A stretch of 64,000 nucleotides of DNA from Candidatus Eiseniibacteriota bacterium (lineage in GTDB: Bacteria > Eisenbacteria > RBG-16-71-46), in NCBI GenBank assembly GCA_013140805.1, contig JABFRW010000033.1, positions 245 through 64,244 on the forward strand, written 5' to 3'. The notes beneath the pieces are model-generated. The model was not told the origin of the DNA. It saw only the letters and a list, made by a program, of their open reading frames with translations, and ran no database searches. The position numbers and the translations under genes are program-made. How positions within the stretch are numbered: position 1 is the stretch's first letter; each line of letters begins with the position of its first letter. This document shows positions 1 to 64,000 of this stretch, piece by piece.

Positions 1-140
1 AGATCCGCCTCACTCGCTTTCATCAGCGCGACCTTCGCTTCCGCCACGTTGCGATCGAAGCTGGCGAGCAGCCGCTGGGTGGTCTCGTTGCTGTACTTGG
101 GCGCCTTCGACACGTCGAGCGAACTCTCGTGAGTGACGTT
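1..140 (-). other. Partial DinB/YfiT-family paralog segment; reading frame continues off the left edge of the window and lacks the N-terminal ~50 residues of the family
   Basis: nt 1-141 are ~90% identical to nt 2509-2649 (inside the DinB-family gene at 2323-2817). The minus-strand translation (...NVTHESSLDVSKAPKYSNETTQRLLASFDRNVAEAKVALMKASEADL) parallels residues 55-100 of that gene. Homology stops at ~141 and no in-frame start precedes it. Confidence 0.5.
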
Positions 141-157
141 CGCCTCCCGCGGCTCCC

Positions 158-2194
158 TCAGCGCGCAATCGCGAGACGGCGCGTCGTAATTCGCTCGGGA
201 GTTGAATACCGAACGAAGTAGATACCGGCCGGAACCCGGTCGTGTTTCGCCCGCCCGTCCCAATTCAACTGATAGCTCCCGCGTTCGTGGCGACCCTCGG
301 CGAGGTTCGCGATCTCGCGACCGGCGAGGTCGAGAATGCTCAGTCTCACCTCGGTCGGAGCAGTGAGGGCGAATTGAATCGTCACGGGTCCGCGGGACGG
401 ATTAGGCGATACGGCGGTCAGGCCGTCCTGAAGTCGCGGATGAGCTTCGACCACGATCGGCCCGAACGCCATGCGTTCGCCGTCAGGCGAGAGAGCTTCG
501 AGGCGATACCACCACGGGTTCCCGGCCTCGATCGAGTGATCCTCCGCCACACTCACGCCGGCCTCGCGACGAATCGCGGCGGTGACCGGTGTCCACGGAC
601 CGGTCGCATTCGACGCTCGGAAAAGCTCGACCTCTGAAAATGGCGAGGGGCCCGAGAACTCCCACGACACGCGAATGCCAGCTTCGATCGGCTCGGCGTC
701 GAAGCGCACGAGCATCGTCGCGGTGGGTGACTCCCCGATCGAAATCTTCCGGACGTACACATCGCCCTGGTCCGAGCGCGTGTCGACCCAACTCACGTAC
801 GCACTTCCCGGGCCCGCAGGTTCGAGGCGCGAGCCGCCCTGAAAGCCGGGCGCGGTGCACACGGCGAGTCGGTCCGAACCGCTGATTGGCCAGAGTGAGC
901 CGCCCGCATCGACTCGCTGTGCGAACAGATCGGTTTCTCCGGGCGTCAACGAGGAGTCGGACCACACCACCATGGCCCCGCCCGATCCATCCGTGACCGT
1001 GAGCGGCAGGTCGCCATTCGCGAGCGCAGCACCCACACGAACCCCGAGTGGATCCCAGCCCGGCGGAATCGTCGCGTCGGGGCGAATGCGCTGCACACGC
1101 ACATCCTCGTGCCCGGCGCCCGGAACGTAGACGTTCCATGCGGTCAGCACGCCGCCGAGTCCGTCGGCTGCCGACCATTGACCATGGAGCGAATTCCCAC
1201 TTGTCGAGTAGAGATTCCCGAGCGCCGGCCAACCGCTGGACGGAGTCCCCGTCGGACCAAGTCTCTGAACGAAACTCCCGGCCCGAGCATGCGGCTGATC
1301 GCTTCCGTCCCAAAGCACGAAGACGCCGCCCGATTCGTCTCCGACCATCCCGAACTCTGGATAGACGTCGAAGCCGCCGACGCCGATCCCGCTGGCCGGA
1401 ACGAGTGGATCAACCACACCAGCGGCAGTGACGTGCTGAAGAACTCGCAGGTACGTTTGGACGCTCAGCGACTGAGCCCGAGAGGCCGCCGCTGTACCGT
1501 CATCCGACCAACCCACCCACACGCCGCCGGAACCGTCGAGCGACAGCACGGGTTTGTCCTGCTCGTTGAATCCAGTCTTTGTCAGAACACCATCGGTGGG
1601 CCAGCCGGGATACGGTGAACCGTCGACTTGAAGTCGATGAACGCGCACGTGTCTCCAGCCGTCCCGAGCATCCGACCATGCGACGAAAACTCCGCCGGCA
1701 CCGTCCGCGAGAATCGTTGCACTCCAAATGGTGATCGGCTCGGGCGCCGGACGCAGCCCACCGGCCGGCCAATTGGAGTCGAGCTGGCCATTCGCGGTGA
1801 CGTGAGCGACGCGAAAGCCGCTGAAGGCGGGCCACAACACGAAGGCGCCGCCTGCTCCGTCCGACGCGATCGAGTGGTCGCGCCACAAGTAGAACAACGG
1901 CTGCGGCGAAACGCCGCCGTCCCCGACGCGGACGCCACTCGTAGGCCAGCCGGCTGCGAGGTTCCCTCCCGAATCGTAGCGAGTGACGTAGGTCGCGAAT
2001 TCCGTGTCGCTCAAGCTCACCCACGATACGAGCACGCCACCCGCGGGGTCGGCGCAGATCACCGTCGAGTACTGGAGACCGGCTCCGTCGCCGACTTTCG
2101 CGCCTTGCTCGGGCCAGGTCGCATGGGCGGCCGGGGCCATGACCGCGAGAGCCGACGCGATGCAGACGAGTCGGAATGCCAGTGGGATTCGCAT
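158..2194 (-). CDS. Secreted repeat protein with C-terminal FlgD-Ig/T9SS-type sorting domain (start moved to internal Met preceding the signal peptide MRIPLAFRLVCIASALAVMAPAAHA)
   Basis: Long ORF. ATG at 2194 opens a classic signal peptide. Internal ~50-aa repeats of type DG(A/S)GG..V.W.D.R.G. An FN3-like segment is followed by the C-terminal ...NPSRGPVTIQFAL...GIYFVRY... domain shared with 5 other proteins in the window. Confidence 0.7.
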   Translation of the reverse strand: MRIPLAFRLVCIASALAVMAPAAHATWPEQGAKVGDGAGLQYSTVICADPAGGVLVSWVSLSDTEFATYVTRYDSGGNLAAGWPTSGVRVGDGGVSPQPLFYLWRDHSIASDGAGGAFVLWPAFSGFRVAHVTANGQLDSNWPAGGLRPAPEPITIWSATILADGAGGVFVAWSDARDGWRHVRVHRLQVDGSPYPGWPTDGVLTKTGFNEQDKPVLSLDGSGGVWVGWSDDGTAAASRAQSLSVQTYLRVLQHVTAAGVVDPLVPASGIGVGGFDVYPEFGMVGDESGGVFVLWDGSDQPHARAGSFVQRLGPTGTPSSGWPALGNLYSTSGNSLHGQWSAADGLGGVLTAWNVYVPGAGHEDVRVQRIRPDATIPPGWDPLGVRVGAALANGDLPLTVTDGSGGAMVVWSDSSLTPGETDLFAQRVDAGGSLWPISGSDRLAVCTAPGFQGGSRLEPAGPGSAYVSWVDTRSDQGDVYVRKISIGESPTATMLVRFDAEPIEAGIRVSWEFSGPSPFSEVELFRASNATGPWTPVTAAIRREAGVSVAEDHSIEAGNPWWYRLEALSPDGERMAFGPIVVEAHPRLQDGLTAVSPNPSRGPVTIQFALTAPTEVRLSILDLAGREIANLAEGRHERGSYQLNWDGRAKHDRVPAGIYFVRYSTPERITTRRLAIAR

Positions 2195-2322
2195 GCGGGC
2201 CGTCTCGATCGGAGGGGTTGATTTCCGAGAAGCGTGATCGACCTGAAATGTTACGGCTCGCCCGCATCGCCTCAAAGGCGAATTTCTACAGAACTCAAGG
2301 AATTCGCGCGCGGTTGTGACTC

Positions 2323-2817
2323 TTACCCGCCCCACCCCTCATCCGCCGTCGGCCCGTAAATCGAGGGCACCGGCACGTCGAGCAGCCGGAAGTACACGGT
2401 GAGCTGCGCGCGGTGATGCACGAGATGGTTGATCGTCTGTCGCACCACCACGGATCGCGGCATCGTCATCAGCACCCTCTCGCCCATGGTGAGCGACCAG
2501 CCCACGGCGAGGTCTGCCTCGCTCGCTGCCATCAGCGCGGCCTTCGCCTCCGCCACGTTGCGATCGAAGCTGGCGAGCAGCGTCTGGGTGGTCTCGTTGC
2601 TGTACTTGGGCGCCTTCGACAGGTCGAGCGACGTCTCATGCACGATGTTGACGAGCCAGCCCGGCATGTTCGACACGAGCTGCGCCAGGTGTGCGAGCGA
2701 GAACGACTTCGTGTGCGGCTTCCACTCACCCTTGTCGCTCGGCACGCGTTCGAGCAGCCGCCGCGTGGTCGCCATCTCCTGATCGAACTCCGGAATCAGC
2801 TCTCCCTTGATGTTCAC
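2323..2817 (-). CDS. DinB/YfiT-family (DinB_2 four-helix bundle) protein; GTG start
   Basis: 164-aa ORF with a conserved His-containing DinB-family pattern (...VHHRAQL..). AGGGGGA RBS lies 4 nt upstream of the GTG. Confidence 0.75.
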   Translation of the reverse strand: MNIKGELIPEFDQEMATTRRLLERVPSDKGEWKPHTKSFSLAHLAQLVSNMPGWLVNIVHETSLDLSKAPKYSNETTQTLLASFDRNVAEAKAALMAASEADLAVGWSLTMGERVLMTMPRSVVVRQTINHLVHHRAQLTVYFRLLDVPVPSIYGPTADEGWGG

Positions 2818-2826
2818 GTTGTCCCC

Positions 2827-5241
2827 CTAAGGCATCAACACGACGCGCTTCGAAAACGCGCGATCGCCGACGATCGTCCGAACGAAGTACACACCTGCTC
2901 CGACTCGGCTTCCATCCGAAGCATCCCCGCGCCACGTCAGAGGCCAGCGCCCCGCTGCCATCGTCTCGCGCGCAAGTTCACGCACCAGTCGCCCGCTCGC
3001 GTCGTAGATCGCGGCATCCACGCGCGCCGCACTCGGCAGTTCCACTCGCATCGCGATGCCTGCACGTGAAGGATTCCCGGACGTGATCGCGAACGCGACT
3101 TCGCGCGGCAAGTCATCGCCCACCGCGGTCGTCCCCGCCGGCAGCACCAGCGCTGTCCCACTTTCGTTGCCATGGATGTCCACTGCCGACACGCGGTACC
3201 AGAACGGGCTCGCGCCCGCATCGATGTACCAGCTCTGCGTGGGCGATGCGATGCGATTCGCGATCGACGGCACGAAGCTGGGCGAAGCGCCGCGATACAG
3301 GCGATAGTTCGCGAGGTCCGCTTCGCCGTTCGCGTTCCACAACAGCGTAGAGCCGCCGCTCGACCAGGTTCCCGCGAAGCCGCTCGGAATGGTTGGCGGG
3401 AGGTTGTCCACCGAGTAGGCCGAGTCCTGGTTCGAGAACCAGTACACGTCAGGCACCATCGGGCCCGGCGCGTTGAAGTAGTCCACCGCTTCCACGAGTA
3501 GCTGTGTGCGCGGGTTCGATCCCGCGATCGAATCGCTCTCGGTGTCCACGGTCATGCTGTAGCCCGCGAAGTGCTGGGCCGCGACACCGCCCGCGTACTC
3601 CCAGTAGGTCGCGTTCACGCCCGTACCGATCTCGCGCAACAGACTCGCGCGGCCTGCTCGCTTGGCCGCCAGCGCGATGTTGGGCGGTACCTGCCGCCAC
3701 ACCTGGTACCCGCGCACCAGCGGATCCACCGAGTTCTCGAGCGGGCTCGCGTTCCAGCTCACCCGGACCTGTCCGCCCTGATCGTTCGGCACATCGCGTG
3801 CGTTCACGATGCGAGGCTCGGACTGCCCGATCTGTCCGAACTGATCGATGCGCTGGGCGCTGATCGTGTAGGTCGGCGAGTTCGTCACGTCGAACCAGCT
3901 CGCGAACATGCCGCTCTGCCCGGTCGGCGCCACCACCGCCGAGTTCACTGCGCCCGGCTTCGCGCACACCATGTTGCCGGTGGCGTTCCAGCCCGAGGGG
4001 CGTGTGCCGTTGGCCTTGAGTCGCATCGCCTTCACGGTGGCTCCAGCGCCACCCGAGAACTCGTGCCACAGGACGATCGCGCCCCCCTGGCCGTCCGGCG
4101 TCGCCGTCGCGGGAATCTGGTAGAACGCGAACGTGGCCACGATCGCAAGTCCTGACGACGGCCATTGAGGATCGATCATGCCGTTGAGCAGCAGGTGTGA
4201 GCCGTACACGTCGCCCTGGACGTCGGTGCGCAGGTCGTACCAGAACACGAACGCACCACCCGCTCCGTCCGACACCACGATGGCGGAGTTCTGCTCGTCG
4301 GGGGCGGCTCCCGATAGATTGCGAATCACGAATCCGCCCGAGGGATAGACGTGCGTGCTGTTGATCTCGCTCGACGCGCCCTGCACCTGAGTCCACACCG
4401 CGATCACGCCGCCGACGCCGTCGGGAATCGCGTTGAGCTGCTGAATCAGGCCAGCGGCGAAGAGCTCGGCGACGTCGCCCCCCGCAGCAAACTGAGCAAC
4501 GCCCGCTGAGTTCAACCGCTGTTTGTAGAGATTGTCGTTCGCCACGGTCAGGTCGCGCCACAGAATCCACATGCCGCCCACGCCGTCAGTGGCCGCGACG
4601 ACCTGGTCCTGAATCGACGTGTTTGAGGCGACCGCCAGGCCGCTCGCACCCCACTGCAGCACCCCTGAAGCATTGAGTCGCTGCGCGTAGGCGTCGGTGT
4701 CGCCGATCGAGAAGTTGTAGGTCCAGGCGAACATCGCACCGCCGGTGCCGTCCGGGACCAGGCCGAAGCGCGTGGACTGCGAGTTTGGCTGCGTGGCAAC
4801 GCGCACGCCGCCCGCCGTCCACAGTGCGGTGCCGGCGGAGTTGAGTCGCTGCGCAAAGATCGCGTCGACGCCGGCGACATTTTGCGCCCACGCGACGATG
4901 ACGCCGCCGGTGCCGTCCGCGACGAGCGTTCCATTGAACTGAGAGGGCGAGCCGGTGGCGATCGGCAGGCCGTTCGCGTTCCACAGCAGCGTGCCGTTCG
5001 CATCGATCCGCTGCGCGTAGACATCGCTGTTCCCCGACCGCTCGTCTGACCACACCAGGTAGTAGCCGCCGGCGCCGTCGGCGATCGAAGCGGTCGTGAA
5101 TCGCTGGCTCGCTGCCGAATAAATCGTGAGCGGTGATGCCGGATCGTTCGGCCACGCGGCGAGACACACGCCTGGAGTCAGCAGCGCCGCGAGGGCGCTT
5201 GCGAGAACGGTGAGGCGAAACCACGCCGACATCCGGGACAT
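2827..5241 (-). CDS. Secreted repeat protein (paralog of 158-2194 and 41018-43477) with DVPNDQGG module, FN3-like module and C-terminal sorting domain
   Basis: AGGAGG RBS 7 nt upstream of ATG 5241. Signal peptide MSRMSAWFRLTVLASALAALLTPGVCLA. About 8 tandem ~50-aa repeats (DGAGG..VAW......DIYAQR...G...W). C-terminus ...AGVYFVRTIV.... Confidence 0.8.
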   Translation of the reverse strand: MSRMSAWFRLTVLASALAALLTPGVCLAAWPNDPASPLTIYSAASQRFTTASIADGAGGYYLVWSDERSGNSDVYAQRIDANGTLLWNANGLPIATGSPSQFNGTLVADGTGGVIVAWAQNVAGVDAIFAQRLNSAGTALWTAGGVRVATQPNSQSTRFGLVPDGTGGAMFAWTYNFSIGDTDAYAQRLNASGVLQWGASGLAVASNTSIQDQVVAATDGVGGMWILWRDLTVANDNLYKQRLNSAGVAQFAAGGDVAELFAAGLIQQLNAIPDGVGGVIAVWTQVQGASSEINSTHVYPSGGFVIRNLSGAAPDEQNSAIVVSDGAGGAFVFWYDLRTDVQGDVYGSHLLLNGMIDPQWPSSGLAIVATFAFYQIPATATPDGQGGAIVLWHEFSGGAGATVKAMRLKANGTRPSGWNATGNMVCAKPGAVNSAVVAPTGQSGMFASWFDVTNSPTYTISAQRIDQFGQIGQSEPRIVNARDVPNDQGGQVRVSWNASPLENSVDPLVRGYQVWRQVPPNIALAAKRAGRASLLREIGTGVNATYWEYAGGVAAQHFAGYSMTVDTESDSIAGSNPRTQLLVEAVDYFNAPGPMVPDVYWFSNQDSAYSVDNLPPTIPSGFAGTWSSGGSTLLWNANGEADLANYRLYRGASPSFVPSIANRIASPTQSWYIDAGASPFWYRVSAVDIHGNESGTALVLPAGTTAVGDDLPREVAFAITSGNPSRAGIAMRVELPSAARVDAAIYDASGRLVRELARETMAAGRWPLTWRGDASDGSRVGAGVYFVRTIVGDRAFSKRVVLMP

Positions 5242-5310
5242 GAGCGACCTCCTGGTGAACGGGGTTCAATTCCTGCTCGTTCGGTCATGGAACGCAGCGA
5301 TAGGCAGCAC

Positions 5311-5328
5311 CTTCGGCCGCGGCCGAAG
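5311..5328. terminator. Perfect palindrome CTTCGGCCGCGGCCGAAG downstream of the DUF4301-like gene
   Basis: 18-nt perfect inverted repeat in the 5242-5378 intergenic region between convergent/tandem minus-strand genes. No clear U-tract follows. Confidence 0.25.
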
Positions 5329-5378
5329 CTACTCCGCGGCTCGAGGCTGCTCAATCGCTATGTTTCGAGCGGTTGCGC

Positions 5379-6938
5379 TCAGTCCGGCTGATGCGCGGGG
5401 CGCAACAGATCGAGCACGGTCTTGACCGGGTTGAACACCTCGAGCGGCACTTCGATGAAGCGCGTGTTCCAGTGCGCCATCGCGCCGTTCCAGAGTCCCG
5501 GGCGTTCGAGCACGCGCAGCTCGCGGCCACCTGCCGACTTGCGAGTCAGAATGATCGCGTCGGGGTCCACGAACGCGTTCAGGTCGTAGGGCTGGCCCGT
5601 GGCGCTTCGCAGCCCGCAGGCGAGAAACACCGGATTGAAGTGCGTCCCGGCTTCGAACGCCGCGCGTTGCGCCGGCACCCGCATATTGACCTGCGCGCTC
5701 TCAACGATCTGCGGTGACAGCGCGCCGTCGCGGCCGCGTACCCAGAACGGGCCGCCGCCCGGCTCGCCGGTATTCGGCACCATGCCGCAGATGCGCAGCG
5801 GGCGGGCGAGCGCCGCGCGAGCGTCACGCCGTCGAGACTCCGCGTCGCCGCTGATCACTGCCGGGCGATTGAGCACTTCGCGCACGAACGCGAGCGCTTC
5901 GTCCGCCGCGTCGGCCGACGCATCGAGCCGTCGCACCAGCTCCTGCACGCGCGACTCGGTCTCGGCGGCAAGGCCCAGCAGTACGCGCGCCCACTCGAGG
6001 CTCGGTTCCCGAACGCGTGCATGCGCGACGTTGTCGATGTTCTTGATGAGCACCAGGTCGGCGCCGCATTCCGCCAGATTGGCGATCAGCGCGCCGTGCC
6101 CGGCGGGACGCAGCGTCAGGTGGCCGTCGGCGTCGCGAAAGGGCTGGCCATCGGCATCTGCCGCGAGCGTGTCGGTGGCGGGATGTTGAGACGAGAAGCG
6201 CACCTCGAGCGGCGCCTCGATGCGCGCCTCGACGCGCGCCCGAACCTGCGCCAGCAGCGCCTCGAACAGCGTCCGATGCTGTGGCGACACGGTGGCGTGC
6301 AGGCAGCAGCGCTTCGATGCGGCGCGCACCACCAGCCCGGCCTCGATGAGCTGAGCTTCGAATGCGGTGCGGATCTCCGCGCCCTCGCGATGGAACGGCA
6401 GCACGCCTTTGGGGCGATTCGCGTAGTCGAGCGCGCGAGCGTCGAGCAGCGCCGCGAGGATCGGCGCGAATGGCCCCGATCGCGCGTGAGCTTCGAGTGA
6501 CGCGCCGGGCGTCATCTGAGCGAGAGTCTCCGCAAGCGCTTCGCGAAACGCGAAGCGAGGGAGTCCATCCAGAAACGCACGCAGCGCCTTCGCTTCGGGC
6601 TTGCCCGAGGCGGCCTGCGCGTCGAGTTCGGCCGGCGAGTCGGGGCGGCGCTCGGCCTGCACCTGCATCAGCTCCTTGAACATGCGACTCGCGGCACCCG
6701 AAGCCGGCACGAACCACTGCGCGCGACCCTCCGAGGCGGCATGCGCATGCGCGGCCAGCGCCCGTTCGCGCGTCGCGTCATCGAGCACTTCGATCCCGTC
6801 GCCTCGCGTGCACGGCCGTTCGAGCGTTGTCCACGCTTCGCCGCGTGCCAGCAGTGCGAGCTGGCGTTCGGCCTCGGCCGCGCTGATTCCGAGTGCCGCG
6901 AGCTGCGAGTGATCGGCGGGGGAAAGGGGGGAACTCAT
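5379..6938 (-). CDS. DUF4301-like protein (putative nucleotidyltransferase fold); start moved to MSSPLSPADHSQLAALGIS
   Basis: 519-aa product. The N-terminal motif ...QLAALGISAAEAERQL... and the FVPASGAASRMFKEL motif are reminiscent of DUF4301 and UDP-sugar pyrophosphorylase-like proteins. The annotated upstream extension is Cys/Ala-rich low complexity. Confidence 0.5.
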   Translation of the reverse strand: MSSPLSPADHSQLAALGISAAEAERQLALLARGEAWTTLERPCTRGDGIEVLDDATRERALAAHAHAASEGRAQWFVPASGAASRMFKELMQVQAERRPDSPAELDAQAASGKPEAKALRAFLDGLPRFAFREALAETLAQMTPGASLEAHARSGPFAPILAALLDARALDYANRPKGVLPFHREGAEIRTAFEAQLIEAGLVVRAASKRCCLHATVSPQHRTLFEALLAQVRARVEARIEAPLEVRFSSQHPATDTLAADADGQPFRDADGHLTLRPAGHGALIANLAECGADLVLIKNIDNVAHARVREPSLEWARVLLGLAAETESRVQELVRRLDASADAADEALAFVREVLNRPAVISGDAESRRRDARAALARPLRICGMVPNTGEPGGGPFWVRGRDGALSPQIVESAQVNMRVPAQRAAFEAGTHFNPVFLACGLRSATGQPYDLNAFVDPDAIILTRKSAGGRELRVLERPGLWNGAMAHWNTRFIEVPLEVFNPVKTVLDLLRPAHQPD

Positions 6939-7047
6939 GCCGGCAGTTTCGACATTGCGCGCCGCAATCTCAAGCGCGCACCATGGCGTCGTGCCGTGCA
7001 CCGTTCCGGCGCGGCGCCGATCCCCGACCGGGGAACAGGAGGCAGGC

Positions 7048-7779
7048 ATGAGAGCAACGAAGCGGTTTCTCATCGCAGTCGCGGCCGTGGTCGCCGCGGC
7101 CCTCGCTCCGCATGCAGCACAGGCACACGGCTGGGAGCTGGGCATCGCAGGCATCGGCCAGCAGAACGTCGAGATCCGCAAGTGTTCGACCGGCGCCCTG
7201 ATCACGACGGTGATGAGCCTTGCCGCCAATCCGGGATACTGCGGCAGCAACCTGCTCGTGAGCTTCAACAGCGCGGACGGTGGAGCCCAGGTCACGCTGG
7301 AGCCCGACGTTCAGTACGTCTTCACGTTCCAGAGCTGGGGCAAGTCGGCGTTCGTGATCGGCTCGATCGGAAACGCAATCGCCAACGACGATGTGTGGGG
7401 TTTGTCGAACAATTCGAGCCCGCCGGTCTGGAAACCCAACGGCTGCACCATCGGCGCAGACATGCAATGGGTCGGCGGATGGCCGAACGCAGCATGCGCC
7501 ACGCCGCCTCCGCCGCCACCTCCGCTCAGCGTCAACCTCGTGATCGATCACACGGTCCCGCAGGGAAGCAAGACCACCTACTACCTGGTCGCGACCGCAT
7601 CGGGCGGAACGGGGACCCACAATTTTTCGTGGTCCAACGCCACGCTGTCGAGTGCGGCGAACGTGAACCCCAGCACCGCGACTCGCACGATCCTCAATTC
7701 TCAGTCGGCCACGGTGACGGTCACCGTGACGCGCGGCACCCAGACGGCGACTCGCTCCATTCAGCTCGGCGGTCTCTAG
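7048..7779 (+). CDS. Small secreted protein: signal peptide, 4-Cys domain, PPPPPPP linker, Ser/Thr-rich tail
   Basis: GGAGG lies 5 nt upstream of ATG 7048. Signal peptide MRATKRFLIAVAAVVAAALAPHAAQA. Poly-Pro run at ~7500-7525. I recognise no homolog. Confidence 0.55.
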   Translation: MRATKRFLIAVAAVVAAALAPHAAQAHGWELGIAGIGQQNVEIRKCSTGALITTVMSLAANPGYCGSNLLVSFNSADGGAQVTLEPDVQYVFTFQSWGKSAFVIGSIGNAIANDDVWGLSNNSSPPVWKPNGCTIGADMQWVGGWPNAACATPPPPPPPLSVNLVIDHTVPQGSKTTYYLVATASGGTGTHNFSWSNATLSSAANVNPSTATRTILNSQSATVTVTVTRGTQTATRSIQLGGL

Positions 7780-7810
7780 CTTCAGGCGCTCGAGGTGCGG
7801 TGGCGCGTCG

Positions 7811-8221
7811 CTACCGCACCTCGAAGTGCTCGCGCAGGCACGCCGAGGCGCGCTCGAAGTAACGCTCCATCACCAGCAGGTAGTCGGTGTCGAAGGTCGA
7901 GAGCACGAACACCGGCAGTCCTGCCGCGGCGAGTGGTGCCGTGAGCCCCGCGATGACGCCGGTGGTTTCGAACGGCACCTGGCCCTCGATGACGAACGCT
8001 CGCCACGGCCGCTCGACCTTTGCGACCGAAGGTGGCACCGCTCCGTCGTCGCACACGATCGAAAGCTCGTCTGGCGTGCGAGTGACCGACCACACGGTGG
8101 CCTCGGAATGCAGCACCCAGGCGGGAAACGAGTCGTCCGGCGCCAGGCGGCAGACCGCGAGGCGTTCCGGAAGCAGGCGCAGCGTGAGCCGCGACGCAGG
8201 TGGTTCAGTCGAGGGGATCAT
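7811..8221 (-). CDS. ACT-domain protein (ACT_7 family)
   Basis: Family-typical N-terminus LTLRLLPERLAVCRL and C-terminus ...LPVFVLSTFDTDYLLV.... The start was chosen at ATG 8221; alternative in-frame starts exist at 8245 and 8341. Confidence 0.65.
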   Translation of the reverse strand: MIPSTEPPASRLTLRLLPERLAVCRLAPDDSFPAWVLHSEATVWSVTRTPDELSIVCDDGAVPPSVAKVERPWRAFVIEGQVPFETTGVIAGLTAPLAAAGLPVFVLSTFDTDYLLVMERYFERASACLREHFEVR

Positions 8222-8327
8222 CGCGCCGCATCGTCGTGCAGGCATTCCACCCGCGTCAATCGCGGATGGCGCCTGTGCTAAGGTGCCCGCTTTCTCGCGA
8301 ATGATTCCCACTCTCGGAGCCCTCTCG

Positions 8328-9695
8328 ATGGACGCCCTCACTACTTATCTCGAACAGAACCGCGAGCGCTTCGTCGAGGATTTGAAGGAATGCCTGCGAA
8401 TCCCCAGCGTGAGCGCGCAACCGGCGCACCGCGACGATTGCGTGCGCTGCGCCCGTTTCCTGGCCGACCACCTCAGGTCGATCGGCATGACGCACGCCGA
8501 GGTGGTTCCGACCGCCGGGCATCCGATCGTCTACGCCGAGTGGCTCGGGGCGCCGGGCGCCAAAACGGTCGTGCTGTACGGCCACTATGACGTTCAGCCA
8601 CCGGAACCGCTCGAGCTCTGGAAGACCACCCCGTTTGACCCCGAAGTGCGCGACGGCAAGTTGTTCGCGCGCGGCGCGGTCGACGACAAGGGTCAGGTCT
8701 ACATGCACCTGAAGGCGATCGAGGCTCACTTCAAGGTGAACGGGAAGCTGCCGGTCAACCTGAAGGTCGTGATCGAGGGAGAGGAAGAAGTCGGCAGCGA
8801 GCACCTCGATGCCTACCTCGAGGCGAACAAGGTGCGGCTCGCGGCCGATGTGCTGGTGGTGAGCGATACGGCGATGCGCGGCCCCGATCAGCCGGCGCTG
8901 ACCTACGGGTTGCGCGGCATCCTCTATACCCAGATCGAGGTCACGGGCCCGACGCACGATCTGCACTCCGGACACTTCGGCGGTGCGGTGCAGAATCCCG
9001 CCAACGCGCTCGCCATGATCATCGCGGCGCTCAAAGACGGCGAAGGTCGCATCACGGTGCCGGGTTTCTACGAGCAGGTGCGCGCGCTGGACGCGGCCGA
9101 GCGCGAACTGCTGCGCTCGACGCCGTTCGATGAGGCGGGCTTCATCGCCGAGAGCGGCTCGCCCATTGCGTTCGGCGAGCGCGGATTCAGCACCGTCGAA
9201 CGCATCAGCGTGCGCCCGACGCTCGACGTGAACGGCATGTGGAGCGGCTACATCGGCGAAGGCAGCAAGACCGTGCTGCCGTCGTTCGCGGCCGCGAAGG
9301 TCTCGATGCGCCTGGTGCCGGACCAGGATCCGGTCGAACTCTTCAAGCGCTTCGAAGCCTACGTGAAGAAGCTCGCCCCGCCCGGCGTGACGGTGAAGGT
9401 GCTCGACCTGCACGGCGCTCAGCCGTGGGTCACGTCGTACGACGATCCGATGCTGCAGTGCGCGCGTCGCGCACTCGACCGCGCGTGGACCAAGCCGGCG
9501 GTCATGATCCGCGAGGGCGGCTCGATCCCGGTGATCGCGAGCTTCCAGCGCATCTTCGGGATCCCCGCGATCCTGATCGGCTTCGGCCTGGACGACGACA
9601 ACGTGCACGCTCCGAACGAGAAGTTCTCGCTCACTTCGTTCCACGGCGGCACCCGCAGCGTCGCCTACCTCTATGAGGAGATCGCGCGCGGTTGA
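8328..9695 (+). CDS. M20 family dipeptidase (Zn-dependent, dimerisation-domain type)
   Basis: MDALTTYLEQNRERFVEDLKECLRIPSVSAQ matches the family N-terminus. Motifs HYDVQP, VDDKG and IEGEEEVGS (M20 metal ligands) are present. GGAG lies 8 nt upstream of the start. Confidence 0.8.
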   Translation: MDALTTYLEQNRERFVEDLKECLRIPSVSAQPAHRDDCVRCARFLADHLRSIGMTHAEVVPTAGHPIVYAEWLGAPGAKTVVLYGHYDVQPPEPLELWKTTPFDPEVRDGKLFARGAVDDKGQVYMHLKAIEAHFKVNGKLPVNLKVVIEGEEEVGSEHLDAYLEANKVRLAADVLVVSDTAMRGPDQPALTYGLRGILYTQIEVTGPTHDLHSGHFGGAVQNPANALAMIIAALKDGEGRITVPGFYEQVRALDAAERELLRSTPFDEAGFIAESGSPIAFGERGFSTVERISVRPTLDVNGMWSGYIGEGSKTVLPSFAAAKVSMRLVPDQDPVELFKRFEAYVKKLAPPGVTVKVLDLHGAQPWVTSYDDPMLQCARRALDRAWTKPAVMIREGGSIPVIASFQRIFGIPAILIGFGLDDDNVHAPNEKFSLTSFHGGTRSVAYLYEEIARG

Positions 9696-9712
9696 AGCCG
9701 AGCCGCGACCCC

Positions 9713-11341
9713 ATGACTCGAGCCCCCGCGATGCCGCGCTTCGCTGCGATCCGGGCCACGCTGTGTGCGCTCGCGCTGCTGCCGGCAATGCTGGCGGCAC
9801 GTGACGCGATCGCCGCTCCGCAGGTCGAGGTGCACGGCACGGTGCTGCGCCCCGACGGCGCTCCGGTGCCGCGTGCGCGCATCACGCTGCGAAATGGTCG
9901 CAGCGCTTCGGTGAGCGCCGACGCGCAGGGGCGCTTCACGATCCGCATCGCGCTGCCGACCCTCGCCAGACTGTCGCGCGACACGCTGCGACTTCAGCTC
10001 GACGCCGCCGCCAGGGGCTGGCGCCCGGTGTACGGCGATCGCGAGCCGGCGCTCGGACTCTCGCTGACGGTCACCGAGGTCGGAGGCGGTCGTCGGCTGA
10101 TCGCACGCTCCAACGACTCGCGCCTCGCGGCGGTGGCGGCGCGTGCGGTGGCGACCGGCGTCTCTCTGGTGCTCGACGAGGTGCGCTTCACTGCGCTGGC
10201 GGGCGAGCGCGCGGGTGTTCCGCCGCCGCCGATCCTCACTCACAGCGCGACGCTCACGCTGGAAGGTGCGCCCGGAAACGATTCGACGCTCGTCAAGCCC
10301 GTTGCCGTGCGCCCGCGCGTCGACTCGCTGCAGCGCGTGGTGGTCGAGCGCGAGCGCACGGTGCGCGAGCGAGCGAACAGTGAACGCGCCGAGCGCTCGC
10401 GCACCGTGCGCCCGCGCGTCGACTCGCTGCAGCGCGTGGTGGTCGAGCGCGAGCGCACGGTGCGCGAGCGAGCGAACAGTGAACGCGCCGAGCGCTCGCG
10501 GCGCGATTCGCTCGAGCGCATGCAGTGGCGCGAAGCGGTGGCGGCGCGCGAGGACTCGTTGCGCGCGGTCTGGGGGGTGCGTCGCGATGCGCCTCGCAAT
10601 GCGGACCCGGCGCTGATCCGCCGGCTCGAGCGCGAGCGCATCGACTCGACTCGAACCGCGAACACGCTCAAGCGTCGTGAGTCCGCGCGCCGCGACTCGC
10701 TGCGCTGGGCGGACTTTCGCATGGCGAAGCAGGCTCGCGAGGACTCCGTCGCGCGACTCGAGCAACTGCGCAACGACGAAGCGGATGCGGCGAAGGCCGC
10801 GAAGGAAGCGCAGCGAGTTGCGCAGGCCGAGGCACGGGTGAAGCGCAACGAAGCATCGAAGGCGGCGCGGGCCGAGCGAGTCGAGAAGGCGAAGCCACCG
10901 CGCGAGGAGAAGCCGGCGCGGGTTGCGAAGCCGAGAGTCGAGAAGCCGATCGCCGCGCCACCCACGCCGGTCGCTCGGACTGAGCCGCCGCGAACCGAGC
11001 CGCCGGTCGCCGACGGCTGCTCGTGTCGCATGGCGGGCACGGTCGAGATCGCTCCGCGAATGGTGTTGCTCGAACCCGAGCGCGTGGTGGTGAGGCTCGC
11101 GGGTCGCGCCACGCCCGCCGACACCCTCGAGATGTTCATGGGCGCTCCGCGTGCATTCCGCCTCGCCGCGGTGCCGTGCGGTGCGAGACGCCTCGAGATC
11201 ATTCGCCTGCGCCTCGACGCCCCCGAGGCGCGTCTGGTCGACGGACAGCCGGCGGAAGGTTTCGGGTGCTCGAGCGGCACGCTGCTGCAGCCGCGTCTGG
11301 TGATCGCGCTCGACCGTCCGCGCAACGCGATTCGCCGCTAG
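9713..11341 (+). CDS. Secreted hypothetical protein: carboxypeptidase-regulatory-like beta-sandwich N-domain, highly charged coiled-coil middle, Cys-containing C-domain
   Basis: Signal peptide MTRAPAMPRFAAIRATLCALALLPAMLAARDAIA. The VHGTVLRPDGAPVPRARITLRNG...GRFTI motif is CarbopepD_reg-like. Arg/Glu-rich heptad-like segment. Contains the 99-bp tandem duplication. Confidence 0.6.
   Translation: MTRAPAMPRFAAIRATLCALALLPAMLAARDAIAAPQVEVHGTVLRPDGAPVPRARITLRNGRSASVSADAQGRFTIRIALPTLARLSRDTLRLQLDAAARGWRPVYGDREPALGLSLTVTEVGGGRRLIARSNDSRLAAVAARAVATGVSLVLDEVRFTALAGERAGVPPPPILTHSATLTLEGAPGNDSTLVKPVAVRPRVDSLQRVVVERERTVRERANSERAERSRTVRPRVDSLQRVVVERERTVRERANSERAERSRRDSLERMQWREAVAAREDSLRAVWGVRRDAPRNADPALIRRLERERIDSTRTANTLKRRESARRDSLRWADFRMAKQAREDSVARLEQLRNDEADAAKAAKEAQRVAQAEARVKRNEASKAARAERVEKAKPPREEKPARVAKPRVEKPIAAPPTPVARTEPPRTEPPVADGCSCRMAGTVEIAPRMVLLEPERVVVRLAGRATPADTLEMFMGAPRAFRLAAVPCGARRLEIIRLRLDAPEARLVDGQPAEGFGCSSGTLLQPRLVIALDRPRNAIRR
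10307..10501 (+). repeat. Perfect tandem direct duplication, 2 x 99 bp (33 codons), inside CDS 9713-11341
   Basis: Unit gtgcgcccgcgcgtcgactcgctgcagcgcgtggtggtcgagcgcgagcgcacggtgcgcgagcgagcgaacagtgaacgcgccgagcgctcgcg occurs at 10307-10405 and again at 10406-~10501 (identical for 95 nt). It encodes VRPRVDSLQRVVVERERTVRERANSERAERSR twice. Confidence 0.9.
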
Positions 11342-11389
11342 GCCGAATCGGCGCGAATCCCGCACGCTTGCGGCGGCATCTGAGCGCAC

Positions 11390-11893
11390 ATGCGAATGCA
11401 TCGGCTCGAAACGCTCCAGATCTTTCCGCGCGGCGTCGACGAAGTGTTCGCGTTCTTCGCGGATGCCCGCAACCTCGAGCGCATCACGCCCGAGTTCTTG
11501 CGCTTTCGCATCGTGACGCCGCAGCCGATCTCGATGGGAGTCGGCACCGAGATCACCTACGCGCTGAGCCTTCATGGCTTCCCAATGCGCTGGGTGTCGC
11601 GCATCGATGCATGGGAGCCGGGCCGCCGTTTCGTCGATCGGCAGCTTTCGGGGCCCTACGCGCGCTGGGTCCACGAACACACCTTCGAGCCCGTGCCGGG
11701 TGGTACCCGCGTCGCCGATCGAGTCGATTACGCGTTGCCTCTCGATCCGCTGTCGCGGCCGCTGCACGACCGATTCGTGCGCCCCGACGTGGAGCGCATC
11801 TTCGCGCACCGGCATCGGGTGCTCGCCGAGCACTTCGGCACACCGCTGCGCACCGCAAGGCGTGCGCCGGCCGTGGCGTTGTCGCCCCGCTAG
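11390..11893 (+). CDS. SRPBCC (START/Bet v1-like, polyketide-cyclase/CoxG-type) family protein
   Basis: 167-aa ORF with an SRPBCC-like sequence pattern (FPMRWVSRIDAWEPGRRFVDRQLSGPYARWVHEHTFEP). Confidence 0.7.
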   Translation: MRMHRLETLQIFPRGVDEVFAFFADARNLERITPEFLRFRIVTPQPISMGVGTEITYALSLHGFPMRWVSRIDAWEPGRRFVDRQLSGPYARWVHEHTFEPVPGGTRVADRVDYALPLDPLSRPLHDRFVRPDVERIFAHRHRVLAEHFGTPLRTARRAPAVALSPR

Positions 11894-11915
11894 TCCTCGA
11901 CTACCGTCCGGCCGC

Positions 11916-13535
11916 ATGGCCGACTCCATCGATCCCGCTCGCGTTCGAGACCTCACGCATCGACTGGTGGCAAGCTCGAGCGTGAGTCCGGATGCGATCG
12001 CCGAGAACGCGTGCGGCGCGGCGCTGCGCGCCGAACTCGCGAGCTTCGCCGAGACCGGAACATGGGGCCTCGCCGATGGTCGCGAGATCACCTGGGCGCT
12101 GGTGCGCGGGGGCTCGTCGCGAACGCTGGTGTGCCTCGGGCACCACGACACCGTGGCGGTGGGCGAATACGCGGCGCTCGATTCGGCCGGCGACGCGCGG
12201 CTCGCGTTCGATCCGGAGCGCCTGCGAGAGCGGCTCCTGACGCTCGCGGCCGGGTCCAGCGAGTCGTTGCCCGATCACCTGCGCGCCGACCTCGAGCAGG
12301 AGCGCTCGACACCCGGCACCTGGATGTTCGGACGCGGTGCGCTCGACATGAAGAGCGGGCTCGCCGCAGGGGTCGAAGCGCTGAGAGCCTACGCGACGCG
12401 TGACGGCGGGCCCGCGGGCAGCGTGCTGTTCGTGAGCTGTCCCGACGAGGAAGTGCACTCGGTCGGCATGCTCGCGGCGGTGCCGCGCATCCTCGAACTG
12501 CGCGACGCGCAGGGCCTCGCGTTCGAGGGCGCGATCAATCTGGACTACGCCGAGGAACCCGCGATTCACTTTGGCGTGGCAGGCAAGCTGCTGCTGCAAC
12601 TCTGGGTGCTCGGCGATCCGACTCACGCAAGCGAGCCGTTTCGCGGCGTCGACGCGACCCAGCTGGCGGCGGCGATCGTGTCGCAACTCACGCTCGACCC
12701 GGCGCTCGCCGACCTCGATGCGGATTCCCGCGGCGTGCCGCCGGTGGTGTTGCGCCTGCGCGACTTGAAAGACGCCTACGACGTGCAGACAGCCCTTGAA
12801 GCGGTGGCCGAGGTCAACCTGCTCACGCGCGGTCGGTCGCTCTCGGAGTGGATCCGCGTGCTCAAGCGCAGCGTGTCGGAAACACTCGCCTCGCACGCGC
12901 GCTCGATGCGCGAGCTGGCTGCGCGACTGGCGCCCGCCGAGCGTGCACGAGAGCTCGCGACGCCGCGCGTGCTCAGCTACGCAGAGCTTGCCGAACGGGC
13001 GGGGCCGGCGGCGCGTGAGACGGCCGAGCGTGCGGCGGCCGATGCCATCGCGCGAGGTGCCGACGTTCGCGAATCCACGCTGGTGCGCGTGCGCACGCTG
13101 GCGCGGCTCGCTCAGCTCAGTGGTCCGGCGGTGGTGCTGGCGTTGGCGCCGCCCTACTACCCGGCGGCGGCCGCGCGCGAGGCACCCATCGCGCGCATCG
13201 CGCGGGAGGTGGCCGAGCGGCACGATCTCGCCGTGCGCGGGGTGTATCCGCATATCACCGACGCGTCCTATGTGGCATGGCGAGATGCCCCGGCCGCACG
13301 GCTGGCCGAGTGGCTGCCGGCGCTCGGCGCCGAGTATCGGCTTCCGATCGATGCGGCGACCGCACTCGACCTGAACGTGGTGACGCTGGGGCCCTGGGGG
13401 CGCGACGCTCATGGTCGATTCGAACGCGTGCATGCGCCGCATGCATTCGCTACGCTTCCGGCCGCCCTGCTCGAGCTGTTCAGTCGCACGCTCGACCGCA
13501 CGGTCCCCCCGACCGAATTGGAGCCTCCGTCATGA
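11916..13535 (+). CDS. M20/M25/M40 family metallohydrolase, RocB-like
   Basis: 540 aa. LVCLGHHDTV motif (M20 His/Asp metal site), an acidic catalytic stretch SCPDEEVHSVG, and size and architecture like the RocB/ArgE group. The start was chosen at ATG 11916 after the SRPBCC stop. Confidence 0.6.
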   Translation: MADSIDPARVRDLTHRLVASSSVSPDAIAENACGAALRAELASFAETGTWGLADGREITWALVRGGSSRTLVCLGHHDTVAVGEYAALDSAGDARLAFDPERLRERLLTLAAGSSESLPDHLRADLEQERSTPGTWMFGRGALDMKSGLAAGVEALRAYATRDGGPAGSVLFVSCPDEEVHSVGMLAAVPRILELRDAQGLAFEGAINLDYAEEPAIHFGVAGKLLLQLWVLGDPTHASEPFRGVDATQLAAAIVSQLTLDPALADLDADSRGVPPVVLRLRDLKDAYDVQTALEAVAEVNLLTRGRSLSEWIRVLKRSVSETLASHARSMRELAARLAPAERARELATPRVLSYAELAERAGPAARETAERAAADAIARGADVRESTLVRVRTLARLAQLSGPAVVLALAPPYYPAAAAREAPIARIAREVAERHDLAVRGVYPHITDASYVAWRDAPAARLAEWLPALGAEYRLPIDAATALDLNVVTLGPWGRDAHGRFERVHAPHAFATLPAALLELFSRTLDRTVPPTELEPPS

Positions 13536-15634
13536 CGCCCGAAACCGCTTCCATTCCCGACGCCGCCCGGGCGCCCAACGCGACCGGCGCTCGCCGTCCG
13601 ATGCGCGAGGACGATCTGCTGCGCTTCGTGTGGGTCGCCGATCCGCAGATCTCGCCCGATGGCGCGCGTGTCGCGTTCACCCGCGTGTGGGTGGATCGCG
13701 AGAGCGACGACTATCAGACCGCGGTGTGGATCGCCGACGCGAAGACCGGCGGCGCGCGAGCACTCACGTCGGGCAAGTGGGACAGCCAGCCGCGCTGGTC
13801 GCCCGACGGCACGCGACTCGCGTTCGTGCGCAAGACCGCGGGCGATCAGCCGCCGCAGCTGCACGTGCTGCCGATGGCGGGCGGCGAAGCGCAGTGCCTG
13901 ACCACGCTCGAAAAGGGCGCCGGTGCACCCGCGTGGTCGCCCGACGGCACGCGCATCGCGTTCACGAGCGGAACGAACCCCGAGATCGACACGCCCGAGA
14001 AGACCAAGAACAAGCCCAAGCACGAGCCGGCCCGCATCGTTCAGAAGCCGGTGTTCCGCTGGAACGATCAGGGCTTCGTCGACTTGGAACACCTCGACCA
14101 GTTGTGGGTGATCCCCGCCGCCGGCGGATCGCCGCGACAGCTCACGCGCGGCGAGTTCGCGGCGGGCGCTCCGCGCTGGTCCCGCGATGGTCGCCGCGTG
14201 ATGTTCGCGGCCGATCGTCGCGCCGAGCCGTGGTTCGGGCACGAGGAGGCGCGCCTCTACTCGGTGTCGCCGGAACTCGAGTCACCGACGACGGGCGAGG
14301 CGCTCGAGCTGGTTGCGGACTACTCGGGCACGGTGATCGCGTGGGCCGAGCGCGAGGACGGCGCGATCGCAACCATCGGCAAGCTGCTCGACTCGTCACG
14401 CTTCGCGAGCTACGACCAGATGGACGTGCTGCTCTCCGAGGGTGCGTCGCCATTGCGCAAGGTGCGGCGCGTCAACGCGACCCGCGACCACGCCATGGGG
14501 GAAACGCTGTCCGCGGATCAGCATCCGCCGCGTGGCGGCGGCGGGGTTCCGTTCGCGTTCGCCGAGAACGGTCGCGTGATCCTGACCCTCGCTTCGCGAC
14601 ACGGTGGCGCCATGCTGGTGCGCGTCGATCTGGCGAGCGGCGAAGTGCGCGAGCTGACGCCGATTCAGCGCGACATCTCGGTTGGTAGCGCGACCCCCGA
14701 CGGCCGGCGCTGGGCGCTCACGGTCGGCAGCCCGACGACGCCGGGCGACCTTGCGATCTTCGACACCGCCAACGGCGAGCTGCGCACGCTCTATGCGCCG
14801 AACCAGGACTGGCTCGCCGAGATCGCGCTCGGCGCGATCGAAGAGATCTGGTACCCGAGCTTCGACGGCAAGCAGATCCAGGGCTGGATGGTGCGTCCAC
14901 CGGATTTCGATCCGAAGGGCAGTTACCCGCTGGTGCTCGAAATTCACGGCGGTCCGCACACCGCCTACGGCGTCGCGTTCTTCCACGAGTTCCAGGTGCT
15001 GGCGGGTGCCGGCTACGTGGTGCTCTACACCAATCCGCGCGGCAGCACGTCCTATGGCGAATCATTCGCCGACTGCATCCAGTACCGCTACCCGGGCGAC
15101 GACGTGCAGGATCTGCTGCTGGGCGTTGACGAAGTGGTGAAGCGCGGCTCGATCGACGTGAAGCGACTCGGCGTGACCGGCGGGAGCGGTGGCGGGCTGC
15201 TGACCAACTGGATCATCGCGCACGACCAGCGCTTCGCGGCCGCCGTCACCCAGCGGTGCGTGGCGGACTGGATCTCGATGGTCTACAGCAGCGACTTCGC
15301 GCTGTTCATGCCGTACTGGTTCAGGCGCCAGCCGCACGAGGACCCGAAGGAGTATCTCGACCGCTCGCCCTACATGATGGCCGACCGCATCCAGACGCCG
15401 CTCATGGTGATCCACAGCGAGGAAGACTGGCGCACGCCGATCGGGCAGGGGGAGACCATGTTCCGGGCACTCCTTCAGCAACGTAAGACCTGCGTGATGG
15501 TGCGGTTCCCGGGCGAGAACCACGAGCTGTCGCGTAGCGGCATGCCTACTCGGCGGGTGCAGAACCAGGAGCACATCCGGGCGTGGTTCGACCGCTGGCT
15601 CCAGGGCAAGCCGGCACCTCAGTACGGGGTCTGA
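13532..15634 (+). CDS. S9 family serine peptidase (prolyl-oligopeptidase/acylaminoacyl-peptidase type) with N-terminal beta-propeller
   Basis: ATGA overlap with the upstream stop. N-terminal PD40/TolB-like WSPDG repeats. C-terminal GVTGGSGGG (GxSxG nucleophile), an Asp in IHSEEDWRTP and a His in GENHELS complete the triad. Confidence 0.8.
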   Translation: MTPETASIPDAARAPNATGARRPMREDDLLRFVWVADPQISPDGARVAFTRVWVDRESDDYQTAVWIADAKTGGARALTSGKWDSQPRWSPDGTRLAFVRKTAGDQPPQLHVLPMAGGEAQCLTTLEKGAGAPAWSPDGTRIAFTSGTNPEIDTPEKTKNKPKHEPARIVQKPVFRWNDQGFVDLEHLDQLWVIPAAGGSPRQLTRGEFAAGAPRWSRDGRRVMFAADRRAEPWFGHEEARLYSVSPELESPTTGEALELVADYSGTVIAWAEREDGAIATIGKLLDSSRFASYDQMDVLLSEGASPLRKVRRVNATRDHAMGETLSADQHPPRGGGGVPFAFAENGRVILTLASRHGGAMLVRVDLASGEVRELTPIQRDISVGSATPDGRRWALTVGSPTTPGDLAIFDTANGELRTLYAPNQDWLAEIALGAIEEIWYPSFDGKQIQGWMVRPPDFDPKGSYPLVLEIHGGPHTAYGVAFFHEFQVLAGAGYVVLYTNPRGSTSYGESFADCIQYRYPGDDVQDLLLGVDEVVKRGSIDVKRLGVTGGSGGGLLTNWIIAHDQRFAAAVTQRCVADWISMVYSSDFALFMPYWFRRQPHEDPKEYLDRSPYMMADRIQTPLMVIHSEEDWRTPIGQGETMFRALLQQRKTCVMVRFPGENHELSRSGMPTRRVQNQEHIRAWFDRWLQGKPAPQYGV

Positions 15635-15660
15635 GGGGCGCGGGGGTACACTCTCCGGTC

Positions 15661-17007
15661 ATGAAAGTCCGCCCGGCGAAACGCCCGTTCCGTGTGGTGG
15701 CCGGCTTGTGTGCGGTAGCCGCCGCGTGTCTCGCAGGCTCGCTCGCTGCTCCGCCTGTGGTCCGCGAGTCGCACGCGTCCTACTTCGTGCCGACGCCGCC
15801 CTGGCGCCCCAAGGAAGCGACGCTGGTACGGCGCCAGGGACTCTTCCACCTCTACTACACGCGCGGCATTCCGACCGCCCCGTTCGATTCGACCTGGACC
15901 GAACTCGGGCATGCGGTCTCGGGCGACCTCTACAACTGGGTCGAATGGGCGCCGGAGATCCCGCCGCGCGCGACCGAGTGGGACAACCACCAGATCTGGG
16001 CGCCTCACATCGTCGAGACCGACACGCTCTACTACATGTTCTACACCGGGATCACGCACTCGCCGCCGGACTGGATCCATCACCAGCGCATCGGCGTTGC
16101 GACCTCGCCCGACCTCGTCAACTGGACGCGACTCCCCGAGCCGGTGCTGGAGTGCCTCGATGTCCCGTGGACTTACTGCATCCCGTCGATGGAGGGTGCC
16201 GGCGACTTTCGCGATCCCTACGTGATGCCCGATCCGGATTCGGCCGGACACTGGATCATGTACTACACCGCGCGTCATCGCGACGCCCCGGGCGAGCTGC
16301 TGATCGGCGCCGCGCGCTCGACCGGCGACCTCACGCAGTGGACCGGCGCGGGACCGTTGTTCAATACCGCACAGCGCTACACGCTGAGCAGCGTCACGGA
16401 GACGCCCGACGTGTTCGAGCACCAGGGACGGTGGTTCCTGCTCTACACCACCTGGAACAAGCACCCGATCGGCATCCAGACCGCATTGCATCCGCTCGCG
16501 GACTCGTCGGGCTGGAGCGCTCAGCAGTTCCTGCACGAACAGGTGCCGTTCAACAACACCGATCCAAGCTTCGGTCCCGAGCACCTCGTCGTCGACGGGC
16601 ACGAGCTCTACTACCACGCCAATTCGGCGGTCGACGGGATCGAGTTCCTCGAGTTCGTGTGGGAGGACTCGCTGAACTTCGACCTGATCGACCCGTGGAT
16701 CGTCGACACCGCGCTCTCGGTACCGCAGCCGCCGCTCGCCGGCGTGCGCCTGGTTCCGGTGCTGGGCGCGGGCGGCGTGCGGCTGGTCGTGGACACGCCG
16801 CGCTCGCTCGAGGCGCGGTTGTGGATCGCGGACGTCTCGGGACGACGCATTCAGCTGCTGCACGAGGGGCGATTGCCGCGCGGTCGCAGCGAACTGCCGT
16901 GGGATGGCCGCGCGTCGGCCGGGTTCGTGATGCCGTCGGGCGTCTACTTCGCGGTGCTCGAGACCGCCGGCGAACGCCGCGTCGCGCGCTTCGCGCGACT
17001 GCGGTAG
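15661..17007 (+). CDS. Secreted five-bladed beta-propeller glycoside-hydrolase-like protein (GH32/43/68 clan-like) with C-terminal sorting domain
   Basis: Signal peptide MKVRPAKRPFRVVAGLCAVAAACLAGSLA. Motifs HLYYT, FRDPYV (RDP), LEC (EC) and HWIMYYT are typical of clan GH-J/F propellers. C-terminus ...SGVYFAVLETAG... is the shared sorting domain. Family assignment is tentative. Confidence 0.55.
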   Translation: MKVRPAKRPFRVVAGLCAVAAACLAGSLAAPPVVRESHASYFVPTPPWRPKEATLVRRQGLFHLYYTRGIPTAPFDSTWTELGHAVSGDLYNWVEWAPEIPPRATEWDNHQIWAPHIVETDTLYYMFYTGITHSPPDWIHHQRIGVATSPDLVNWTRLPEPVLECLDVPWTYCIPSMEGAGDFRDPYVMPDPDSAGHWIMYYTARHRDAPGELLIGAARSTGDLTQWTGAGPLFNTAQRYTLSSVTETPDVFEHQGRWFLLYTTWNKHPIGIQTALHPLADSSGWSAQQFLHEQVPFNNTDPSFGPEHLVVDGHELYYHANSAVDGIEFLEFVWEDSLNFDLIDPWIVDTALSVPQPPLAGVRLVPVLGAGGVRLVVDTPRSLEARLWIADVSGRRIQLLHEGRLPRGRSELPWDGRASAGFVMPSGVYFAVLETAGERRVARFARLR

Positions 17008-17016
17008 CGGAGGACT

Positions 17017-17523
17017 TCAGTTCGAGCGGTAGTTCCCGAACTTGAGCTCGACGCCGAAGTCCTGCTGCTTGAGAAGCGCGATCACGCCCTGAAGCGAGTC
17101 GCGGTCGGGCGACGAGACGCGCACCGTGTCGCCCTGGATCGACGCCTGAACCTTCTTGAGCTTCGCGTCTTTGAGAGTGCGCGCGACGTCTCGGGCCATG
17201 TCGGCGGTGAGGCCATCCTGGATCTCGATCACCTGCCGCACCGTGCTGCCGCCGGCGGCTTCGATGGTGCCGGGTTTCAGATTCTTGAGCGGCACCTGCC
17301 GCCTCACGATCTTGGTCTGCAGCACGTCCCAGACCGCCTTGATCTTGAAGTCGTCGGGCGCGATCAGGGTGATGTTCTTGTCCTTCTGCGACAGCTCGAT
17401 GCCGACCTTGACGCCCTTGAAGTCGTAGCGCTGGGTGATCTCTTTGGTCGCCTGATCGACCGCGTTGTGAACTTCCATGAAGTCGACGCCGGTCGTGACG
17501 TCGAATGAGTTGCTGGCCGCCAT
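17017..17523 (-). CDS. yajQ: YajQ family cyclic-di-GMP/nucleotide-binding protein (UPF0234)
   Basis: SFDVTTGVDFMEVHNAVDQATKEI... is a near-canonical YajQ N-terminus. The product is 168 aa. Confidence 0.85.
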   Translation of the reverse strand: MAASNSFDVTTGVDFMEVHNAVDQATKEITQRYDFKGVKVGIELSQKDKNITLIAPDDFKIKAVWDVLQTKIVRRQVPLKNLKPGTIEAAGGSTVRQVIEIQDGLTADMARDVARTLKDAKLKKVQASIQGDTVRVSSPDRDSLQGVIALLKQQDFGVELKFGNYRSN

Positions 17524-18053
17524 CAGCGCTTCCTCCGGGTCGAGTGGATCAAGGTCGTGATGTCGCGCGGATGCGTGACCTTCGAAGTCGGCCGGAACGA
17601 CGGATGCAAGAACACCTCGCGATCGATCGCCTCCATGGCGTCGCGCTGCGCCTGCCAGTGCACGGTTTTGCCGGCGCGGGCCGGCGGCAGGAACTGGTGC
17701 GCGTCGTGTTCGCGCGAGCGGGTGACCAAGTCGCTCGGGCCGACCTCGGCGAGGAAGATCGGCAGCGCCTCGAGCCGATCGGTGTGCGGCTCATAGAACG
17801 CGACCAGATGCTCGAGCGCCCACCAACGGTGAGGCGTGAGCCCGGTTTCCTCGCGCACTTCCCGAACCGCTCCCCGCCACGCCGCTTCGCCGCGGCGGAG
17901 CGAGCCGGTGATCGGTTGCCAGATGCCAGGCAGAGGCTGCCCGGCAGCCCTTCTAAGTAACAGAAACTCTATGCCGGATGGCGTTTTAGCCGATTTCGAC
18001 AGCGGCCGGCGAAAGACATGAATCTCGACGTGACGAACTTCGAATCCGCTCAT
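17523..18053 (-). CDS. NUDIX hydrolase
   Basis: Nudix box G-x5-E-x7-REVREETGL is present (RGEAAWRGAVREVREETGL). A TGATG stop/start overlap couples it to yajQ. Confidence 0.8.
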   Translation of the reverse strand: MSGFEVRHVEIHVFRRPLSKSAKTPSGIEFLLLRRAAGQPLPGIWQPITGSLRRGEAAWRGAVREVREETGLTPHRWWALEHLVAFYEPHTDRLEALPIFLAEVGPSDLVTRSREHDAHQFLPPARAGKTVHWQAQRDAMEAIDREVFLHPSFRPTSKVTHPRDITTLIHSTRRKR

Positions 18054-18248
18054 AGGAGGGCACCATAGCCGAGCCGCCTCGGCCGCCCAAGCCCGGCAAG
18101 CGGGAGTTGCGCTGAAGCGAAGGCTCGACGACCTGATTCGGGCTTGACCGAATGCCGTGCTTCCCTTACGGTCCCGCCGCCTCTCTCAACCGTTGCTATT
18201 GCGTCGGTTGGGGGAATCATTGTGAAACTTTTCACCGGGGTGCGCAGC
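18054..18248. promoter_or_regulatory. Divergent intergenic region between the NUDIX-yajQ operon and the ATP synthase operon; candidate promoters
   Basis: 195-bp non-coding gap flanked by divergent starts. TTGACC at 18145-18150 is a possible -35. No strong -10 is visible, so this is low confidence. Confidence 0.3.
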
Positions 18249-18503
18249 ATGAAATCTCCCGGCCCGAAGGACGCGGATAAAGCGGGTCTTCGCACGGCTG
18301 GAATGCTGCTCGCCATCCCGTCTCTGCTCATCGCCGCACCCCTCGTTGGTCTCTTCCTGGGCAGGGCGCTGGACCGGTGGCTCAATTCCGGACTGTGGTG
18401 CACCGCGATCGGCGTGGGATTGGGCTTCTTCGCCGCCGGGCGCGAGATCTACCTGATCATCCGTCGCGTTCAATCCGAAGAGGAGGGCAATGGTCGCCGC
18501 TGA
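18249..18503 (+). CDS. atpZ: AtpZ/AtpR-like small membrane protein (ATPase_gene1 family) preceding the F-ATPase operon
   Basis: 84-aa product with two hydrophobic helices (LLAIPSLLIAAPLVGLFLG and LWCTAIGVGLGFFAAG). Its position immediately upstream of atpI/atpB matches the family. Confidence 0.55.
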   Translation: MKSPGPKDADKAGLRTAGMLLAIPSLLIAAPLVGLFLGRALDRWLNSGLWCTAIGVGLGFFAAGREIYLIIRRVQSEEEGNGRR

Positions 18504-18528
18504 CCGCACGTCCGGCGATCGTTCCTGA

Positions 18529-19896
18529 ATGGGCCTCGAATTCCTCAGTCGCGTCCGGCGCAGCTCCCTGCTGGCAGCCGTCGTGGTCGCTCTGGCGACT
18601 GCCGTCTACGTGGATCTTCGCCACGGAATCGGCGTGGCCGCCGGTACCGCGTGGTGCCTCGTCAACCTGTCATTGCTCGCGCATCTGGTGCGCGGAGTGT
18701 CCGAGCGCTCGAGTGCCACGGCCCTGCGCCGTGTGGTGCTCTCGATGGTCGGGACGCTCGCGTGGTTCGGTGCCGGCGCGTGGCTGCTCGTTCAGCTCCC
18801 GCCCATGGCACTCGCGGCCGGCTTCACGCTGCCGTTCGTCGTGATGGTGCTCAAGGCCGCCTCGACGATGCTCATCGAGTCGCCGGCGTGGGCGCCGATG
18901 ACCCGCGGCCGCTGGGTCGGCGCGGTGGTACTGGCGGTCGCCCTCGGTGCGATCGCATTGGTGTCGCGCTTCGGGCCCGACGCGCCGCGTGCGAATGCGC
19001 AGGAGCACGGCGCACACTCGGCCACGACCGCACCGCCGGCCGCGCATGGCGCGCCCGCACCCGGTGAACACGCGCCCGCACCCGGTGAACACGTGCCCGC
19101 GGCGGGACCCAAGAAGTTCGACACCGTGCTCAGCGTGCTCGCGAAGTCGAATCACGGCAACGCGGTCGGTCGCTTCATCCACACCTTCGAGCCGGTGCTG
19201 TTCTCGGGTGCCGTCGCGATCCTCCTGTGCATCGTGATGCTGCTCGCGGCGCGCAACTACCAGCGCATCCCGGGCCCCCTCGCCAACGTGGTGGAGATGC
19301 TGGTCGAGGCGCTGCAGAACTTCGTGGTCGGCATCCTGGGACCCGAGCACGGCAAGCGCTTCACGCCGTTTCTGGGCTCGCTGTTCCTCTACATCTGGTG
19401 GATGAACTGGTTCGGACTGGTGCCGTTCATGGAAGCGCCGACTTCGAATCTCAACGTCACGCTGGCGCTCGCGCTGGTGGTGGTGATCTACGTGCAGTAC
19501 GTCGCGGTCCGCGCCCTCGGGTTCGGCGGCTACCTGCATCACCTCGCGGGCAGCCCGCGCTCGGCGATCGAGTGGGGGCTGGTGCCGCTGATGCTGCCGA
19601 TCCACGTGATCGGCGAACTCGCCAAGCCGGTCTCGTTGTCGTGCCGACTGTTCGGCAACATCTTCGGCGAGGACATGCTGCTGGTCGGCTTCACGACGCT
19701 CGGCGTCGGGGTGCTGGCCGCGACCGGGCTGCCGTTCGGCCTTCCGATCCAGCTGCCGTTCCTGTTTCTGTCGCTCATGATGGGCACCATTCAGGCGCTC
19801 GTCTTCACCATGCTCAGCACGGTTTACCTCCTCCTCATGCTGCCGCACGACGATCACGGTCACGGCCATGAGGCGGAAGCTCATCACGCCCACTAA
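18529..19896 (+). CDS. atpB: F0 subunit a (AtpB) fused in-frame to an N-terminal AtpI-like membrane module; His-rich C-terminal tail
   Basis: The C-terminal ~250 aa carry subunit-a hallmarks (...LSCRLFGNIFGEDMLLV... with the essential Arg, and ...LPFLFLSLMMGTIQALVFTMLS...). The N-terminal ~130 aa are a separate 4-helix hydrophobic module. No stop codon separates them. Confidence 0.75.
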   Translation: MGLEFLSRVRRSSLLAAVVVALATAVYVDLRHGIGVAAGTAWCLVNLSLLAHLVRGVSERSSATALRRVVLSMVGTLAWFGAGAWLLVQLPPMALAAGFTLPFVVMVLKAASTMLIESPAWAPMTRGRWVGAVVLAVALGAIALVSRFGPDAPRANAQEHGAHSATTAPPAAHGAPAPGEHAPAPGEHVPAAGPKKFDTVLSVLAKSNHGNAVGRFIHTFEPVLFSGAVAILLCIVMLLAARNYQRIPGPLANVVEMLVEALQNFVVGILGPEHGKRFTPFLGSLFLYIWWMNWFGLVPFMEAPTSNLNVTLALALVVVIYVQYVAVRALGFGGYLHHLAGSPRSAIEWGLVPLMLPIHVIGELAKPVSLSCRLFGNIFGEDMLLVGFTTLGVGVLAATGLPFGLPIQLPFLFLSLMMGTIQALVFTMLSTVYLLLMLPHDDHGHGHEAEAHHAH

Positions 19897-19914
19897 GAGA
19901 GAAGGAGAACGATC

Positions 19915-20151
19915 ATGGATTTTCAGACCGCACTCGGATTTGCGCTTCCCCTCGGCATTGGCGTCGCCGCCATCGGTTCGGGGATCGGCCTCGGCATGAT
20001 CGGCAACGGCGCGATGCAGGCGATCGGCCGTCAGCCCGAAGCGACCGCACGCATTCAGCTCGCGATGATCATCATCGGCGCGTTCGCTGAAGCACTCACG
20101 ATCTACGCGTTCGTGACCATGTTCATCCTCTCGTCGAAGATCGGCGGTTGA
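19915..20151 (+). CDS. atpE: F0 subunit c (AtpE)
   Basis: 78-aa hairpin proteolipid with the conserved carboxylate in ...GAFAEALTIYAF.... Strong RBS GAAGGAGAA upstream. Confidence 0.9.
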   Translation: MDFQTALGFALPLGIGVAAIGSGIGLGMIGNGAMQAIGRQPEATARIQLAMIIIGAFAEALTIYAFVTMFILSSKIGG

Positions 20152-20162
20152 GGGGAGACGTC

Positions 20163-20654
20163 ATGAATGGATTGATCGATCTCAAGCTGGTTCTCACCCA
20201 GGCCTTAGGCTTCATCGTGATGGTCTGGGTCCTGAGCCGCTATGCGTGGAAGCCGCTGCTCGCGATCCTCGACAAGCGTCGCGCGGACATCGCGGCGGAG
20301 TTCGGCGAGGCCGAACGACGTCAGGCGGCGGCCGAGGCGCTCAAGGCCAGGTACGAGGGCGAACTGCGCGGCATCGAAGCGCAGGCGCGCCAGCGCCTGC
20401 AGGACGCGGTCGCCGAGGGCAACAAGGTGGCGGGCGAGATCCGCTCGCAGGCCCAGACCGAAGCGGCTTCACGACTCGAGCGCGCGCAGGACGACATCTC
20501 GCGCGAGCGCGAGCGGGCCAAGGAAATCCTCAAGGAGCAGACCATCAGCCTCGCGATGCGGGCCGCCGAGAAGATCCTGCGGTCCAAGCTCGATGAGCCG
20601 ACGCACCGCAAGCTCGCGGGTGACTTCATCGACGAGGTGGGAGCGCGCCAGTGA
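20163..20654 (+). CDS. atpF: F0 subunit b (AtpF)
   Basis: N-terminal TM helix followed by a long charged coiled-coil. GGGGAG RBS before ATG 20163. The track's TTG at 20148 overlaps the atpE stop and is less likely. Confidence 0.8.
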   Translation: MNGLIDLKLVLTQALGFIVMVWVLSRYAWKPLLAILDKRRADIAAEFGEAERRQAAAEALKARYEGELRGIEAQARQRLQDAVAEGNKVAGEIRSQAQTEAASRLERAQDDISRERERAKEILKEQTISLAMRAAEKILRSKLDEPTHRKLAGDFIDEVGARQ

Positions 20655-21196
20655 AGGAATCCTCGGTCGCCGGCCGCTACGCACGTGCCCTGATGCTGAT
20701 CACCGAGAAGCGCAGCGAAACGGTGCGCTCGCTCGCGGATCTCAAGGCGGTGCTGGCGACGCTGGGCCCGGAGACCCGGTCGGGCAGCATGCTCGCGAGC
20801 CCGCTGGTGCGGCTCGCCGACAAGCGCAAGGTGCTGGCCGAGGTGTTGAAGCCGCATGCGCTGCCGACCGTGGTGGTGTTCGTGGATCTGCTGCTGCGCA
20901 AGAAACGCCTCAACGAACTTCCCGGCATCACGCAGAGCTTCGAGGCGCTGGTCGAGAAACTGCAGGGCATCCGCCGCGCGCAGGTCGTGAGTGCGGTGCC
21001 GCTGACGCCGGAGGAAATTCAGCGATTGCATCGCGAGCTGGAGCGGCTCACGGGCGGCAAAATAAACCTCGCGACCGAAGTGGACGCATCCCTCGTGGGC
21101 GGGGCGATGGTCCGCATTGGTGATCGCGTGATCGACCGCAGTGTCACGACTCTGCTTCAAGCCATGGAACAACGACTGCTCGAGACGTCGGTCTGA
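20651..21196 (+). CDS. atpH: F1 subunit delta (AtpH/OSCP)
   Basis: GTG start overlapping the atpF stop (GTGA). N-terminus ...SVAGRYARAL... is OSCP-like. Confidence 0.75.
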   Translation: MKESSVAGRYARALMLITEKRSETVRSLADLKAVLATLGPETRSGSMLASPLVRLADKRKVLAEVLKPHALPTVVVFVDLLLRKKRLNELPGITQSFEALVEKLQGIRRAQVVSAVPLTPEEIQRLHRELERLTGGKINLATEVDASLVGGAMVRIGDRVIDRSVTTLLQAMEQRLLETSV

Positions 21197-21243
21197 TGGT
21201 CAGCCACGTCCTCAACACTCAGCCATAGAGAAGGTCCGACCTC

Positions 21244-22752
<1,509 letters not shown>

Positions 22753-22754
22753 TC

Positions 22755-25033
<2,279 letters not shown>

Positions 25034-25051
25034 CCGGGAATCGAGCGAACC

Positions 25052-25324
25052 ATGTCGAACACGTTCACGCTGATGGTGCTGACCCCCGAACGCACGGTGT
25101 TCGAGGGCGCGGTCGAGTACGTCGAGGTGCCCGGAACCGAGGGCTACCTGGGCGTGCTTGCGAACCATGCGCCGCTCGTCAGCGGACTGGCGGCCGGCAA
25201 GCTCAAGGTGCGCAAGCCCGGCGGCGCGATCGAGACGTTCGAGGTCAGTGGCGGGTTCTTCGAGGTCTCGCAGAACCAGGCGACGGTGCTGGCGGATAGC
25301 GTGAGCGGCGGCGCCACGACGTAG
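25052..25324 (+). CDS. atpC: F1 subunit epsilon (AtpC), short form (N-terminal beta-sandwich only)
   Basis: The 90-aa product matches the epsilon N-domain. The usual C-terminal helical hairpin (~45 aa) is absent. Confidence 0.75.
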   Translation: MSNTFTLMVLTPERTVFEGAVEYVEVPGTEGYLGVLANHAPLVSGLAAGKLKVRKPGGAIETFEVSGGFFEVSQNQATVLADSVSGGATT

Positions 25325-25331
25325 CGAGCGG

Positions 25332-25664
25332 TTGACGAGGCAGTCAGCTCAGCGCCCGGGTGCCGGCGCCGCGCAGGTCCATCGTGCGGCGGGCTTCGCG
25401 CAGCCACTCGCGCGCGTGCCCGACGTCACCGAGTCGGGGCAGCCCGCCGAGTGCGACTTCCGACTCTGCGCTCCCCACATGAAGGTCAAGCCGATGATCG
25501 CGAACGTCCGTTTCGCCGCAGGCTGTCGACCGGCCAAGGACATGCTTGCCGCAGGAAAGCTGGTGACGCACGGCATCCGCAAGGGCGACACGCAGGCGAT
25601 GGCGGCCAATGACAAGCCCGAGGGACGCGCGATGAACCGTCGTGTGGAGTTCGCGAAGCTCTAG
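25332..25664 (+). CDS. Possible OmpA-C-like domain remnant ORF (TTG start); doubtful
   Basis: The C-terminal end ...AANDKPEGRAMNRRVEF resembles the end of OmpA/MotB peptidoglycan-binding domains. The rest is only weakly similar and there is no signal peptide. Confidence 0.3.
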   Translation: MTRQSAQRPGAGAAQVHRAAGFAQPLARVPDVTESGQPAECDFRLCAPHMKVKPMIANVRFAAGCRPAKDMLAAGKLVTHGIRKGDTQAMAANDKPEGRAMNRRVEFAKL

Positions 25665-25812
25665 CGCTCCACGACCTCGACCGTGCCGCGCCACTCCGCA
25701 AGTCGCTCGAGTCCGGGCCGCATTCGTTGCGTCCGACCGCTGGAATCCCCTACGGTCCGCCGGTCGGCACGGATGCCCGGTCGACTCGATCACTCATCGG
25801 AGGAGGTCCCGC

Positions 25813-26484
25813 ATGCGCCGCTTCACCGTTTCCGCTGTCGCACTCCCTGTCGTCGCGGTCGCCCTCGCGAGCTGCGTGTCGCTGAGTTCGTCGGCGACCC
25901 TGCGGTTCGGCGGCACTGTGTTCGGCGGGTTGAACGCGTACTCGCTGGACGACTGGAACGACGTCATCGACCTCTCGAACGGCAGTGCCACCGACAAGGA
26001 CGACAACATCACGAGCGGAATGTCGTTCGGGGTCGGACCGCACCTGCTGGTCAATGATCAATGGATGATCGGCGCGCACTTCGAGAAGCTGACGCCCAAG
26101 AAGAGCAGCGACGACCTCGATGTCGAGCTGGCGGCCAACGCCCTGGGCGCCTCGGTCGGATAGCTGTTCGAGCCGCACGGCCGGATCGGATTCGGACTGG
26201 GCGTCGCGGTGGACAAGCTCACGCTGTCGGGCGAGGTGTCGGATGTCTCCAACACGTTTGATGTCGAGGGCTCAGGGATCGGATTCTCGATGCTGGGGCT
26301 CGGCAACTACTCGTTCTCGCCCATGCTGAGCGGCGGGCTGGCGTTCGGTTACCGCGTGGCGGATATCGAAATCGACGACGTGGGAGGACAGACCCCCGAG
26401 GACTTCGACTCGGCGCTCGAGACCGAGAACTACTCGGGCGTTGTCGCTCGAGTGAGCCTGAGCTTCACGCAGCGCAGGAAGTAG
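25813..26484 (+). pseudogene. Outer-membrane beta-barrel protein gene interrupted by a single in-frame TAG at 26161-26163
   Basis: AGGAGG RBS at 25801-25806. Signal peptide MRRFTVSAVALPVVAVALASCVSLSSSA. ORFs 25642-26163 and 26209-26484 are in the same frame, separated only by TAG (GASVG*LFEP). Both halves show an alternating beta-strand pattern. Confidence 0.55.
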
Positions 26485-26531
26485 GGTCGGACGGAGCCGG
26501 GCGCGACCTGCGCCTGGCTCCGTGCTCCACG

Positions 26532-29057
26532 CTACTGAATCAACACCAACCTGCGCGCCCGAACCTGGCCGAGCGTCTCGAGCCGGTAGAAGTACACCCC
26601 GGTTGCCGCGAGCGCTCCGGCGCCATCGCGGCCATCCCAACGCACTTCGTGAGCGCCGGCGTCACGCGCGCCGCGGACCAGCGAGCGCACCAGGCGACCG
26701 CGCACGTCGTAGATCGCGAGCCCGACGGTCGCGCGTGAAGGCAGCTCGAAGCGCAGTGTTGCGCCCGCATGCGCCGGATTCGGCATGCTCGTGTGCAACA
26801 CGACACCGCGCGAAGGCGCGGCGTCTTCCACGCCCGTCAGCAGCGGCGTGTAGGCGGTGAGCTTGACCTCGTCCAGGTTCCAGCCGCCGTAGTGCACGGT
26901 GGCGTTCGACCGCATGCCGAAGCGCACCTTCACGCTCGGATTGCCGTCGGCGATCGAGCCGACGTTGAAGGACTGCGCAGTCCAGTTCGCATCGATCAGC
27001 GGAGTCGTGGCCGGGTTCGACCACACCAGCGTGCCGTTCACCCACACCAGGGCCGCATCCCAGGTGCCGCCGTCGGACTTGTCGGTCGCGAGTTTTCGCA
27101 TGAAAGAGAGCTGCACGTCGGTCGCCTGCGAGCAATCGACCGCGGGCGATTCGAACCAGCTGTTGGTGAACGGTTCATAGCGGCCGAGATTGGCGCCGAG
27201 GCCGGTGATGTCGGTGCCCGCGATCATGGCTCCCGCGAACGCTGCAGTCGGATCCTCCGCGAGCCCGGCGGGTGCGGCAACCTGCCAGTCGTTGCCGGTG
27301 CCGCCGCTCGTCCAGCCGGTTGCTCCGGTCTCGAAGCCCTCCGCGAGCAGCGTGGTGCGTGACGAGACGAGGAACTGATGCACCACCGCGGGCGCGCCGT
27401 CGGGGGAGACTGCGAGCCGATTCGCGTCGTCCCTCGCACTCATCCAATAGCGCACAGTCGTGCCGCTTGGCTGGCCGGGGATGAACGCGTGGTAATTGCC
27501 CGGCGGCGAGATCGCGGTCATGACCTGCGCGACCTCGGGCCCGCCATTCGACCAGTGGAGCAGCAGCGAGTCCGGAACCAGCGCTCCGCTGGTGGTCAGA
27601 CTCGTCACGACTTCGTAGGGGCCGGTGGTGTTCGCGGTGTTCTCGAGCGGCGTGTGCGAGAACAGGAACACGCGTGGCACCGCGACGTGCGCGATGGTCG
27701 CGAGTCCGGCGCGCACCACGTCGCTCTGGATCGCGGTCTGGTTCCAGCCCGTGGTGTCGCAGGTCTGGTGATAGCACGGGAAGTCTTCGTATTCGTCCTC
27801 GATCGCGAGGAACGCCGGGAAGTTGTTGTCCTGGAACGGCACGTGGTCCGAGCCGAAGCTGAACAGCACCAGGTCGGCCGCCAGCGTGGTGTACTGCGCG
27901 CACGCGTCGTTCATGACGTTCATGAGCGGCAGCCAGGCGGATTCGCCCTCGATGTCGATCTTGTGGTTGAGATTTCGCCACCCGATCATGTCGAAGATCA
28001 CCACGCCCACGATCGAATCCCCGCGCGCGGCGGCGGCATCCGCGTAGTGCTCGGAGCCGAACAGGCCCTGCTCTTCGCCGGTGAACGCGATGAACTTGAT
28101 GGTGTTCTTGAACGAGTAGTTCTTGAGGATCTCCGCGATCATCAGCAGCCCCGCCGTACCGCTCGCGTTGTCGTTCGCTCCGGGTGCGTTGGTGCTCGCG
28201 ACCGGCGAGGTCGAGTCGAGATGAGCACCCAGGATCACCACCCGGTTCGGGGTCTCGTCGCCGGGCTTGGTTGCAACCACGTTGCGGGCACTCACCGACG
28301 AGAACGTGAACGGGTCGTAGGCGACGTCGGCGTAGCCCATCGCCTGGAAGCGTTCGAACACGTACTGCTCGGCCTTGTCGCACAGCGCGGTCGGCGTCGA
28401 GCGCGTCACGAACGAGGTCGGGACTCCGCCGACGTTGACCGAGAACTTCCCGGCCAGCTGCCCGATCATCTGGATCAGCGTCGGCCCCGACACCTGATCG
28501 ACCATCTGCTGGACGACCGGCGAGAAGCTGGTGACGTTCAGCGTCGGGCCACCCGGCGAACGCTCGACGGTGGTGATCTCGGTTCGCTTCCGAAGCGAGC
28601 GCTCGCGCAACACTTTTCGATGGTGCGGAAGCAGGCCTTCGCTCTCGGGCAGTGTGCCCTCCGAAGCGATCAGCCAGTCGTCTCCGCCGCGCCACAGCAC
28701 CTGCGCGCCGACTCGCGCGACCTGGGAGGCGTCGAGCGTGGCTTGCCCGTGACCTTCCGACCGCAGCAGCGTGATCATGCCGTGGGCCGGCAGAGCGATC
28801 GGGCCGTCGATGCGAAAGCCGGCCGCGCGCAGGCGCGCCAGCGACGCTTCGTTCGCAACGAGTACGGCATCGGGGAAGCGATCGAGCAGTTCGGCCCCGG
28901 TGGCCATCGCCTGTTCGAGCGTGCGGCCGTCGAGCCACGCCACGTGCAGGCGGGCGGGCCGCGGAGTCAGATCGCGGGCTGCCAGCGTCGGAGTGGTCAG
29001 GAGCGTCGCCGCGATGGCCGCGGCGAACAGGACGGAGAGGGCGGGGTGACGTGGCAT
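26532..29057 (-). CDS. Secreted M28 family aminopeptidase with large C-terminal extension and C-terminal sorting domain
   Basis: Signal peptide MPRHPALSVLFAAAIAATLLTTPTLAARD. M28 motifs ILGAHLDS, NDNASG and FIAFTGEEQGLFGSEHY are present. C-terminus ...TGVYFYRLETLG.... Confidence 0.8.
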   Translation of the reverse strand: MPRHPALSVLFAAAIAATLLTTPTLAARDLTPRPARLHVAWLDGRTLEQAMATGAELLDRFPDAVLVANEASLARLRAAGFRIDGPIALPAHGMITLLRSEGHGQATLDASQVARVGAQVLWRGGDDWLIASEGTLPESEGLLPHHRKVLRERSLRKRTEITTVERSPGGPTLNVTSFSPVVQQMVDQVSGPTLIQMIGQLAGKFSVNVGGVPTSFVTRSTPTALCDKAEQYVFERFQAMGYADVAYDPFTFSSVSARNVVATKPGDETPNRVVILGAHLDSTSPVASTNAPGANDNASGTAGLLMIAEILKNYSFKNTIKFIAFTGEEQGLFGSEHYADAAAARGDSIVGVVIFDMIGWRNLNHKIDIEGESAWLPLMNVMNDACAQYTTLAADLVLFSFGSDHVPFQDNNFPAFLAIEDEYEDFPCYHQTCDTTGWNQTAIQSDVVRAGLATIAHVAVPRVFLFSHTPLENTANTTGPYEVVTSLTTSGALVPDSLLLHWSNGGPEVAQVMTAISPPGNYHAFIPGQPSGTTVRYWMSARDDANRLAVSPDGAPAVVHQFLVSSRTTLLAEGFETGATGWTSGGTGNDWQVAAPAGLAEDPTAAFAGAMIAGTDITGLGANLGRYEPFTNSWFESPAVDCSQATDVQLSFMRKLATDKSDGGTWDAALVWVNGTLVWSNPATTPLIDANWTAQSFNVGSIADGNPSVKVRFGMRSNATVHYGGWNLDEVKLTAYTPLLTGVEDAAPSRGVVLHTSMPNPAHAGATLRFELPSRATVGLAIYDVRGRLVRSLVRGARDAGAHEVRWDGRDGAGALAATGVYFYRLETLGQVRARRLVLIQ

Positions 29058-29233
29058 GAGGGCTCCGAGTCGACAGTCGGCGGCGGTGGAATCAGCCGAC
29101 AGAGATTGAAGGCACGCGGCGGCCCGGTCAATCCCGCTTTTTCGCTCGATGACGACCGCGCTCGAAGCAGCATCGGCAGTCGCGGCCATTCGAAGTATCC
29201 TGCCGCGTCGCCCGCCCCATGACCGGAGTCCTC

Positions 29234-30631
29234 ATGCAACCCTTCGACATCGTCGTGATCGGCAGCGGCCCCGCCGGCCAGCGCGCGGCGATTCAGGCCG
29301 CGAAGCTCGGCAAGCGCGTCGCGCTGATCGAGAAGCAGATGGAGCTGGGTGGCGTGTGCATCAATACCGGCACGCTCCCGAGCAAGACACTGCGCGAAGC
29401 CGTGCTCGATCTGTCGGGTCTGCGGCAGCGCGGGCTCTACGGCGACTCCTATCGGGGCAAGAACGAAGTCACGGCGGCCGACCTGCTGTGGCGCGCAGAC
29501 CTGATCCTCAAGCGCGAGCGCGAGGTGATCCGCGCACAGCTGCTGCGCAATCACGTCAACCTGCTCGAGGGATTCGGACGGCTCGCGGGGCCGAACGAAG
29601 TGGCGGTCGAAACACCAGGCGGCATCGAAACCTGCCGGACGGAATTCGTGGTGATCGCGGTGGGAACCGCTCCCGCGGTGCCGCGCGGCATGGAAGCGGA
29701 CCATCAGATCGTGCTCACGAGCGACGACATCCTGTCGCTCAAGGCGCTCCCCCAGCGGCTGGTCGTGGTCGGCGGAGGCATCATCGGCATCGAGTACGCC
29801 ACCATGTTCGCCGCGCTGGGTATCGATGTCACGGTGATCGACAAGCGCACCGAGCTGCTCGAGATGGTCGACGCCGAGATCATGGCGGCACTGCGCTACC
29901 AGTCGGGAGTGCTCGGCGTGACGTTGCGACTCGGCGAAGAGGTGCACGGCATCGAACGCGGCGCGCAGACCTGGGTCCAGCTCGAGAGCGGCAAGCGCAT
30001 CTCGACCGACATGGTGCTGATCTCGGCGGGGCGTCAGGGCGCGACCGCGAATCTCGGTCTCGAAACGGCGGGCATCGAAGCCGATGCGCGTGGCCGCATC
30101 ACGGTCGACGCGCACTACCGCACTTCGGCGCCGAACATCTACGCGGCCGGCGACGTGATCGGCTCGCCGGCGCTCGCTTCGACCAGCATGGAGCAGGGGC
30201 GTCTCGCGACCTGTCACGCGTTCGGGGTGGAGGCGCGAAGCGTGCCGGAGCTGTTCCCGTACGGCATCTATGCGATTCCCGAGATCGCGTGGGTCGGTGC
30301 GACCGAGGCAGACCTCACCTCGCGCGGCGTGCCGTTCGAAACCGGCGTCGCGCGCTATCGAGAGATCGCCCGCGGCCAGATCGTCGGCGATCTCGATGGC
30401 ATGCTGAAGCTCATCTTCCATCTCGACACGCGGCGCATCCTGGGCGTCTGGATCATGGGGACCCAGGCGGCCGAGCTGGTCCATGTCGGGCAGGCCGTGA
30501 TGGCGCTCGACGGCACACTCGATTACTTCGTGACCGGAGTCTTCAACTACCCGACGCTCGCGGAGTGCTACAAGGTCGCGGCGCTCGACGGCTACAACAA
30601 GGTGCGTGAAGCCGTGCGAGCGCCTGCCTGA
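29234..30631 (+). CDS. sthA: Soluble pyridine nucleotide transhydrogenase (Si-specific), FAD-dependent
   Basis: End-to-end similarity to SthA/UdhA: FDIVVIGSGPAG, GGVCINTGTLPSK, AAGDVIGSPALAS and C-terminal ...FNYPTLAECYKVAALDG. Confidence 0.9.
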   Translation: MQPFDIVVIGSGPAGQRAAIQAAKLGKRVALIEKQMELGGVCINTGTLPSKTLREAVLDLSGLRQRGLYGDSYRGKNEVTAADLLWRADLILKREREVIRAQLLRNHVNLLEGFGRLAGPNEVAVETPGGIETCRTEFVVIAVGTAPAVPRGMEADHQIVLTSDDILSLKALPQRLVVVGGGIIGIEYATMFAALGIDVTVIDKRTELLEMVDAEIMAALRYQSGVLGVTLRLGEEVHGIERGAQTWVQLESGKRISTDMVLISAGRQGATANLGLETAGIEADARGRITVDAHYRTSAPNIYAAGDVIGSPALASTSMEQGRLATCHAFGVEARSVPELFPYGIYAIPEIAWVGATEADLTSRGVPFETGVARYREIARGQIVGDLDGMLKLIFHLDTRRILGVWIMGTQAAELVHVGQAVMALDGTLDYFVTGVFNYPTLAECYKVAALDGYNKVREAVRAPA

Positions 30632-30647
30632 GAGTCCGCTCGGCGCT

Positions 30648-31574
30648 TCAGCGGTAGAGCGCCTTGATGCGTCCCCACGAGCTCGAGACCGAGACCGTCG
30701 GGCGTTCGTCGCGGCGGAAGTCGAGGTCGACGACCTTGTCGCCGGGGGCCGGCGTGAGCACCGCCGCATTCACCTCGACGAACGTGAGCGGATCAAACTT
30801 GTGCACCTGCGCGCTGACGCCATCCACCACGTAGATGTGGCCATCGTGCGGGCTGATCGCGATGCCGTGCGTGTTGCCCCATCCCGTACCCGAGAACGAG
30901 CCCAGGAAGTTGTGCGCGGGCGTCGAGTCGAAGCGGAAGACCTGGTTGGTGCCGAGCGCGGTCACGAGGATCTCGCCGTTCAGGAACGCGACGTCGTTCC
31001 CGCGGCCGATTCCCGGCAGTGACCACGAGCTGACGATCGCTCCGCTGGTCGGATCCACCTCGACCACGCCGTTGCCGCCGTACTGGCAGACGTACAGGTT
31101 GCCGTTCGGCCCGAACGCCATGTCGGCCGGTCCGCCCGGGATGTTGGTCTTCACCTGCACGAATCCGCCGGTCACGCTGTCGTACTCGATCAACTGATCG
31201 CTCAGCGTCGAGGTCACGAACACGTTGCCGTTCGGCGCGTAGACGCCGGCCCACTGCCACGCGACGGGTCCGTAGGACTTGATGAAGGCGCCGGTCGCGG
31301 CGTCGAACTCGAACATGCCGTTGAAGCCGCCCACCAGCACCCGGCCATTGAGCGGTCCGAAGTGAATGCCGAGCGGGCTGTGGGTGGTCGGCGTGAGGAT
31401 GCCGAGATACGAGCCGGTGGCGCCGGTGTAGACGCGCACCGTGTTCGAGACGTCGCCGGTCACGTACATGTCGAGCAGTCCGCCGACAGCGACGGCCGGC
31501 CGGGCCTCGATCGAATTCAATGCGAGCGAAGTGGCGATCAGCACCAGCAGGGAGCGGACGTTTCGGCGGCCCAT
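30648..31574 (-). CDS. Secreted beta-propeller protein (NHL/SMP-30-like repeats)
   Basis: Signal peptide MGRRNVRSLLVLIATSLALNSIEA. Repeated G..G.....G..YV blades. Start moved from 31904 to 31574. Confidence 0.5.
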   Translation of the reverse strand: MGRRNVRSLLVLIATSLALNSIEARPAVAVGGLLDMYVTGDVSNTVRVYTGATGSYLGILTPTTHSPLGIHFGPLNGRVLVGGFNGMFEFDAATGAFIKSYGPVAWQWAGVYAPNGNVFVTSTLSDQLIEYDSVTGGFVQVKTNIPGGPADMAFGPNGNLYVCQYGGNGVVEVDPTSGAIVSSWSLPGIGRGNDVAFLNGEILVTALGTNQVFRFDSTPAHNFLGSFSGTGWGNTHGIAISPHDGHIYVVDGVSAQVHKFDPLTFVEVNAAVLTPAPGDKVVDLDFRRDERPTVSVSSSWGRIKALYR

Positions 31575-31850
31575 GGGGGAGGTCCTCGATGCGAGTTGTG
31601 GTTGGGGCGCCCGGGGCAGCGGGGGCGCAGCAGTAGGGGTGTGCCGGATCGAAGCATGCGGCCGGACGACCGCCCGAGGCAATGGCGAAAGTCGGTGGCC
31701 AGGGCCGATGTTCGTCGAGCGGCATTCGCGCCCGACGCACTTGTCACGCCCCGGCACCCGTTCGCGGAAAACCGGCTGTCGGAGCCGCATTCGTGCCGTA
31801 AGCTTGCCCCTCTGCAAGACCGCGAGCGACTCCCAGGAGGAACGAAGACC

Positions 31851-33581
31851 ATGACCCCGATCCGACTTTCGCATGATGGGCTGAGCGTGCTTCGTGTTGC
31901 GCAACGCGCGCTCCTCGGATTCTCGATCGTCGGCAGCCTGATCTTCACGGCCGCACCCGGTTTCGCGGCCGGGCTACCGCTCGAGCGCCCCGACGATCCA
32001 CCGCTGCCGGCAGCCAAGGCTCCGCCGGGAGCTCGCAGTGCCGCGAACGTCAGCTTCGGGCGCTTCACGCACATTCAGGTCAACGTCAACGGCCTCGGCG
32101 CGAACATCCCCGGCGATGCGGCGAATGAGCCGTCGATCGCGGTCGATCCGAACGACCACAACCGCATGGCGATCGGGTGGCGGCAGTTCGACAACGTGGC
32201 TTCGAACTTTCGTCAGGCCGGCTTCGGATTCACCACCAATGGCGGACTCACCTGGACCGCCGGCAAGATCGAGCCCGGTGTGTTTCGGAGCGACCCGGTG
32301 CTTCACTCCGACGGCGCCGGCAATTTCTTCTACAACAGCCTGACCTCGACCTCGATCATCACCACGCAGCTGTTTCCGTCGACTGATGGCGGCGCGACGT
32401 GGGGTGCCTCGACGTTCGCGTTCGGCGGCGACAAACAGTGGATGACGATCGATCGCACCGGTGGACTGGGCCACGATCACATCTATCAGGCCTGGAGCAC
32501 CGCCGCGAATTCCTACGAACCCAACACCTTCAATCGATCCAACGATGACGGCGACACGTTCCAGTCGCCGAGCATCATTCCCGATTCGCCGGTGTGGGGA
32601 ACGCTCGACGTTGCGAGTGACGGCACGCTGTACGTGGTCGGCACCGAAGGACCTGGCGGACTGATCTTCGTCGCGCGCTCGACCGACGCGAAGAACGCGC
32701 TCGTGACGCCCACGTTCACGACCGTACCCGTCGACCTCGGTGGCTTCGTGCAGACCGGTGGGCCCAATCCGGCCGGACTGCTCGGCCAGCTGTGGGTCGC
32801 CGTCGACCGTTCGACCGGACCGCGCGCCGGCTGGATCTACGTGCTCGGATCGGTCCGGACCGAGAACGATCCGCTCGACGTGAACTTCATTCGCAGCACC
32901 GACGGCGGTCAGACCTGGAGCGTGCCGCTGCGGGTCAACGACGACCCGAGCGGCAATCGCGCATTCCAGTGGTTCGGGTCCATGTCGGTCTCACCGGAGG
33001 GCCGCATCGACGCGGTGTGGAATGACACGCGCGCTTCGGCGGACAGCACCAAGAGCGCGCTCTACTATTCGTATTCGACCGATGGCGGCTCGAGCTGGTC
33101 GGTGAACGAGCAGGCGAGCCCGATCTGGACCAGCACGGTCGGCTTTCCAAATCAGGCGAAAATCGGCGACTACTGCCACATGGTCTCGGACAGCGACGGC
33201 GCCGATCTCGCCTGGGCCGCCACCTTCAGCGGTGGCCAGGACGTCTACTACGTTCGCATTCCGAGTCTCGTGCCGGTCGCGGTCGCCGAGCCGCCGGGGC
33301 GTGGCGCGCGGCTGCACGCCGGCTCGCCGAATCCGTTCACCTCCGCGACCTCGATTCGTTTCGACGTGCCGCCGGCCGGCTCGCGCGTGAAGCTGGAGGT
33401 GTTCGATGCCGGCGGACATCGCGTCGCCACGCTGGTCGACGCGTTCGTGCCGGGAGGGACGCACCTCGCTCGCTGGGCAGGAGTCGACCGGTCGGGCCGC
33501 ACGATGAATGCGGGCGTGTACTTCGCTCGCTTCGAAGCCGACGGGCATCGGGAGTCTCGAAAGTTGATGTTGCTTCGATAG
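31851..33581 (+). CDS. Secreted BNR/Asp-box repeat protein (sialidase-like beta-propeller) with C-terminal sorting domain
   Basis: AGGAGG RBS. Four Asp-boxes (STDGGATW, SNDDGDTF, STDGGQTW, STDGGSSW). C-terminus ...AGVYFARFEADG.... Confidence 0.7.
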   Translation: MTPIRLSHDGLSVLRVAQRALLGFSIVGSLIFTAAPGFAAGLPLERPDDPPLPAAKAPPGARSAANVSFGRFTHIQVNVNGLGANIPGDAANEPSIAVDPNDHNRMAIGWRQFDNVASNFRQAGFGFTTNGGLTWTAGKIEPGVFRSDPVLHSDGAGNFFYNSLTSTSIITTQLFPSTDGGATWGASTFAFGGDKQWMTIDRTGGLGHDHIYQAWSTAANSYEPNTFNRSNDDGDTFQSPSIIPDSPVWGTLDVASDGTLYVVGTEGPGGLIFVARSTDAKNALVTPTFTTVPVDLGGFVQTGGPNPAGLLGQLWVAVDRSTGPRAGWIYVLGSVRTENDPLDVNFIRSTDGGQTWSVPLRVNDDPSGNRAFQWFGSMSVSPEGRIDAVWNDTRASADSTKSALYYSYSTDGGSSWSVNEQASPIWTSTVGFPNQAKIGDYCHMVSDSDGADLAWAATFSGGQDVYYVRIPSLVPVAVAEPPGRGARLHAGSPNPFTSATSIRFDVPPAGSRVKLEVFDAGGHRVATLVDAFVPGGTHLARWAGVDRSGRTMNAGVYFARFEADGHRESRKLMLLR

Positions 33582-33643
33582 CCGGAGGGCAGGACGTCCG
33601 CGCGCGACTTGGCGCCTGCGCGGTTTCCGGTTACTTCTCCGGC

Positions 33644-35011
33644 ATGCTCCGGAACTTCGTACCCACTGCCGCGGATGTCCGCTCGTTGCTGCGCCTGGCG
33701 GTGCCGATCGTCACCGTGCAGGTCGGCATCATGCTGATGGGCGTGGTCGACACCATCGTGGTCGGCCACGTCTCGGCGCGTGAACTTGCGGCGGCGTCGC
33801 TCGGGCACCTGTACGTGTTCGGGCTCGCGGTATTCGCGATGGGAACGTTGTGGGCGCTCGACCCGATCGTTTCGCAGGCGATGGGCGCGCGCGACCACGA
33901 GGCGGCTTCGCTCGGCATCCAGCGTGGACTGGTGCTCGGGGTGCTGCTCGGCATCGTCATGACCTTGCTGTGCTTCCCGGCCGAAGCGGTGTTCCGGGCG
34001 CTGCGCCAGCCCGCTGACGTGGTGCCGCGCGCGGCCGGCTTCGTGTGGATGTCGGCGCCCAGCATGTCGGCATTGCTGATGTTCGTGATGCTGCGCCAGA
34101 GCCTCCAGGCGATGAAGCACACGCGGTCGATCGTCGTCACGATCGTGGTCGGCAATCTCGTGAACCTCGCGCTCAACTGGGTGCTGGTGTTCGGCAACCT
34201 GGGCGCCCCGGCGATGGGTGCGATCGGCTCGGCTCTCTCCAGCACGATCGGGCGCTGGGTGATGCTGCTGATGCTGATCGCGCTGTCGTGGCGCCACATC
34301 GGTCCGATGCTGCGCCCGTGGCATCCCGAAGCACTGGCGCGCGGCCCGCTGCTCAAGACGCTTCGGATCGGACTGCCGATCGGGATCCAGTCGACGGTCG
34401 AGTTCACGACCTTTGCCGCGATCTCGATCTTCGCCGGCTGGTTCGGCGCCGAGGCGATCGGCGGGCACCAGGTGGCGATCAATCTCTCCTCACTCACCTT
34501 CATGGTGCCGATGGGCGTCGGGAGCGCGGCGGCGGTGCTGGTCGGTCACGCGATCGGCGAGGGCGACATCGGACACGCGCGACGCATCGCGGCGAGTGCG
34601 CTGCTGTGCGGTGCCGGCTTCATGGCCCTGTGCGCGCTCGTGCTGCTGGCGATCCCGGGGCACTTTGCGGCGCTCTATACCTCGGTGCCGGGCATCGTGG
34701 CGCTGGCCTCGACGCTGATTCCGATCGCGGGGGTGTTCCAGATCTTCGACGGCCTCCAGGTCGTTGCGTCCGGTGTGCTGCGCGGTGCGGGCGACACGCG
34801 CGCGGCGTTGATCTCGAACGTGCTCGGCTTCTGGCTGATCGGCATTCCGGTCAGTCTGTGGCTCGGCTTCGGGCTCGGTGGCGGGGTGGTCGGGCTGTGG
34901 TGGGGTTTTGTGGCCGGGCTGTTCGCGGTCGCTCTCTTCCTCGTGCTCCGAGTGCGATTCCGCCTCGCGGGCGAGATCGCACGCCTGAACGTCGACGCGG
35001 CTCGCGGCTAA
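33644..35011 (+). CDS. MATE family efflux transporter
   Basis: 12-TM hydrophobic profile with MATE-like N-terminal region LRLAVPIVTVQVGIMLMGVVDTIVVGHVS. Confidence 0.85.
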   Translation: MLRNFVPTAADVRSLLRLAVPIVTVQVGIMLMGVVDTIVVGHVSARELAAASLGHLYVFGLAVFAMGTLWALDPIVSQAMGARDHEAASLGIQRGLVLGVLLGIVMTLLCFPAEAVFRALRQPADVVPRAAGFVWMSAPSMSALLMFVMLRQSLQAMKHTRSIVVTIVVGNLVNLALNWVLVFGNLGAPAMGAIGSALSSTIGRWVMLLMLIALSWRHIGPMLRPWHPEALARGPLLKTLRIGLPIGIQSTVEFTTFAAISIFAGWFGAEAIGGHQVAINLSSLTFMVPMGVGSAAAVLVGHAIGEGDIGHARRIAASALLCGAGFMALCALVLLAIPGHFAALYTSVPGIVALASTLIPIAGVFQIFDGLQVVASGVLRGAGDTRAALISNVLGFWLIGIPVSLWLGFGLGGGVVGLWWGFVAGLFAVALFLVLRVRFRLAGEIARLNVDAARG

Positions 35012-35207
35012 CCGCTCCGGGTGCCGGGGGGCCATCCCGGATCATCCCCGTGCACGTGCGCTGGGCGCCGTCCGAATCGCCGTTCGTCCCATTGCGAAAC
35101 TCTGCCAGCCGATCCCGAGTAAACGACCGGCTCGGCGTCGCGACCTCGCAGCGCGCCCGGCCTCGACTCCCCGCGAGGCAATCGATCGTTCACTTCGCGG
35201 AGGCACC

Positions 35208-37001
35208 ATGATCGTCGCTACTCGCCTGAGCCCGTCACCACGCCGCGGTGTCGCGCCGATTCGCAGGTTATCGCTGCTGTGGCTCGCGATCACCGGGCTT
35301 GCGCTCAGCGGGCTCGCGGCGGGCCCCGGTCGCGGCTTCGCTCAGGGCCACACCGATACTCGGCGGGTCGTTTCCTCGACTCCCGCCACGGCTGCAGCAC
35401 TCGCGGACACCGCACGGGTCCGCCGCTGGCGCGAGGAAGTGCGTGCGATCACTCAGCGGGTGAGGCACCAGCACCCGCGACCGTTCGCATTCAGCTCCGA
35501 AGCGGCATTCGACTCCTCGGCACGGGCGATCGAGGCGCGCATCGCCACCAGCGACGACGCACGGCTCGCGGTCGAGTGCATGCGCATGGTCGCGGCACTC
35601 GGAGACGCTCACACTCAGGTGATCGGCACCCTGCCGCCGCTCGGCTTCACGACCGTGCTGCCGATCGTGATGCGACCGTTCGAGGACGGGCTCTATGTGA
35701 CTGCCGCCGGTCCCGAATATGCCGCGTGGGTCGGGAGCAAGGTGACCCGCATCGGAGAGCTCGCAACCGACGACGCGCTCGCCCGAGTCGCCTCGGCGAC
35801 CAGCGCCGACAATCGCTACACGCAACTCGATCGAGCTCCGCTGTTCCTGATGATGCCGGCGCTGCTTCAAGCACTCGGAGTCGTCCCCGACCGCGATCGG
35901 GTGTCCCTCGAGATCGAGCGCGCGCCGGGAAAGCGCGAGCGCATCGTTGTCATCGGCGGGCCGCCGCCCGAGGGCTTTCCGTTCGCGTTTCTCGAGACCG
36001 AGCCGCCGATTCCGGCCGCCTGGACGAGTGCGCGCCGGGTGACGGCGAACGCACTGCCGCGCTGCGACCAGCGGCCCGAGTCGGCGTGGTGGTTCGAGGT
36101 GTTACCGGATTCGCGCGCCGTGTATCTGCGACTGCGTCGTATCGAGCCCATTTCGGGTGATCTCGCCTACTTCGAACTCTATCGACGCCTGTTCGCCGTG
36201 CTCGACAGCCTCAAGCCGTCCGCGCTGATCGTGGATCTGCGGCACGATCACGGCGGCAACAACACGATCCTCGATCCGCTGATCCGCGGCATCATCGCGC
36301 GGCCGTGGCTCGACCGGCAGGGTGCCCTGTTCGCGCTCATCGATCGCGGCACATTCTCGGCGGCGATGAACGCCGCGGTGTTCCTCGACGAGCGTACGCG
36401 TGCGCTCTTCATCGGGGAGCCGACCGGCGGCCGCGTCAATCACTACGGCGATGCGCCGGAACGGGACACACCGAACTTTGGAATGATGCTGCAGGTCTCG
36501 ACCGTGCCCTGGACGTCGCGGTTCCCGAACGATGATCGCGCGTGGATCGCACCCGAGCACGCGGTGCCGTCCACGTTCGCCGACTGGCGCGAAGCCAAGG
36601 ATCGCGCACTCGATTCGGCGCTCGAGGCGCTGCGGGAGGGTGCGCTTTCGCCGCGGGTGCTGGCCTCGGCGAAGCGCTCTGGAACCGAGGCGGCTCAGGC
36701 GACTTTCGAAGCCTGGAGAGCCGCTCATCCGAGCCCGTGGGAGACCGATCCACACGGCGATCTCGCCGGTTACTGCGCGGACCTCATCGAGGCCGGAGAG
36801 TGGCGCGATGCCGCGGTGCTGGGTGAGGTCATGGTGGCGCTCGACCCGCGCTCTTCGATCTCGTGGCGGCTGCTTGGCGAGGCTGCGGCGGCGAATGGAA
36901 ATCGCGCTCGCGCGGTCGAGTGCCTCAAAAAGACGCTCGAGATCAACCCCCGTGCCCAGGTCGCAGCGATGATGCTGCGCCGACTGGGCGAGAAGCCCTA
37001 G
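35208..37001 (+). CDS. Secreted S41-like serine peptidase with C-terminal TPR region
   Basis: GGAGG RBS. Signal peptide. DRGTFSAAMNAAVFL matches the S41 G-x-S-A-x nucleophile motif. VDLRHDHGGNN. C-terminal TPR-like helices. Confidence 0.6.
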   Translation: MIVATRLSPSPRRGVAPIRRLSLLWLAITGLALSGLAAGPGRGFAQGHTDTRRVVSSTPATAAALADTARVRRWREEVRAITQRVRHQHPRPFAFSSEAAFDSSARAIEARIATSDDARLAVECMRMVAALGDAHTQVIGTLPPLGFTTVLPIVMRPFEDGLYVTAAGPEYAAWVGSKVTRIGELATDDALARVASATSADNRYTQLDRAPLFLMMPALLQALGVVPDRDRVSLEIERAPGKRERIVVIGGPPPEGFPFAFLETEPPIPAAWTSARRVTANALPRCDQRPESAWWFEVLPDSRAVYLRLRRIEPISGDLAYFELYRRLFAVLDSLKPSALIVDLRHDHGGNNTILDPLIRGIIARPWLDRQGALFALIDRGTFSAAMNAAVFLDERTRALFIGEPTGGRVNHYGDAPERDTPNFGMMLQVSTVPWTSRFPNDDRAWIAPEHAVPSTFADWREAKDRALDSALEALREGALSPRVLASAKRSGTEAAQATFEAWRAAHPSPWETDPHGDLAGYCADLIEAGEWRDAAVLGEVMVALDPRSSISWRLLGEAAAANGNRARAVECLKKTLEINPRAQVAAMMLRRLGEKP

Positions 37002-37162
37002 CCCGGATCATTCACGAACGTAACGGAGGTCTTCGCGAGGAGCGACGCGAACCTCGCGTGGACGTCTCCGCCGTCGTCCGAGCCAGGGAAGCAGGCTGCG
37101 TCGACAGGGGCAGGCTCGACAGGTACGCTGCGGAGCATGTTCGGCGAAGAAGAGTTCTGCGC

Positions 37163-37675
37163 GTGACGAACGCCGAAACTCAGCTTGCAAGCTACTTCGC
37201 GAAGTACGAGCCGGCGATGGCCAAGCTCGGAAAAGCATTGCGCGCGAAGCTGCGTGCTCGACTGCCCGGTCTGTTCGAGATCGTGTACGTGTACGAAAGC
37301 CAGAACGCGCTCGTGATCTCGTATTCACCGACTGAGAACGGCTACGAGGGGCTGTGCGCGATCGCGCTATACCCGCGCGAGGTGAAGCTGTCCTTCGGGC
37401 AGGGCGCTCGATTGTCGAAGTCGGATCCGAACAAGCTGCTGCAAGGCCGCGGCACGACGGTGCGTCATGTCGTGCTGAACACGGTCGCGGACTTCGACCG
37501 CGCGGAGATCGAAGTGTTGATGGCGGCCGCATTGAAGCTCGCGCAGCTGCGTCTCGATGCGAGCGCGAAGGGCTCGGTGATCATCCGAGCCGAGGCACAG
37601 AAGCAGCGTGCGCTCCGCGCGAGTAAAGCAGCGCGACCGGCCTCTGCACGTCGGACGGCGAAAGCCCGGCGCTGA
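37163..37675 (+). CDS. DUF1801-like small protein (GTG start)
   Basis: ...LASYFAKYEPAMAKLGKALRAKLRARLPGLFEIVYVYESQNALVISY... resembles the DUF1801/YdhG family. The long upstream extension in the track has no support. Confidence 0.45.
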   Translation: MTNAETQLASYFAKYEPAMAKLGKALRAKLRARLPGLFEIVYVYESQNALVISYSPTENGYEGLCAIALYPREVKLSFGQGARLSKSDPNKLLQGRGTTVRHVVLNTVADFDRAEIEVLMAAALKLAQLRLDASAKGSVIIRAEAQKQRALRASKAARPASARRTAKARR

Positions 37676-37821
37676 CTCGCCAGCACGGATGCCGGCGCGG
37701 TCCTTCCGAAGGCGGCGGATCGGCGGCTCGGTTCCGCATCGACTACGCCGCTGCGAGGCCATCGCGGCCGACTTGACGAATGAGCCGGGCCAGGGGGCTC
37801 GAACACCGGGCGCGACCGCCT

Positions 37822-38313
37822 TCAGCGTTCCGGCTTCCACGCCGCGCGCAGCTGGATCAGCACGCAGTAGAGCAGCGCCAGCGCTCCGATCGGGGCGAGG
37901 AAGATTCCGAGTCCGGGATCGCCCTCGTAGTGCTGGATTCCGCCGAGCAGAAAGCCGAGCGGCATCAGCACCGTGCCGGCGACCAACGCGCGCGAGGCGT
38001 GAAGCCGCTGCGTTGCGCCGAGGCTCGGAGCCTCGGCCCAGCGCACGTAGACGAGATTCAGCACCGAGAGCAGCGCGCCGTGAAAGTGTGCGAGCGTCAG
38101 GAACTCGCGACGCAGCGGGTCGAGCAGATAGCCGCCGAGCTTGAAGCCATGCGCGAGCTCGAGCACCAGGCCCAGGCACATCCACGCGAACAGCGAGGTC
38201 CAGCCGAAGCGACGATGAAGCAGGGCGAGCCGCTCCGCGGCCGCACCTTCGGGCCGTTGCTCCTTCGTCGAGGACTCGCCGCGTGGTTCCTTCCTGGCGC
38301 TCATGGGATTCAC
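37822..38313 (-). CDS. Small polytopic membrane protein, translationally coupled to the octaheme cytochrome
   Basis: Four predicted hydrophobic helices with conserved His residues (HGFKLGG, HFHGALL). The start overlaps, or lies within 5 nt of, the cytochrome stop. Confidence 0.55.
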   Translation of the reverse strand: MNPMSARKEPRGESSTKEQRPEGAAAERLALLHRRFGWTSLFAWMCLGLVLELAHGFKLGGYLLDPLRREFLTLAHFHGALLSVLNLVYVRWAEAPSLGATQRLHASRALVAGTVLMPLGFLLGGIQHYEGDPGLGIFLAPIGALALLYCVLIQLRAAWKPER

Positions 38314-40112
38314 TCTCCGATCGAAACCAGATGGTTGCTCTGCCGCGCGATCAGGCTCGTGATGACGTCACGCCTGGGCATGAACTCGGCATCGAGCGGG
38401 ACCGCCGCACCCGGGTGCGAGAGCCGTCGTTTGTCGAGCCCCTGCCACCACGACCACCACGATTGAAGCGCCGCGGTGCGAGCCGCCGGCTCGGCAAGAT
38501 AGTCGAACGGCGGCGACTTCGGAGCCGCCCCGATTGCCGACTCGCCGACCTCCGCACGTGCGCACAACTCGAGCAGCCCCCGATGGGCGAAGTGCCGCAC
38601 CGCGGGGTAGGGGTCCTCCATGGTCAGCAGCAGGAAGGGCACAGCCCACAGCCGCTGCGTGGGGTCCGAGGTGTACGAGCGGGCCTGCGCGAGTGCGTTC
38701 GCCGCCACCGCGCGCTGCACCACGTCGCCGCCGAACAACGAGCGGATGCTCTCTGCAGTCTCGAATGCGCGATCGCTCGGCTCGTCGTCGGGAGGCGGTG
38801 TACCGAACTGTCGCGCGGTCTCTCTCGCGGCCCAGATCGCGGTCCGATCGGTGTGGCACAACGTGCAGGCCTCCGGCATTTCGTTTCTCCACGCCCGCGC
38901 GGGTGCCGGGCTGGTGATGCGGTGGCTCGGGTGCACGGTCAGCAATCCGTAAGTGGTGGGCGGCATGTGGCAGGCGTAGCACTCGCTGCCCGAGCCCGCG
39001 GCCTCGTGCCCGGTGTGCTTCGACACGTTGCGACCGATCTCGGCGTGGCACTGCACGCAGCCGGCATTGCCGCGCATCGCCGGCTGGATCATGCCGCGCG
39101 GATCGCCGCCATGCATGTCGTGGCATGACATGCAGGTCAGGTCGCTCGAGCCGTGGCCCTCGGACGTCAGCAGTCCCTGGTACTCGTAGGCGGTGAGTCG
39201 CGGCGTCCCGTCGCTCCAGAATCGCTGGCTCAGATCGGTGCCGGCGAGTTCGGTGTGCGCGTCGATCGGCGTGGTGAAACGACTCAGGTCGTCGCCGGCC
39301 GTGTAGGGATCGCCGACCGTCATGAACTCGGCGATGCGCTCGCGCGGGTTCGGCAACCGCTGACCGTGGCAGTGGCCGCAGATCTGGATCTGCTGCATGC
39401 GCGGCAGCTCGCGCGGCGATCGGATCGTGGGGTCGCGGTCGCCGAGGTACAACAGGTAGCGCCGGAGCGGATCCCGGTTGCGACGAATGTGCAGATCCGC
39501 TGGACCGTGGCAGGCCTCGCACGCGATGCCCAGTTCGGCGACGCGAGCGTCGAAGGTATCGGTCTCGCGGTTCAGTCTCGGCTGAGCCTTCACGTTGTGG
39601 CAGAAGATGCAGTTGCTGTCCCAGTCGGTTCGATGGGCATTGAACGCGGTGGCGTCGGGATCGAGGAAGCCGCCGTTCAGATGGATCCACCGGCGTTCCT
39701 CGATGTTCCACGCGACCGGCAGGCGGACGTGCCGGTCGCCGACTCGCGTCACGTATTGCTGAATTCGACGCGAGCCGACCGTCATGGCGATCTCGTAGCG
39801 TTCCATGGTGTTCGCGGGAGACAACGTCTCGACGAAGAACCGCTCGCCGTCGCGCGTGAATCGCGACGTGACGCCCTGATAGGTGAGGCTCGCGTTCTCG
39901 AAATCGCCGACCACCGCAGTGGCGCGTGCAGGCTGAGTCATGGTGCGGTGGAAGGTGCGATGCCAGGTCTCGTAGCGCCCCGGGTGGCACATCACGCACT
40001 GCTCCGAGGTCGCATAGGCGACCTGCGGCAGTTCGACCGGCGTGCGCAGCTCGCCGGTGATTCGCGCGCCGATGGCGACCGTCGCTGCGAGGGCCGCGAG
40101 TGCGGCGATCAC
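38310..40112 (-). CDS. Octaheme c-type cytochrome (8 CxxCH) with C-terminal HEAT-like helical region; GTG start
   Basis: CVMCH, CIFCH, CEACH, CGHCH, CMSCH, CVQCH, CYACH and CTLCH. N-terminal signal/anchor IAALAALAATVAIGARITG. Confidence 0.8.
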   Translation of the reverse strand: MIAALAALAATVAIGARITGELRTPVELPQVAYATSEQCVMCHPGRYETWHRTFHRTMTQPARATAVVGDFENASLTYQGVTSRFTRDGERFFVETLSPANTMERYEIAMTVGSRRIQQYVTRVGDRHVRLPVAWNIEERRWIHLNGGFLDPDATAFNAHRTDWDSNCIFCHNVKAQPRLNRETDTFDARVAELGIACEACHGPADLHIRRNRDPLRRYLLYLGDRDPTIRSPRELPRMQQIQICGHCHGQRLPNPRERIAEFMTVGDPYTAGDDLSRFTTPIDAHTELAGTDLSQRFWSDGTPRLTAYEYQGLLTSEGHGSSDLTCMSCHDMHGGDPRGMIQPAMRGNAGCVQCHAEIGRNVSKHTGHEAAGSGSECYACHMPPTTYGLLTVHPSHRITSPAPARAWRNEMPEACTLCHTDRTAIWAARETARQFGTPPPDDEPSDRAFETAESIRSLFGGDVVQRAVAANALAQARSYTSDPTQRLWAVPFLLLTMEDPYPAVRHFAHRGLLELCARAEVGESAIGAAPKSPPFDYLAEPAARTAALQSWWSWWQGLDKRRLSHPGAAVPLDAEFMPRRDVITSLIARQSNHLVSIGE

Positions 40113-40205
40113 GAATCCTGTGGCGCGGCGAATGCGTGGAGAGGCCAGGGGGAGCTCCGGGTTGAGTGGGAGCGGCGACGGGTCGTCGAGCGTGCGACGA
40201 CGATA

Positions 40206-40892
40206 TCAGTCCCGCGTCGCGGCGCCGATCGACTCGAGTAATTCGCGGCCGGCCTGGATGACCTCGCTCGACCACTCGTGACCACCCACGAATGGGAGGC
40301 TTCGAACCTCGCAACCGCCCGTGCGCAGGAACTCGACGTCGGCCGCGAGCGCCGCGGGCGGATAGTAAGTGTCCAGCGTGCCGGTCGCTGCCACGATACG
40401 CGGATGTCGTGCGAGCGGAGCGTCCTTCAGTTCAGGCGGCAGGTCGCCGCCTGCCACCAGCAGGCCATCGCATGCGTGGCGCCCTCGGAACGCGGCCCGG
40501 TAGGCCATCGCGACGCCCTGCGAGAAGCCGGCGAACACACATGCGGTGAAGGGGCCGAACTCGCGCTGTAACTCGGCTCCCGCGGCGTCGACGTACGTGA
40601 GGTTGTCGGCGATTGCATGCTCGCGATCCTCGCGCGTCATCCAGTTCGCGACCACTTCGTCGGTGCGCAGTGCATAGAACGGATGGAGTGCCTGGACCGC
40701 GGCCACCAGCCAGGTGCCGGTGGGGTCGAGTGCCGCCAGCGAATCGAAGAACGAAGTCGCGCTCTGTCCGTAGCCGTGGAATCCGATCAGCGCCGGGCGC
40801 GGGCGCCCGCCACGTGCCGCGCGGACCAGCATCCGGCCGTGGACCGGGGTGCTCACGAGTCGCAATTGGGGAGCGGCGGGTTCAGTCGGCAT
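40206..40892 (-). CDS. Alpha/beta hydrolase (phospholipase/carboxylesterase family)
   Basis: GFSQG nucleophile elbow and an oxyanion region around LIGFHGYGQSA. Start moved to ATG 40892 (MPTEPAAPQ). Confidence 0.7.
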   Translation of the reverse strand: MPTEPAAPQLRLVSTPVHGRMLVRAARGGRPRPALIGFHGYGQSATSFFDSLAALDPTGTWLVAAVQALHPFYALRTDEVVANWMTREDREHAIADNLTYVDAAGAELQREFGPFTACVFAGFSQGVAMAYRAAFRGRHACDGLLVAGGDLPPELKDAPLARHPRIVAATGTLDTYYPPAALAADVEFLRTGGCEVRSLPFVGGHEWSSEVIQAGRELLESIGAATRD

Positions 40893-41017
40893 CGCGCGTC
40901 GCCTCGAGGGGTGTCGGGCGAGAATAACGGCGAGTCGGCCTGTTCGCCTCATGGGGCTCGGACGTAGTCGAGAGTGCAGCCGGCAGGTGCCGGCGGACAC
41001 CCCTCTGGAGGCTATGA

Positions 41018-43477
41018 ATGCATTCGCGATATGACGTTTCCATTCGAAGCGCGCTTCTCACCGTACTGGCGTTCGCGCTCGCCGCCGGCCCCGCACAGGC
41101 GGCGTGGCTCCCCGACGCCTACGTGGGCGGCTTTGGGTTGTCCACCACGACGGCGACCCACGCCAATCCGACCGCCATCGCGGACGGCGCCGGCGGCGTC
41201 ATCGTGGTGTGGCAGGACCAGCGCAATGGCGTCGATTACGACATCTACGCGCAGCGCATCAACGCGCGGGGTGACGCGCTGTGGACGGCGAACGGCGTCG
41301 CGGTGTGCAGCGCGACCAATGCCCAGATCCTTCCGGTCGTCACCTCCGACGGTGCCGGTGGCGCCATCATCGCGTGGCAGGACTTTCGCAATGGCAGCCA
41401 CTACGACGTGTTCGCTCAGCGCGTGAACGCGAACGGCACGACCGCGTGGACCGCCAGCGGCATCAACGTGTGCAACGCCGCCGGGATTCAGGAAGCGCTC
41501 GCCATCATCAGCGACGACGCGGGTGGCGCGATTCTGACCTGGCAGGACCTTCGATCGGGCGGGACCAACGACATCTACGCGCTTCGCGTGGGGCCGACCG
41601 GCACCTCGCTGTGGACCGCGAATGGACGAGCGGTGAGTGTGGCGGGTGGGTCGCAGCTGGCGCCGAGGCTGGCGTCCGACGGCGCCAATGGCGCGATCAT
41701 CAGCTGGCACGACCTGCGCGGCGCCAACTACGACATCTACGCGCAGCGCGTTCCCGCCAGCGGCATCCCGCAGTGGACGGCCGATGGCGTGTCGGTGTGC
41801 AACGCCGCGGGCAATCAGACGTCTTCGATGATCGTCTCCGACTATGTCGGCGGCGCGGTCATCACCTGGGATGACGCGCGCTCCGGCACCTCGGACATCT
41901 ATGCGCAGCGCGTGGGTCCGAACGGGACGACGCTGTGGGTCGCCAACGGCTCGGCGGTCTGCACCGCGACCAATGCGCAGGTCACGCCTTCGATCGCCAC
42001 CGACGGCTCGGGCGGTGCGATCATCGCGTGGACCGACTGGCGCGCGGTGGCCACCAACTCGCAGGACATCTATGCCCAGCGAGTGAACGCGGCAGGATTC
42101 ACGGCATGGACTTCCAACGGCGTGCCGCTCCACACCACCACGACCGGGGCCCAGATCGCCCCGGTGTGCGTGAGCTCGGACGGCCTCGGCGGTGCGATCA
42201 TCTCGTGGGCCGACTCCCGCAGCATGCTCAACTACGACGCCTACGCCCAGCGCGTGGGGCCCAACGGCACCCGCTACTGGAATGACGAAGCGCTGGTGAC
42301 CGGCGCGGTGCTCGATCAGTACGTCATCGCACTCGTGAGCGACGGCGCGCAGGGCGCCTACGCCGTGAGCATCGACAATCGCAATGGCGTGTTCAAGACC
42401 TACGCGCAGAAGCTCAATGCCAGCAGTTCGCTGGGTGACTGCACGCCGCGCATCGTGTCGGTGCGCGACGTTCCGAATGATCAGGGCAGCTTCGTCAACC
42501 TGCGTTTCGATCGCAGCCGGCTGGACCTCCAGATCGACGATAATTTCCAGGTCGATTACACGATCTGGCGCCAGGTCCCGAACGCCGCGGCACTCGCAGC
42601 GCTCAAGGGCGGTGCTCGGCTGCTGGCGGCCGGCGAGCGTGCGGAACGGGGCGGCGCCGATCGCGGGCTGCTGCGAAAGACGGTGGAGATGAACGGCGTC
42701 ACCTATTACTGGGAGCAGTGGGACTGGGTGGATGGTCGCGGCATTCCGAGCTACGGAGCCGTGCTCGAGACCACTTCGGACTCGCTGCCGAGCTCGAATC
42801 CGCGCACGCTGTACATGGTCGAGGCGCAGTCGTACGAGGACGGCGACTACTGGTACTACCAGTCAGCTCCCGACAGCGGCTACTCGGTCGACAATCTGCC
42901 GCCGGGTGCTCCGGGCTCGTTCGCGGCTCAGTACGCCGCGGGCACCACGCAGCTGCACTGGGCGCCGGTCGTGGCACCCGACTTCGCGGGCTACCGGCTC
43001 TATCGCGGCGGCACGCTGACGTTCACTCCCGGCCCCGGCAATCTGGTCCAGGCGGTGTCGGACACCGGCTACACCGACGCTGCGGGCGGGCCGTACGTCT
43101 ACAAGCTCACCGCGGTCGATCTGCACGGCAACGAATCGCCGATCGCGACCGTTGCGCCGACCGGCATCGTCGACGCGCCGCCTGCGGGTCCGGCGGTGTT
43201 CTTCCTGGGCGCGCCGGTTCCGAATCCAGCGCGCGCGAACCTCGGGGTGACGCTGCGCTTCGGGCTTGCCCGGCCGGGCGAGGCGCGAGTGCGCGTGTTC
43301 GATGCACAGGGTCGACTGGTGCGGACACTCGAGAGCGGGCCCCATGCCGCGGGCGAGCATGTGGCGCGCTGGGATGGACGAAACGATCACCACGTACCGC
43401 TCGCTGCGGGGCTCTACTTCGTGAGGCTCGAGGCCGAATCGCGAGTCGCGACCACGCGCGTGACGCTGCTGTGGTGA
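41018..43477 (+). CDS. Secreted repeat protein (paralog of 158-2194 / 2827-5241): 8 x ~50-aa repeats, DVPNDQG module, FN3-like module, C-terminal sorting domain
   Basis: Signal peptide MHSRYDVSIRSALLTVLAFALAAGPAQA. Repeat consensus DGAGGAIIAWQD.R.G..DIYAQRV...G...WT.NGV.VC. C-terminus ...AGLYFVRLEAES.... Confidence 0.8.
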   Translation: MHSRYDVSIRSALLTVLAFALAAGPAQAAWLPDAYVGGFGLSTTTATHANPTAIADGAGGVIVVWQDQRNGVDYDIYAQRINARGDALWTANGVAVCSATNAQILPVVTSDGAGGAIIAWQDFRNGSHYDVFAQRVNANGTTAWTASGINVCNAAGIQEALAIISDDAGGAILTWQDLRSGGTNDIYALRVGPTGTSLWTANGRAVSVAGGSQLAPRLASDGANGAIISWHDLRGANYDIYAQRVPASGIPQWTADGVSVCNAAGNQTSSMIVSDYVGGAVITWDDARSGTSDIYAQRVGPNGTTLWVANGSAVCTATNAQVTPSIATDGSGGAIIAWTDWRAVATNSQDIYAQRVNAAGFTAWTSNGVPLHTTTTGAQIAPVCVSSDGLGGAIISWADSRSMLNYDAYAQRVGPNGTRYWNDEALVTGAVLDQYVIALVSDGAQGAYAVSIDNRNGVFKTYAQKLNASSSLGDCTPRIVSVRDVPNDQGSFVNLRFDRSRLDLQIDDNFQVDYTIWRQVPNAAALAALKGGARLLAAGERAERGGADRGLLRKTVEMNGVTYYWEQWDWVDGRGIPSYGAVLETTSDSLPSSNPRTLYMVEAQSYEDGDYWYYQSAPDSGYSVDNLPPGAPGSFAAQYAAGTTQLHWAPVVAPDFAGYRLYRGGTLTFTPGPGNLVQAVSDTGYTDAAGGPYVYKLTAVDLHGNESPIATVAPTGIVDAPPAGPAVFFLGAPVPNPARANLGVTLRFGLARPGEARVRVFDAQGRLVRTLESGPHAAGEHVARWDGRNDHHVPLAAGLYFVRLEAESRVATTRVTLLW

Positions 43478-43571
43478 ACGCCGCCCGGTAGCTCGAGGAT
43501 TTCGAGCGCAACGCCCCGTCGACCGAGTCGGCGGGGCACTTGCGCATCTCGCGAGCGAGTCGGTTGCGACG

Positions 43572-44294
43572 TCAGGGCGCGATCAGGACCCGGGCGCGCG
43601 AGGTCCCGAGCGTGTCGCCGGAGCGGACCGCGGCCACCTGCACCACGATCGTCTCGCCTGCAGGAAGCGTGAACGGCAGATTGGCGAGTGCCGAGTGGAA
43701 CGAAGTCGTCGACAGTGGGCCGAGCGTTCCGATCTCCTGCAGCTCGGGGGTGAAGATCCGCACCACGTAGCCTTCGGCATCAGAGACGCCGGCCCACTCG
43801 AGGTCGAGCCCGCCGACTCCCAGTTCGGCACGACCGAGCGCGAATTCGGCGATCGCGCGCTCGCCGCGCAGCACCGGCTCGCCGCCACGGGGTGCCGGTG
43901 TCATGGCGAGGCGAGGCCACACCGCGACCCCGCCGAGCACGAGTGCGAGAACCGCGAACGCGAGCGCCGGCCGCAGCGAGGGATGCAGCAGCCGCTCGAG
44001 CCACGAGAGTCCGGTCGCGTTCGCGCTTCGTTTTCCGGAGGTCGCGTCGGCGATCGGACGCGCGGAGGAGCCCGCAATCCCGGTCATCGAAGCGACGACC
44101 TCGTCGAGTCGGGCGGCGGCACGCGCGACGTGATCGGACTGCAGCTCGGAGCCCGGCGAGAGGAACAACCGGTAGCTCTCGAGAAGCGAGGAGCAGCGTG
44201 GACAGTCTCGCGCATGCCGGCGGCGCGGGTCCGACTCCGAAAGGGCGAAGACCTCGGCCAGCGCCTCGGGCTCGAAGCAGTCCTTCGACTTCAT
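43572..44294 (-). CDS. Anti-sigma factor, ZAS-type zinc finger, single TM, periplasmic C-domain
   Basis: AGGGAGGG RBS. The H-x3-C-x2-C motif RHARDCPRC and the TM helix LRPALAFAVLALVLGGVAVW are present. ATGA overlap with the upstream ECF sigma gene. Confidence 0.65.
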   Translation of the reverse strand: MKSKDCFEPEALAEVFALSESDPRRRHARDCPRCSSLLESYRLFLSPGSELQSDHVARAAARLDEVVASMTGIAGSSARPIADATSGKRSANATGLSWLERLLHPSLRPALAFAVLALVLGGVAVWPRLAMTPAPRGGEPVLRGERAIAEFALGRAELGVGGLDLEWAGVSDAEGYVVRIFTPELQEIGTLGPLSTTSFHSALANLPFTLPAGETIVVQVAAVRSGDTLGTSRARVLIAP

Positions 44295-44881
44295 GACACC
44301 GCCCTCCCTGATTCCTCGAGCGCCGCCCGCAATCGCCGCCGCGCCCGCTGCAACAGGGCTCGCGCGCCGGTGGCGTTCTCGAGCCCCATCACCTTCGTGA
44401 TCGATTCGACCGAGAGCCGCTCGATGCATCGCAACCACAGCGCGCGCCGCTCGGCCTCGTCGAGCTTGTCCATCATGAGCTGCCGCAACCGTTCTTCGTC
44501 CTCGGCTCGCTCGTAGGCTGCATCGGGCGCTGCCGCCGGATGCTCGGCGGCGTCGGGGTCGGCGTCCTCATCCACGAGCAACGCCGGTGCCGAGACCGCC
44601 TTGAGACAACAATTCCGCGCAATCACGAACAGCCATGACGAGAACCGCGACCGACCCTCGAACGACGACATCGCGCGATACGCGCGCAGCAGCACGTCCT
44701 GCGTCAGATCCATGGCGCGGTCCGGATCCCGTACGTAGCGGAAACACCACAAGTAGACCTGGCGATGGTAGCGACGCAACAACTCGGAAGCCGCCTCACG
44801 GCTGCCGACACTGTCCGGATCGCGAGCCGCGATCCGCAGCAGTGTTTCGTCATCTCGCTCGCGGGTCGCAGAACCCGTCAT
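44291..44881 (-). CDS. ECF (sigma-70 family group 4) RNA polymerase sigma factor
   Basis: Region 2 (...RYHRQVYLWCFRYVRDPDRAMDLTQDVLLRAYRAMSSF...) and region 4 (...SVESITKVMGLENATGARALLQRARRRLR...) are both present. Confidence 0.8.
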   Translation of the reverse strand: MTGSATRERDDETLLRIAARDPDSVGSREAASELLRRYHRQVYLWCFRYVRDPDRAMDLTQDVLLRAYRAMSSFEGRSRFSSWLFVIARNCCLKAVSAPALLVDEDADPDAAEHPAAAPDAAYERAEDEERLRQLMMDKLDEAERRALWLRCIERLSVESITKVMGLENATGARALLQRARRRLRAALEESGRAVS

Positions 44882-44909
44882 GCAGTGAGAGCCCCCGTGG
44901 GGCCGGAAA

Positions 44910-47714
44910 TCACACCGGGATCCCGGAAAGGCGCCGGCGGTCCCTCGAGGTCCAGGCGAGGAGCAGCGAGAGGAGCGCCGACACCCCGCCAGCATAAGCC
45001 GCAACCCGGTTCGGCAGAAGGGGATGCATTCGGACCGGAACCCCGAGTGCCGCGTCGCCCAGCAGCACGAATCCGGACCAGTAGAACGGGTGGACGGTGC
45101 GCGGATCGGCCCGCACCGAGCGCTGCGCCCGGGCGAGCGCCCGACCGGCATCGTCGCCCAGCGTCAGCCGTTCGTAAAAGCGCCGCACGATGCGGGAGGT
45201 GGCCTGATCGTCGACTGGCCACAGGCTCGCGACCACCGCCGGCGAGCCGGCCGCCAGGAACGCACTCGCGAGGCCTGCGACACCTTCCCCGGAGCGCACT
45301 CGATTGCCGACCGAGGCGCAGCTCGCGAGCACCACGAGATCGGCATCGAGCGAGAGCTTCGCGATCTCACCGGCGGTCAGCATCTCGCCGTCGGCTCCGC
45401 GCAGTCCCGGCAGCCGCGTTTGCCAGGGGCGCAGATCGTCCGGCTGCGTGTGACCCGCGAAGTGAACGATCGCGGTACCCGCCAGATCGGCGACCACCCC
45501 GCCTCGTCCGAGTACGCGTGCCTGATTGAGGTGGGCGCCGATCCACGCCAGCTCGGAGCGCGCGCCCGCGAGCCGAAGTGAAGAGTCGCGAGCGCCGAGT
45601 GCCACCACGCCGCGTTGCCGCACCTGCGTGCGACCGCGCGCGATGCGCCGCAGATCGGCGAGCAGCGAGGCGGCCGGCAGGACGCTCACTTCGCGCTGGG
45701 CGAGCAGCGGCTCCGGGCCGGTCCCGAGATCGACCATCAAGGCTCCGACCGGAACCAGATGCAGCGCATCGTCCCCGATCACGAATACCCGCGACTGGGT
45801 CGCGAGCAGATCGCGCACCGGATCGAGCAGCCGGGCGCCGAGTGTCGCGAGCACCCGACGGGTCGCGAGGGAATCGAGTCGCACCTCGCCCGCAGGCTGT
45901 GAAATGACGTCGCGCGCCAGTGCGAGCTGACGCCACAGCCCGCGCGGCGGCAACGTGACCAGCCGGCAGGAGTCTCGCGTCACCGCGAACAGCCACGCAT
46001 GATCCGCGGCGATGAAGAAGTCCAGCAGCAGCTCACCGGGCGCCAGGGTTTCGAGCTGCAGCGTCGCGAGCTTGACCGGCTGGAGCCCCGCGCGGTCCGC
46101 GCGGCGGCTCGGACGCGGGCCGAAGGTGCGTTCGATCAGCGTGCGGGCCTTGAATCGCTGCAGGCGGTCGAAGGCGAGCTCCGTCCGACGGGCCGCGCTG
46201 CCTGACTCGCCCACGATGGTCAGCGCGAGCCACTCGCTCGCCAGCGTGCGCGATTCGATCGCCAGGGTCTCCCGCCACTCGGCGGCCGAACTGCGGCTGC
46301 GCCCCGACTCCCACGACGTGACCGCGGAATCGAGCAACGCCAGTGCCGCCACCGTGTGGCCGCGATCGCGTTCGACGCGGGCCAGCATCGTGAGGGCATT
46401 CGCGATGACGAAGCCCTCGGCGATCGTGCGGCCCCCGGTGAGTGCCCGTTCGGACCAGCGTCGACACGCGGCTGCGTGACCGAGACGGTACTCGGCCTCG
46501 GCGAGCACCAGATGCTGCCACGCGAGAAACGCGATCCCGATCTTGCCTTCGAACGAGTTGAGATGGCGTGCGATCAGTGCACGCGCGCTGTCGGGCTGGT
46601 TCATGGCGAGGAACGTCATCCCCAGTCGCGTGACCGCGATCGCGCGCACGTCGATCTGCGCCGACGGCTCGTCCATCGCGGCGCTGAATGCGGTCGCGGC
46701 CTCGCGCAGTCGCCCCTGCTCGGCTCGCACCCGGCCGATCTGGCTCAGCACCATCGGAATCTGCGGCCGAAGCCCGTTGTCGCGGCATGCGGTCAGCAAC
46801 GTGTCGAGCAGCGCGAGCGCTTCGTTCGATCGGCCCAGCGTGGCGAGCGAAGAGGCGAGATCGGCACCCGGGTACGCCGCCTGCGAGAACAGTCCGAGCC
46901 GTCGATAGGTTTCGTACGAGGCACGCTGGTATTCAGCGGCGAGCGACAGATCGCCGCCGGTGGTCTCGATCATCGCAAGGTTGCCGAGCGCGTGGGCGAT
47001 ATAGGCCGACTGCACATGGATGCGGCTCAGCTCGAGCGCGCGCAGGTTCGAGCTCCGCGCGGCTCGATAGTTGCCGAGGCCGAATTCGGAACGTCCGAGT
47101 CCGAGGCGCGCGAGGATCTCGCCATTCGGCTCATCGAGCGCCGCCAGCGAATCGGCGGCGCGCGCATATTCGTCGCGGGCCCGCCGGAAGTCGCCGTCGA
47201 TCACCGCGTACCAGCCGAACGAAATGTGTGCGCGTGCGTCGTGGACTCGATCGCCGATGCTGCGGGCCAGACGCTGCATGCGCTCGGCCACCGGACGGGC
47301 CTGGCTGATGCGACCCTGCTGCTGGAGCGCGAAATCTTTCCAGCGCAGCGCATTCACCAGCGTGAGCGTGTCGCGAAGTCGTTCCGCGAGCTGCACCGCT
47401 TCGTCGATGGCGGCGGCTCCGAGCGTCACGTCACCGCGGCGAATGCGAAGCTGGCCCTCGCGCCGCAGCAACCACAGCACGGCGATCGAGTCGCGCCCCG
47501 CGCGGGCGCTGCGCAGGTGGGGGGCGAGCAGCGTCAGCACCTGCTCATGAGCGCCGGCTTCGTAAAGCGAGTCGGTATGGCGTGCGACTGATTCGAGCCC
47601 ACGCCCGGCAGGGGCAGGCCTCGCGTCCGCGGCCGCATGGGCGCCGGTCGGCATGGCTCCGGCGACCAGCAGCGCGATGGCGAGAGAGAGCGGGAGGGCC
47701 ACGCGAGCAGTCAC
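44910..47714 (-). CDS. Secreted TPR-repeat protein with C-terminal CHAT (caspase-like) peptidase domain and C-terminal hydrophobic anchor
   Basis: Signal peptide MTARVALPLSLAIALLVAGAMPTGAHA. Multiple TPR-like helical repeats. The CHAT dyad context is IVHFAGHT ... LVVLASCAS. Terminal hydrophobic stretch AAYAGGVSALLSLLLAW. Confidence 0.8.
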   Translation of the reverse strand: MTARVALPLSLAIALLVAGAMPTGAHAAADARPAPAGRGLESVARHTDSLYEAGAHEQVLTLLAPHLRSARAGRDSIAVLWLLRREGQLRIRRGDVTLGAAAIDEAVQLAERLRDTLTLVNALRWKDFALQQQGRISQARPVAERMQRLARSIGDRVHDARAHISFGWYAVIDGDFRRARDEYARAADSLAALDEPNGEILARLGLGRSEFGLGNYRAARSSNLRALELSRIHVQSAYIAHALGNLAMIETTGGDLSLAAEYQRASYETYRRLGLFSQAAYPGADLASSLATLGRSNEALALLDTLLTACRDNGLRPQIPMVLSQIGRVRAEQGRLREAATAFSAAMDEPSAQIDVRAIAVTRLGMTFLAMNQPDSARALIARHLNSFEGKIGIAFLAWQHLVLAEAEYRLGHAAACRRWSERALTGGRTIAEGFVIANALTMLARVERDRGHTVAALALLDSAVTSWESGRSRSSAAEWRETLAIESRTLASEWLALTIVGESGSAARRTELAFDRLQRFKARTLIERTFGPRPSRRADRAGLQPVKLATLQLETLAPGELLLDFFIAADHAWLFAVTRDSCRLVTLPPRGLWRQLALARDVISQPAGEVRLDSLATRRVLATLGARLLDPVRDLLATQSRVFVIGDDALHLVPVGALMVDLGTGPEPLLAQREVSVLPAASLLADLRRIARGRTQVRQRGVVALGARDSSLRLAGARSELAWIGAHLNQARVLGRGGVVADLAGTAIVHFAGHTQPDDLRPWQTRLPGLRGADGEMLTAGEIAKLSLDADLVVLASCASVGNRVRSGEGVAGLASAFLAAGSPAVVASLWPVDDQATSRIVRRFYERLTLGDDAGRALARAQRSVRADPRTVHPFYWSGFVLLGDAALGVPVRMHPLLPNRVAAYAGGVSALLSLLLAWTSRDRRRLSGIPV

Positions 47715-47790
47715 CCCACAATGCTACGGACCGCGCTGCTCGCGGCCAAGCGCCTTCCCGATCAAATCCGGTCCCGGATTCGCTCCGTAG

Positions 47791-48617
47791 CCCCGACGTG
47801 GTGGCTCCCGGGGTGCCCCGGCCCAGGAGCAGATCTGGGTCCTGACCTCGAGCAACAACCTCATCAACTTCATGAGCAGCAGCCCGGCCACGTTTTCGTC
47901 GCGCCCGATCACCGGCATGGCAGCCGGCGAGGTCGCACTGGCGATCGACTTCCGGGCGGCGGCGCCGCTGAGCCGTCTCTACGCCATCACCAACTTCGGG
48001 CAGCTGTACCTGATCAGCAATCCGAGCACCGGAGCTGCGGTCGCGGTCGGCCCGGGCGGCATCGCGATCAACGGCACCGAGGTCGGTCTCGACTTCAATC
48101 CGACCGTCGATCGCATCCGCCTGATCACCGACAACGAGCAGAACCTGCGCCTGCACCCGGATCTCGGAACCGTCGTGGCGACGGATCTGAGTCTCGCCTT
48201 CGCCGGCTCCGACGTGAACGCGGGCTCGAATCCGCAGGCCACCGGCGCCGCCTACACCAACAGCTTCGCGGGTGCGACCACGACGACGCTCTACGACGTG
48301 GACGCCAGCCTCGATGTGCTGGTCACGCAGCTGCCGCCGAACAACGGCACGCTCAACACCGTGGGCTCGCTGGGCGCGAACGTTGACACCCTGAACGGCT
48401 TCGACATCTCGGGCGCCACGACCACCGCCTACGCGGCCTTCCACGTGCCGGTGACCTGAACAGCGGCTTCTACACCCTCAATCTGGCGACCGGCGCGGCG
48501 ACGTTCATCGGCTGGATCGCCTGCAACGAGCCGCTGCGCGGCCTGAGCGTCGACAACAACAATCCGACGCCGACGCAGAACTCGACGTGGGGGCAGCTCA
48601 AGTCGCTCTACCGGTAG
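47791..48617 (+). pseudogene. DUF4394-family secreted protein gene with a -1 frameshift near 48455 and no intact signal-peptide start
   Basis: Frame 1 encodes ...RPITGMAAGEVALAIDFRAA...LYLISNPSTGAAVAVG...FNPTVDRIRLITDNEQNLRLHPDLG...TTTTLYDVD.... The family-typical tail (LNSGFYTLNLATGAATFIGWIACNEPLRGLSVD...) continues in another frame after ccggtgacctga. A 1-nt insertion (ccgggtgacctg) would restore a single frame. Confidence 0.55.
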
Positions 48618-48637
48618 AGCGGAGCGGAACGAAGCAC

Positions 48638-48670
48638 GAACGCCGCGCGGCGCGAGCCACGCGGCGTTTC
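48638..48670. terminator. GC-rich hairpin between convergent genes (DUF4394 gene and OPT transporter); candidate bidirectional terminator
   Basis: GAACGCCGCG (48638-48647) pairs with CGCGGCGTTTC (48660-48670) with one bulge and a 12-nt loop. A T-rich tract ttcgttcg follows. Confidence 0.3.
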
Positions 48671-48695
48671 GTTCGTCACGGCGAGAGTCGGGAAC

Positions 48696-50414
48696 TCAGC
48701 CCCTCGTCATCGCGATGATCGCGAACACCAGCACCAGCAACGCCTCGCCGGCGATGAAGCCCGAGGACAGCGGCAGGTTGAACGCGTCCTCGCTGCTGGG
48801 ATGCGACTTCTTCCACGCCCACTGTGCGATTCCGCCGAGCACCATGGGCATCACCGCGAGGCCCGGCACCAGCATGCCGATGCCGACGCCGGTCGGCGAC
48901 GGCAGGAAGCGGCGATGCTTCGGCTCGAAGACCGTGATGATCGCACCGACGACGACGGCAACGAGCAGCGCCTGGAAGCAGCCGGCCGGAAGCGCCGAGA
49001 AGCCCTGATTGAGCAGCTCGGCGAAGCCCGCCCACTTGACGCTGATCGGAGACGACAGGCCCTCGCCGCCGACGCCGTACTTGGCCTTGAGCGCCGGGTA
49101 GACCAGCGAGACCGCGATCGCTCCGACCGGCACCGCGAGGAGCTGCATGATCGTGAGATTGCGGTTCGATGAGCCGACGATCTTGCCGGCTTTGTAGTCC
49201 TGCATCAGGTGCTCGCCGTTGGCGGCGATGGTGCCGGACATCCCGGAGCCGATCATGTTGATGGCCATGTTGCCGGGCGCGAGTACGGCGAATACCGCCT
49301 GCATGAGGTTCGCCATCGCGCTGATCGGGGCCCAGTTGGTTTCGCCGAGTACGCGCGTACCCACCAGCATCAGGATCATCGAGAGCACCAGCGAGACCAG
49401 CGACAGCCACAGCGGGAAGCCGAGGCTGATCCATTGCACGAGGAACAGCGCGAGGCTCGCCACGATGACGCCCGTCACCACCCACTTGAGCGGAAAGTCG
49501 GTGCTCCCGACCTGGGCGGTGCGCAGGTTCACGAACGTTTTCGCGACCAGCTTCCACTTGAGCAGCAGTGCCGTGATCCCGCCGGCGACGAGCAATCCGG
49601 TCGCCGGCCACATCACCCAGCGCAGCACCAGCGGAAAGGTCTGCTCGGCCACGATGCCGCGGGAGACCAGCATCGGCGGGGCGATCACCCACGACAACAG
49701 CATGCCGAGTCCCATCGAGAGCGCGATGCGCGGTCCCACCAGCATGCCGGAGCCGAAGCTCAGGAGACTCACTTCGGAGCCCATGCGTAGCGCCTCGCCG
49801 CTGGGACCGAAGCTGATGTGGTCCGGCAGCTTTTTGACGCCGTCTCTCAGCCACGCGGCCAGTGCGGAGAGCCCGATGCCGATGCCGAGTGCGGTGACGC
49901 GTGGACCCGCTTCCTTCGGGCCCTGATCCAGCACCAGCAGCGTCTCGCCGGCCGCGGTGCCGTCGGCGAAGGTGAGGTTTTCCTCGTCGATGAAGTGCCG
50001 GCGCAGCGGCACGGCGAGCAGCACGCCGACGATTCCGGCGAGGCTCAGCCACAGGAAGGTCTGCAGCACGGTCAGATGGAGCGAGAAGCCCAGCTCGGGC
50101 TTCTGATTCAGCATGTCGATGGCGGCCAGCACCACGCACATGAATCCCGCCTGCCCGGCGGTGGTGCCCGCGGTCTGCACCATGTTGTTCTCCCACCGCG
50201 TTCCGCGCCCGCCGACGACCAGACCGATCACCGACAGCGCGATGTAGCCGAAGAACGCGCTCACCACCGAGATGTTCGGGCCATAGCCGAGCTTGAGCAC
50301 GACGTAGGGATACGAGCCGGCAATCAGGGCCGCGACCACCAGGGCCACGGTGATCGAGCGAAAGGTGAGTTCGCGATGCGGCGCGCCAGTGGCGTCGTCG
50401 GCGTGGGCGTCCAT
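48696..50414 (-). CDS. OPT family oligopeptide transporter
   Basis: 572-aa polytopic membrane protein with OPT-like sequence throughout. GGAGG RBS before ATG 50414. The upstream extension in the track is unsupported. Confidence 0.8.
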   Translation of the reverse strand: MDAHADDATGAPHRELTFRSITVALVVAALIAGSYPYVVLKLGYGPNISVVSAFFGYIALSVIGLVVGGRGTRWENNMVQTAGTTAGQAGFMCVVLAAIDMLNQKPELGFSLHLTVLQTFLWLSLAGIVGVLLAVPLRRHFIDEENLTFADGTAAGETLLVLDQGPKEAGPRVTALGIGIGLSALAAWLRDGVKKLPDHISFGPSGEALRMGSEVSLLSFGSGMLVGPRIALSMGLGMLLSWVIAPPMLVSRGIVAEQTFPLVLRWVMWPATGLLVAGGITALLLKWKLVAKTFVNLRTAQVGSTDFPLKWVVTGVIVASLALFLVQWISLGFPLWLSLVSLVLSMILMLVGTRVLGETNWAPISAMANLMQAVFAVLAPGNMAINMIGSGMSGTIAANGEHLMQDYKAGKIVGSSNRNLTIMQLLAVPVGAIAVSLVYPALKAKYGVGGEGLSSPISVKWAGFAELLNQGFSALPAGCFQALLVAVVVGAIITVFEPKHRRFLPSPTGVGIGMLVPGLAVMPMVLGGIAQWAWKKSHPSSEDAFNLPLSSGFIAGEALLVLVFAIIAMTRG

Positions 50415-50551
50415 TCGGCCTCCGAGGGTGGGAACGTAGAGGCCGGAGACCTTAGCGCAGGCTCCGCTCGTCGTCATTCGGGAATCGAGCGCCCCTCGCG
50501 CGTCATTCCGTGCTTGACGGCTGCCCGCCGGCGCACGCAGTGTGACCCGCC

Positions 50552-51904
50552 ATGCGCTTTCCCGATCTGCTCGCGACTCGGCCGGGTCGCATGGCCGCAT
50601 TCTTCTTCCTCTACATGACCGAGGGCATTCCCCTCGGTTTCACGGCCACCGCGATCGCCACTCAGATGCGCCGCCAGGGCCTCGGCCCGGCCGAGATCGG
50701 GGCGTTCGTCGCCTCGCTCTACCTGCCGTGGGCATTCAAGTGGGCGACCGGGCCGTTCGTCGACGTGATCGCCTCGGATCGGCTCGGGCGCCGACGCGGC
50801 TGGATCCTCATCATGCAGTTGCTGATGGTGGCGACGCTGCTGATCGCGTTCCCGGTCGACTACGTGAAGAACCTGCAGTTCTTCACGGTGCTCATCTTCA
50901 TCCACAACCTGTTCGCGGCCACCATGGACGTCGCGATCGACGCACTCGCGGTCAACGTCCTGCCCGAGGCGGAGCGTGGTGCCGCGAACGGCTTCATGTT
51001 CGGCGGCGCCTATATCGGCCAGGCGGTCGGCGGTGCCGGCGTGCTGTTCCTGGTGCCGCATCTGGGCTTCCCGCCGACCTTCTTCGTGGTCGCCGCCACC
51101 ATCCTCCTGGTCACGGTGTTCGTGGTGCTGCCGTTGCGCGAGCCACCAGGTCCGCCGCGCCCGGCGGTGATCGGCAGCAAGCTCGTCGCGATCGGCACCG
51201 AGATCGGACAGTTCGCCAAGGACGCCTTCAGCGCCTTCATCGGCAGCCGGGGTGCGTTCGTGGGACTGCTGTTCGCGCTGCTGCCGGGCGGCGCCTATGC
51301 GCTCGGTCTCGCGCTGCAATCGAATCTCGCGGTCGAGCTGGGCTTGAACGACACGCAGGTGGGCTTCATCAATCTGTGGTCGACCGTGATCTCGGCGGTG
51401 TTCTGCGTCGCCGGCGGGTGGCTCTCGGATCGCTTCGGCCGCCGCATCACGCTCGCGTGGACGATGGCCGCGACGGTGCTGCCGACCCTCTATCTCGCCT
51501 ACGTGATGCATCAACAGCACTGGATCATGCCGGTGCCGCTCGATGCCGCGAATCGCGCGGTCCCGAGTGCGGTGCTGGTCGGAACCTTCTGGGCGACAGT
51601 GCTGATCTACAACGTGTTCCAGGGTCTTTACTACGGCATCCGCACGGCGCTGTTCATGGACGTCACCACGCCTCGAGTGGCGGCGACTCAGTTCACCGCC
51701 TACATGGCGCTCATGAATCTCGCAATCTCGTTCAGCGCGCAGTGGCAGGGCTGGGCGGTCGAGCGATTCGGGTATCCGAAGACGCTCGCCGCCGATTGCG
51801 TGATCGGACTCGTGTGTCTGGCGTGCCTGCCGTTCATGGGCGCGGTCAAGAAACGCATGGACGCGGGACCGGGTGCTGCGATTCCCGAGGCGATCGCGCC
51901 CTAG
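50552..51904 (+). CDS. MFS transporter (AmpG/PAT-like)
   Basis: 12-TM profile with an MFS signature region around GRRRGWIL. Confidence 0.75.
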   Translation: MRFPDLLATRPGRMAAFFFLYMTEGIPLGFTATAIATQMRRQGLGPAEIGAFVASLYLPWAFKWATGPFVDVIASDRLGRRRGWILIMQLLMVATLLIAFPVDYVKNLQFFTVLIFIHNLFAATMDVAIDALAVNVLPEAERGAANGFMFGGAYIGQAVGGAGVLFLVPHLGFPPTFFVVAATILLVTVFVVLPLREPPGPPRPAVIGSKLVAIGTEIGQFAKDAFSAFIGSRGAFVGLLFALLPGGAYALGLALQSNLAVELGLNDTQVGFINLWSTVISAVFCVAGGWLSDRFGRRITLAWTMAATVLPTLYLAYVMHQQHWIMPVPLDAANRAVPSAVLVGTFWATVLIYNVFQGLYYGIRTALFMDVTTPRVAATQFTAYMALMNLAISFSAQWQGWAVERFGYPKTLAADCVIGLVCLACLPFMGAVKKRMDAGPGAAIPEAIAP

Positions 51905-52812
51905 TCGGGTCGTCGCGACTCTTCGAGTTCCTCGAGCGACCTGGGCCAGTCGCGTTTGAGCAGTCGCGACAGCGCGCGATCCGCGAGCAGACGCCCTCCG
52001 GTCTGGCAGCGCGCGCAATAGTTCGTCTCGTGTTCGGCGTAGACGATGCGCTGCACCGGCGCCCCGCACACCGGACACGGCAGCTTGAAACGGCCGTGCA
52101 CCGCCATCTCGGGGCGAAACGCGGTGACCTTCTCGGGGAACCGATCGCCGCTCTGCGATCGCAGCCGCTCGGTCCACTCGGTCAGCACCTCGCGGGTTGC
52201 GTTCCATAGCGTCTCGATCGTTGCGTCGTCCAGTCGCGCGGTGCGGCGCAACGGCGAGAGCCGCGCGCGGTGCAGGATCTCGTCCGAATACGAGTTGCCG
52301 ATCCCGCTGAACAGACGCGGATCGGTGAGCGCGCGCTTGAGCGTGTGGTCCTCGAGTCTGAGCCGCAGCGCGAACTCTTCACGGCTCGCCTCGAGCGGCT
52401 CGAGGCCGCCCGGGTCGAGCGCGCGAAGTTCCGGGGTTCCGGCGAGCACGTGCAGCGCGGCGCGCTGATGGCTCGAAGCCTCGGTCAGGAGCAAGGTGCC
52501 GCGATCGAAGTCGAATGCGGCGAGCCCCACCTTGCCGGGAATCGCGACCGGCGTCGCCGCGGCGTCACGCCAGCGGAAGCGCCCCGAGATCATGAGATGG
52601 ATCGCGAGGAACCACTCGCGCTCGAGTGCGAGCACGATTCGCTTGCCGAGCCGCGTCACACCCGTGACCGCGCGGCCGTCACACGCTTCGAGCGGAGGAT
52701 CGGCGGTGCGCAACAGGTTCAGGCTGCGCACCCGTACCCGCTCGAGCCGCGCGCCGATCAATCGCCGCTGCAGGTGCTCGACGTAGACGACGACGTCCGG
52801 AAGTTCTGGCAT
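51901..52812 (-). CDS. Formamidopyrimidine-DNA glycosylase / endonuclease VIII family (Fpg/Nei) with C-terminal zinc finger
   Basis: Canonical N-terminus MPELPDVVVYVEHL with catalytic Pro2/Glu3. H2TH region. C-x2-C-x16-C-x2-C finger (CPVCGAPV...CARCQ). Confidence 0.8.
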   Translation of the reverse strand: MPELPDVVVYVEHLQRRLIGARLERVRVRSLNLLRTADPPLEACDGRAVTGVTRLGKRIVLALEREWFLAIHLMISGRFRWRDAAATPVAIPGKVGLAAFDFDRGTLLLTEASSHQRAALHVLAGTPELRALDPGGLEPLEASREEFALRLRLEDHTLKRALTDPRLFSGIGNSYSDEILHRARLSPLRRTARLDDATIETLWNATREVLTEWTERLRSQSGDRFPEKVTAFRPEMAVHGRFKLPCPVCGAPVQRIVYAEHETNYCARCQTGGRLLADRALSRLLKRDWPRSLEELEESRRPD

Positions 52813-52835
52813 GCGGCACGCGGTCCTGCCGCGGG

Positions 52836-52860
52836 GGCGTGAGGGCTGAGCCCTCACGCC
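52836..52860. terminator. Perfect 11-bp-stem hairpin GGCGTGAGGGC-tga-GCCCTCACGCC downstream of the thioredoxin-like gene
   Basis: Perfect inverted repeat seen directly in the 52813-52875 intergenic region. There is no obvious U-tract, as expected for a high-GC genome. Confidence 0.35.
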
Positions 52861-52875
52861 GACCCCGCGATGTGA

Positions 52876-53502
52876 CTAGTCCGAGCTCTTCTCGTGGAAC
52901 TTGATGCTGCAACCGATCGACTTGGTCTCGGCCAGCGTCACGGCCTTGTTCGAAGCCACCGCGGCCACCGCATTGCGCAGATAGGGTTCCTTCACGGCCT
53001 TGGCGTCACGCGAGTTGTCGTCGATCGCGCCGTGATAGACGAGCTTGCCCGCGGCATCGAACAGGAACACTTCAGGCGTGCGCGTCGCACCGAACGCCCG
53101 TGCGAGGTTCGAGTGGGCGTCCACCACGTACGGAAACTTGAGTCCGAGCGTCTTCGCGCGGGACTGCATCTGCGCGTAGCTGTCCTCGGCGTTCACGGAC
53201 GGGTCGTTCGAGTTGATCGCGATCACTCCGATGCCCTGGCCGAGCGCCTGATTGCCGAGCTTGGCGACCCGCGACTCCCACGCCTTGGCGAACGGACATG
53301 CGTTGCAGGTGAACACCACCAGCGTGCCCTTCTTGCCGGCGACGTTTGCGAGGGTCAGCGACTTGCCGTCGACGTTCTGCAGTGCGACGTCGGTCTGCGG
53401 GGCGACCTCGCCGATCGCGAGCGCGCTCGAATCGGATGCCAGGGTCGTCAACGTGAGCGTGGCGAGCGCGGCCACAGCCGCCAGACGAATCAGAGACTTC
53501 AT
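52876..53502 (-). CDS. Secreted thioredoxin-fold redoxin (AhpC/TSA-TlpA-like), CxxC = CNAC
   Basis: GGAGG RBS. Signal peptide MKSLIRLAAVAALATLTLTTLA. The LVVFTCNACPFAK motif is present. Confidence 0.7.
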   Translation of the reverse strand: MKSLIRLAAVAALATLTLTTLASDSSALAIGEVAPQTDVALQNVDGKSLTLANVAGKKGTLVVFTCNACPFAKAWESRVAKLGNQALGQGIGVIAINSNDPSVNAEDSYAQMQSRAKTLGLKFPYVVDAHSNLARAFGATRTPEVFLFDAAGKLVYHGAIDDNSRDAKAVKEPYLRNAVAAVASNKAVTLAETKSIGCSIKFHEKSSD

Positions 53503-54104
53503 GGAGTGCCTCCGGGGATTGCGGGTGAGGAAGCGAGCAATGGCAGCACCGCCTGTTCGAATCGCGCGTAGTCCGCGCGACCTTCCCAGAACGCGGTGAC
53601 GTTTCCTTGCGCATCGAGCACCAGAGTGGCGGGCAGCGCTCCACTCCAACGTCCGTCGATGCCGTTGATGAATGCTTGATCGTCGCCGGTCTTGAGCAGC
53701 CACGGTTCAGGCGCATGATGCTGCGCGAGAAACGCACGCACCTGCGGAGCCTGGTCGTCGAAGTCGGCGGACACGAACAACACGCGCAGGCCGCGATCGC
53801 GATGCGCTGCGGCGAGCCGCACGATGTCGGGGAACTCCTCGCGGCACGGAGCGCACCACGTGGCCCACAGGTTGACGAGGGTCGCGCGACCACCGGCCGC
53901 TCGCGCTCGCGCGCGAAGTTCGGCCGCGGTCACACGCTCGAGCGCCGGCCCGATCGAGTCCGCGGCGGCCGCGAGCGTCGAGTCCGAGTGTTCCGACGCA
54001 TCGTGACCGGCCCGCTCCGGCGAGGCCGAGCAGCCCGCGATCAGCGCGACGCCGGCGAGCGTCAGGCCGCCGGCGAGCCGCACGAGTGAGGTGATGTGTC
54101 GCAT
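53499..54104 (-). CDS. TlpA-family thiol:disulfide oxidoreductase lipoprotein, CxxC = CAPC
   Basis: Lipobox LIAGCSA. WATWCAPCREEFP motif. ATGA overlap with the downstream redoxin gene. The start is ambiguous (ATG 54104 versus upstream 54155). Confidence 0.65.
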   Translation of the reverse strand: MRHITSLVRLAGGLTLAGVALIAGCSASPERAGHDASEHSDSTLAAAADSIGPALERVTAAELRARARAAGGRATLVNLWATWCAPCREEFPDIVRLAAAHRDRGLRVLFVSADFDDQAPQVRAFLAQHHAPEPWLLKTGDDQAFINGIDGRWSGALPATLVLDAQGNVTAFWEGRADYARFEQAVLPLLASSPAIPGGTP

Positions 54105-54170
54105 TGGATCGGAGGATGCCACGGCCGTGCGGTTCGGACTGTCCGCATCTCGCAAAGAGATACGAGCGCC

Positions 54171-55706
54171 TCAGCTTCGCGCGCCGGCCGCCTCGCGCGA
54201 TTCGAGTCCGTAGAGCGGCGCGTACTTGCCCCACAGATACGTCATGTACGGCTCGACGCTGAGCGGCCCGCCGGTCACGCGCATCAGCAGCTCATCCGCG
54301 GTGAACTTGGAGCCGTGCTGGTAGATGTGGTCGCGCATCCAGCCGTGCAGGTTCGCGAACTCGCCGCGCGCGATGTCGTCGGGGATCGTCGGAAGCGCCT
54401 TCAGTGCCGCGGCGTAGAACTGCCCGCCCATGATGTTGCCGAGCGTGTAGCCCTGGAACGCGCCGCCGATCAGGCCGGCATACCAGTGAACGTCCTGCAG
54501 GATGCCGTCGCGATCGTCGGGTGCCCGCACCCCGAGGTCCTGCTGATAGCGCGCATGCCAGGCTTCCGGAAGATCCTTGATCGCCAGCCGTCCCTCGAGC
54601 AGGTCGAGCTCGAGATCGAAACGGATCATGACGTGCAGGTTGTAGGTGACCTCGTCGGCCTCGGTGCGGACCAGGCTGCGCTTGACGCGATTGATCGCAC
54701 GGTAGAACGCTTCTTCGCTCACGCCGGAGATCGAGTCGCCGAATGCATCGCGCAGCAGCGGGAACGCGAACTGCCAGAATCCGCGGCTGCGGCCGACCAG
54801 GTTCTCCCACAGTCGGGACTGGCTCTCGTGAACGCCCGACGAGGTGCCGTTCGCGAGCGGGGTGCCTTCGAGGTCCATGCGGATGCCCTGCTCGTACATG
54901 GCGTGACCGGCTTCGTGGAGCATGCTGAACAGGCCGTCGCTGAAGTCGTCCTCGTTGACGCGCGCGGTGATGCGCACGTCGCCGAGCGAGAACTTGGTCA
55001 TGAACGGATGGAGCGTGATGTCCTGGCGGCCGCGCTCGTAGTCGTAGCCGAAGCGCTTCACCATCGCGGTCGCGAACGCCATCTGCCGATCGGCCGGCAC
55101 GCGCCGATGCAGCACCGACTCGTCGATCGGCGGCTGCTCCGCGATCGCGCGCGCCAGCGGCACCAGCCGTGCACGCAACTCGGCGAACACCGCGCGCACG
55201 CTCGATGCCTTCATGCCGTAGTCCGAGTAGTCGATCAGCGGATCGGCGATGCTCTCGTAGCCGGGGAAGCAGTCGGCGTAGCGGCGGCTCAGCTCGAGCG
55301 TCTTCTCGAGCAACGGGCGAACGCGCGCGAAGTCGTTCGCGGGCCGCGCCTCGGCCCACTCCTGATACGAGTGTGCGATGTGGCGATTGAGTTCCGAGAT
55401 CAGTTCCGCCGGCACCTTGATCGCCTGGTCGTACTCACGCCGGGTCACGCGAATCAGCGCGGCGTCGTCCGAGTCGTAGGGCTGCTTCGCGGCCCACGGC
55501 TCGAGGGTTTCGAGCAGCTTCCCGATCGCGGGATCCACGAGGCGCTGGTGCGCGATCGCGCCGACCGTCGCCATCTGTCGTCCGCGCGCCGCGGCACCGC
55601 CGGGCGGCATGTAGGTGGACTGATCCCAGCTCAACACCGACCCCGTCATGCGGAGGTCGAAGATTTCCTGAAGCCGGGTCTTCAACTCAACGAGTGGCTC
55701 GCGCAT
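54171..55706 (-). CDS. M32 carboxypeptidase (Taq-type)
   Basis: HEAGHAMYEQG (HExxH) and the HESQSRLWEN and DRDGILQDVHW motifs are present. Product is 511 aa. Confidence 0.85.
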   Translation of the reverse strand: MREPLVELKTRLQEIFDLRMTGSVLSWDQSTYMPPGGAAARGRQMATVGAIAHQRLVDPAIGKLLETLEPWAAKQPYDSDDAALIRVTRREYDQAIKVPAELISELNRHIAHSYQEWAEARPANDFARVRPLLEKTLELSRRYADCFPGYESIADPLIDYSDYGMKASSVRAVFAELRARLVPLARAIAEQPPIDESVLHRRVPADRQMAFATAMVKRFGYDYERGRQDITLHPFMTKFSLGDVRITARVNEDDFSDGLFSMLHEAGHAMYEQGIRMDLEGTPLANGTSSGVHESQSRLWENLVGRSRGFWQFAFPLLRDAFGDSISGVSEEAFYRAINRVKRSLVRTEADEVTYNLHVMIRFDLELDLLEGRLAIKDLPEAWHARYQQDLGVRAPDDRDGILQDVHWYAGLIGGAFQGYTLGNIMGGQFYAAALKALPTIPDDIARGEFANLHGWMRDHIYQHGSKFTADELLMRVTGGPLSVEPYMTYLWGKYAPLYGLESREAAGARS

Positions 55707-55751
55707 GTCGGGATTCCAAAGCGAAGGGGAGAGTTCGCGCGGAGGCGCGGC

Positions 55752-55775
55752 GGCGGCCGCGACATCGCGGCCGCC
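55752..55775. terminator. 10-bp-stem GC hairpin downstream of the cyclophilin gene
   Basis: GGCGGCCGCG-acat-CGCGGCCGCC inverted repeat in the 55707-55791 gap. Confidence 0.3.
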
Positions 55776-55791
55776 CGGGCGAGTGGATCGG

Positions 55792-56490
55792 TTACTTCAC
55801 TTCGATCGTGGCCTTCTCGAGCATCACGACTTCACTGGTCTTGCCGCTCGACGAGCCGACCGCTTCGAGCGCCTTCAGGACGTCCATGCCTTCGACGACC
55901 GAGCCGAAGATCGAGTGCCTGCCGTCGAGCCACGGAGTCGCGACGAAGGTCAGGAAGAACTGGCTGCCGTCGGTGCCGGGGCCGGCGTTCGCCATCGAGA
56001 GCAGGCCGCCGCGATCGTGCTTGGCGCCGGGGCTGAACTCGCCGTCGAACTGGTAGCCGGGGCCGCCCATGCCGCTGCCGAGCGGATCGCCGCCCTGCGC
56101 CATGAAGCCCGGGATCACGCGATGGAACTTGAGGCCGTCGAAGAACCCCAGCTGCGTCAGGTACATGAAGTTCGTGACGTGCATCGGAGCGACGTCCGGC
56201 ATGAACTGGATCAACACTGTTCCCTTGTTCGTCACCATGCGCATGAAGTACTGGCGCGCGGGGTCGAACTTGACCGGCGTCGGCTTCGGCAGCGAGGTGC
56301 GCCACGACGGGTTCTTGGTATCGATCTTGGCGTTCATGCACTGGGTGTCGATTTCCTTCATGGCGGCTTCCTTCTTGAGATCGACGACCTTCTTCGCAGC
56401 CGCTTTGACTGGCTTGGCCGAGGTCGAGGTGTTGGGGGTTCCACTCGCGAACAGCGAAACGGCGAGTACGCACGACAGCACCGAAATCAT
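55792..56490 (-). CDS. Secreted cyclophilin-type peptidyl-prolyl cis-trans isomerase
   Basis: FHRVIPGFMAQGGDP, GLLSMANAGPGTDGSQFFLTF and WLDGRHSIFG motifs. Signal peptide MISVLSCVLAVSLFASG. Start moved from 56895 to 56490. Confidence 0.85.
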   Translation of the reverse strand: MISVLSCVLAVSLFASGTPNTSTSAKPVKAAAKKVVDLKKEAAMKEIDTQCMNAKIDTKNPSWRTSLPKPTPVKFDPARQYFMRMVTNKGTVLIQFMPDVAPMHVTNFMYLTQLGFFDGLKFHRVIPGFMAQGGDPLGSGMGGPGYQFDGEFSPGAKHDRGGLLSMANAGPGTDGSQFFLTFVATPWLDGRHSIFGSVVEGMDVLKALEAVGSSSGKTSEVVMLEKATIEVK

Positions 56491-56624
56491 CGCGGAAATG
56501 CCTCCGAATATTTGGGATTGGATCAAGGAGCGTGCGAGGATGCGCCACCCTCGGAGGGTTGGCGAGCGGCGGACAATAGCATCCGGTCGCCACAGGTCGA
56601 AGCCCACGTTCGAAAGGGATTTCC

Positions 56625-57437
56625 GTGCGTCCGGATCGCCATGTCCTCTATGAGGCTGCCGTGCAGGGGGTCGAATACGACCTCGATTTTCTCGAGCGGG
56701 TGTATCGGCGTCACCACCGCGGCACCTTTCGGGACCTGCGCGAGGATTTCTGCGGCACCGCTCAGCTGGCGGGCGCGTGGGTGCTGCGGCGTCCGGCGAA
56801 TCGCGCCTGGGGCGTGGACCTCGATGCCGCCACGCTGGCATGGGCGCGCATGCATCGAGTGCCGCGACTGCGCCGCTCGGCCGAGCGGCTGACACTGGTG
56901 TGCGGGGACGTGCGTCGCGTGCGGCGTCCCGCGGTCGACGTGGTGGTGGCGCTGAATTTCTCCTACTGGGTGTTCAAGCAGCGCGCCGAACTGGTGCGGT
57001 ACTTCACCTGCGTGCGGCGTTCGCTCAAGCCCGGCGGCATGCTGGTGGCGAACGCGTTCGGCGGCACCGGAGCGCTGCAGAAGCTCACCGAGCGCACCCG
57101 CGTACCGACCTCGACCAGCATCGCCGGGGATCTGGTCCCGGGCTTCACCTACGTGTGGGAGCACCGCAGCTTCAATCCGATCGACCACGACATCCAGTGC
57201 GCCATCCACTTCGAGCTGCGCGACGGCCGGCGGATCCGCAACGCTTTCCGCTACGACTGGCGGCTGTGGACGCTGCCGGAGCTGCGCGACGCCATCGCCG
57301 AGGCCGGCTTTCGCGCCAGCGAGGTGTACGTCGAGGGCTGGAACGCGAAGCACGATCGCCCCGACGACACCTACCGGCTGAAGCGGCGGTTCGAGAACCA
57401 GGAAGGCTGGCTCGCCCACGTGATCGGAATCGCGTAG
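56625..57437 (+). CDS. Class I SAM-dependent methyltransferase (GTG start)
   Basis: Motif I-like DLREDFCGTAQLA and motif post-I/II (VDVVVALNFS) are present. Product is 270 aa. Confidence 0.55.
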   Translation: MRPDRHVLYEAAVQGVEYDLDFLERVYRRHHRGTFRDLREDFCGTAQLAGAWVLRRPANRAWGVDLDAATLAWARMHRVPRLRRSAERLTLVCGDVRRVRRPAVDVVVALNFSYWVFKQRAELVRYFTCVRRSLKPGGMLVANAFGGTGALQKLTERTRVPTSTSIAGDLVPGFTYVWEHRSFNPIDHDIQCAIHFELRDGRRIRNAFRYDWRLWTLPELRDAIAEAGFRASEVYVEGWNAKHDRPDDTYRLKRRFENQEGWLAHVIGIA

Positions 57438-57582
57438 GGCGGCGGGGCTCGGGGCTGACCCGATTGCCGGTCTCTCGTGTGACTCGCGGCGAATTGAGGC
57501 GTCTTTACGGTGTGACCCACGTGCTCCGAACGGGCCCCGACGGGCCGGCCACGGAGTGATCCCCCACCTCGGAGGCTTCATC

Positions 57583-58236
57583 ATGTCGCGGTTCGACCCT
57601 CGTTTCGCCGCCCACGTTCTCGGCGTCCTCGCTCTGGCCCTGTTCGCACTCCCCGGCATCGCGATGGCCCAGCGCGGGATGTCCGAACTGTCCGGGCTCG
57701 GAGGCATGCCGTCCACGCGCCCGATCGTGTTCGGCATCGGTGGCGGCATTGCGATGCCCTTGAACGAGGCGGGCGACGCGCTCGATCGCGGCTTCAACGG
57801 CAATGCCTACGTGCGATTCCAGCCCGCGATGCTGCCGTTCGGCTTCGGCGTGAACGTCTCATTCTCCAAGTTCGACCTGTCGGATGCCGAGGTCACGAGC
57901 GGAGTACCGAGTCCCGGCGCGAGCCCGATCGGCACCAGCCAGATGCTCGCGGGTCTCGCCGATCTCAAGTTCGACCTCATCAAAGGCCCGGTTCGCCCCT
58001 ACGTCCTGCTGGGGCTCGGCGCCTACAACCTGAGCACCGACCTCGAGGGTGCGAGCACCGAGTCGGTGTCGGAGACCCGCTTCGGCGTGAACGGCGGTGC
58101 CGGGCTCTCGATCCAGATCGGGCCGATGCGCCTGTGGGGCCAGGGCCGCGTCGACAACATGTACACGGAAGAGGGCGGCCTGGTGGATACCAAGTCGATT
58201 CAGGTCGTCCCGGTCACGTTCGGGTTGGAGTTCTAA
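57583..58236 (+). CDS. Outer-membrane beta-barrel protein (OmpA-barrel/opacity-porin-like)
   Basis: GGAGG RBS. Signal peptide MSRFDPRFAAHVLGVLALALFALPGIAMA. Alternating amphipathic strands. C-terminal F. Confidence 0.65.
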   Translation: MSRFDPRFAAHVLGVLALALFALPGIAMAQRGMSELSGLGGMPSTRPIVFGIGGGIAMPLNEAGDALDRGFNGNAYVRFQPAMLPFGFGVNVSFSKFDLSDAEVTSGVPSPGASPIGTSQMLAGLADLKFDLIKGPVRPYVLLGLGAYNLSTDLEGASTESVSETRFGVNGGAGLSIQIGPMRLWGQGRVDNMYTEEGGLVDTKSIQVVPVTFGLEF

Positions 58237-58278
58237 CCGAGCTTCAGATCGAGAGCGGTCCGCACCGATAACGGCGGC

Positions 58279-60354
58279 ATGCCTGGCATGCCGCCGTTCG
58301 TCGTCTGGCTCGTCGTTGCGGCGGGTCTCGCGCTCTGGAATCACCGCTTCGCGCTCGCCGTGGAACGGCGCGTCGGCGCGGTGCCGTTCTTCGCAACCGC
58401 GCAGCGGGCCGGGTGGATCTCGGGCCTCGCGTTCATGAGCTGGCTCATGATCACGATTCCGGGCGTGATGCGCATGCTCATGCAGCGCGGTATTCCGGAC
58501 TCGCACGCTCCGTCGCTGGGGCTGCTCGCGGTGGTGGCGCCGCCGGTCGTGTTCGTGGCGCTCAACGGACTGCTGGTGCAGGCCGTCGCGCGCCGGGCGC
58601 GCATGACGGCCTGGAGTGCTCGCGAGGCGCTCGAGGATGCGATCACGCTGGTGGTCGGCGCGCTGTGCCCGACCGCGCTGATCGGTCTCGCGATCGAAGC
58701 CACGCGCGCCTACCGACTGCGCGCGGCACTGCTGCTCGCGGTGACCGCGATCGCGGTCACGCTGGTGCTGGCGTTGCGGCGCCATCGACTGCACGGCCTT
58801 CTGCCGCATGCCGTGATGAGCGGAGAGCTGCGCGATCGGGTGTTCGCGCTCGCCGCGCTCGCCGGGGTCAAATTGCAGCAGCTCCACGTGGTGCCGTTGC
58901 GCAGCTTTCGGATCGCCAATGCGTTCGCGGTGCAGGGCGATCGCGTGATGCTCACGGACGTGCTGCTCGGCGCGCTGTCACGCGAAGAGGTCGACGCCGT
59001 ACTGGCGCACGAGATGGCGCACTTGAAGCGCCGCGACCCCGACCGTCTGCAGCGCGTGATGGTGATCGGGATCACGGCGCTGGTGATGGCGCCGATGCTG
59101 TTGCGCGACCTGGTGCCCGGGTGGGTGTGGATCGCTGCTCCGATCGGGGGCTTCTTCGCGCTCCTCGCGCACCATCGGGCGATGGAGTACGCGACCGACG
59201 CCGAAGCGGTGAAGCTCGGTGCCGATCCGCGCGCGCTGATCCTCGGCCTGGTGCGCCTCGGACAGCTGGCGCAGATGCCGGTGCGATGGTCCCGGTGGCT
59301 CGAGCTCGCGCTCACGCACCCTTCGACCGAGCGGCGGGCGATGCGACTCGTCGCGAGCTATCGCCTCGACGCCGGCGCCATGCGCGCGGCTCTCGATGCG
59401 CCTCCGCCGCTCGGGCCCTGCTACGAGATGCCTGCGGTGCTCGACGAGAGACGCGCGTTCGGCCCCGCGTTCAAGCGCGGCCTCATGCAGCGCATCTCGC
59501 TCGGTCTGCTGCTGGCGCCGCCGCTCGCGGCCACCACCGTGGTCGCGGTTGCGGGGTGGCTCGATCCGGTCGCGCGCCCGATCGGCTTCGTTGCCGCCAC
59601 GATTGCGGCGTGGCTGGCGTTTCAGTGGGTGGCGCACGCGATCGTGCCGCGCTCGCTCGCGCGACTCGGGGACCCGGCCGAGCGGCGCGTCGGGCTGAGC
59701 CCGTCGCACACCTATCGACTGTTCGACGAACTCTCGATCTGGGACCTCGGCTGCGTGCGGCTGGAGCAGGACCGACTGGTCTACCGCGGCGAGGAGACTT
59801 CGTTCGCGCTCACTCGCGAACACGTTCGGGAGGTGTGGTTCGAGCGCGGGCCGGGCTGGATTCCGACCGGAGTGCTGCGCGTGCGGTGGGAAGGGTCGGA
59901 GGGTGCCGGCGGCATCTTCGGGCTCGATCCGATCGCGGGCGTGGGCGGGCGCCTGGGTGGGCGCGCCGCACGCGCGCTGCTCGCGGAAATCGAAGCGTGG
60001 CGCGGGGGCAGCACGGACGTGGTGCCCCCGCCCGCGGATGCGACATCGAACACCGCAGCGTCCGCGCACGCCGCCCCGCTCGGCGACCCGCCACGCTTCG
60101 CGGTCACGAGCCAGCCGCTGCGTGCAGCGCTCGAGCCGCGTCGGCTCGCCATGACCTGGCTGCTGCTTCTGATCGCCGCGGTGTCGCTCGCCGCCCTGAT
60201 CGGACTCACGCCGCTACCCACGCGACCGGGCTGGCTGGACCTCATCGCGGCATTGACGCTCGCGTATGCACTGCATGTCGCGCCGCTCGCTGCCTGGCGT
60301 GAAACGGCTGCTCCCGAGGCGCCGGCTTCGGACGCCGCGCGCCGCGCCGCTTGA
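58279..60354 (+). CDS. M48 family membrane metalloprotease (HtpX/Ste24-like) with ~350-aa C-terminal extension and terminal TM segment
   Basis: HEMAHLKRRD (HExxH) sits within a polytopic N-domain. The 691-aa product is about twice the typical HtpX length. Confidence 0.75.
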   Translation: MPGMPPFVVWLVVAAGLALWNHRFALAVERRVGAVPFFATAQRAGWISGLAFMSWLMITIPGVMRMLMQRGIPDSHAPSLGLLAVVAPPVVFVALNGLLVQAVARRARMTAWSAREALEDAITLVVGALCPTALIGLAIEATRAYRLRAALLLAVTAIAVTLVLALRRHRLHGLLPHAVMSGELRDRVFALAALAGVKLQQLHVVPLRSFRIANAFAVQGDRVMLTDVLLGALSREEVDAVLAHEMAHLKRRDPDRLQRVMVIGITALVMAPMLLRDLVPGWVWIAAPIGGFFALLAHHRAMEYATDAEAVKLGADPRALILGLVRLGQLAQMPVRWSRWLELALTHPSTERRAMRLVASYRLDAGAMRAALDAPPPLGPCYEMPAVLDERRAFGPAFKRGLMQRISLGLLLAPPLAATTVVAVAGWLDPVARPIGFVAATIAAWLAFQWVAHAIVPRSLARLGDPAERRVGLSPSHTYRLFDELSIWDLGCVRLEQDRLVYRGEETSFALTREHVREVWFERGPGWIPTGVLRVRWEGSEGAGGIFGLDPIAGVGGRLGGRAARALLAEIEAWRGGSTDVVPPPADATSNTAASAHAAPLGDPPRFAVTSQPLRAALEPRRLAMTWLLLLIAAVSLAALIGLTPLPTRPGWLDLIAALTLAYALHVAPLAAWRETAAPEAPASDAARRAA

Positions 60355-60367
60355 GCGAAGCGGCCCG

Positions 60368-61165
60368 CTAGGGCGTCGCGTGCCGCGCGCGCTCATCCAC
60401 GTTCGAGACGTGAATGAGCGTCAGGAACAGCGCGCGGCGGCCGAGCAGATCGGGCGGAACTCCCCAGTGCTCGAGCGGCGCGGCGAGCGCTTCGAGTGCC
60501 TCGAACAGCGGCTTCGAGTCGGATTCCGTCACGCCGCGCATCAACCGCGGCGCGAGGCCGTGCGGGTCGGCGAGGCTACCCAGCTCCGATTCCCACCAAT
60601 GCTCGAGCGGCACCCATCGATCCTCGAGCGCGAACGCGATGCGGCTCAGCGCACGCACTGCCCGGTCGAGCACCAGCCGCGCCGAAGCTTCGAGGCCGCG
60701 CGCGCGCGTCTTCTGCGCGCGGTGCAGTGACGCCCACGCGTCGATCGCCGCGTGCCGGATGCGGGCGCGCCGGAACGACTCGGGCATCGCGGCGAGCGCC
60801 TGAACGGCGCCTGCGATCTCGCCGCTCGTGTCGTGGTGAACCACTGCGCGTTCGTAGGGCCAGTGGTCGAGGTCGTGCGAAGACTCGAGCTTGCGACGGT
60901 ATTCGGCGAGGCAGGTGAGTTGCGCGTCGTAGATCACGCGCCGTGCCGCGCCCTCGCCCTCGACCACGAACTCGTGACACGCGGCGGGCTCGAGGCGCGC
61001 GAAGGCGTCGGGCGACAACAGGACTTCGAGATCGTCGTCGCTGGTCGCATCGCCGAGCCCCCGCGTGCGCGAGCCGACCTGAACGATCCCGATCACGTCG
61101 GGATCGTCGCGCCAGCGCTGCATGCGTTCGAGTGTCGGTGCGTGGGGCGTGAAGGAAGTGCTCAT
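60368..61165 (-). CDS. Nucleotidyltransferase-domain protein (ANT(6)/DUF4037-like pol-beta-fold NTase)
   Basis: IGIVQVGSRTRGLGDATSDDDLEVLL matches the G-S-x9-13-D-x-D NTase core. Size is like AadK-type enzymes. Function is not assignable from sequence. Confidence 0.5.
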   Translation of the reverse strand: MSTSFTPHAPTLERMQRWRDDPDVIGIVQVGSRTRGLGDATSDDDLEVLLSPDAFARLEPAACHEFVVEGEGAARRVIYDAQLTCLAEYRRKLESSHDLDHWPYERAVVHHDTSGEIAGAVQALAAMPESFRRARIRHAAIDAWASLHRAQKTRARGLEASARLVLDRAVRALSRIAFALEDRWVPLEHWWESELGSLADPHGLAPRLMRGVTESDSKPLFEALEALAAPLEHWGVPPDLLGRRALFLTLIHVSNVDERARHATP

Positions 61166-61208
61166 CGGCGCACCTTATCAGGGAGTCGCACGCGCCTCGA
61201 AGCGCACC

Positions 61209-62909
61209 TCAGTTGCCGCGCGGCACCGGCACGATCGAGTGCCCGAGGTGGCAACCGACGCAGCTCACGGTTTCGCCGCGGCGTCCCGAGTTCTGCCCTC
61301 TCACGTGTGCGAAGCCGCGACCGGTGCGCAACACGCGTCCGCTCGAGTCGACGAGCTGCTCGAACAGCGGGACGTCGGCGGGCAGTCGCGCATCGACGCG
61401 GCCATCGCGGCCGATCGCCTGCTCGTGCACCAGCACGGCGGTGTCGGCGTTGACGCCGTGAGCGCTGGCAAGCGTCGCCCAGAAGCGAATGCGCGCCCCC
61501 GAAGTCCGAATCGGAGCGACGTCAACGCCGGGGCGAGCACTCCCGCCCGCGAAGACATCGCGATCGAGGAAGCGAAAGGTGTCCGACGCAGCCCGCCCTT
61601 CGAGCGACCCGGGTGGCCACGCTCGAGTCTCGCCCGCCCGCGCTTCGACGGCCCGAACGCGCTTCATCGCGTCGCGCTCGGCCACGCCGACGGCCCGCTT
61701 CACCACCGGTGCGGCGTCCAGTTCATGGGTGCCGGGGAGGTCGAACAACTTCTCGAGTCGACGTCCGTCTCGATCGCAGGTGTAGAGCCCGAAGTCGCCG
61801 CGCGCCGATGCGTCATAGCTGAACACGACGCCGCCGTCCGGCAGTGCGGCCGGCGCGCACGCCGAGGGTGCGGCGAGCCCGCGCGCGGAGCCATAGAAAC
61901 TTGCATCCTCCGGATCGATCGCCGCACCCGCGATGCGCCGCGCGTGGCCGAGCCGCGGCGCGAAGCGCAGCAGCGCGAGTGGGCCGCTGCGCGGCGCGAG
62001 GCCGGGATTGGCGGCCTGCACCGCCACGATCGAGCCGTCGGTGAGGATCGCGGGCTGATCGCCGGTGCTCTCGAGCCGCGTCGTGAGCCCCGAGGCCGCG
62101 AGGCGCAGGTCGCTGCCGTCGGCATTCGTGGACACCAGCTGCCAGAGATTCACGGTGTCCCGCGCGATCGATTGCGCCGAGTCGAGCGTGAGGCCGGGTG
62201 AAGTGTCGGTCGGCAGCCAGCGATTGAACCACCAGCGGCTGTAGACCAGACGACCTTTGCGCGAGTCCCACACCGGCTCGGAGGCGCCGTTACGCTCGGC
62301 ACTCACGCGAACGCTGCGGTGAGCCGGCGCAGTCGCGGGCCGGGCGAGGTCACGGGTGCCGCCATGAGGATCGAGTCGCGCGACTCTCAACTCGGTCACC
62401 TGTCCAACCGGGTACTGACTCGCCCACGGCACGATGCGGACGAACGCGAGCAGCGAATCCGAGATCCAGCAGGGTTCGAAATCACCGAGCGCAAACGCCT
62501 CGGACGGGCCATACATCGGAGGTTCGAACAGCCGGTTCACCCGGCCGCTCGAGAGCTCGACGAGGAACAGAGCCCACGCCGTGTCCGTGGAGCGCATCGC
62601 CGAAAACACCACGCGCCGGCCATCGGGTGACACCGCCGGATTGGCGACATCGAGGAACGCGCGTGGTTCGCCCAGCTCGCGCACGCGTCCATCGCTTTCG
62701 CGCAACATCAGCCGCCCGCGCGTTACAACCGCTCGATGTACCGGGCCGAGTCCCGGCACCGCGAGCGGATCGCCGGCAATCGGAGCGCGCGACACGAACA
62801 CGATCGGCGGCAGTCGACGCGGCGAGCGCGTCGCGCCACCGAGTGCGATCGCGATCAACGTGAGCGCGAGTGCGGAACAAATGGCGTGGAGTACCCACTG
62901 CTTCGGCAT
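61209..62909 (-). CDS. Membrane-anchored TolB/PD40-like beta-propeller protein with a single C-terminal CxxCH motif
   Basis: N-terminal TM helix LHAICSALALTLIAIALGG. SPDG-type propeller repeats. It ends ...VSCVGCHLGHSIVPVP. Confidence 0.55.
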   Translation of the reverse strand: MPKQWVLHAICSALALTLIAIALGGATRSPRRLPPIVFVSRAPIAGDPLAVPGLGPVHRAVVTRGRLMLRESDGRVRELGEPRAFLDVANPAVSPDGRRVVFSAMRSTDTAWALFLVELSSGRVNRLFEPPMYGPSEAFALGDFEPCWISDSLLAFVRIVPWASQYPVGQVTELRVARLDPHGGTRDLARPATAPAHRSVRVSAERNGASEPVWDSRKGRLVYSRWWFNRWLPTDTSPGLTLDSAQSIARDTVNLWQLVSTNADGSDLRLAASGLTTRLESTGDQPAILTDGSIVAVQAANPGLAPRSGPLALLRFAPRLGHARRIAGAAIDPEDASFYGSARGLAAPSACAPAALPDGGVVFSYDASARGDFGLYTCDRDGRRLEKLFDLPGTHELDAAPVVKRAVGVAERDAMKRVRAVEARAGETRAWPPGSLEGRAASDTFRFLDRDVFAGGSARPGVDVAPIRTSGARIRFWATLASAHGVNADTAVLVHEQAIGRDGRVDARLPADVPLFEQLVDSSGRVLRTGRGFAHVRGQNSGRRGETVSCVGCHLGHSIVPVPRGN

Positions 62910-62959
62910 CGGAACGCGATGCTACACTTCGCTCCCCCGCGGTCCCAAGGAGAGCCCCC

Positions 62960-63301
62960 GTGACGGATGCCCTGATCGTATTCACGAGCTTCGCGAACGA
63001 AGACGACGCCGCGCGCGTGGTGCGCGTGCTGGTCGAGGAGCGGCTCGCGGCGTGCGGCAACCTGCTGCCGGGTGCGCGTTCGATCTATCGCTGGAAGGGC
63101 GCGGTCGCCGACGAGCGCGAGGTGGTGGTGCTGCTCAAGACCCGCAAGCAGGACTGGCCGGCGCTGATGTCGCGCCTGCACGAGCTGCACCCGTACGAGA
63201 TTCCGGAGTGCATCGCCGTGCGCATGGCGGCGGGGGCGCCGCGCTACATGGCGTGGCTCGACGAGGCGCTCGAGATGGCGCCACCCGACGAGACGCGATG
63301 A
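62960..63301 (+). CDS. cutA: Divalent-cation tolerance protein CutA (GTG start)
   Basis: ...ACGNLLPGARSIYRWKGAVADEREVVVLLKTR... is a CutA1 signature. AAGGAG RBS 6 nt upstream. Confidence 0.8.
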   Translation: MTDALIVFTSFANEDDAARVVRVLVEERLAACGNLLPGARSIYRWKGAVADEREVVVLLKTRKQDWPALMSRLHELHPYEIPECIAVRMAAGAPRYMAWLDEALEMAPPDETR

Positions 63302-63354
63302 CCCCCGAATCCGCCCGCTCGGACTCACGCGATGCCGTGCCGCGTTCCGATCGG

Positions 63355-64000
63355 ATGGTGCTCGGCATCGAGTCTTCGTGCGACGACACCTCGGTCGCCG
63401 TGCTCGAGAACGGCGTGCACCTGCGATCGCACCTGATCGCTGCGCAGGATCTGCATCAGCTCTACGGTGGCGTGGTGCCGGAGCTGGCGGCGCGCGCGCA
63501 TCTCGAGTTGCTCCCGACGCTCGTCACCCGCGCACTCGAGGAGGCGGGACTCGGCGCGCGCGAGCTGACCGCGGTGGCGGTCACGAACGCTCCGGGTCTG
63601 GTGGGTTCACTGGTGGTTGGTGTGGCGTTTGCGAAGGCGTATGCGCGAGCACTCGGAATTCCGGTGGTGGGGGTGAACCACATCGAGGCGCACCTCCACG
63701 CGGCCTCGCTCGAACACGGTGAATGTCCGCTGCCGGCGATCGCGCTGGTGGTGTCCGGCGGCCACAGCGAGATCGTGGCGGTCGAAGGGGTGGGCCGATA
63801 TCGCTGGCTCGGCTCGACGGGCGACGACGCGGCGGGTGAGGCGTACGACAAGGTGGCCAAGCGCCTGGGTCTCGGCTTTCCGGGCGGGCCGCTGATCGAT
63901 CGGCTCGCGGCCGATGGCAATCCTCGGGCATTCGATTTTCCGCGGCCGATGCTGCATCAGCCCGGCTACGACCTTTCGTTCTCGGGCCTCAAGACCGCGG
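63355..64000 (+). CDS. tsaD: tRNA N6-adenosine threonylcarbamoyltransferase TsaD (Kae1/Gcp family), 5' partial - continues past window end
   Basis: MVLGIESSCDDTSVAVL... and HIEAHL/GGHSEIV metal-binding motifs, plus GFPGGPLID. It is not in the ORF track because it runs off the edge. Confidence 0.85.
   Translation, partial: MVLGIESSCDDTSVAVLENGVHLRSHLIAAQDLHQLYGGVVPELAARAHLELLPTLVTRALEEAGLGARELTAVAVTNAPGLVGSLVVGVAFAKAYARALGIPVVGVNHIEAHLHAASLEHGECPLPAIALVVSGGHSEIVAVEGVGRYRWLGSTGDDAAGEAYDKVAKRLGLGFPGGPLIDRLAADGNPRAFDFPRPMLHQPGYDLSFSGLKTA

Follow-up and report, generated by a model that had tools for sequence, protein, structure and literature searches.

The window, i.e. the whole 64,000-nucleotide stretch of DNA that was analysed, contains three tightly packed genes on its minus strand, encoding a TPR-CHAT protein, an ECF sigma factor, and an anti-sigma factor. 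The features and coordinates that a first-pass annotation had assigned to all three genes were confirmed in the sequence:

44910..47714, minus strand: TPR-CHAT protein gene (ORF of 934 aa from the GTG at 47714)
44291..44881, minus strand: ECF sigma factor gene (196 aa; Pfam and NCBIfam)
43572..44294, minus strand: single-pass anti-sigma factor gene (240 aa; alignments and AF2)

The CHAT stop codon (44912-44910) is separated by 28 nt from the sigma ATG at 44881, and the TGA of the sigma gene is overlapped by the anti-sigma ATG at 44294 (ATGA; GTCATGAAG). The NCBI start of the TPR-CHAT protein is an alternative GTG at 47702, four codons later, which yields 930 aa. A gene for an 819-aa protein with a FlgD_ig tail adjoins the three genes downstream in convergent orientation. 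No CRISPR, tRNA, or Rfam features were found in the window.

The TPR-CHAT protein matches a Cand. Eisenbacteria MAG protein at 100% identity and contains the following elements:

47634..47711, minus strand: predicted Sec-type signal peptide (aa 2-27, ending in AHA before an A; hydropathy)
46122..47600, minus strand: TPR superhelix of about 12 helix pairs (aa ~39-531; AF2, Pfam TPR_12 and TPR_MalT)
45048..46070, minus strand: CHAT (caspase-fold) domain (aa ~549-889; Pfam and AF2)
45450..45452, minus strand: catalytic His755, the second His of IVHFAGHT (alignment and conservation)
45318..45320, minus strand: catalytic Cys799, in LVVLASCAS (alignment and conservation)
44913..45005, minus strand: C-terminal TM helix (aa 904-921) and Arg-rich tail (aa 922-934; hydropathy 1.9, AF2 helix)

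Pfam matched CHAT (5.8e-48, aa 620-887), TPR_12, and TPR_MalT on this ORF. The top Foldseek matches of the AF2 model (pLDDT 88, pTM 0.83) were separase, DdvA, and Csx29, and a CHAT-domain profile search of solved structures returned DdvA first (8rot_B, E 1.1e-11), then Csx29, and then separase. DdvA of Myxococcus xanthus is a ZAS-TM-TPR-CHAT anti-sigma factor that has been proposed to make the site-1 cut in itself (PMC11506125). The signal-like N-terminal segment (MTARVALPLSLAIALLVAGAMPTGAHA, followed by A) reaches a Kyte-Doolittle maximum of 2.4, and a hydrophobic signal-like N-terminus is present in all complete CHAT orthologs. At the other end, the hydrophobic segment VAAYAGGVSALLSLLLAW is followed by TSRDRRRLSGIPV; the TM helix and Arg-rich tail are found in 13 of 21 sigma-adjacent CHAT orthologs, and the TM helix is missing from the remaining eight. 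The protein is predicted to be extracytoplasmic, and the membrane tethering suggested in the first-pass annotation is borne out as a C-terminal anchor in those 13 orthologs.

The anti-sigma factor consists of a cytoplasmic helical ZAS-like domain, a TM segment, an LRG linker, and a periplasmic FN3-like domain:

44193..44216, minus strand: zinc-type motif H27-x3-C31-x2-C34, plus C6 at 44277-44279
43905..43976, minus strand: TM helix (aa 107-130; Kyte-Doolittle 2.1, AF2 helix 105-130)
43860..43874, minus strand: juxtamembrane VLRGE motif, with Arg143 at 43866-43868 (conservation; putative cleavage region)
43581..43850, minus strand: periplasmic FN3-like beta-sandwich (aa 149-238; AF2 pLDDT above 90)

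Its family comprises 594 representatives at E<=1e-30, and no Pfam or NCBIfam model matched it. The periplasmic placement of the C-terminal domain, as originally proposed, agrees with the single predicted TM segment and the FN3-like domain beyond it. The top Foldseek matches of this domain in the PDB were all FN3 (TM-score up to 0.74), and its HMM matches to FN3 chains were weak. Of the 141 family representatives, 129-139 share the zinc-type motif, which a few orthologs have lost. Arg143 of the LRG motif is invariant (141/141), a conservation equal to that of the FN3 core Trp and exceeding that of the zinc ligands, and is preceded by a low-confidence AF2 linker (aa 132-141). This residue may be the P1 position of a site-1 cut, and separase, a TPR-CHAT relative, cleaves after Arg (PMC11506125). 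Alternatively, R143 could be structural, e.g. capping the FN3 domain.

In the ECF sigma factor, sigma-2 (aa 34-96) and sigma-4 (aa 135-184) were identified by matches to Sigma70_r2 (2.9e-17), r4_2 (5e-5), and TIGR02937 (5e-25). Its best solved relatives are AlgU, RpoE, SigE, and SigW, with DdvS more distant than AlgU, RpoE, and SigW.

Conservation of the gene order was examined by sigma-anchored synteny, in which sigma relatives with 37% identity or more (37-64%) formed the group, and 30 informative metagenome loci were compared with 38 out-group sigmas. A CHAT gene lies directly upstream of the sigma gene on the same strand, with the anti-sigma gene following, in 20 of the 30 group loci vs none of the 38 out-group loci (Fisher p about 4e-10). 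The same triad was obtained by independent gene calls in two loci (L091 and L092), and the same sigma also comes after P0002, the best CHAT homolog. The association also persists under changed order: in another Eisenbacteria MAG (L009) and in the P0098 contig, sigma and anti-sigma genes precede a secreted TPR-CHAT gene, and in L033 the order is sigma, anti-sigma, CHAT, sigma, anti-sigma. Furthermore, in two metagenomic proteins, P0007 and P0008, each with a sigma gene upstream, ZAS, TM, HRG, FN3, TPR, and CHAT follow one another in a single chain; their N-termini are recognised by the anti-sigma profile (E 3e-12 and 2e-9, respectively), with RG aligned to HRG. The first-pass annotation's CHAT-ECF-anti-sigma arrangement is thus conserved, also in rearranged and fused form. 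In about one-third of the group loci (e.g. L006/L008, L012, L022, L026, L028, and L036), a sigma/anti-sigma pair with R143 occurs without an adjacent CHAT gene, which is either encoded elsewhere in the genome or dispensable. These loci are what could be expected of chance neighbours with no functional link, but the adjacency statistics, the retention of the trio under rearrangement, and the anti-sigma/TPR-CHAT gene fusion strongly disfavour such an explanation, leaving it scarcely any probability. Synteny, reshuffled order, and Rosetta-stone fusion together support a conserved functional module made up of the three genes.

The active site of the CHAT domain bears on whether it acts as an enzyme. 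The motifs IVHFAGHT (aa 749-756) and LVVLASCAS (aa 793-801) carry the canonical dyad, His755 and Cys799, which is intact in the window protein, as had been claimed. His755 aligns with H862 of DdvA and the 'CHG' His of Csx29 and is retained by 16 of the 17 sigma-adjacent orthologs and 37 of the 46 wider homologs; Cys799 aligns with C907 of DdvA and is kept in all sigma-adjacent orthologs (20/20) and all homologs (46/46). This retention argues for selection on catalysis. At the canonical His position, Tyr is present in the fused P0007 and P0008 and six related proteins, Asn in one more, and Asp in the sigma-adjacent ortholog L029, and the CHAT of some members may therefore not be a conventional protease. 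These substitutions are evidence for a non-proteolytic sensor or co-anti-sigma, in which TPR-CHAT would bind the FN3 domain and shield it from, or expose it to, another site-1 protease (as in RseB-RseA), or would signal conformationally, the CHAT fold then serving to bind a ligand or partner and not to cut the anti-sigma factor. In addition, the active site of DdvA has been described as incomplete and resting, with no self-cleavage observed (PMC11506125), and a Rosetta-stone fusion indicates interaction, not catalysis. Against this, both dyad residues are kept in the window protein and in nearly all standalone sigma-adjacent orthologs, and an invariant Arg in an exposed linker resembles a clan-CD protease substrate. 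We regard the non-proteolytic alternative as possible, although a good deal less probable than cleavage.

Where an ECF-type -35/-10 pair was looked for upstream of the CHAT gene (47714), the conserved motif was found instead directly before the sigma gene, overlapping the CHAT stop codon. A second copy is present elsewhere in the window:

44886..44914, minus strand: ECF-type promoter-like motif TGTGAT-N16-GCTCTCA (conserved position and PWM; putative promoter)
57478..57506, plus strand: second motif copy TGTGAC-N16-CGTCTTT (PWM 19.4 bits; tentative candidate regulon promoter)

The -35 element of the first copy contains the TGA of the CHAT gene, and the end of the whole motif lies 4 nt from the sigma ATG, a distance shared by about 10 loci. 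The conserved form of the motif, TGTGAY-N16-CGTCyCA, recurs at this position in about 36 related loci, whether CHAT lies upstream or not. The copy before the sigma gene scores 21.5 bits by PWM, and only 0.025 hits of at least 19 bits are expected by chance per window. The sigma and anti-sigma genes therefore appear to be served by a separate, putatively autoregulated promoter, in a loop that would not include CHAT. The copy at 57478 is the window's only other site to reach 19 bits and precedes genes for an OMP beta-barrel (57583-58236; OMP_b-brl, 6.6e-9) and an M48 peptidase (58279-60354; Peptidase_M48, 1.2e-20). Second copies sharing the locus-specific -10 variant likewise precede neighbouring genes in L091, L092, L020, L042, and L035.

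Genes for a conserved secreted protein of about 750 aa, a Peptidase_C10, and a FlgD_ig protein come after the triad in L091, L092, L020, and the P0098 contig, and a second sigma-type promoter motif precedes this cassette. Together with the FlgD_ig-tailed 819-aa neighbour in the window, these genes raise the alternative that CHAT has other, secreted or envelope substrates, e.g. FlgD_ig-tagged proteins or the C10 peptidases near its relatives, and that the ECF pair answers the envelope state, the genes adjoining through one shared pathway and not through mutual cleavage. However, neither the window nor most loci contain the cassette, the anti-sigma-TPR-CHAT fusion is hard to explain without direct interaction, and CHAT, without a sigma-type promoter, is not a regulon member by that criterion; we consider this alternative unlikely. 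Even less probable, and in our view very doubtful, is a DdvS/DdvA-like switch by which phage attack sensed at the envelope would turn on an anti-phage island. It is suggested by DdvA, the closest characterised CHAT relative, which controls a CBASS/CRISPR island (PMC11506125), but DdvA-like pairs in myxobacteria are often not beside defence genes (PMC11506125). PADLOC found no defence-system match in the trio and its neighbours; the only matches were a generic one to TPR and a weak, sigma-like one to the Cas10 model's tail. Moreover, no CRISPR was found in the window, the sigma factor is nearer to AlgU, RpoE, and SigW than to DdvS, and its candidate targets encode an OMP and an M48 peptidase.

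The most economical reading of these data is a regulated-proteolysis or sensor role for the trio, with CHAT best read as acting on this anti-sigma factor in trans, either as its site-1 protease or as its sensor. More specifically, we give a probability of about one half (0.5) to the trio being one signalling module, a split, three-polypeptide version of the fused DdvA system in which CHAT cuts the anti-sigma factor in trans. The analysis shows the gene content, the predicted topology, the intact dyad, the conserved triad, its fused form, the promoter-like motif, and the invariance of Arg143; that the proteins interact physically, that the anti-sigma factor is cut and where, the nature of the signal, processing at site 2, and the role of the motif as a promoter are all inferred in this scheme. 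The single-pass anti-sigma factor would hold the ECF sigma at the inner membrane, and TPR-CHAT, exported via its signal peptide, would in this genome be anchored by its C-terminal TM helix at the periplasmic face of the same membrane. The TPR superhelix would sense a periplasmic ligand or protein and dock the FN3 domain, and the His755/Cys799 site would make the site-1 cut in the juxtamembrane linker in trans, most likely after Arg143. An RseP-type site-2 protease and cytoplasmic proteases would complete the degradation, as DdvA lacking its TPR-CHAT is degraded by RseP (PMC11506125). The freed sigma would then transcribe its own leaderless sigma/anti-sigma mRNA from the motif at the CHAT 3' end and would also drive a few target promoters, the candidate in the window being that of the OMP/M48-peptidase pair.

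In the RpoE-RseA-DegS-RseP envelope-stress pathway of E. coli (summarised in PMC10028731), a membrane-anchored periplasmic protease with a sensor domain that binds peptides or ligands makes the site-1 cut in a single-pass anti-sigma factor, and a site-2 cut follows. The proposed module follows the same working logic, its sigma factor is RpoE/AlgU-like by sequence, and the OMP and the M48 (BepA-type) peptidase proposed as its targets have an envelope character. It differs in using a clan-CD cysteine protease with TPRs rather than an S1 serine protease with PDZ, in having an anti-sigma factor of the ZAS/FN3 type and not RseA, with no RseB found, and in having its protease gene, unlike degS, linked to the sigma operon.

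The first-pass annotation placed the idea outside the classical ECF mechanisms, which needs correction, since DdvA (PMC11506125) and Csx29/Csx30 (PMC10028731) are precedents. In the type III-E Craspase, Csx29 (TPR-CHAT) cleaves Csx30, an inhibitor of the ECF-like CASP-sigma (PMC10028731). The fold is similar, and an ECF-type sigma is freed by a TPR-CHAT protease cutting its inhibitor in trans, as is only proposed here. However, Craspase works in the cytoplasm, guided by RNA and bound to Cas7-11, whereas the module has no Cas genes, its CHAT protein scores only E 0.27 against the NCBIfam Csx29 model, and Csx30 is unrelated to its anti-sigma factor. The uncharacterised P0007 and P0008 share with the module the order of the anti-sigma and CHAT parts, the RG after the TM segment, the FN3 signature, the upstream sigma gene, and a CHAT domain that is 33-35% identical, but they are single polypeptides with Tyr for the catalytic His and without the C-terminal TM helix.

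The closest counterpart is DdvS-DdvA (PDB 8ROT/8RW5; PMC11506125, PMC6061681), which likewise combines an ECF sigma, a single-pass CHCC-type anti-sigma factor, and a periplasmic separase/craspase-type TPR-CHAT with a His-Cys dyad. DdvA is the best solved relative by CHAT-domain profile and among the top Foldseek matches, and its proposed logic, i.e. a CHAT site-1 cut of the juxtamembrane linker followed by RseP, is the one adopted here. By contrast, the sigma factor here is not specifically DdvS-like, no defence island lies near the module, and the FN3-like periplasmic domain and invariant LRG have not been reported for DdvA. The host range also differs, DdvA-like proteins having been reported only from Myxococcota and one Comamonas (PMC11506125), whereas the present module occurs in Eisenbacteria and related uncultured bacteria. 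Finally, TPR-CHAT is here a separate protein with its own signal peptide and C-terminal TM anchor, and any cleavage would therefore be truly in trans; such a split module could allow a direct test of the proposed caspase-type sigma activation.

The three genes lie tightly packed on the minus strand of the window, the G+C content of which is 65-72%:

44910-47714, minus strand, TPR-CHAT protein (gene 1), 934 amino acids (aa); 930 aa in the NCBI call, which begins at the next GTG
44291-44881, minus strand, ECF sigma factor (gene 2), 196 aa, starting 28 nt past the CHAT stop codon
43572-44294, minus strand, anti-sigma factor (gene 3), 240 aa, joined to the sigma stop codon by an ATGA overlap

Every element of the triad described in the first-pass annotation was present, including the close packing, the 28-nt gap, and the ATGA overlap. 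The CHAT protein has a 100% identical counterpart in a Candidatus Eisenbacteria MAG. Gene 2 encodes an ECF (group IV) sigma-70 factor, with matches to Sigma70_r2 (2.9e-17), Sigma70_r4_2 (5e-5), and TIGR02937 (5e-25, 88 bits against a cutoff of 42.9); none of the NCBIfam equivalogs matched at its cutoff. Convergent with the anti-sigma gene is a gene for a secreted 819-aa protein (41018-43477, plus strand), which has a FlgD_ig domain (9e-12) at its C-terminus and about 10 repeats, each with D(I/V)YAQRV as its last residues. FlgD_ig-tailed or FG-GAP proteins also adjoin the triad at four related loci (L025, L033, L042, and L047), a recurrence that probably reflects the abundance of such tails in these lineages. 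A 600-aa multihaem cytochrome (38310-40112, minus strand; Paired_CXXCH and cytochrome c7/c552-like matches), a divergently transcribed DUF4394 protein (47872-48459, plus strand; 3e-62) and, beyond it, an OPT transporter (48696-50600) have no obvious link to the triad. Scans of the whole window for tRNA genes and Rfam families were empty.

The anti-sigma factor carries the HxxxCxxC motif and the single transmembrane (TM) helix recognized earlier from the sequence, i.e. C6 followed by H27-x3-C31-x2-C34 and a predicted helix at aa 107-130. Its motif, upstream Cys, helical domain, and gene position identify it as a putative Class I/ZAS anti-sigma factor, predicted to bind zinc and the sigma factor. 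No Pfam or NCBIfam family model fits the protein: Pfam zf-HC2 (PF13490) gave no match at E<=10 although the motif is present, and DUF6131 (0.099) was the sole Pfam match at that threshold. An AF2 model (alignment of 12 database proteins; mean pLDDT 79) contains the following parts:

aa 9-16, 23-30, 32-45, and 53-71, N-terminal helices
aa 77-96, cytoplasmic linker, disordered
aa 105-130, TM helix
aa 132-141, periplasmic linker, low confidence
aa 149-238, beta-sandwich, confident (pLDDT >90)

The best Foldseek matches of the sandwich are all fibronectin type III (FN3) domains, with TM-scores of <=0.74. An exhaustive profile search at E<=1e-30 recovered 594 cluster representatives (50% identity), annotated as 'hypothetical' wherever they are named; most of the best 150 of these 594 are complete, at about 230 aa. 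Cluster members carry almost no names that would place the family taxonomically. Residue conservation was counted over 141 full-length representatives:

R143, conserved in 141 of 141
W167 (FN3 core Trp), conserved in 141 of 141
C31 and C34, conserved in 139 of 141
C6, conserved in 135 of 141
H27, conserved in 129 of 141

R143 lies in an L-R-G sequence about 13 residues past the TM helix, and its conservation exceeds that of the zinc ligands. Neither zinc nor redox sensing is essential to the family, since some members (those of L025, L026, L032, L048, and the first pair of L033) have lost the His/Cys ligands, yet their FN3 domain, R143, and TM helix remain.

Conservation of the gene arrangement was examined by scanning metagenome contigs with an alignment of three sigma sequences, which yielded 80 loci, and by searching the six-frame ORFs of these loci with HMMs that we built for each component (CHAT domain, anti-sigma factor, and sigma factor). 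A scan of genome contigs with the anti-sigma alignment returned far fewer, i.e. three loci, one of them spurious. At 42 of the loci, the sigma factor is 37-64% identical to that of the window, and a member of the anti-sigma family is encoded directly 3' in nearly all. In this group, a CHAT gene stands immediately upstream of the sigma gene on the same strand at 20 of the 30 loci with sufficient upstream sequence, whereas none was found anywhere at the 38 loci with distant sigma factors (<=33% identity; Fisher p ~4e-10). The synteny of CHAT, sigma, and anti-sigma genes, for which the first-pass annotation had proposed a database check, is thus conserved, although about one-third of the group loci have no adjacent CHAT gene, including those with the closest anti-sigma ortholog (L006/L008, in the Eisenbacteria MAG GCA_044451485.1). 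The best CHAT homolog (P0002, 36% identity) is encoded just ahead of the N-terminus of the same sigma factor, the two reading frames overlapping by ATGA. No sigma gene is located near the more distant TPR-CHAT homologs P0011 and P0003, indicating that the sigma link is clade-specific and not a general property of TPR-CHAT proteins.

Precomputed gene calls and Pfam assignments gave the order CHAT, sigma, anti-sigma at L091 and L092 and the order sigma, anti-sigma, CHAT on the contig encoding the homolog P0098. The latter order was also found at L009, in a second Eisenbacteria MAG, where the TPR-CHAT protein has a signal peptide. At L009 (9880-10010), the sigma frame continues beyond the point where it should stop (out of register after ...GARGLLQTA), while the anti-sigma factor is without the first Cys at its N-terminus; this junction anomaly is probably a frameshift caused by assembly error. 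Tandem arrangements were observed at L033 (3078-8332; sigma, anti-sigma, CHAT, sigma, anti-sigma) and at L040 (249-2425; two sigma/anti-sigma pairs in succession). When a conserved fourth gene was sought, only sub-clade-specific cassettes were found (~750-aa/Peptidase_C10/FlgD_ig and FG-GAP), none of them in the window. The first of these follows the triad and encodes a secreted protein of about 750 aa of unassigned family, one or two Peptidase_C10 (streptopain-like) proteins, and a small FlgD_ig protein (L091, 5632-11837; L092, 6012-10486; L020, 2019-4304; and the P0098 contig).

The relationship between the anti-sigma factor and the CHAT protein is illuminated by two metagenome proteins, P0007 (1245 aa) and P0008 (1317 aa), which are among the closest CHAT-domain relatives. 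Each is a single polypeptide composed, in order, of a ZAS segment (HxxxCxxC), a TM helix, the sequence HRG, an FN3-signature domain, TPRs, and the CHAT domain, and a sigma gene lies upstream of each. A search with the profile of the anti-sigma family (filters off) picks up the N-termini of both (E 3e-12 and 2e-9, respectively), and the RG of the juxtamembrane VLRGE of the window protein, which contains R143, aligns with that of HRG. These shared parts and the profile match indicate that the anti-sigma factor and CHAT protein of the window are the split counterpart of P0007 and P0008. The order sigma, anti-sigma, CHAT, as at L009 and on the P0098 contig, would be the expected product of a simple fission or fusion. 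Together, the comparisons provide strong evidence for a direct functional link between CHAT and the anti-sigma factor, and the two are probably also linked physically. On another contig (JGI 3300041966), a distant 830-aa TPR-CHAT protein (P0009) has a 4-nt gene overlap with a preceding 373-aa protein that shows a faint zf-HC2 match, which suggests that anti-sigma/TPR-CHAT pairing may exist outside the FN3-type family as well.

The first-pass annotation had suggested that an ECF-type promoter might precede the CHAT gene, but none is shared among relatives; a common motif precedes the sigma gene instead. An EM motif search of 21 CHAT upstream regions gave nothing consistent, the sigma-motif PWM (built from 36 sites) had no match of >=9 bits in 47715-48000, and a strict sigma-70 scan of 43300-48000 was empty. 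The sequence TTGGCC-N17-TAGCAT just 5' of the CHAT GTG is a weak match (8/12) and was not relied on. The motif yGTGAY-N16-(C/G)GTCyCA is located directly 5' of the sigma start in almost all group members, with or without CHAT, and is absent from this position in the out-group sigma genes. Two sites in the 64-kb window reached >=19 bits, compared with 0.025 expected per shuffle:

44914-44886, minus strand, sigma-proximal motif, TGTGAT-N16-GCTCTCA
57478-57506, plus strand, second motif copy, TGTGAC-N16-CGTCTTT, 19.4 bits

The CHAT stop codon falls within the -35-like element of the motif in the window and at six other loci, and at four loci the motif lies inside the end of the CHAT coding sequence. 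The distance from the motif end to the sigma start (44881 in the window) is a constant 4 nt in about 10 loci, implying that the sigma mRNA is leaderless or near-leaderless across this ECF group. At L091, L092, L020, L042, and L035, a second copy is present just 3' of the anti-sigma gene, before the next gene, and carries the same locus-specific -10 variant as the sigma-proximal copy; the Peptidase_C10 cassette of the sub-clade is preceded by a second motif of this kind, which shares the locus-specific -10 variant. Shared locus-specific variants are expected of promoters read by a co-evolving sigma factor, and we infer that the motif is the sigma factor's own promoter. The sigma and anti-sigma genes would then be autoregulated, with CHAT outside the loop; read-through from CHAT is possible, as no terminator-like site was found between the CHAT and sigma genes. 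The second copy in the window lies upstream of genes for a small OMP beta-barrel protein (57583-58236) and an M48 peptidase (58279-60354; 691 aa), a pair that possibly belongs to the sigma regulon and would give it an envelope quality-control flavour.

The CHAT protein begins with a signal-like segment (...AHA|A) followed by about 12 TPR helix pairs, and ends in a hydrophobic helix (aa 904-921) and an Arg-rich tail. The two hydrophobic ends noticed at first reading were thus both recovered by prediction, and with the positively charged tail they predict a periplasmic protein held beside the membrane. The signal-like N-terminal segment is found in all complete sigma-adjacent orthologs; the C-terminal TM helix and Arg-rich tail are found in 13 of 21, the other eight stopping directly past the CHAT domain. 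An AF2 model (46 sequences; pLDDT 88, pTM 0.83) consists of a TPR superhelix, a caspase-fold domain, and a terminal helix, with three helices (model residues 589-635) near the start of the CHAT domain. Its best Foldseek matches are human separase, DdvA (8RW5/8ROT), the fused ZAS-TM-TPR-CHAT anti-sigma factor of Myxococcus xanthus, and the Csx29 craspases. PDB searches with the full-length protein or profile were dominated by TPR proteins, and only the CHAT-domain profile was informative, with DdvA as the best solved relative (1.1e-11). The caspase-hemoglobinase fold and the CHAT profile match are those of clan CD peptidases.

The match to PF12770 is full-length (5.8e-48, model positions 2-289 of 289), and the catalytic dyad reported earlier occupies the canonical positions as H755 and C799. 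In the CHAT-domain profile alignment, H755, the second His of IVHFAGHT, aligns with H862 of DdvA and the His of the Csx29 CHG sequence, and C799 aligns with C907 of DdvA (PDB 8ROT), which shows H755, not H751, as the putative catalytic His. Among 46 homologs, H751 is invariant (46/46) and the catalytic Cys does not vary, whereas the catalytic-His position is His in 37, and Tyr (eight) or Asn (one) in a subclade. The Tyr-bearing proteins are P0007, P0008, P0014, P0017, P0024, P0025, P0047, and P0061, and P0019 has Asn. This subclade, which includes the fused anti-sigma forms, retains the Cys and the invariant upstream His, and its members may be pseudo-proteases or users of a non-canonical dyad. 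The main rival to proteolysis, namely that CHAT serves as a non-proteolytic sensor or co-anti-sigma factor, is supported by the Tyr in these fused relatives and by the fact that self-cleavage of DdvA has never been observed. Against it weigh the standalone CHAT proteins linked to sigma genes, which have kept the dyad: the Cys is present in 20 of 20 and the His in 16 of 17 (the exception, L029 at 3-698, having Asp).

The most economical model remains a split DdvA-like system that works in the manner of DegS/RseA. The TPR-CHAT protein, anchored to the membrane on its periplasmic side, would recognize a signal together with the FN3 domain and then cut the anti-sigma linker, R143 being the candidate P1 residue. 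A site-2 protease of the RseP (M50) type, the gene for which would not have to lie nearby, could then act on the short stub left behind. Cleavage after Arg is known from the TPR-CHAT relative separase, and the site-2 step by RseP has been shown for DdvA without its TPR-CHAT region (PMC11506125). Arg as the P1 residue for CHAT is only suggested by the invariance of R143. We assign a probability of roughly 40% to the full reading, i.e. that Eisenbacteria and related uncultured bacteria possess a three-component ECF family, the 50%-identity clusters of which number several hundred or more, in which a dedicated, membrane-tethered, trans-acting TPR-CHAT protein is an Arg-specific site-1 protease that cuts the FN3-type anti-sigma factor at L-R-G.

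ECF sigma factors constitute the third major mode by which bacteria transduce signals, and to our knowledge it is only for a few types that the path of the signal to the anti-sigma factor has been worked out. In 2024, a caspase-like TPR-CHAT region was proposed as sensor and protease in the fused DdvA (PMC11506125), a proposal that resisted demonstration, as no signal is known and the enzyme and its substrate form a single chain. The module in the window separates the enzyme, a TPR-CHAT protein with an intact dyad, from its candidate substrate, a small FN3-type anti-sigma factor whose exposed linker contains an invariant Arg, and the motif offers a promoter read-out; the hypothesis is therefore testable both in vitro and in a heterologous host. 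If correct, it would represent a new, widespread mode of ECF sigma activation and the first tractable split enzyme-substrate system in which to prove the CHAT proteolysis proposed but unobserved for DdvA. Such systems are extended here from Myxococcota to a different, uncultured phylum, and a sizeable unannotated protein family is revealed. Even if CHAT does not cut the anti-sigma factor, the conserved triad and the fusion would still amount to a new periplasmic sensor in ECF signalling.

Among known systems, DegS/RseA/RseP is the classical cascade and a precedent for anti-sigma proteolysis. The Craspase system of Csx29, Csx30, and CASP-sigma is cytoplasmic and CRISPR-linked (PMC10028731); the window locus has no CRISPR-related matches, and the type III-E Csx29 model (NF041237) scores only E 0.27 and 10 bits against the window CHAT protein (cutoff 300). 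CHAT is unmentioned in the main text of the ECF classification paper (Casas-Pastor 2021), and our literature search, covering that main text, returned no account of an ECF sigma/anti-sigma pair with a linked gene for a standalone periplasmic TPR-CHAT protein, nor of an FN3-type ZAS anti-sigma factor in which LRG is invariant. Control of an anti-phage defence island was considered and rejected, as a PADLOC scan of the locus was negative; adjacent defence-island control is not universal even among DdvA-like pairs (PMC11506125). DdvS-DdvA, with its fused anti-sigma factor, has been reported from Myxococcota and one Comamonas only (PMC11506125). In DdvA-type proteins, the ZAS, TM, and TPR-CHAT parts form one polypeptide, whereas in the window they are divided between two genes at different positions relative to the sigma gene; the locus thus lacks the defining single-polypeptide feature of DdvA, yet plausibly works like it.
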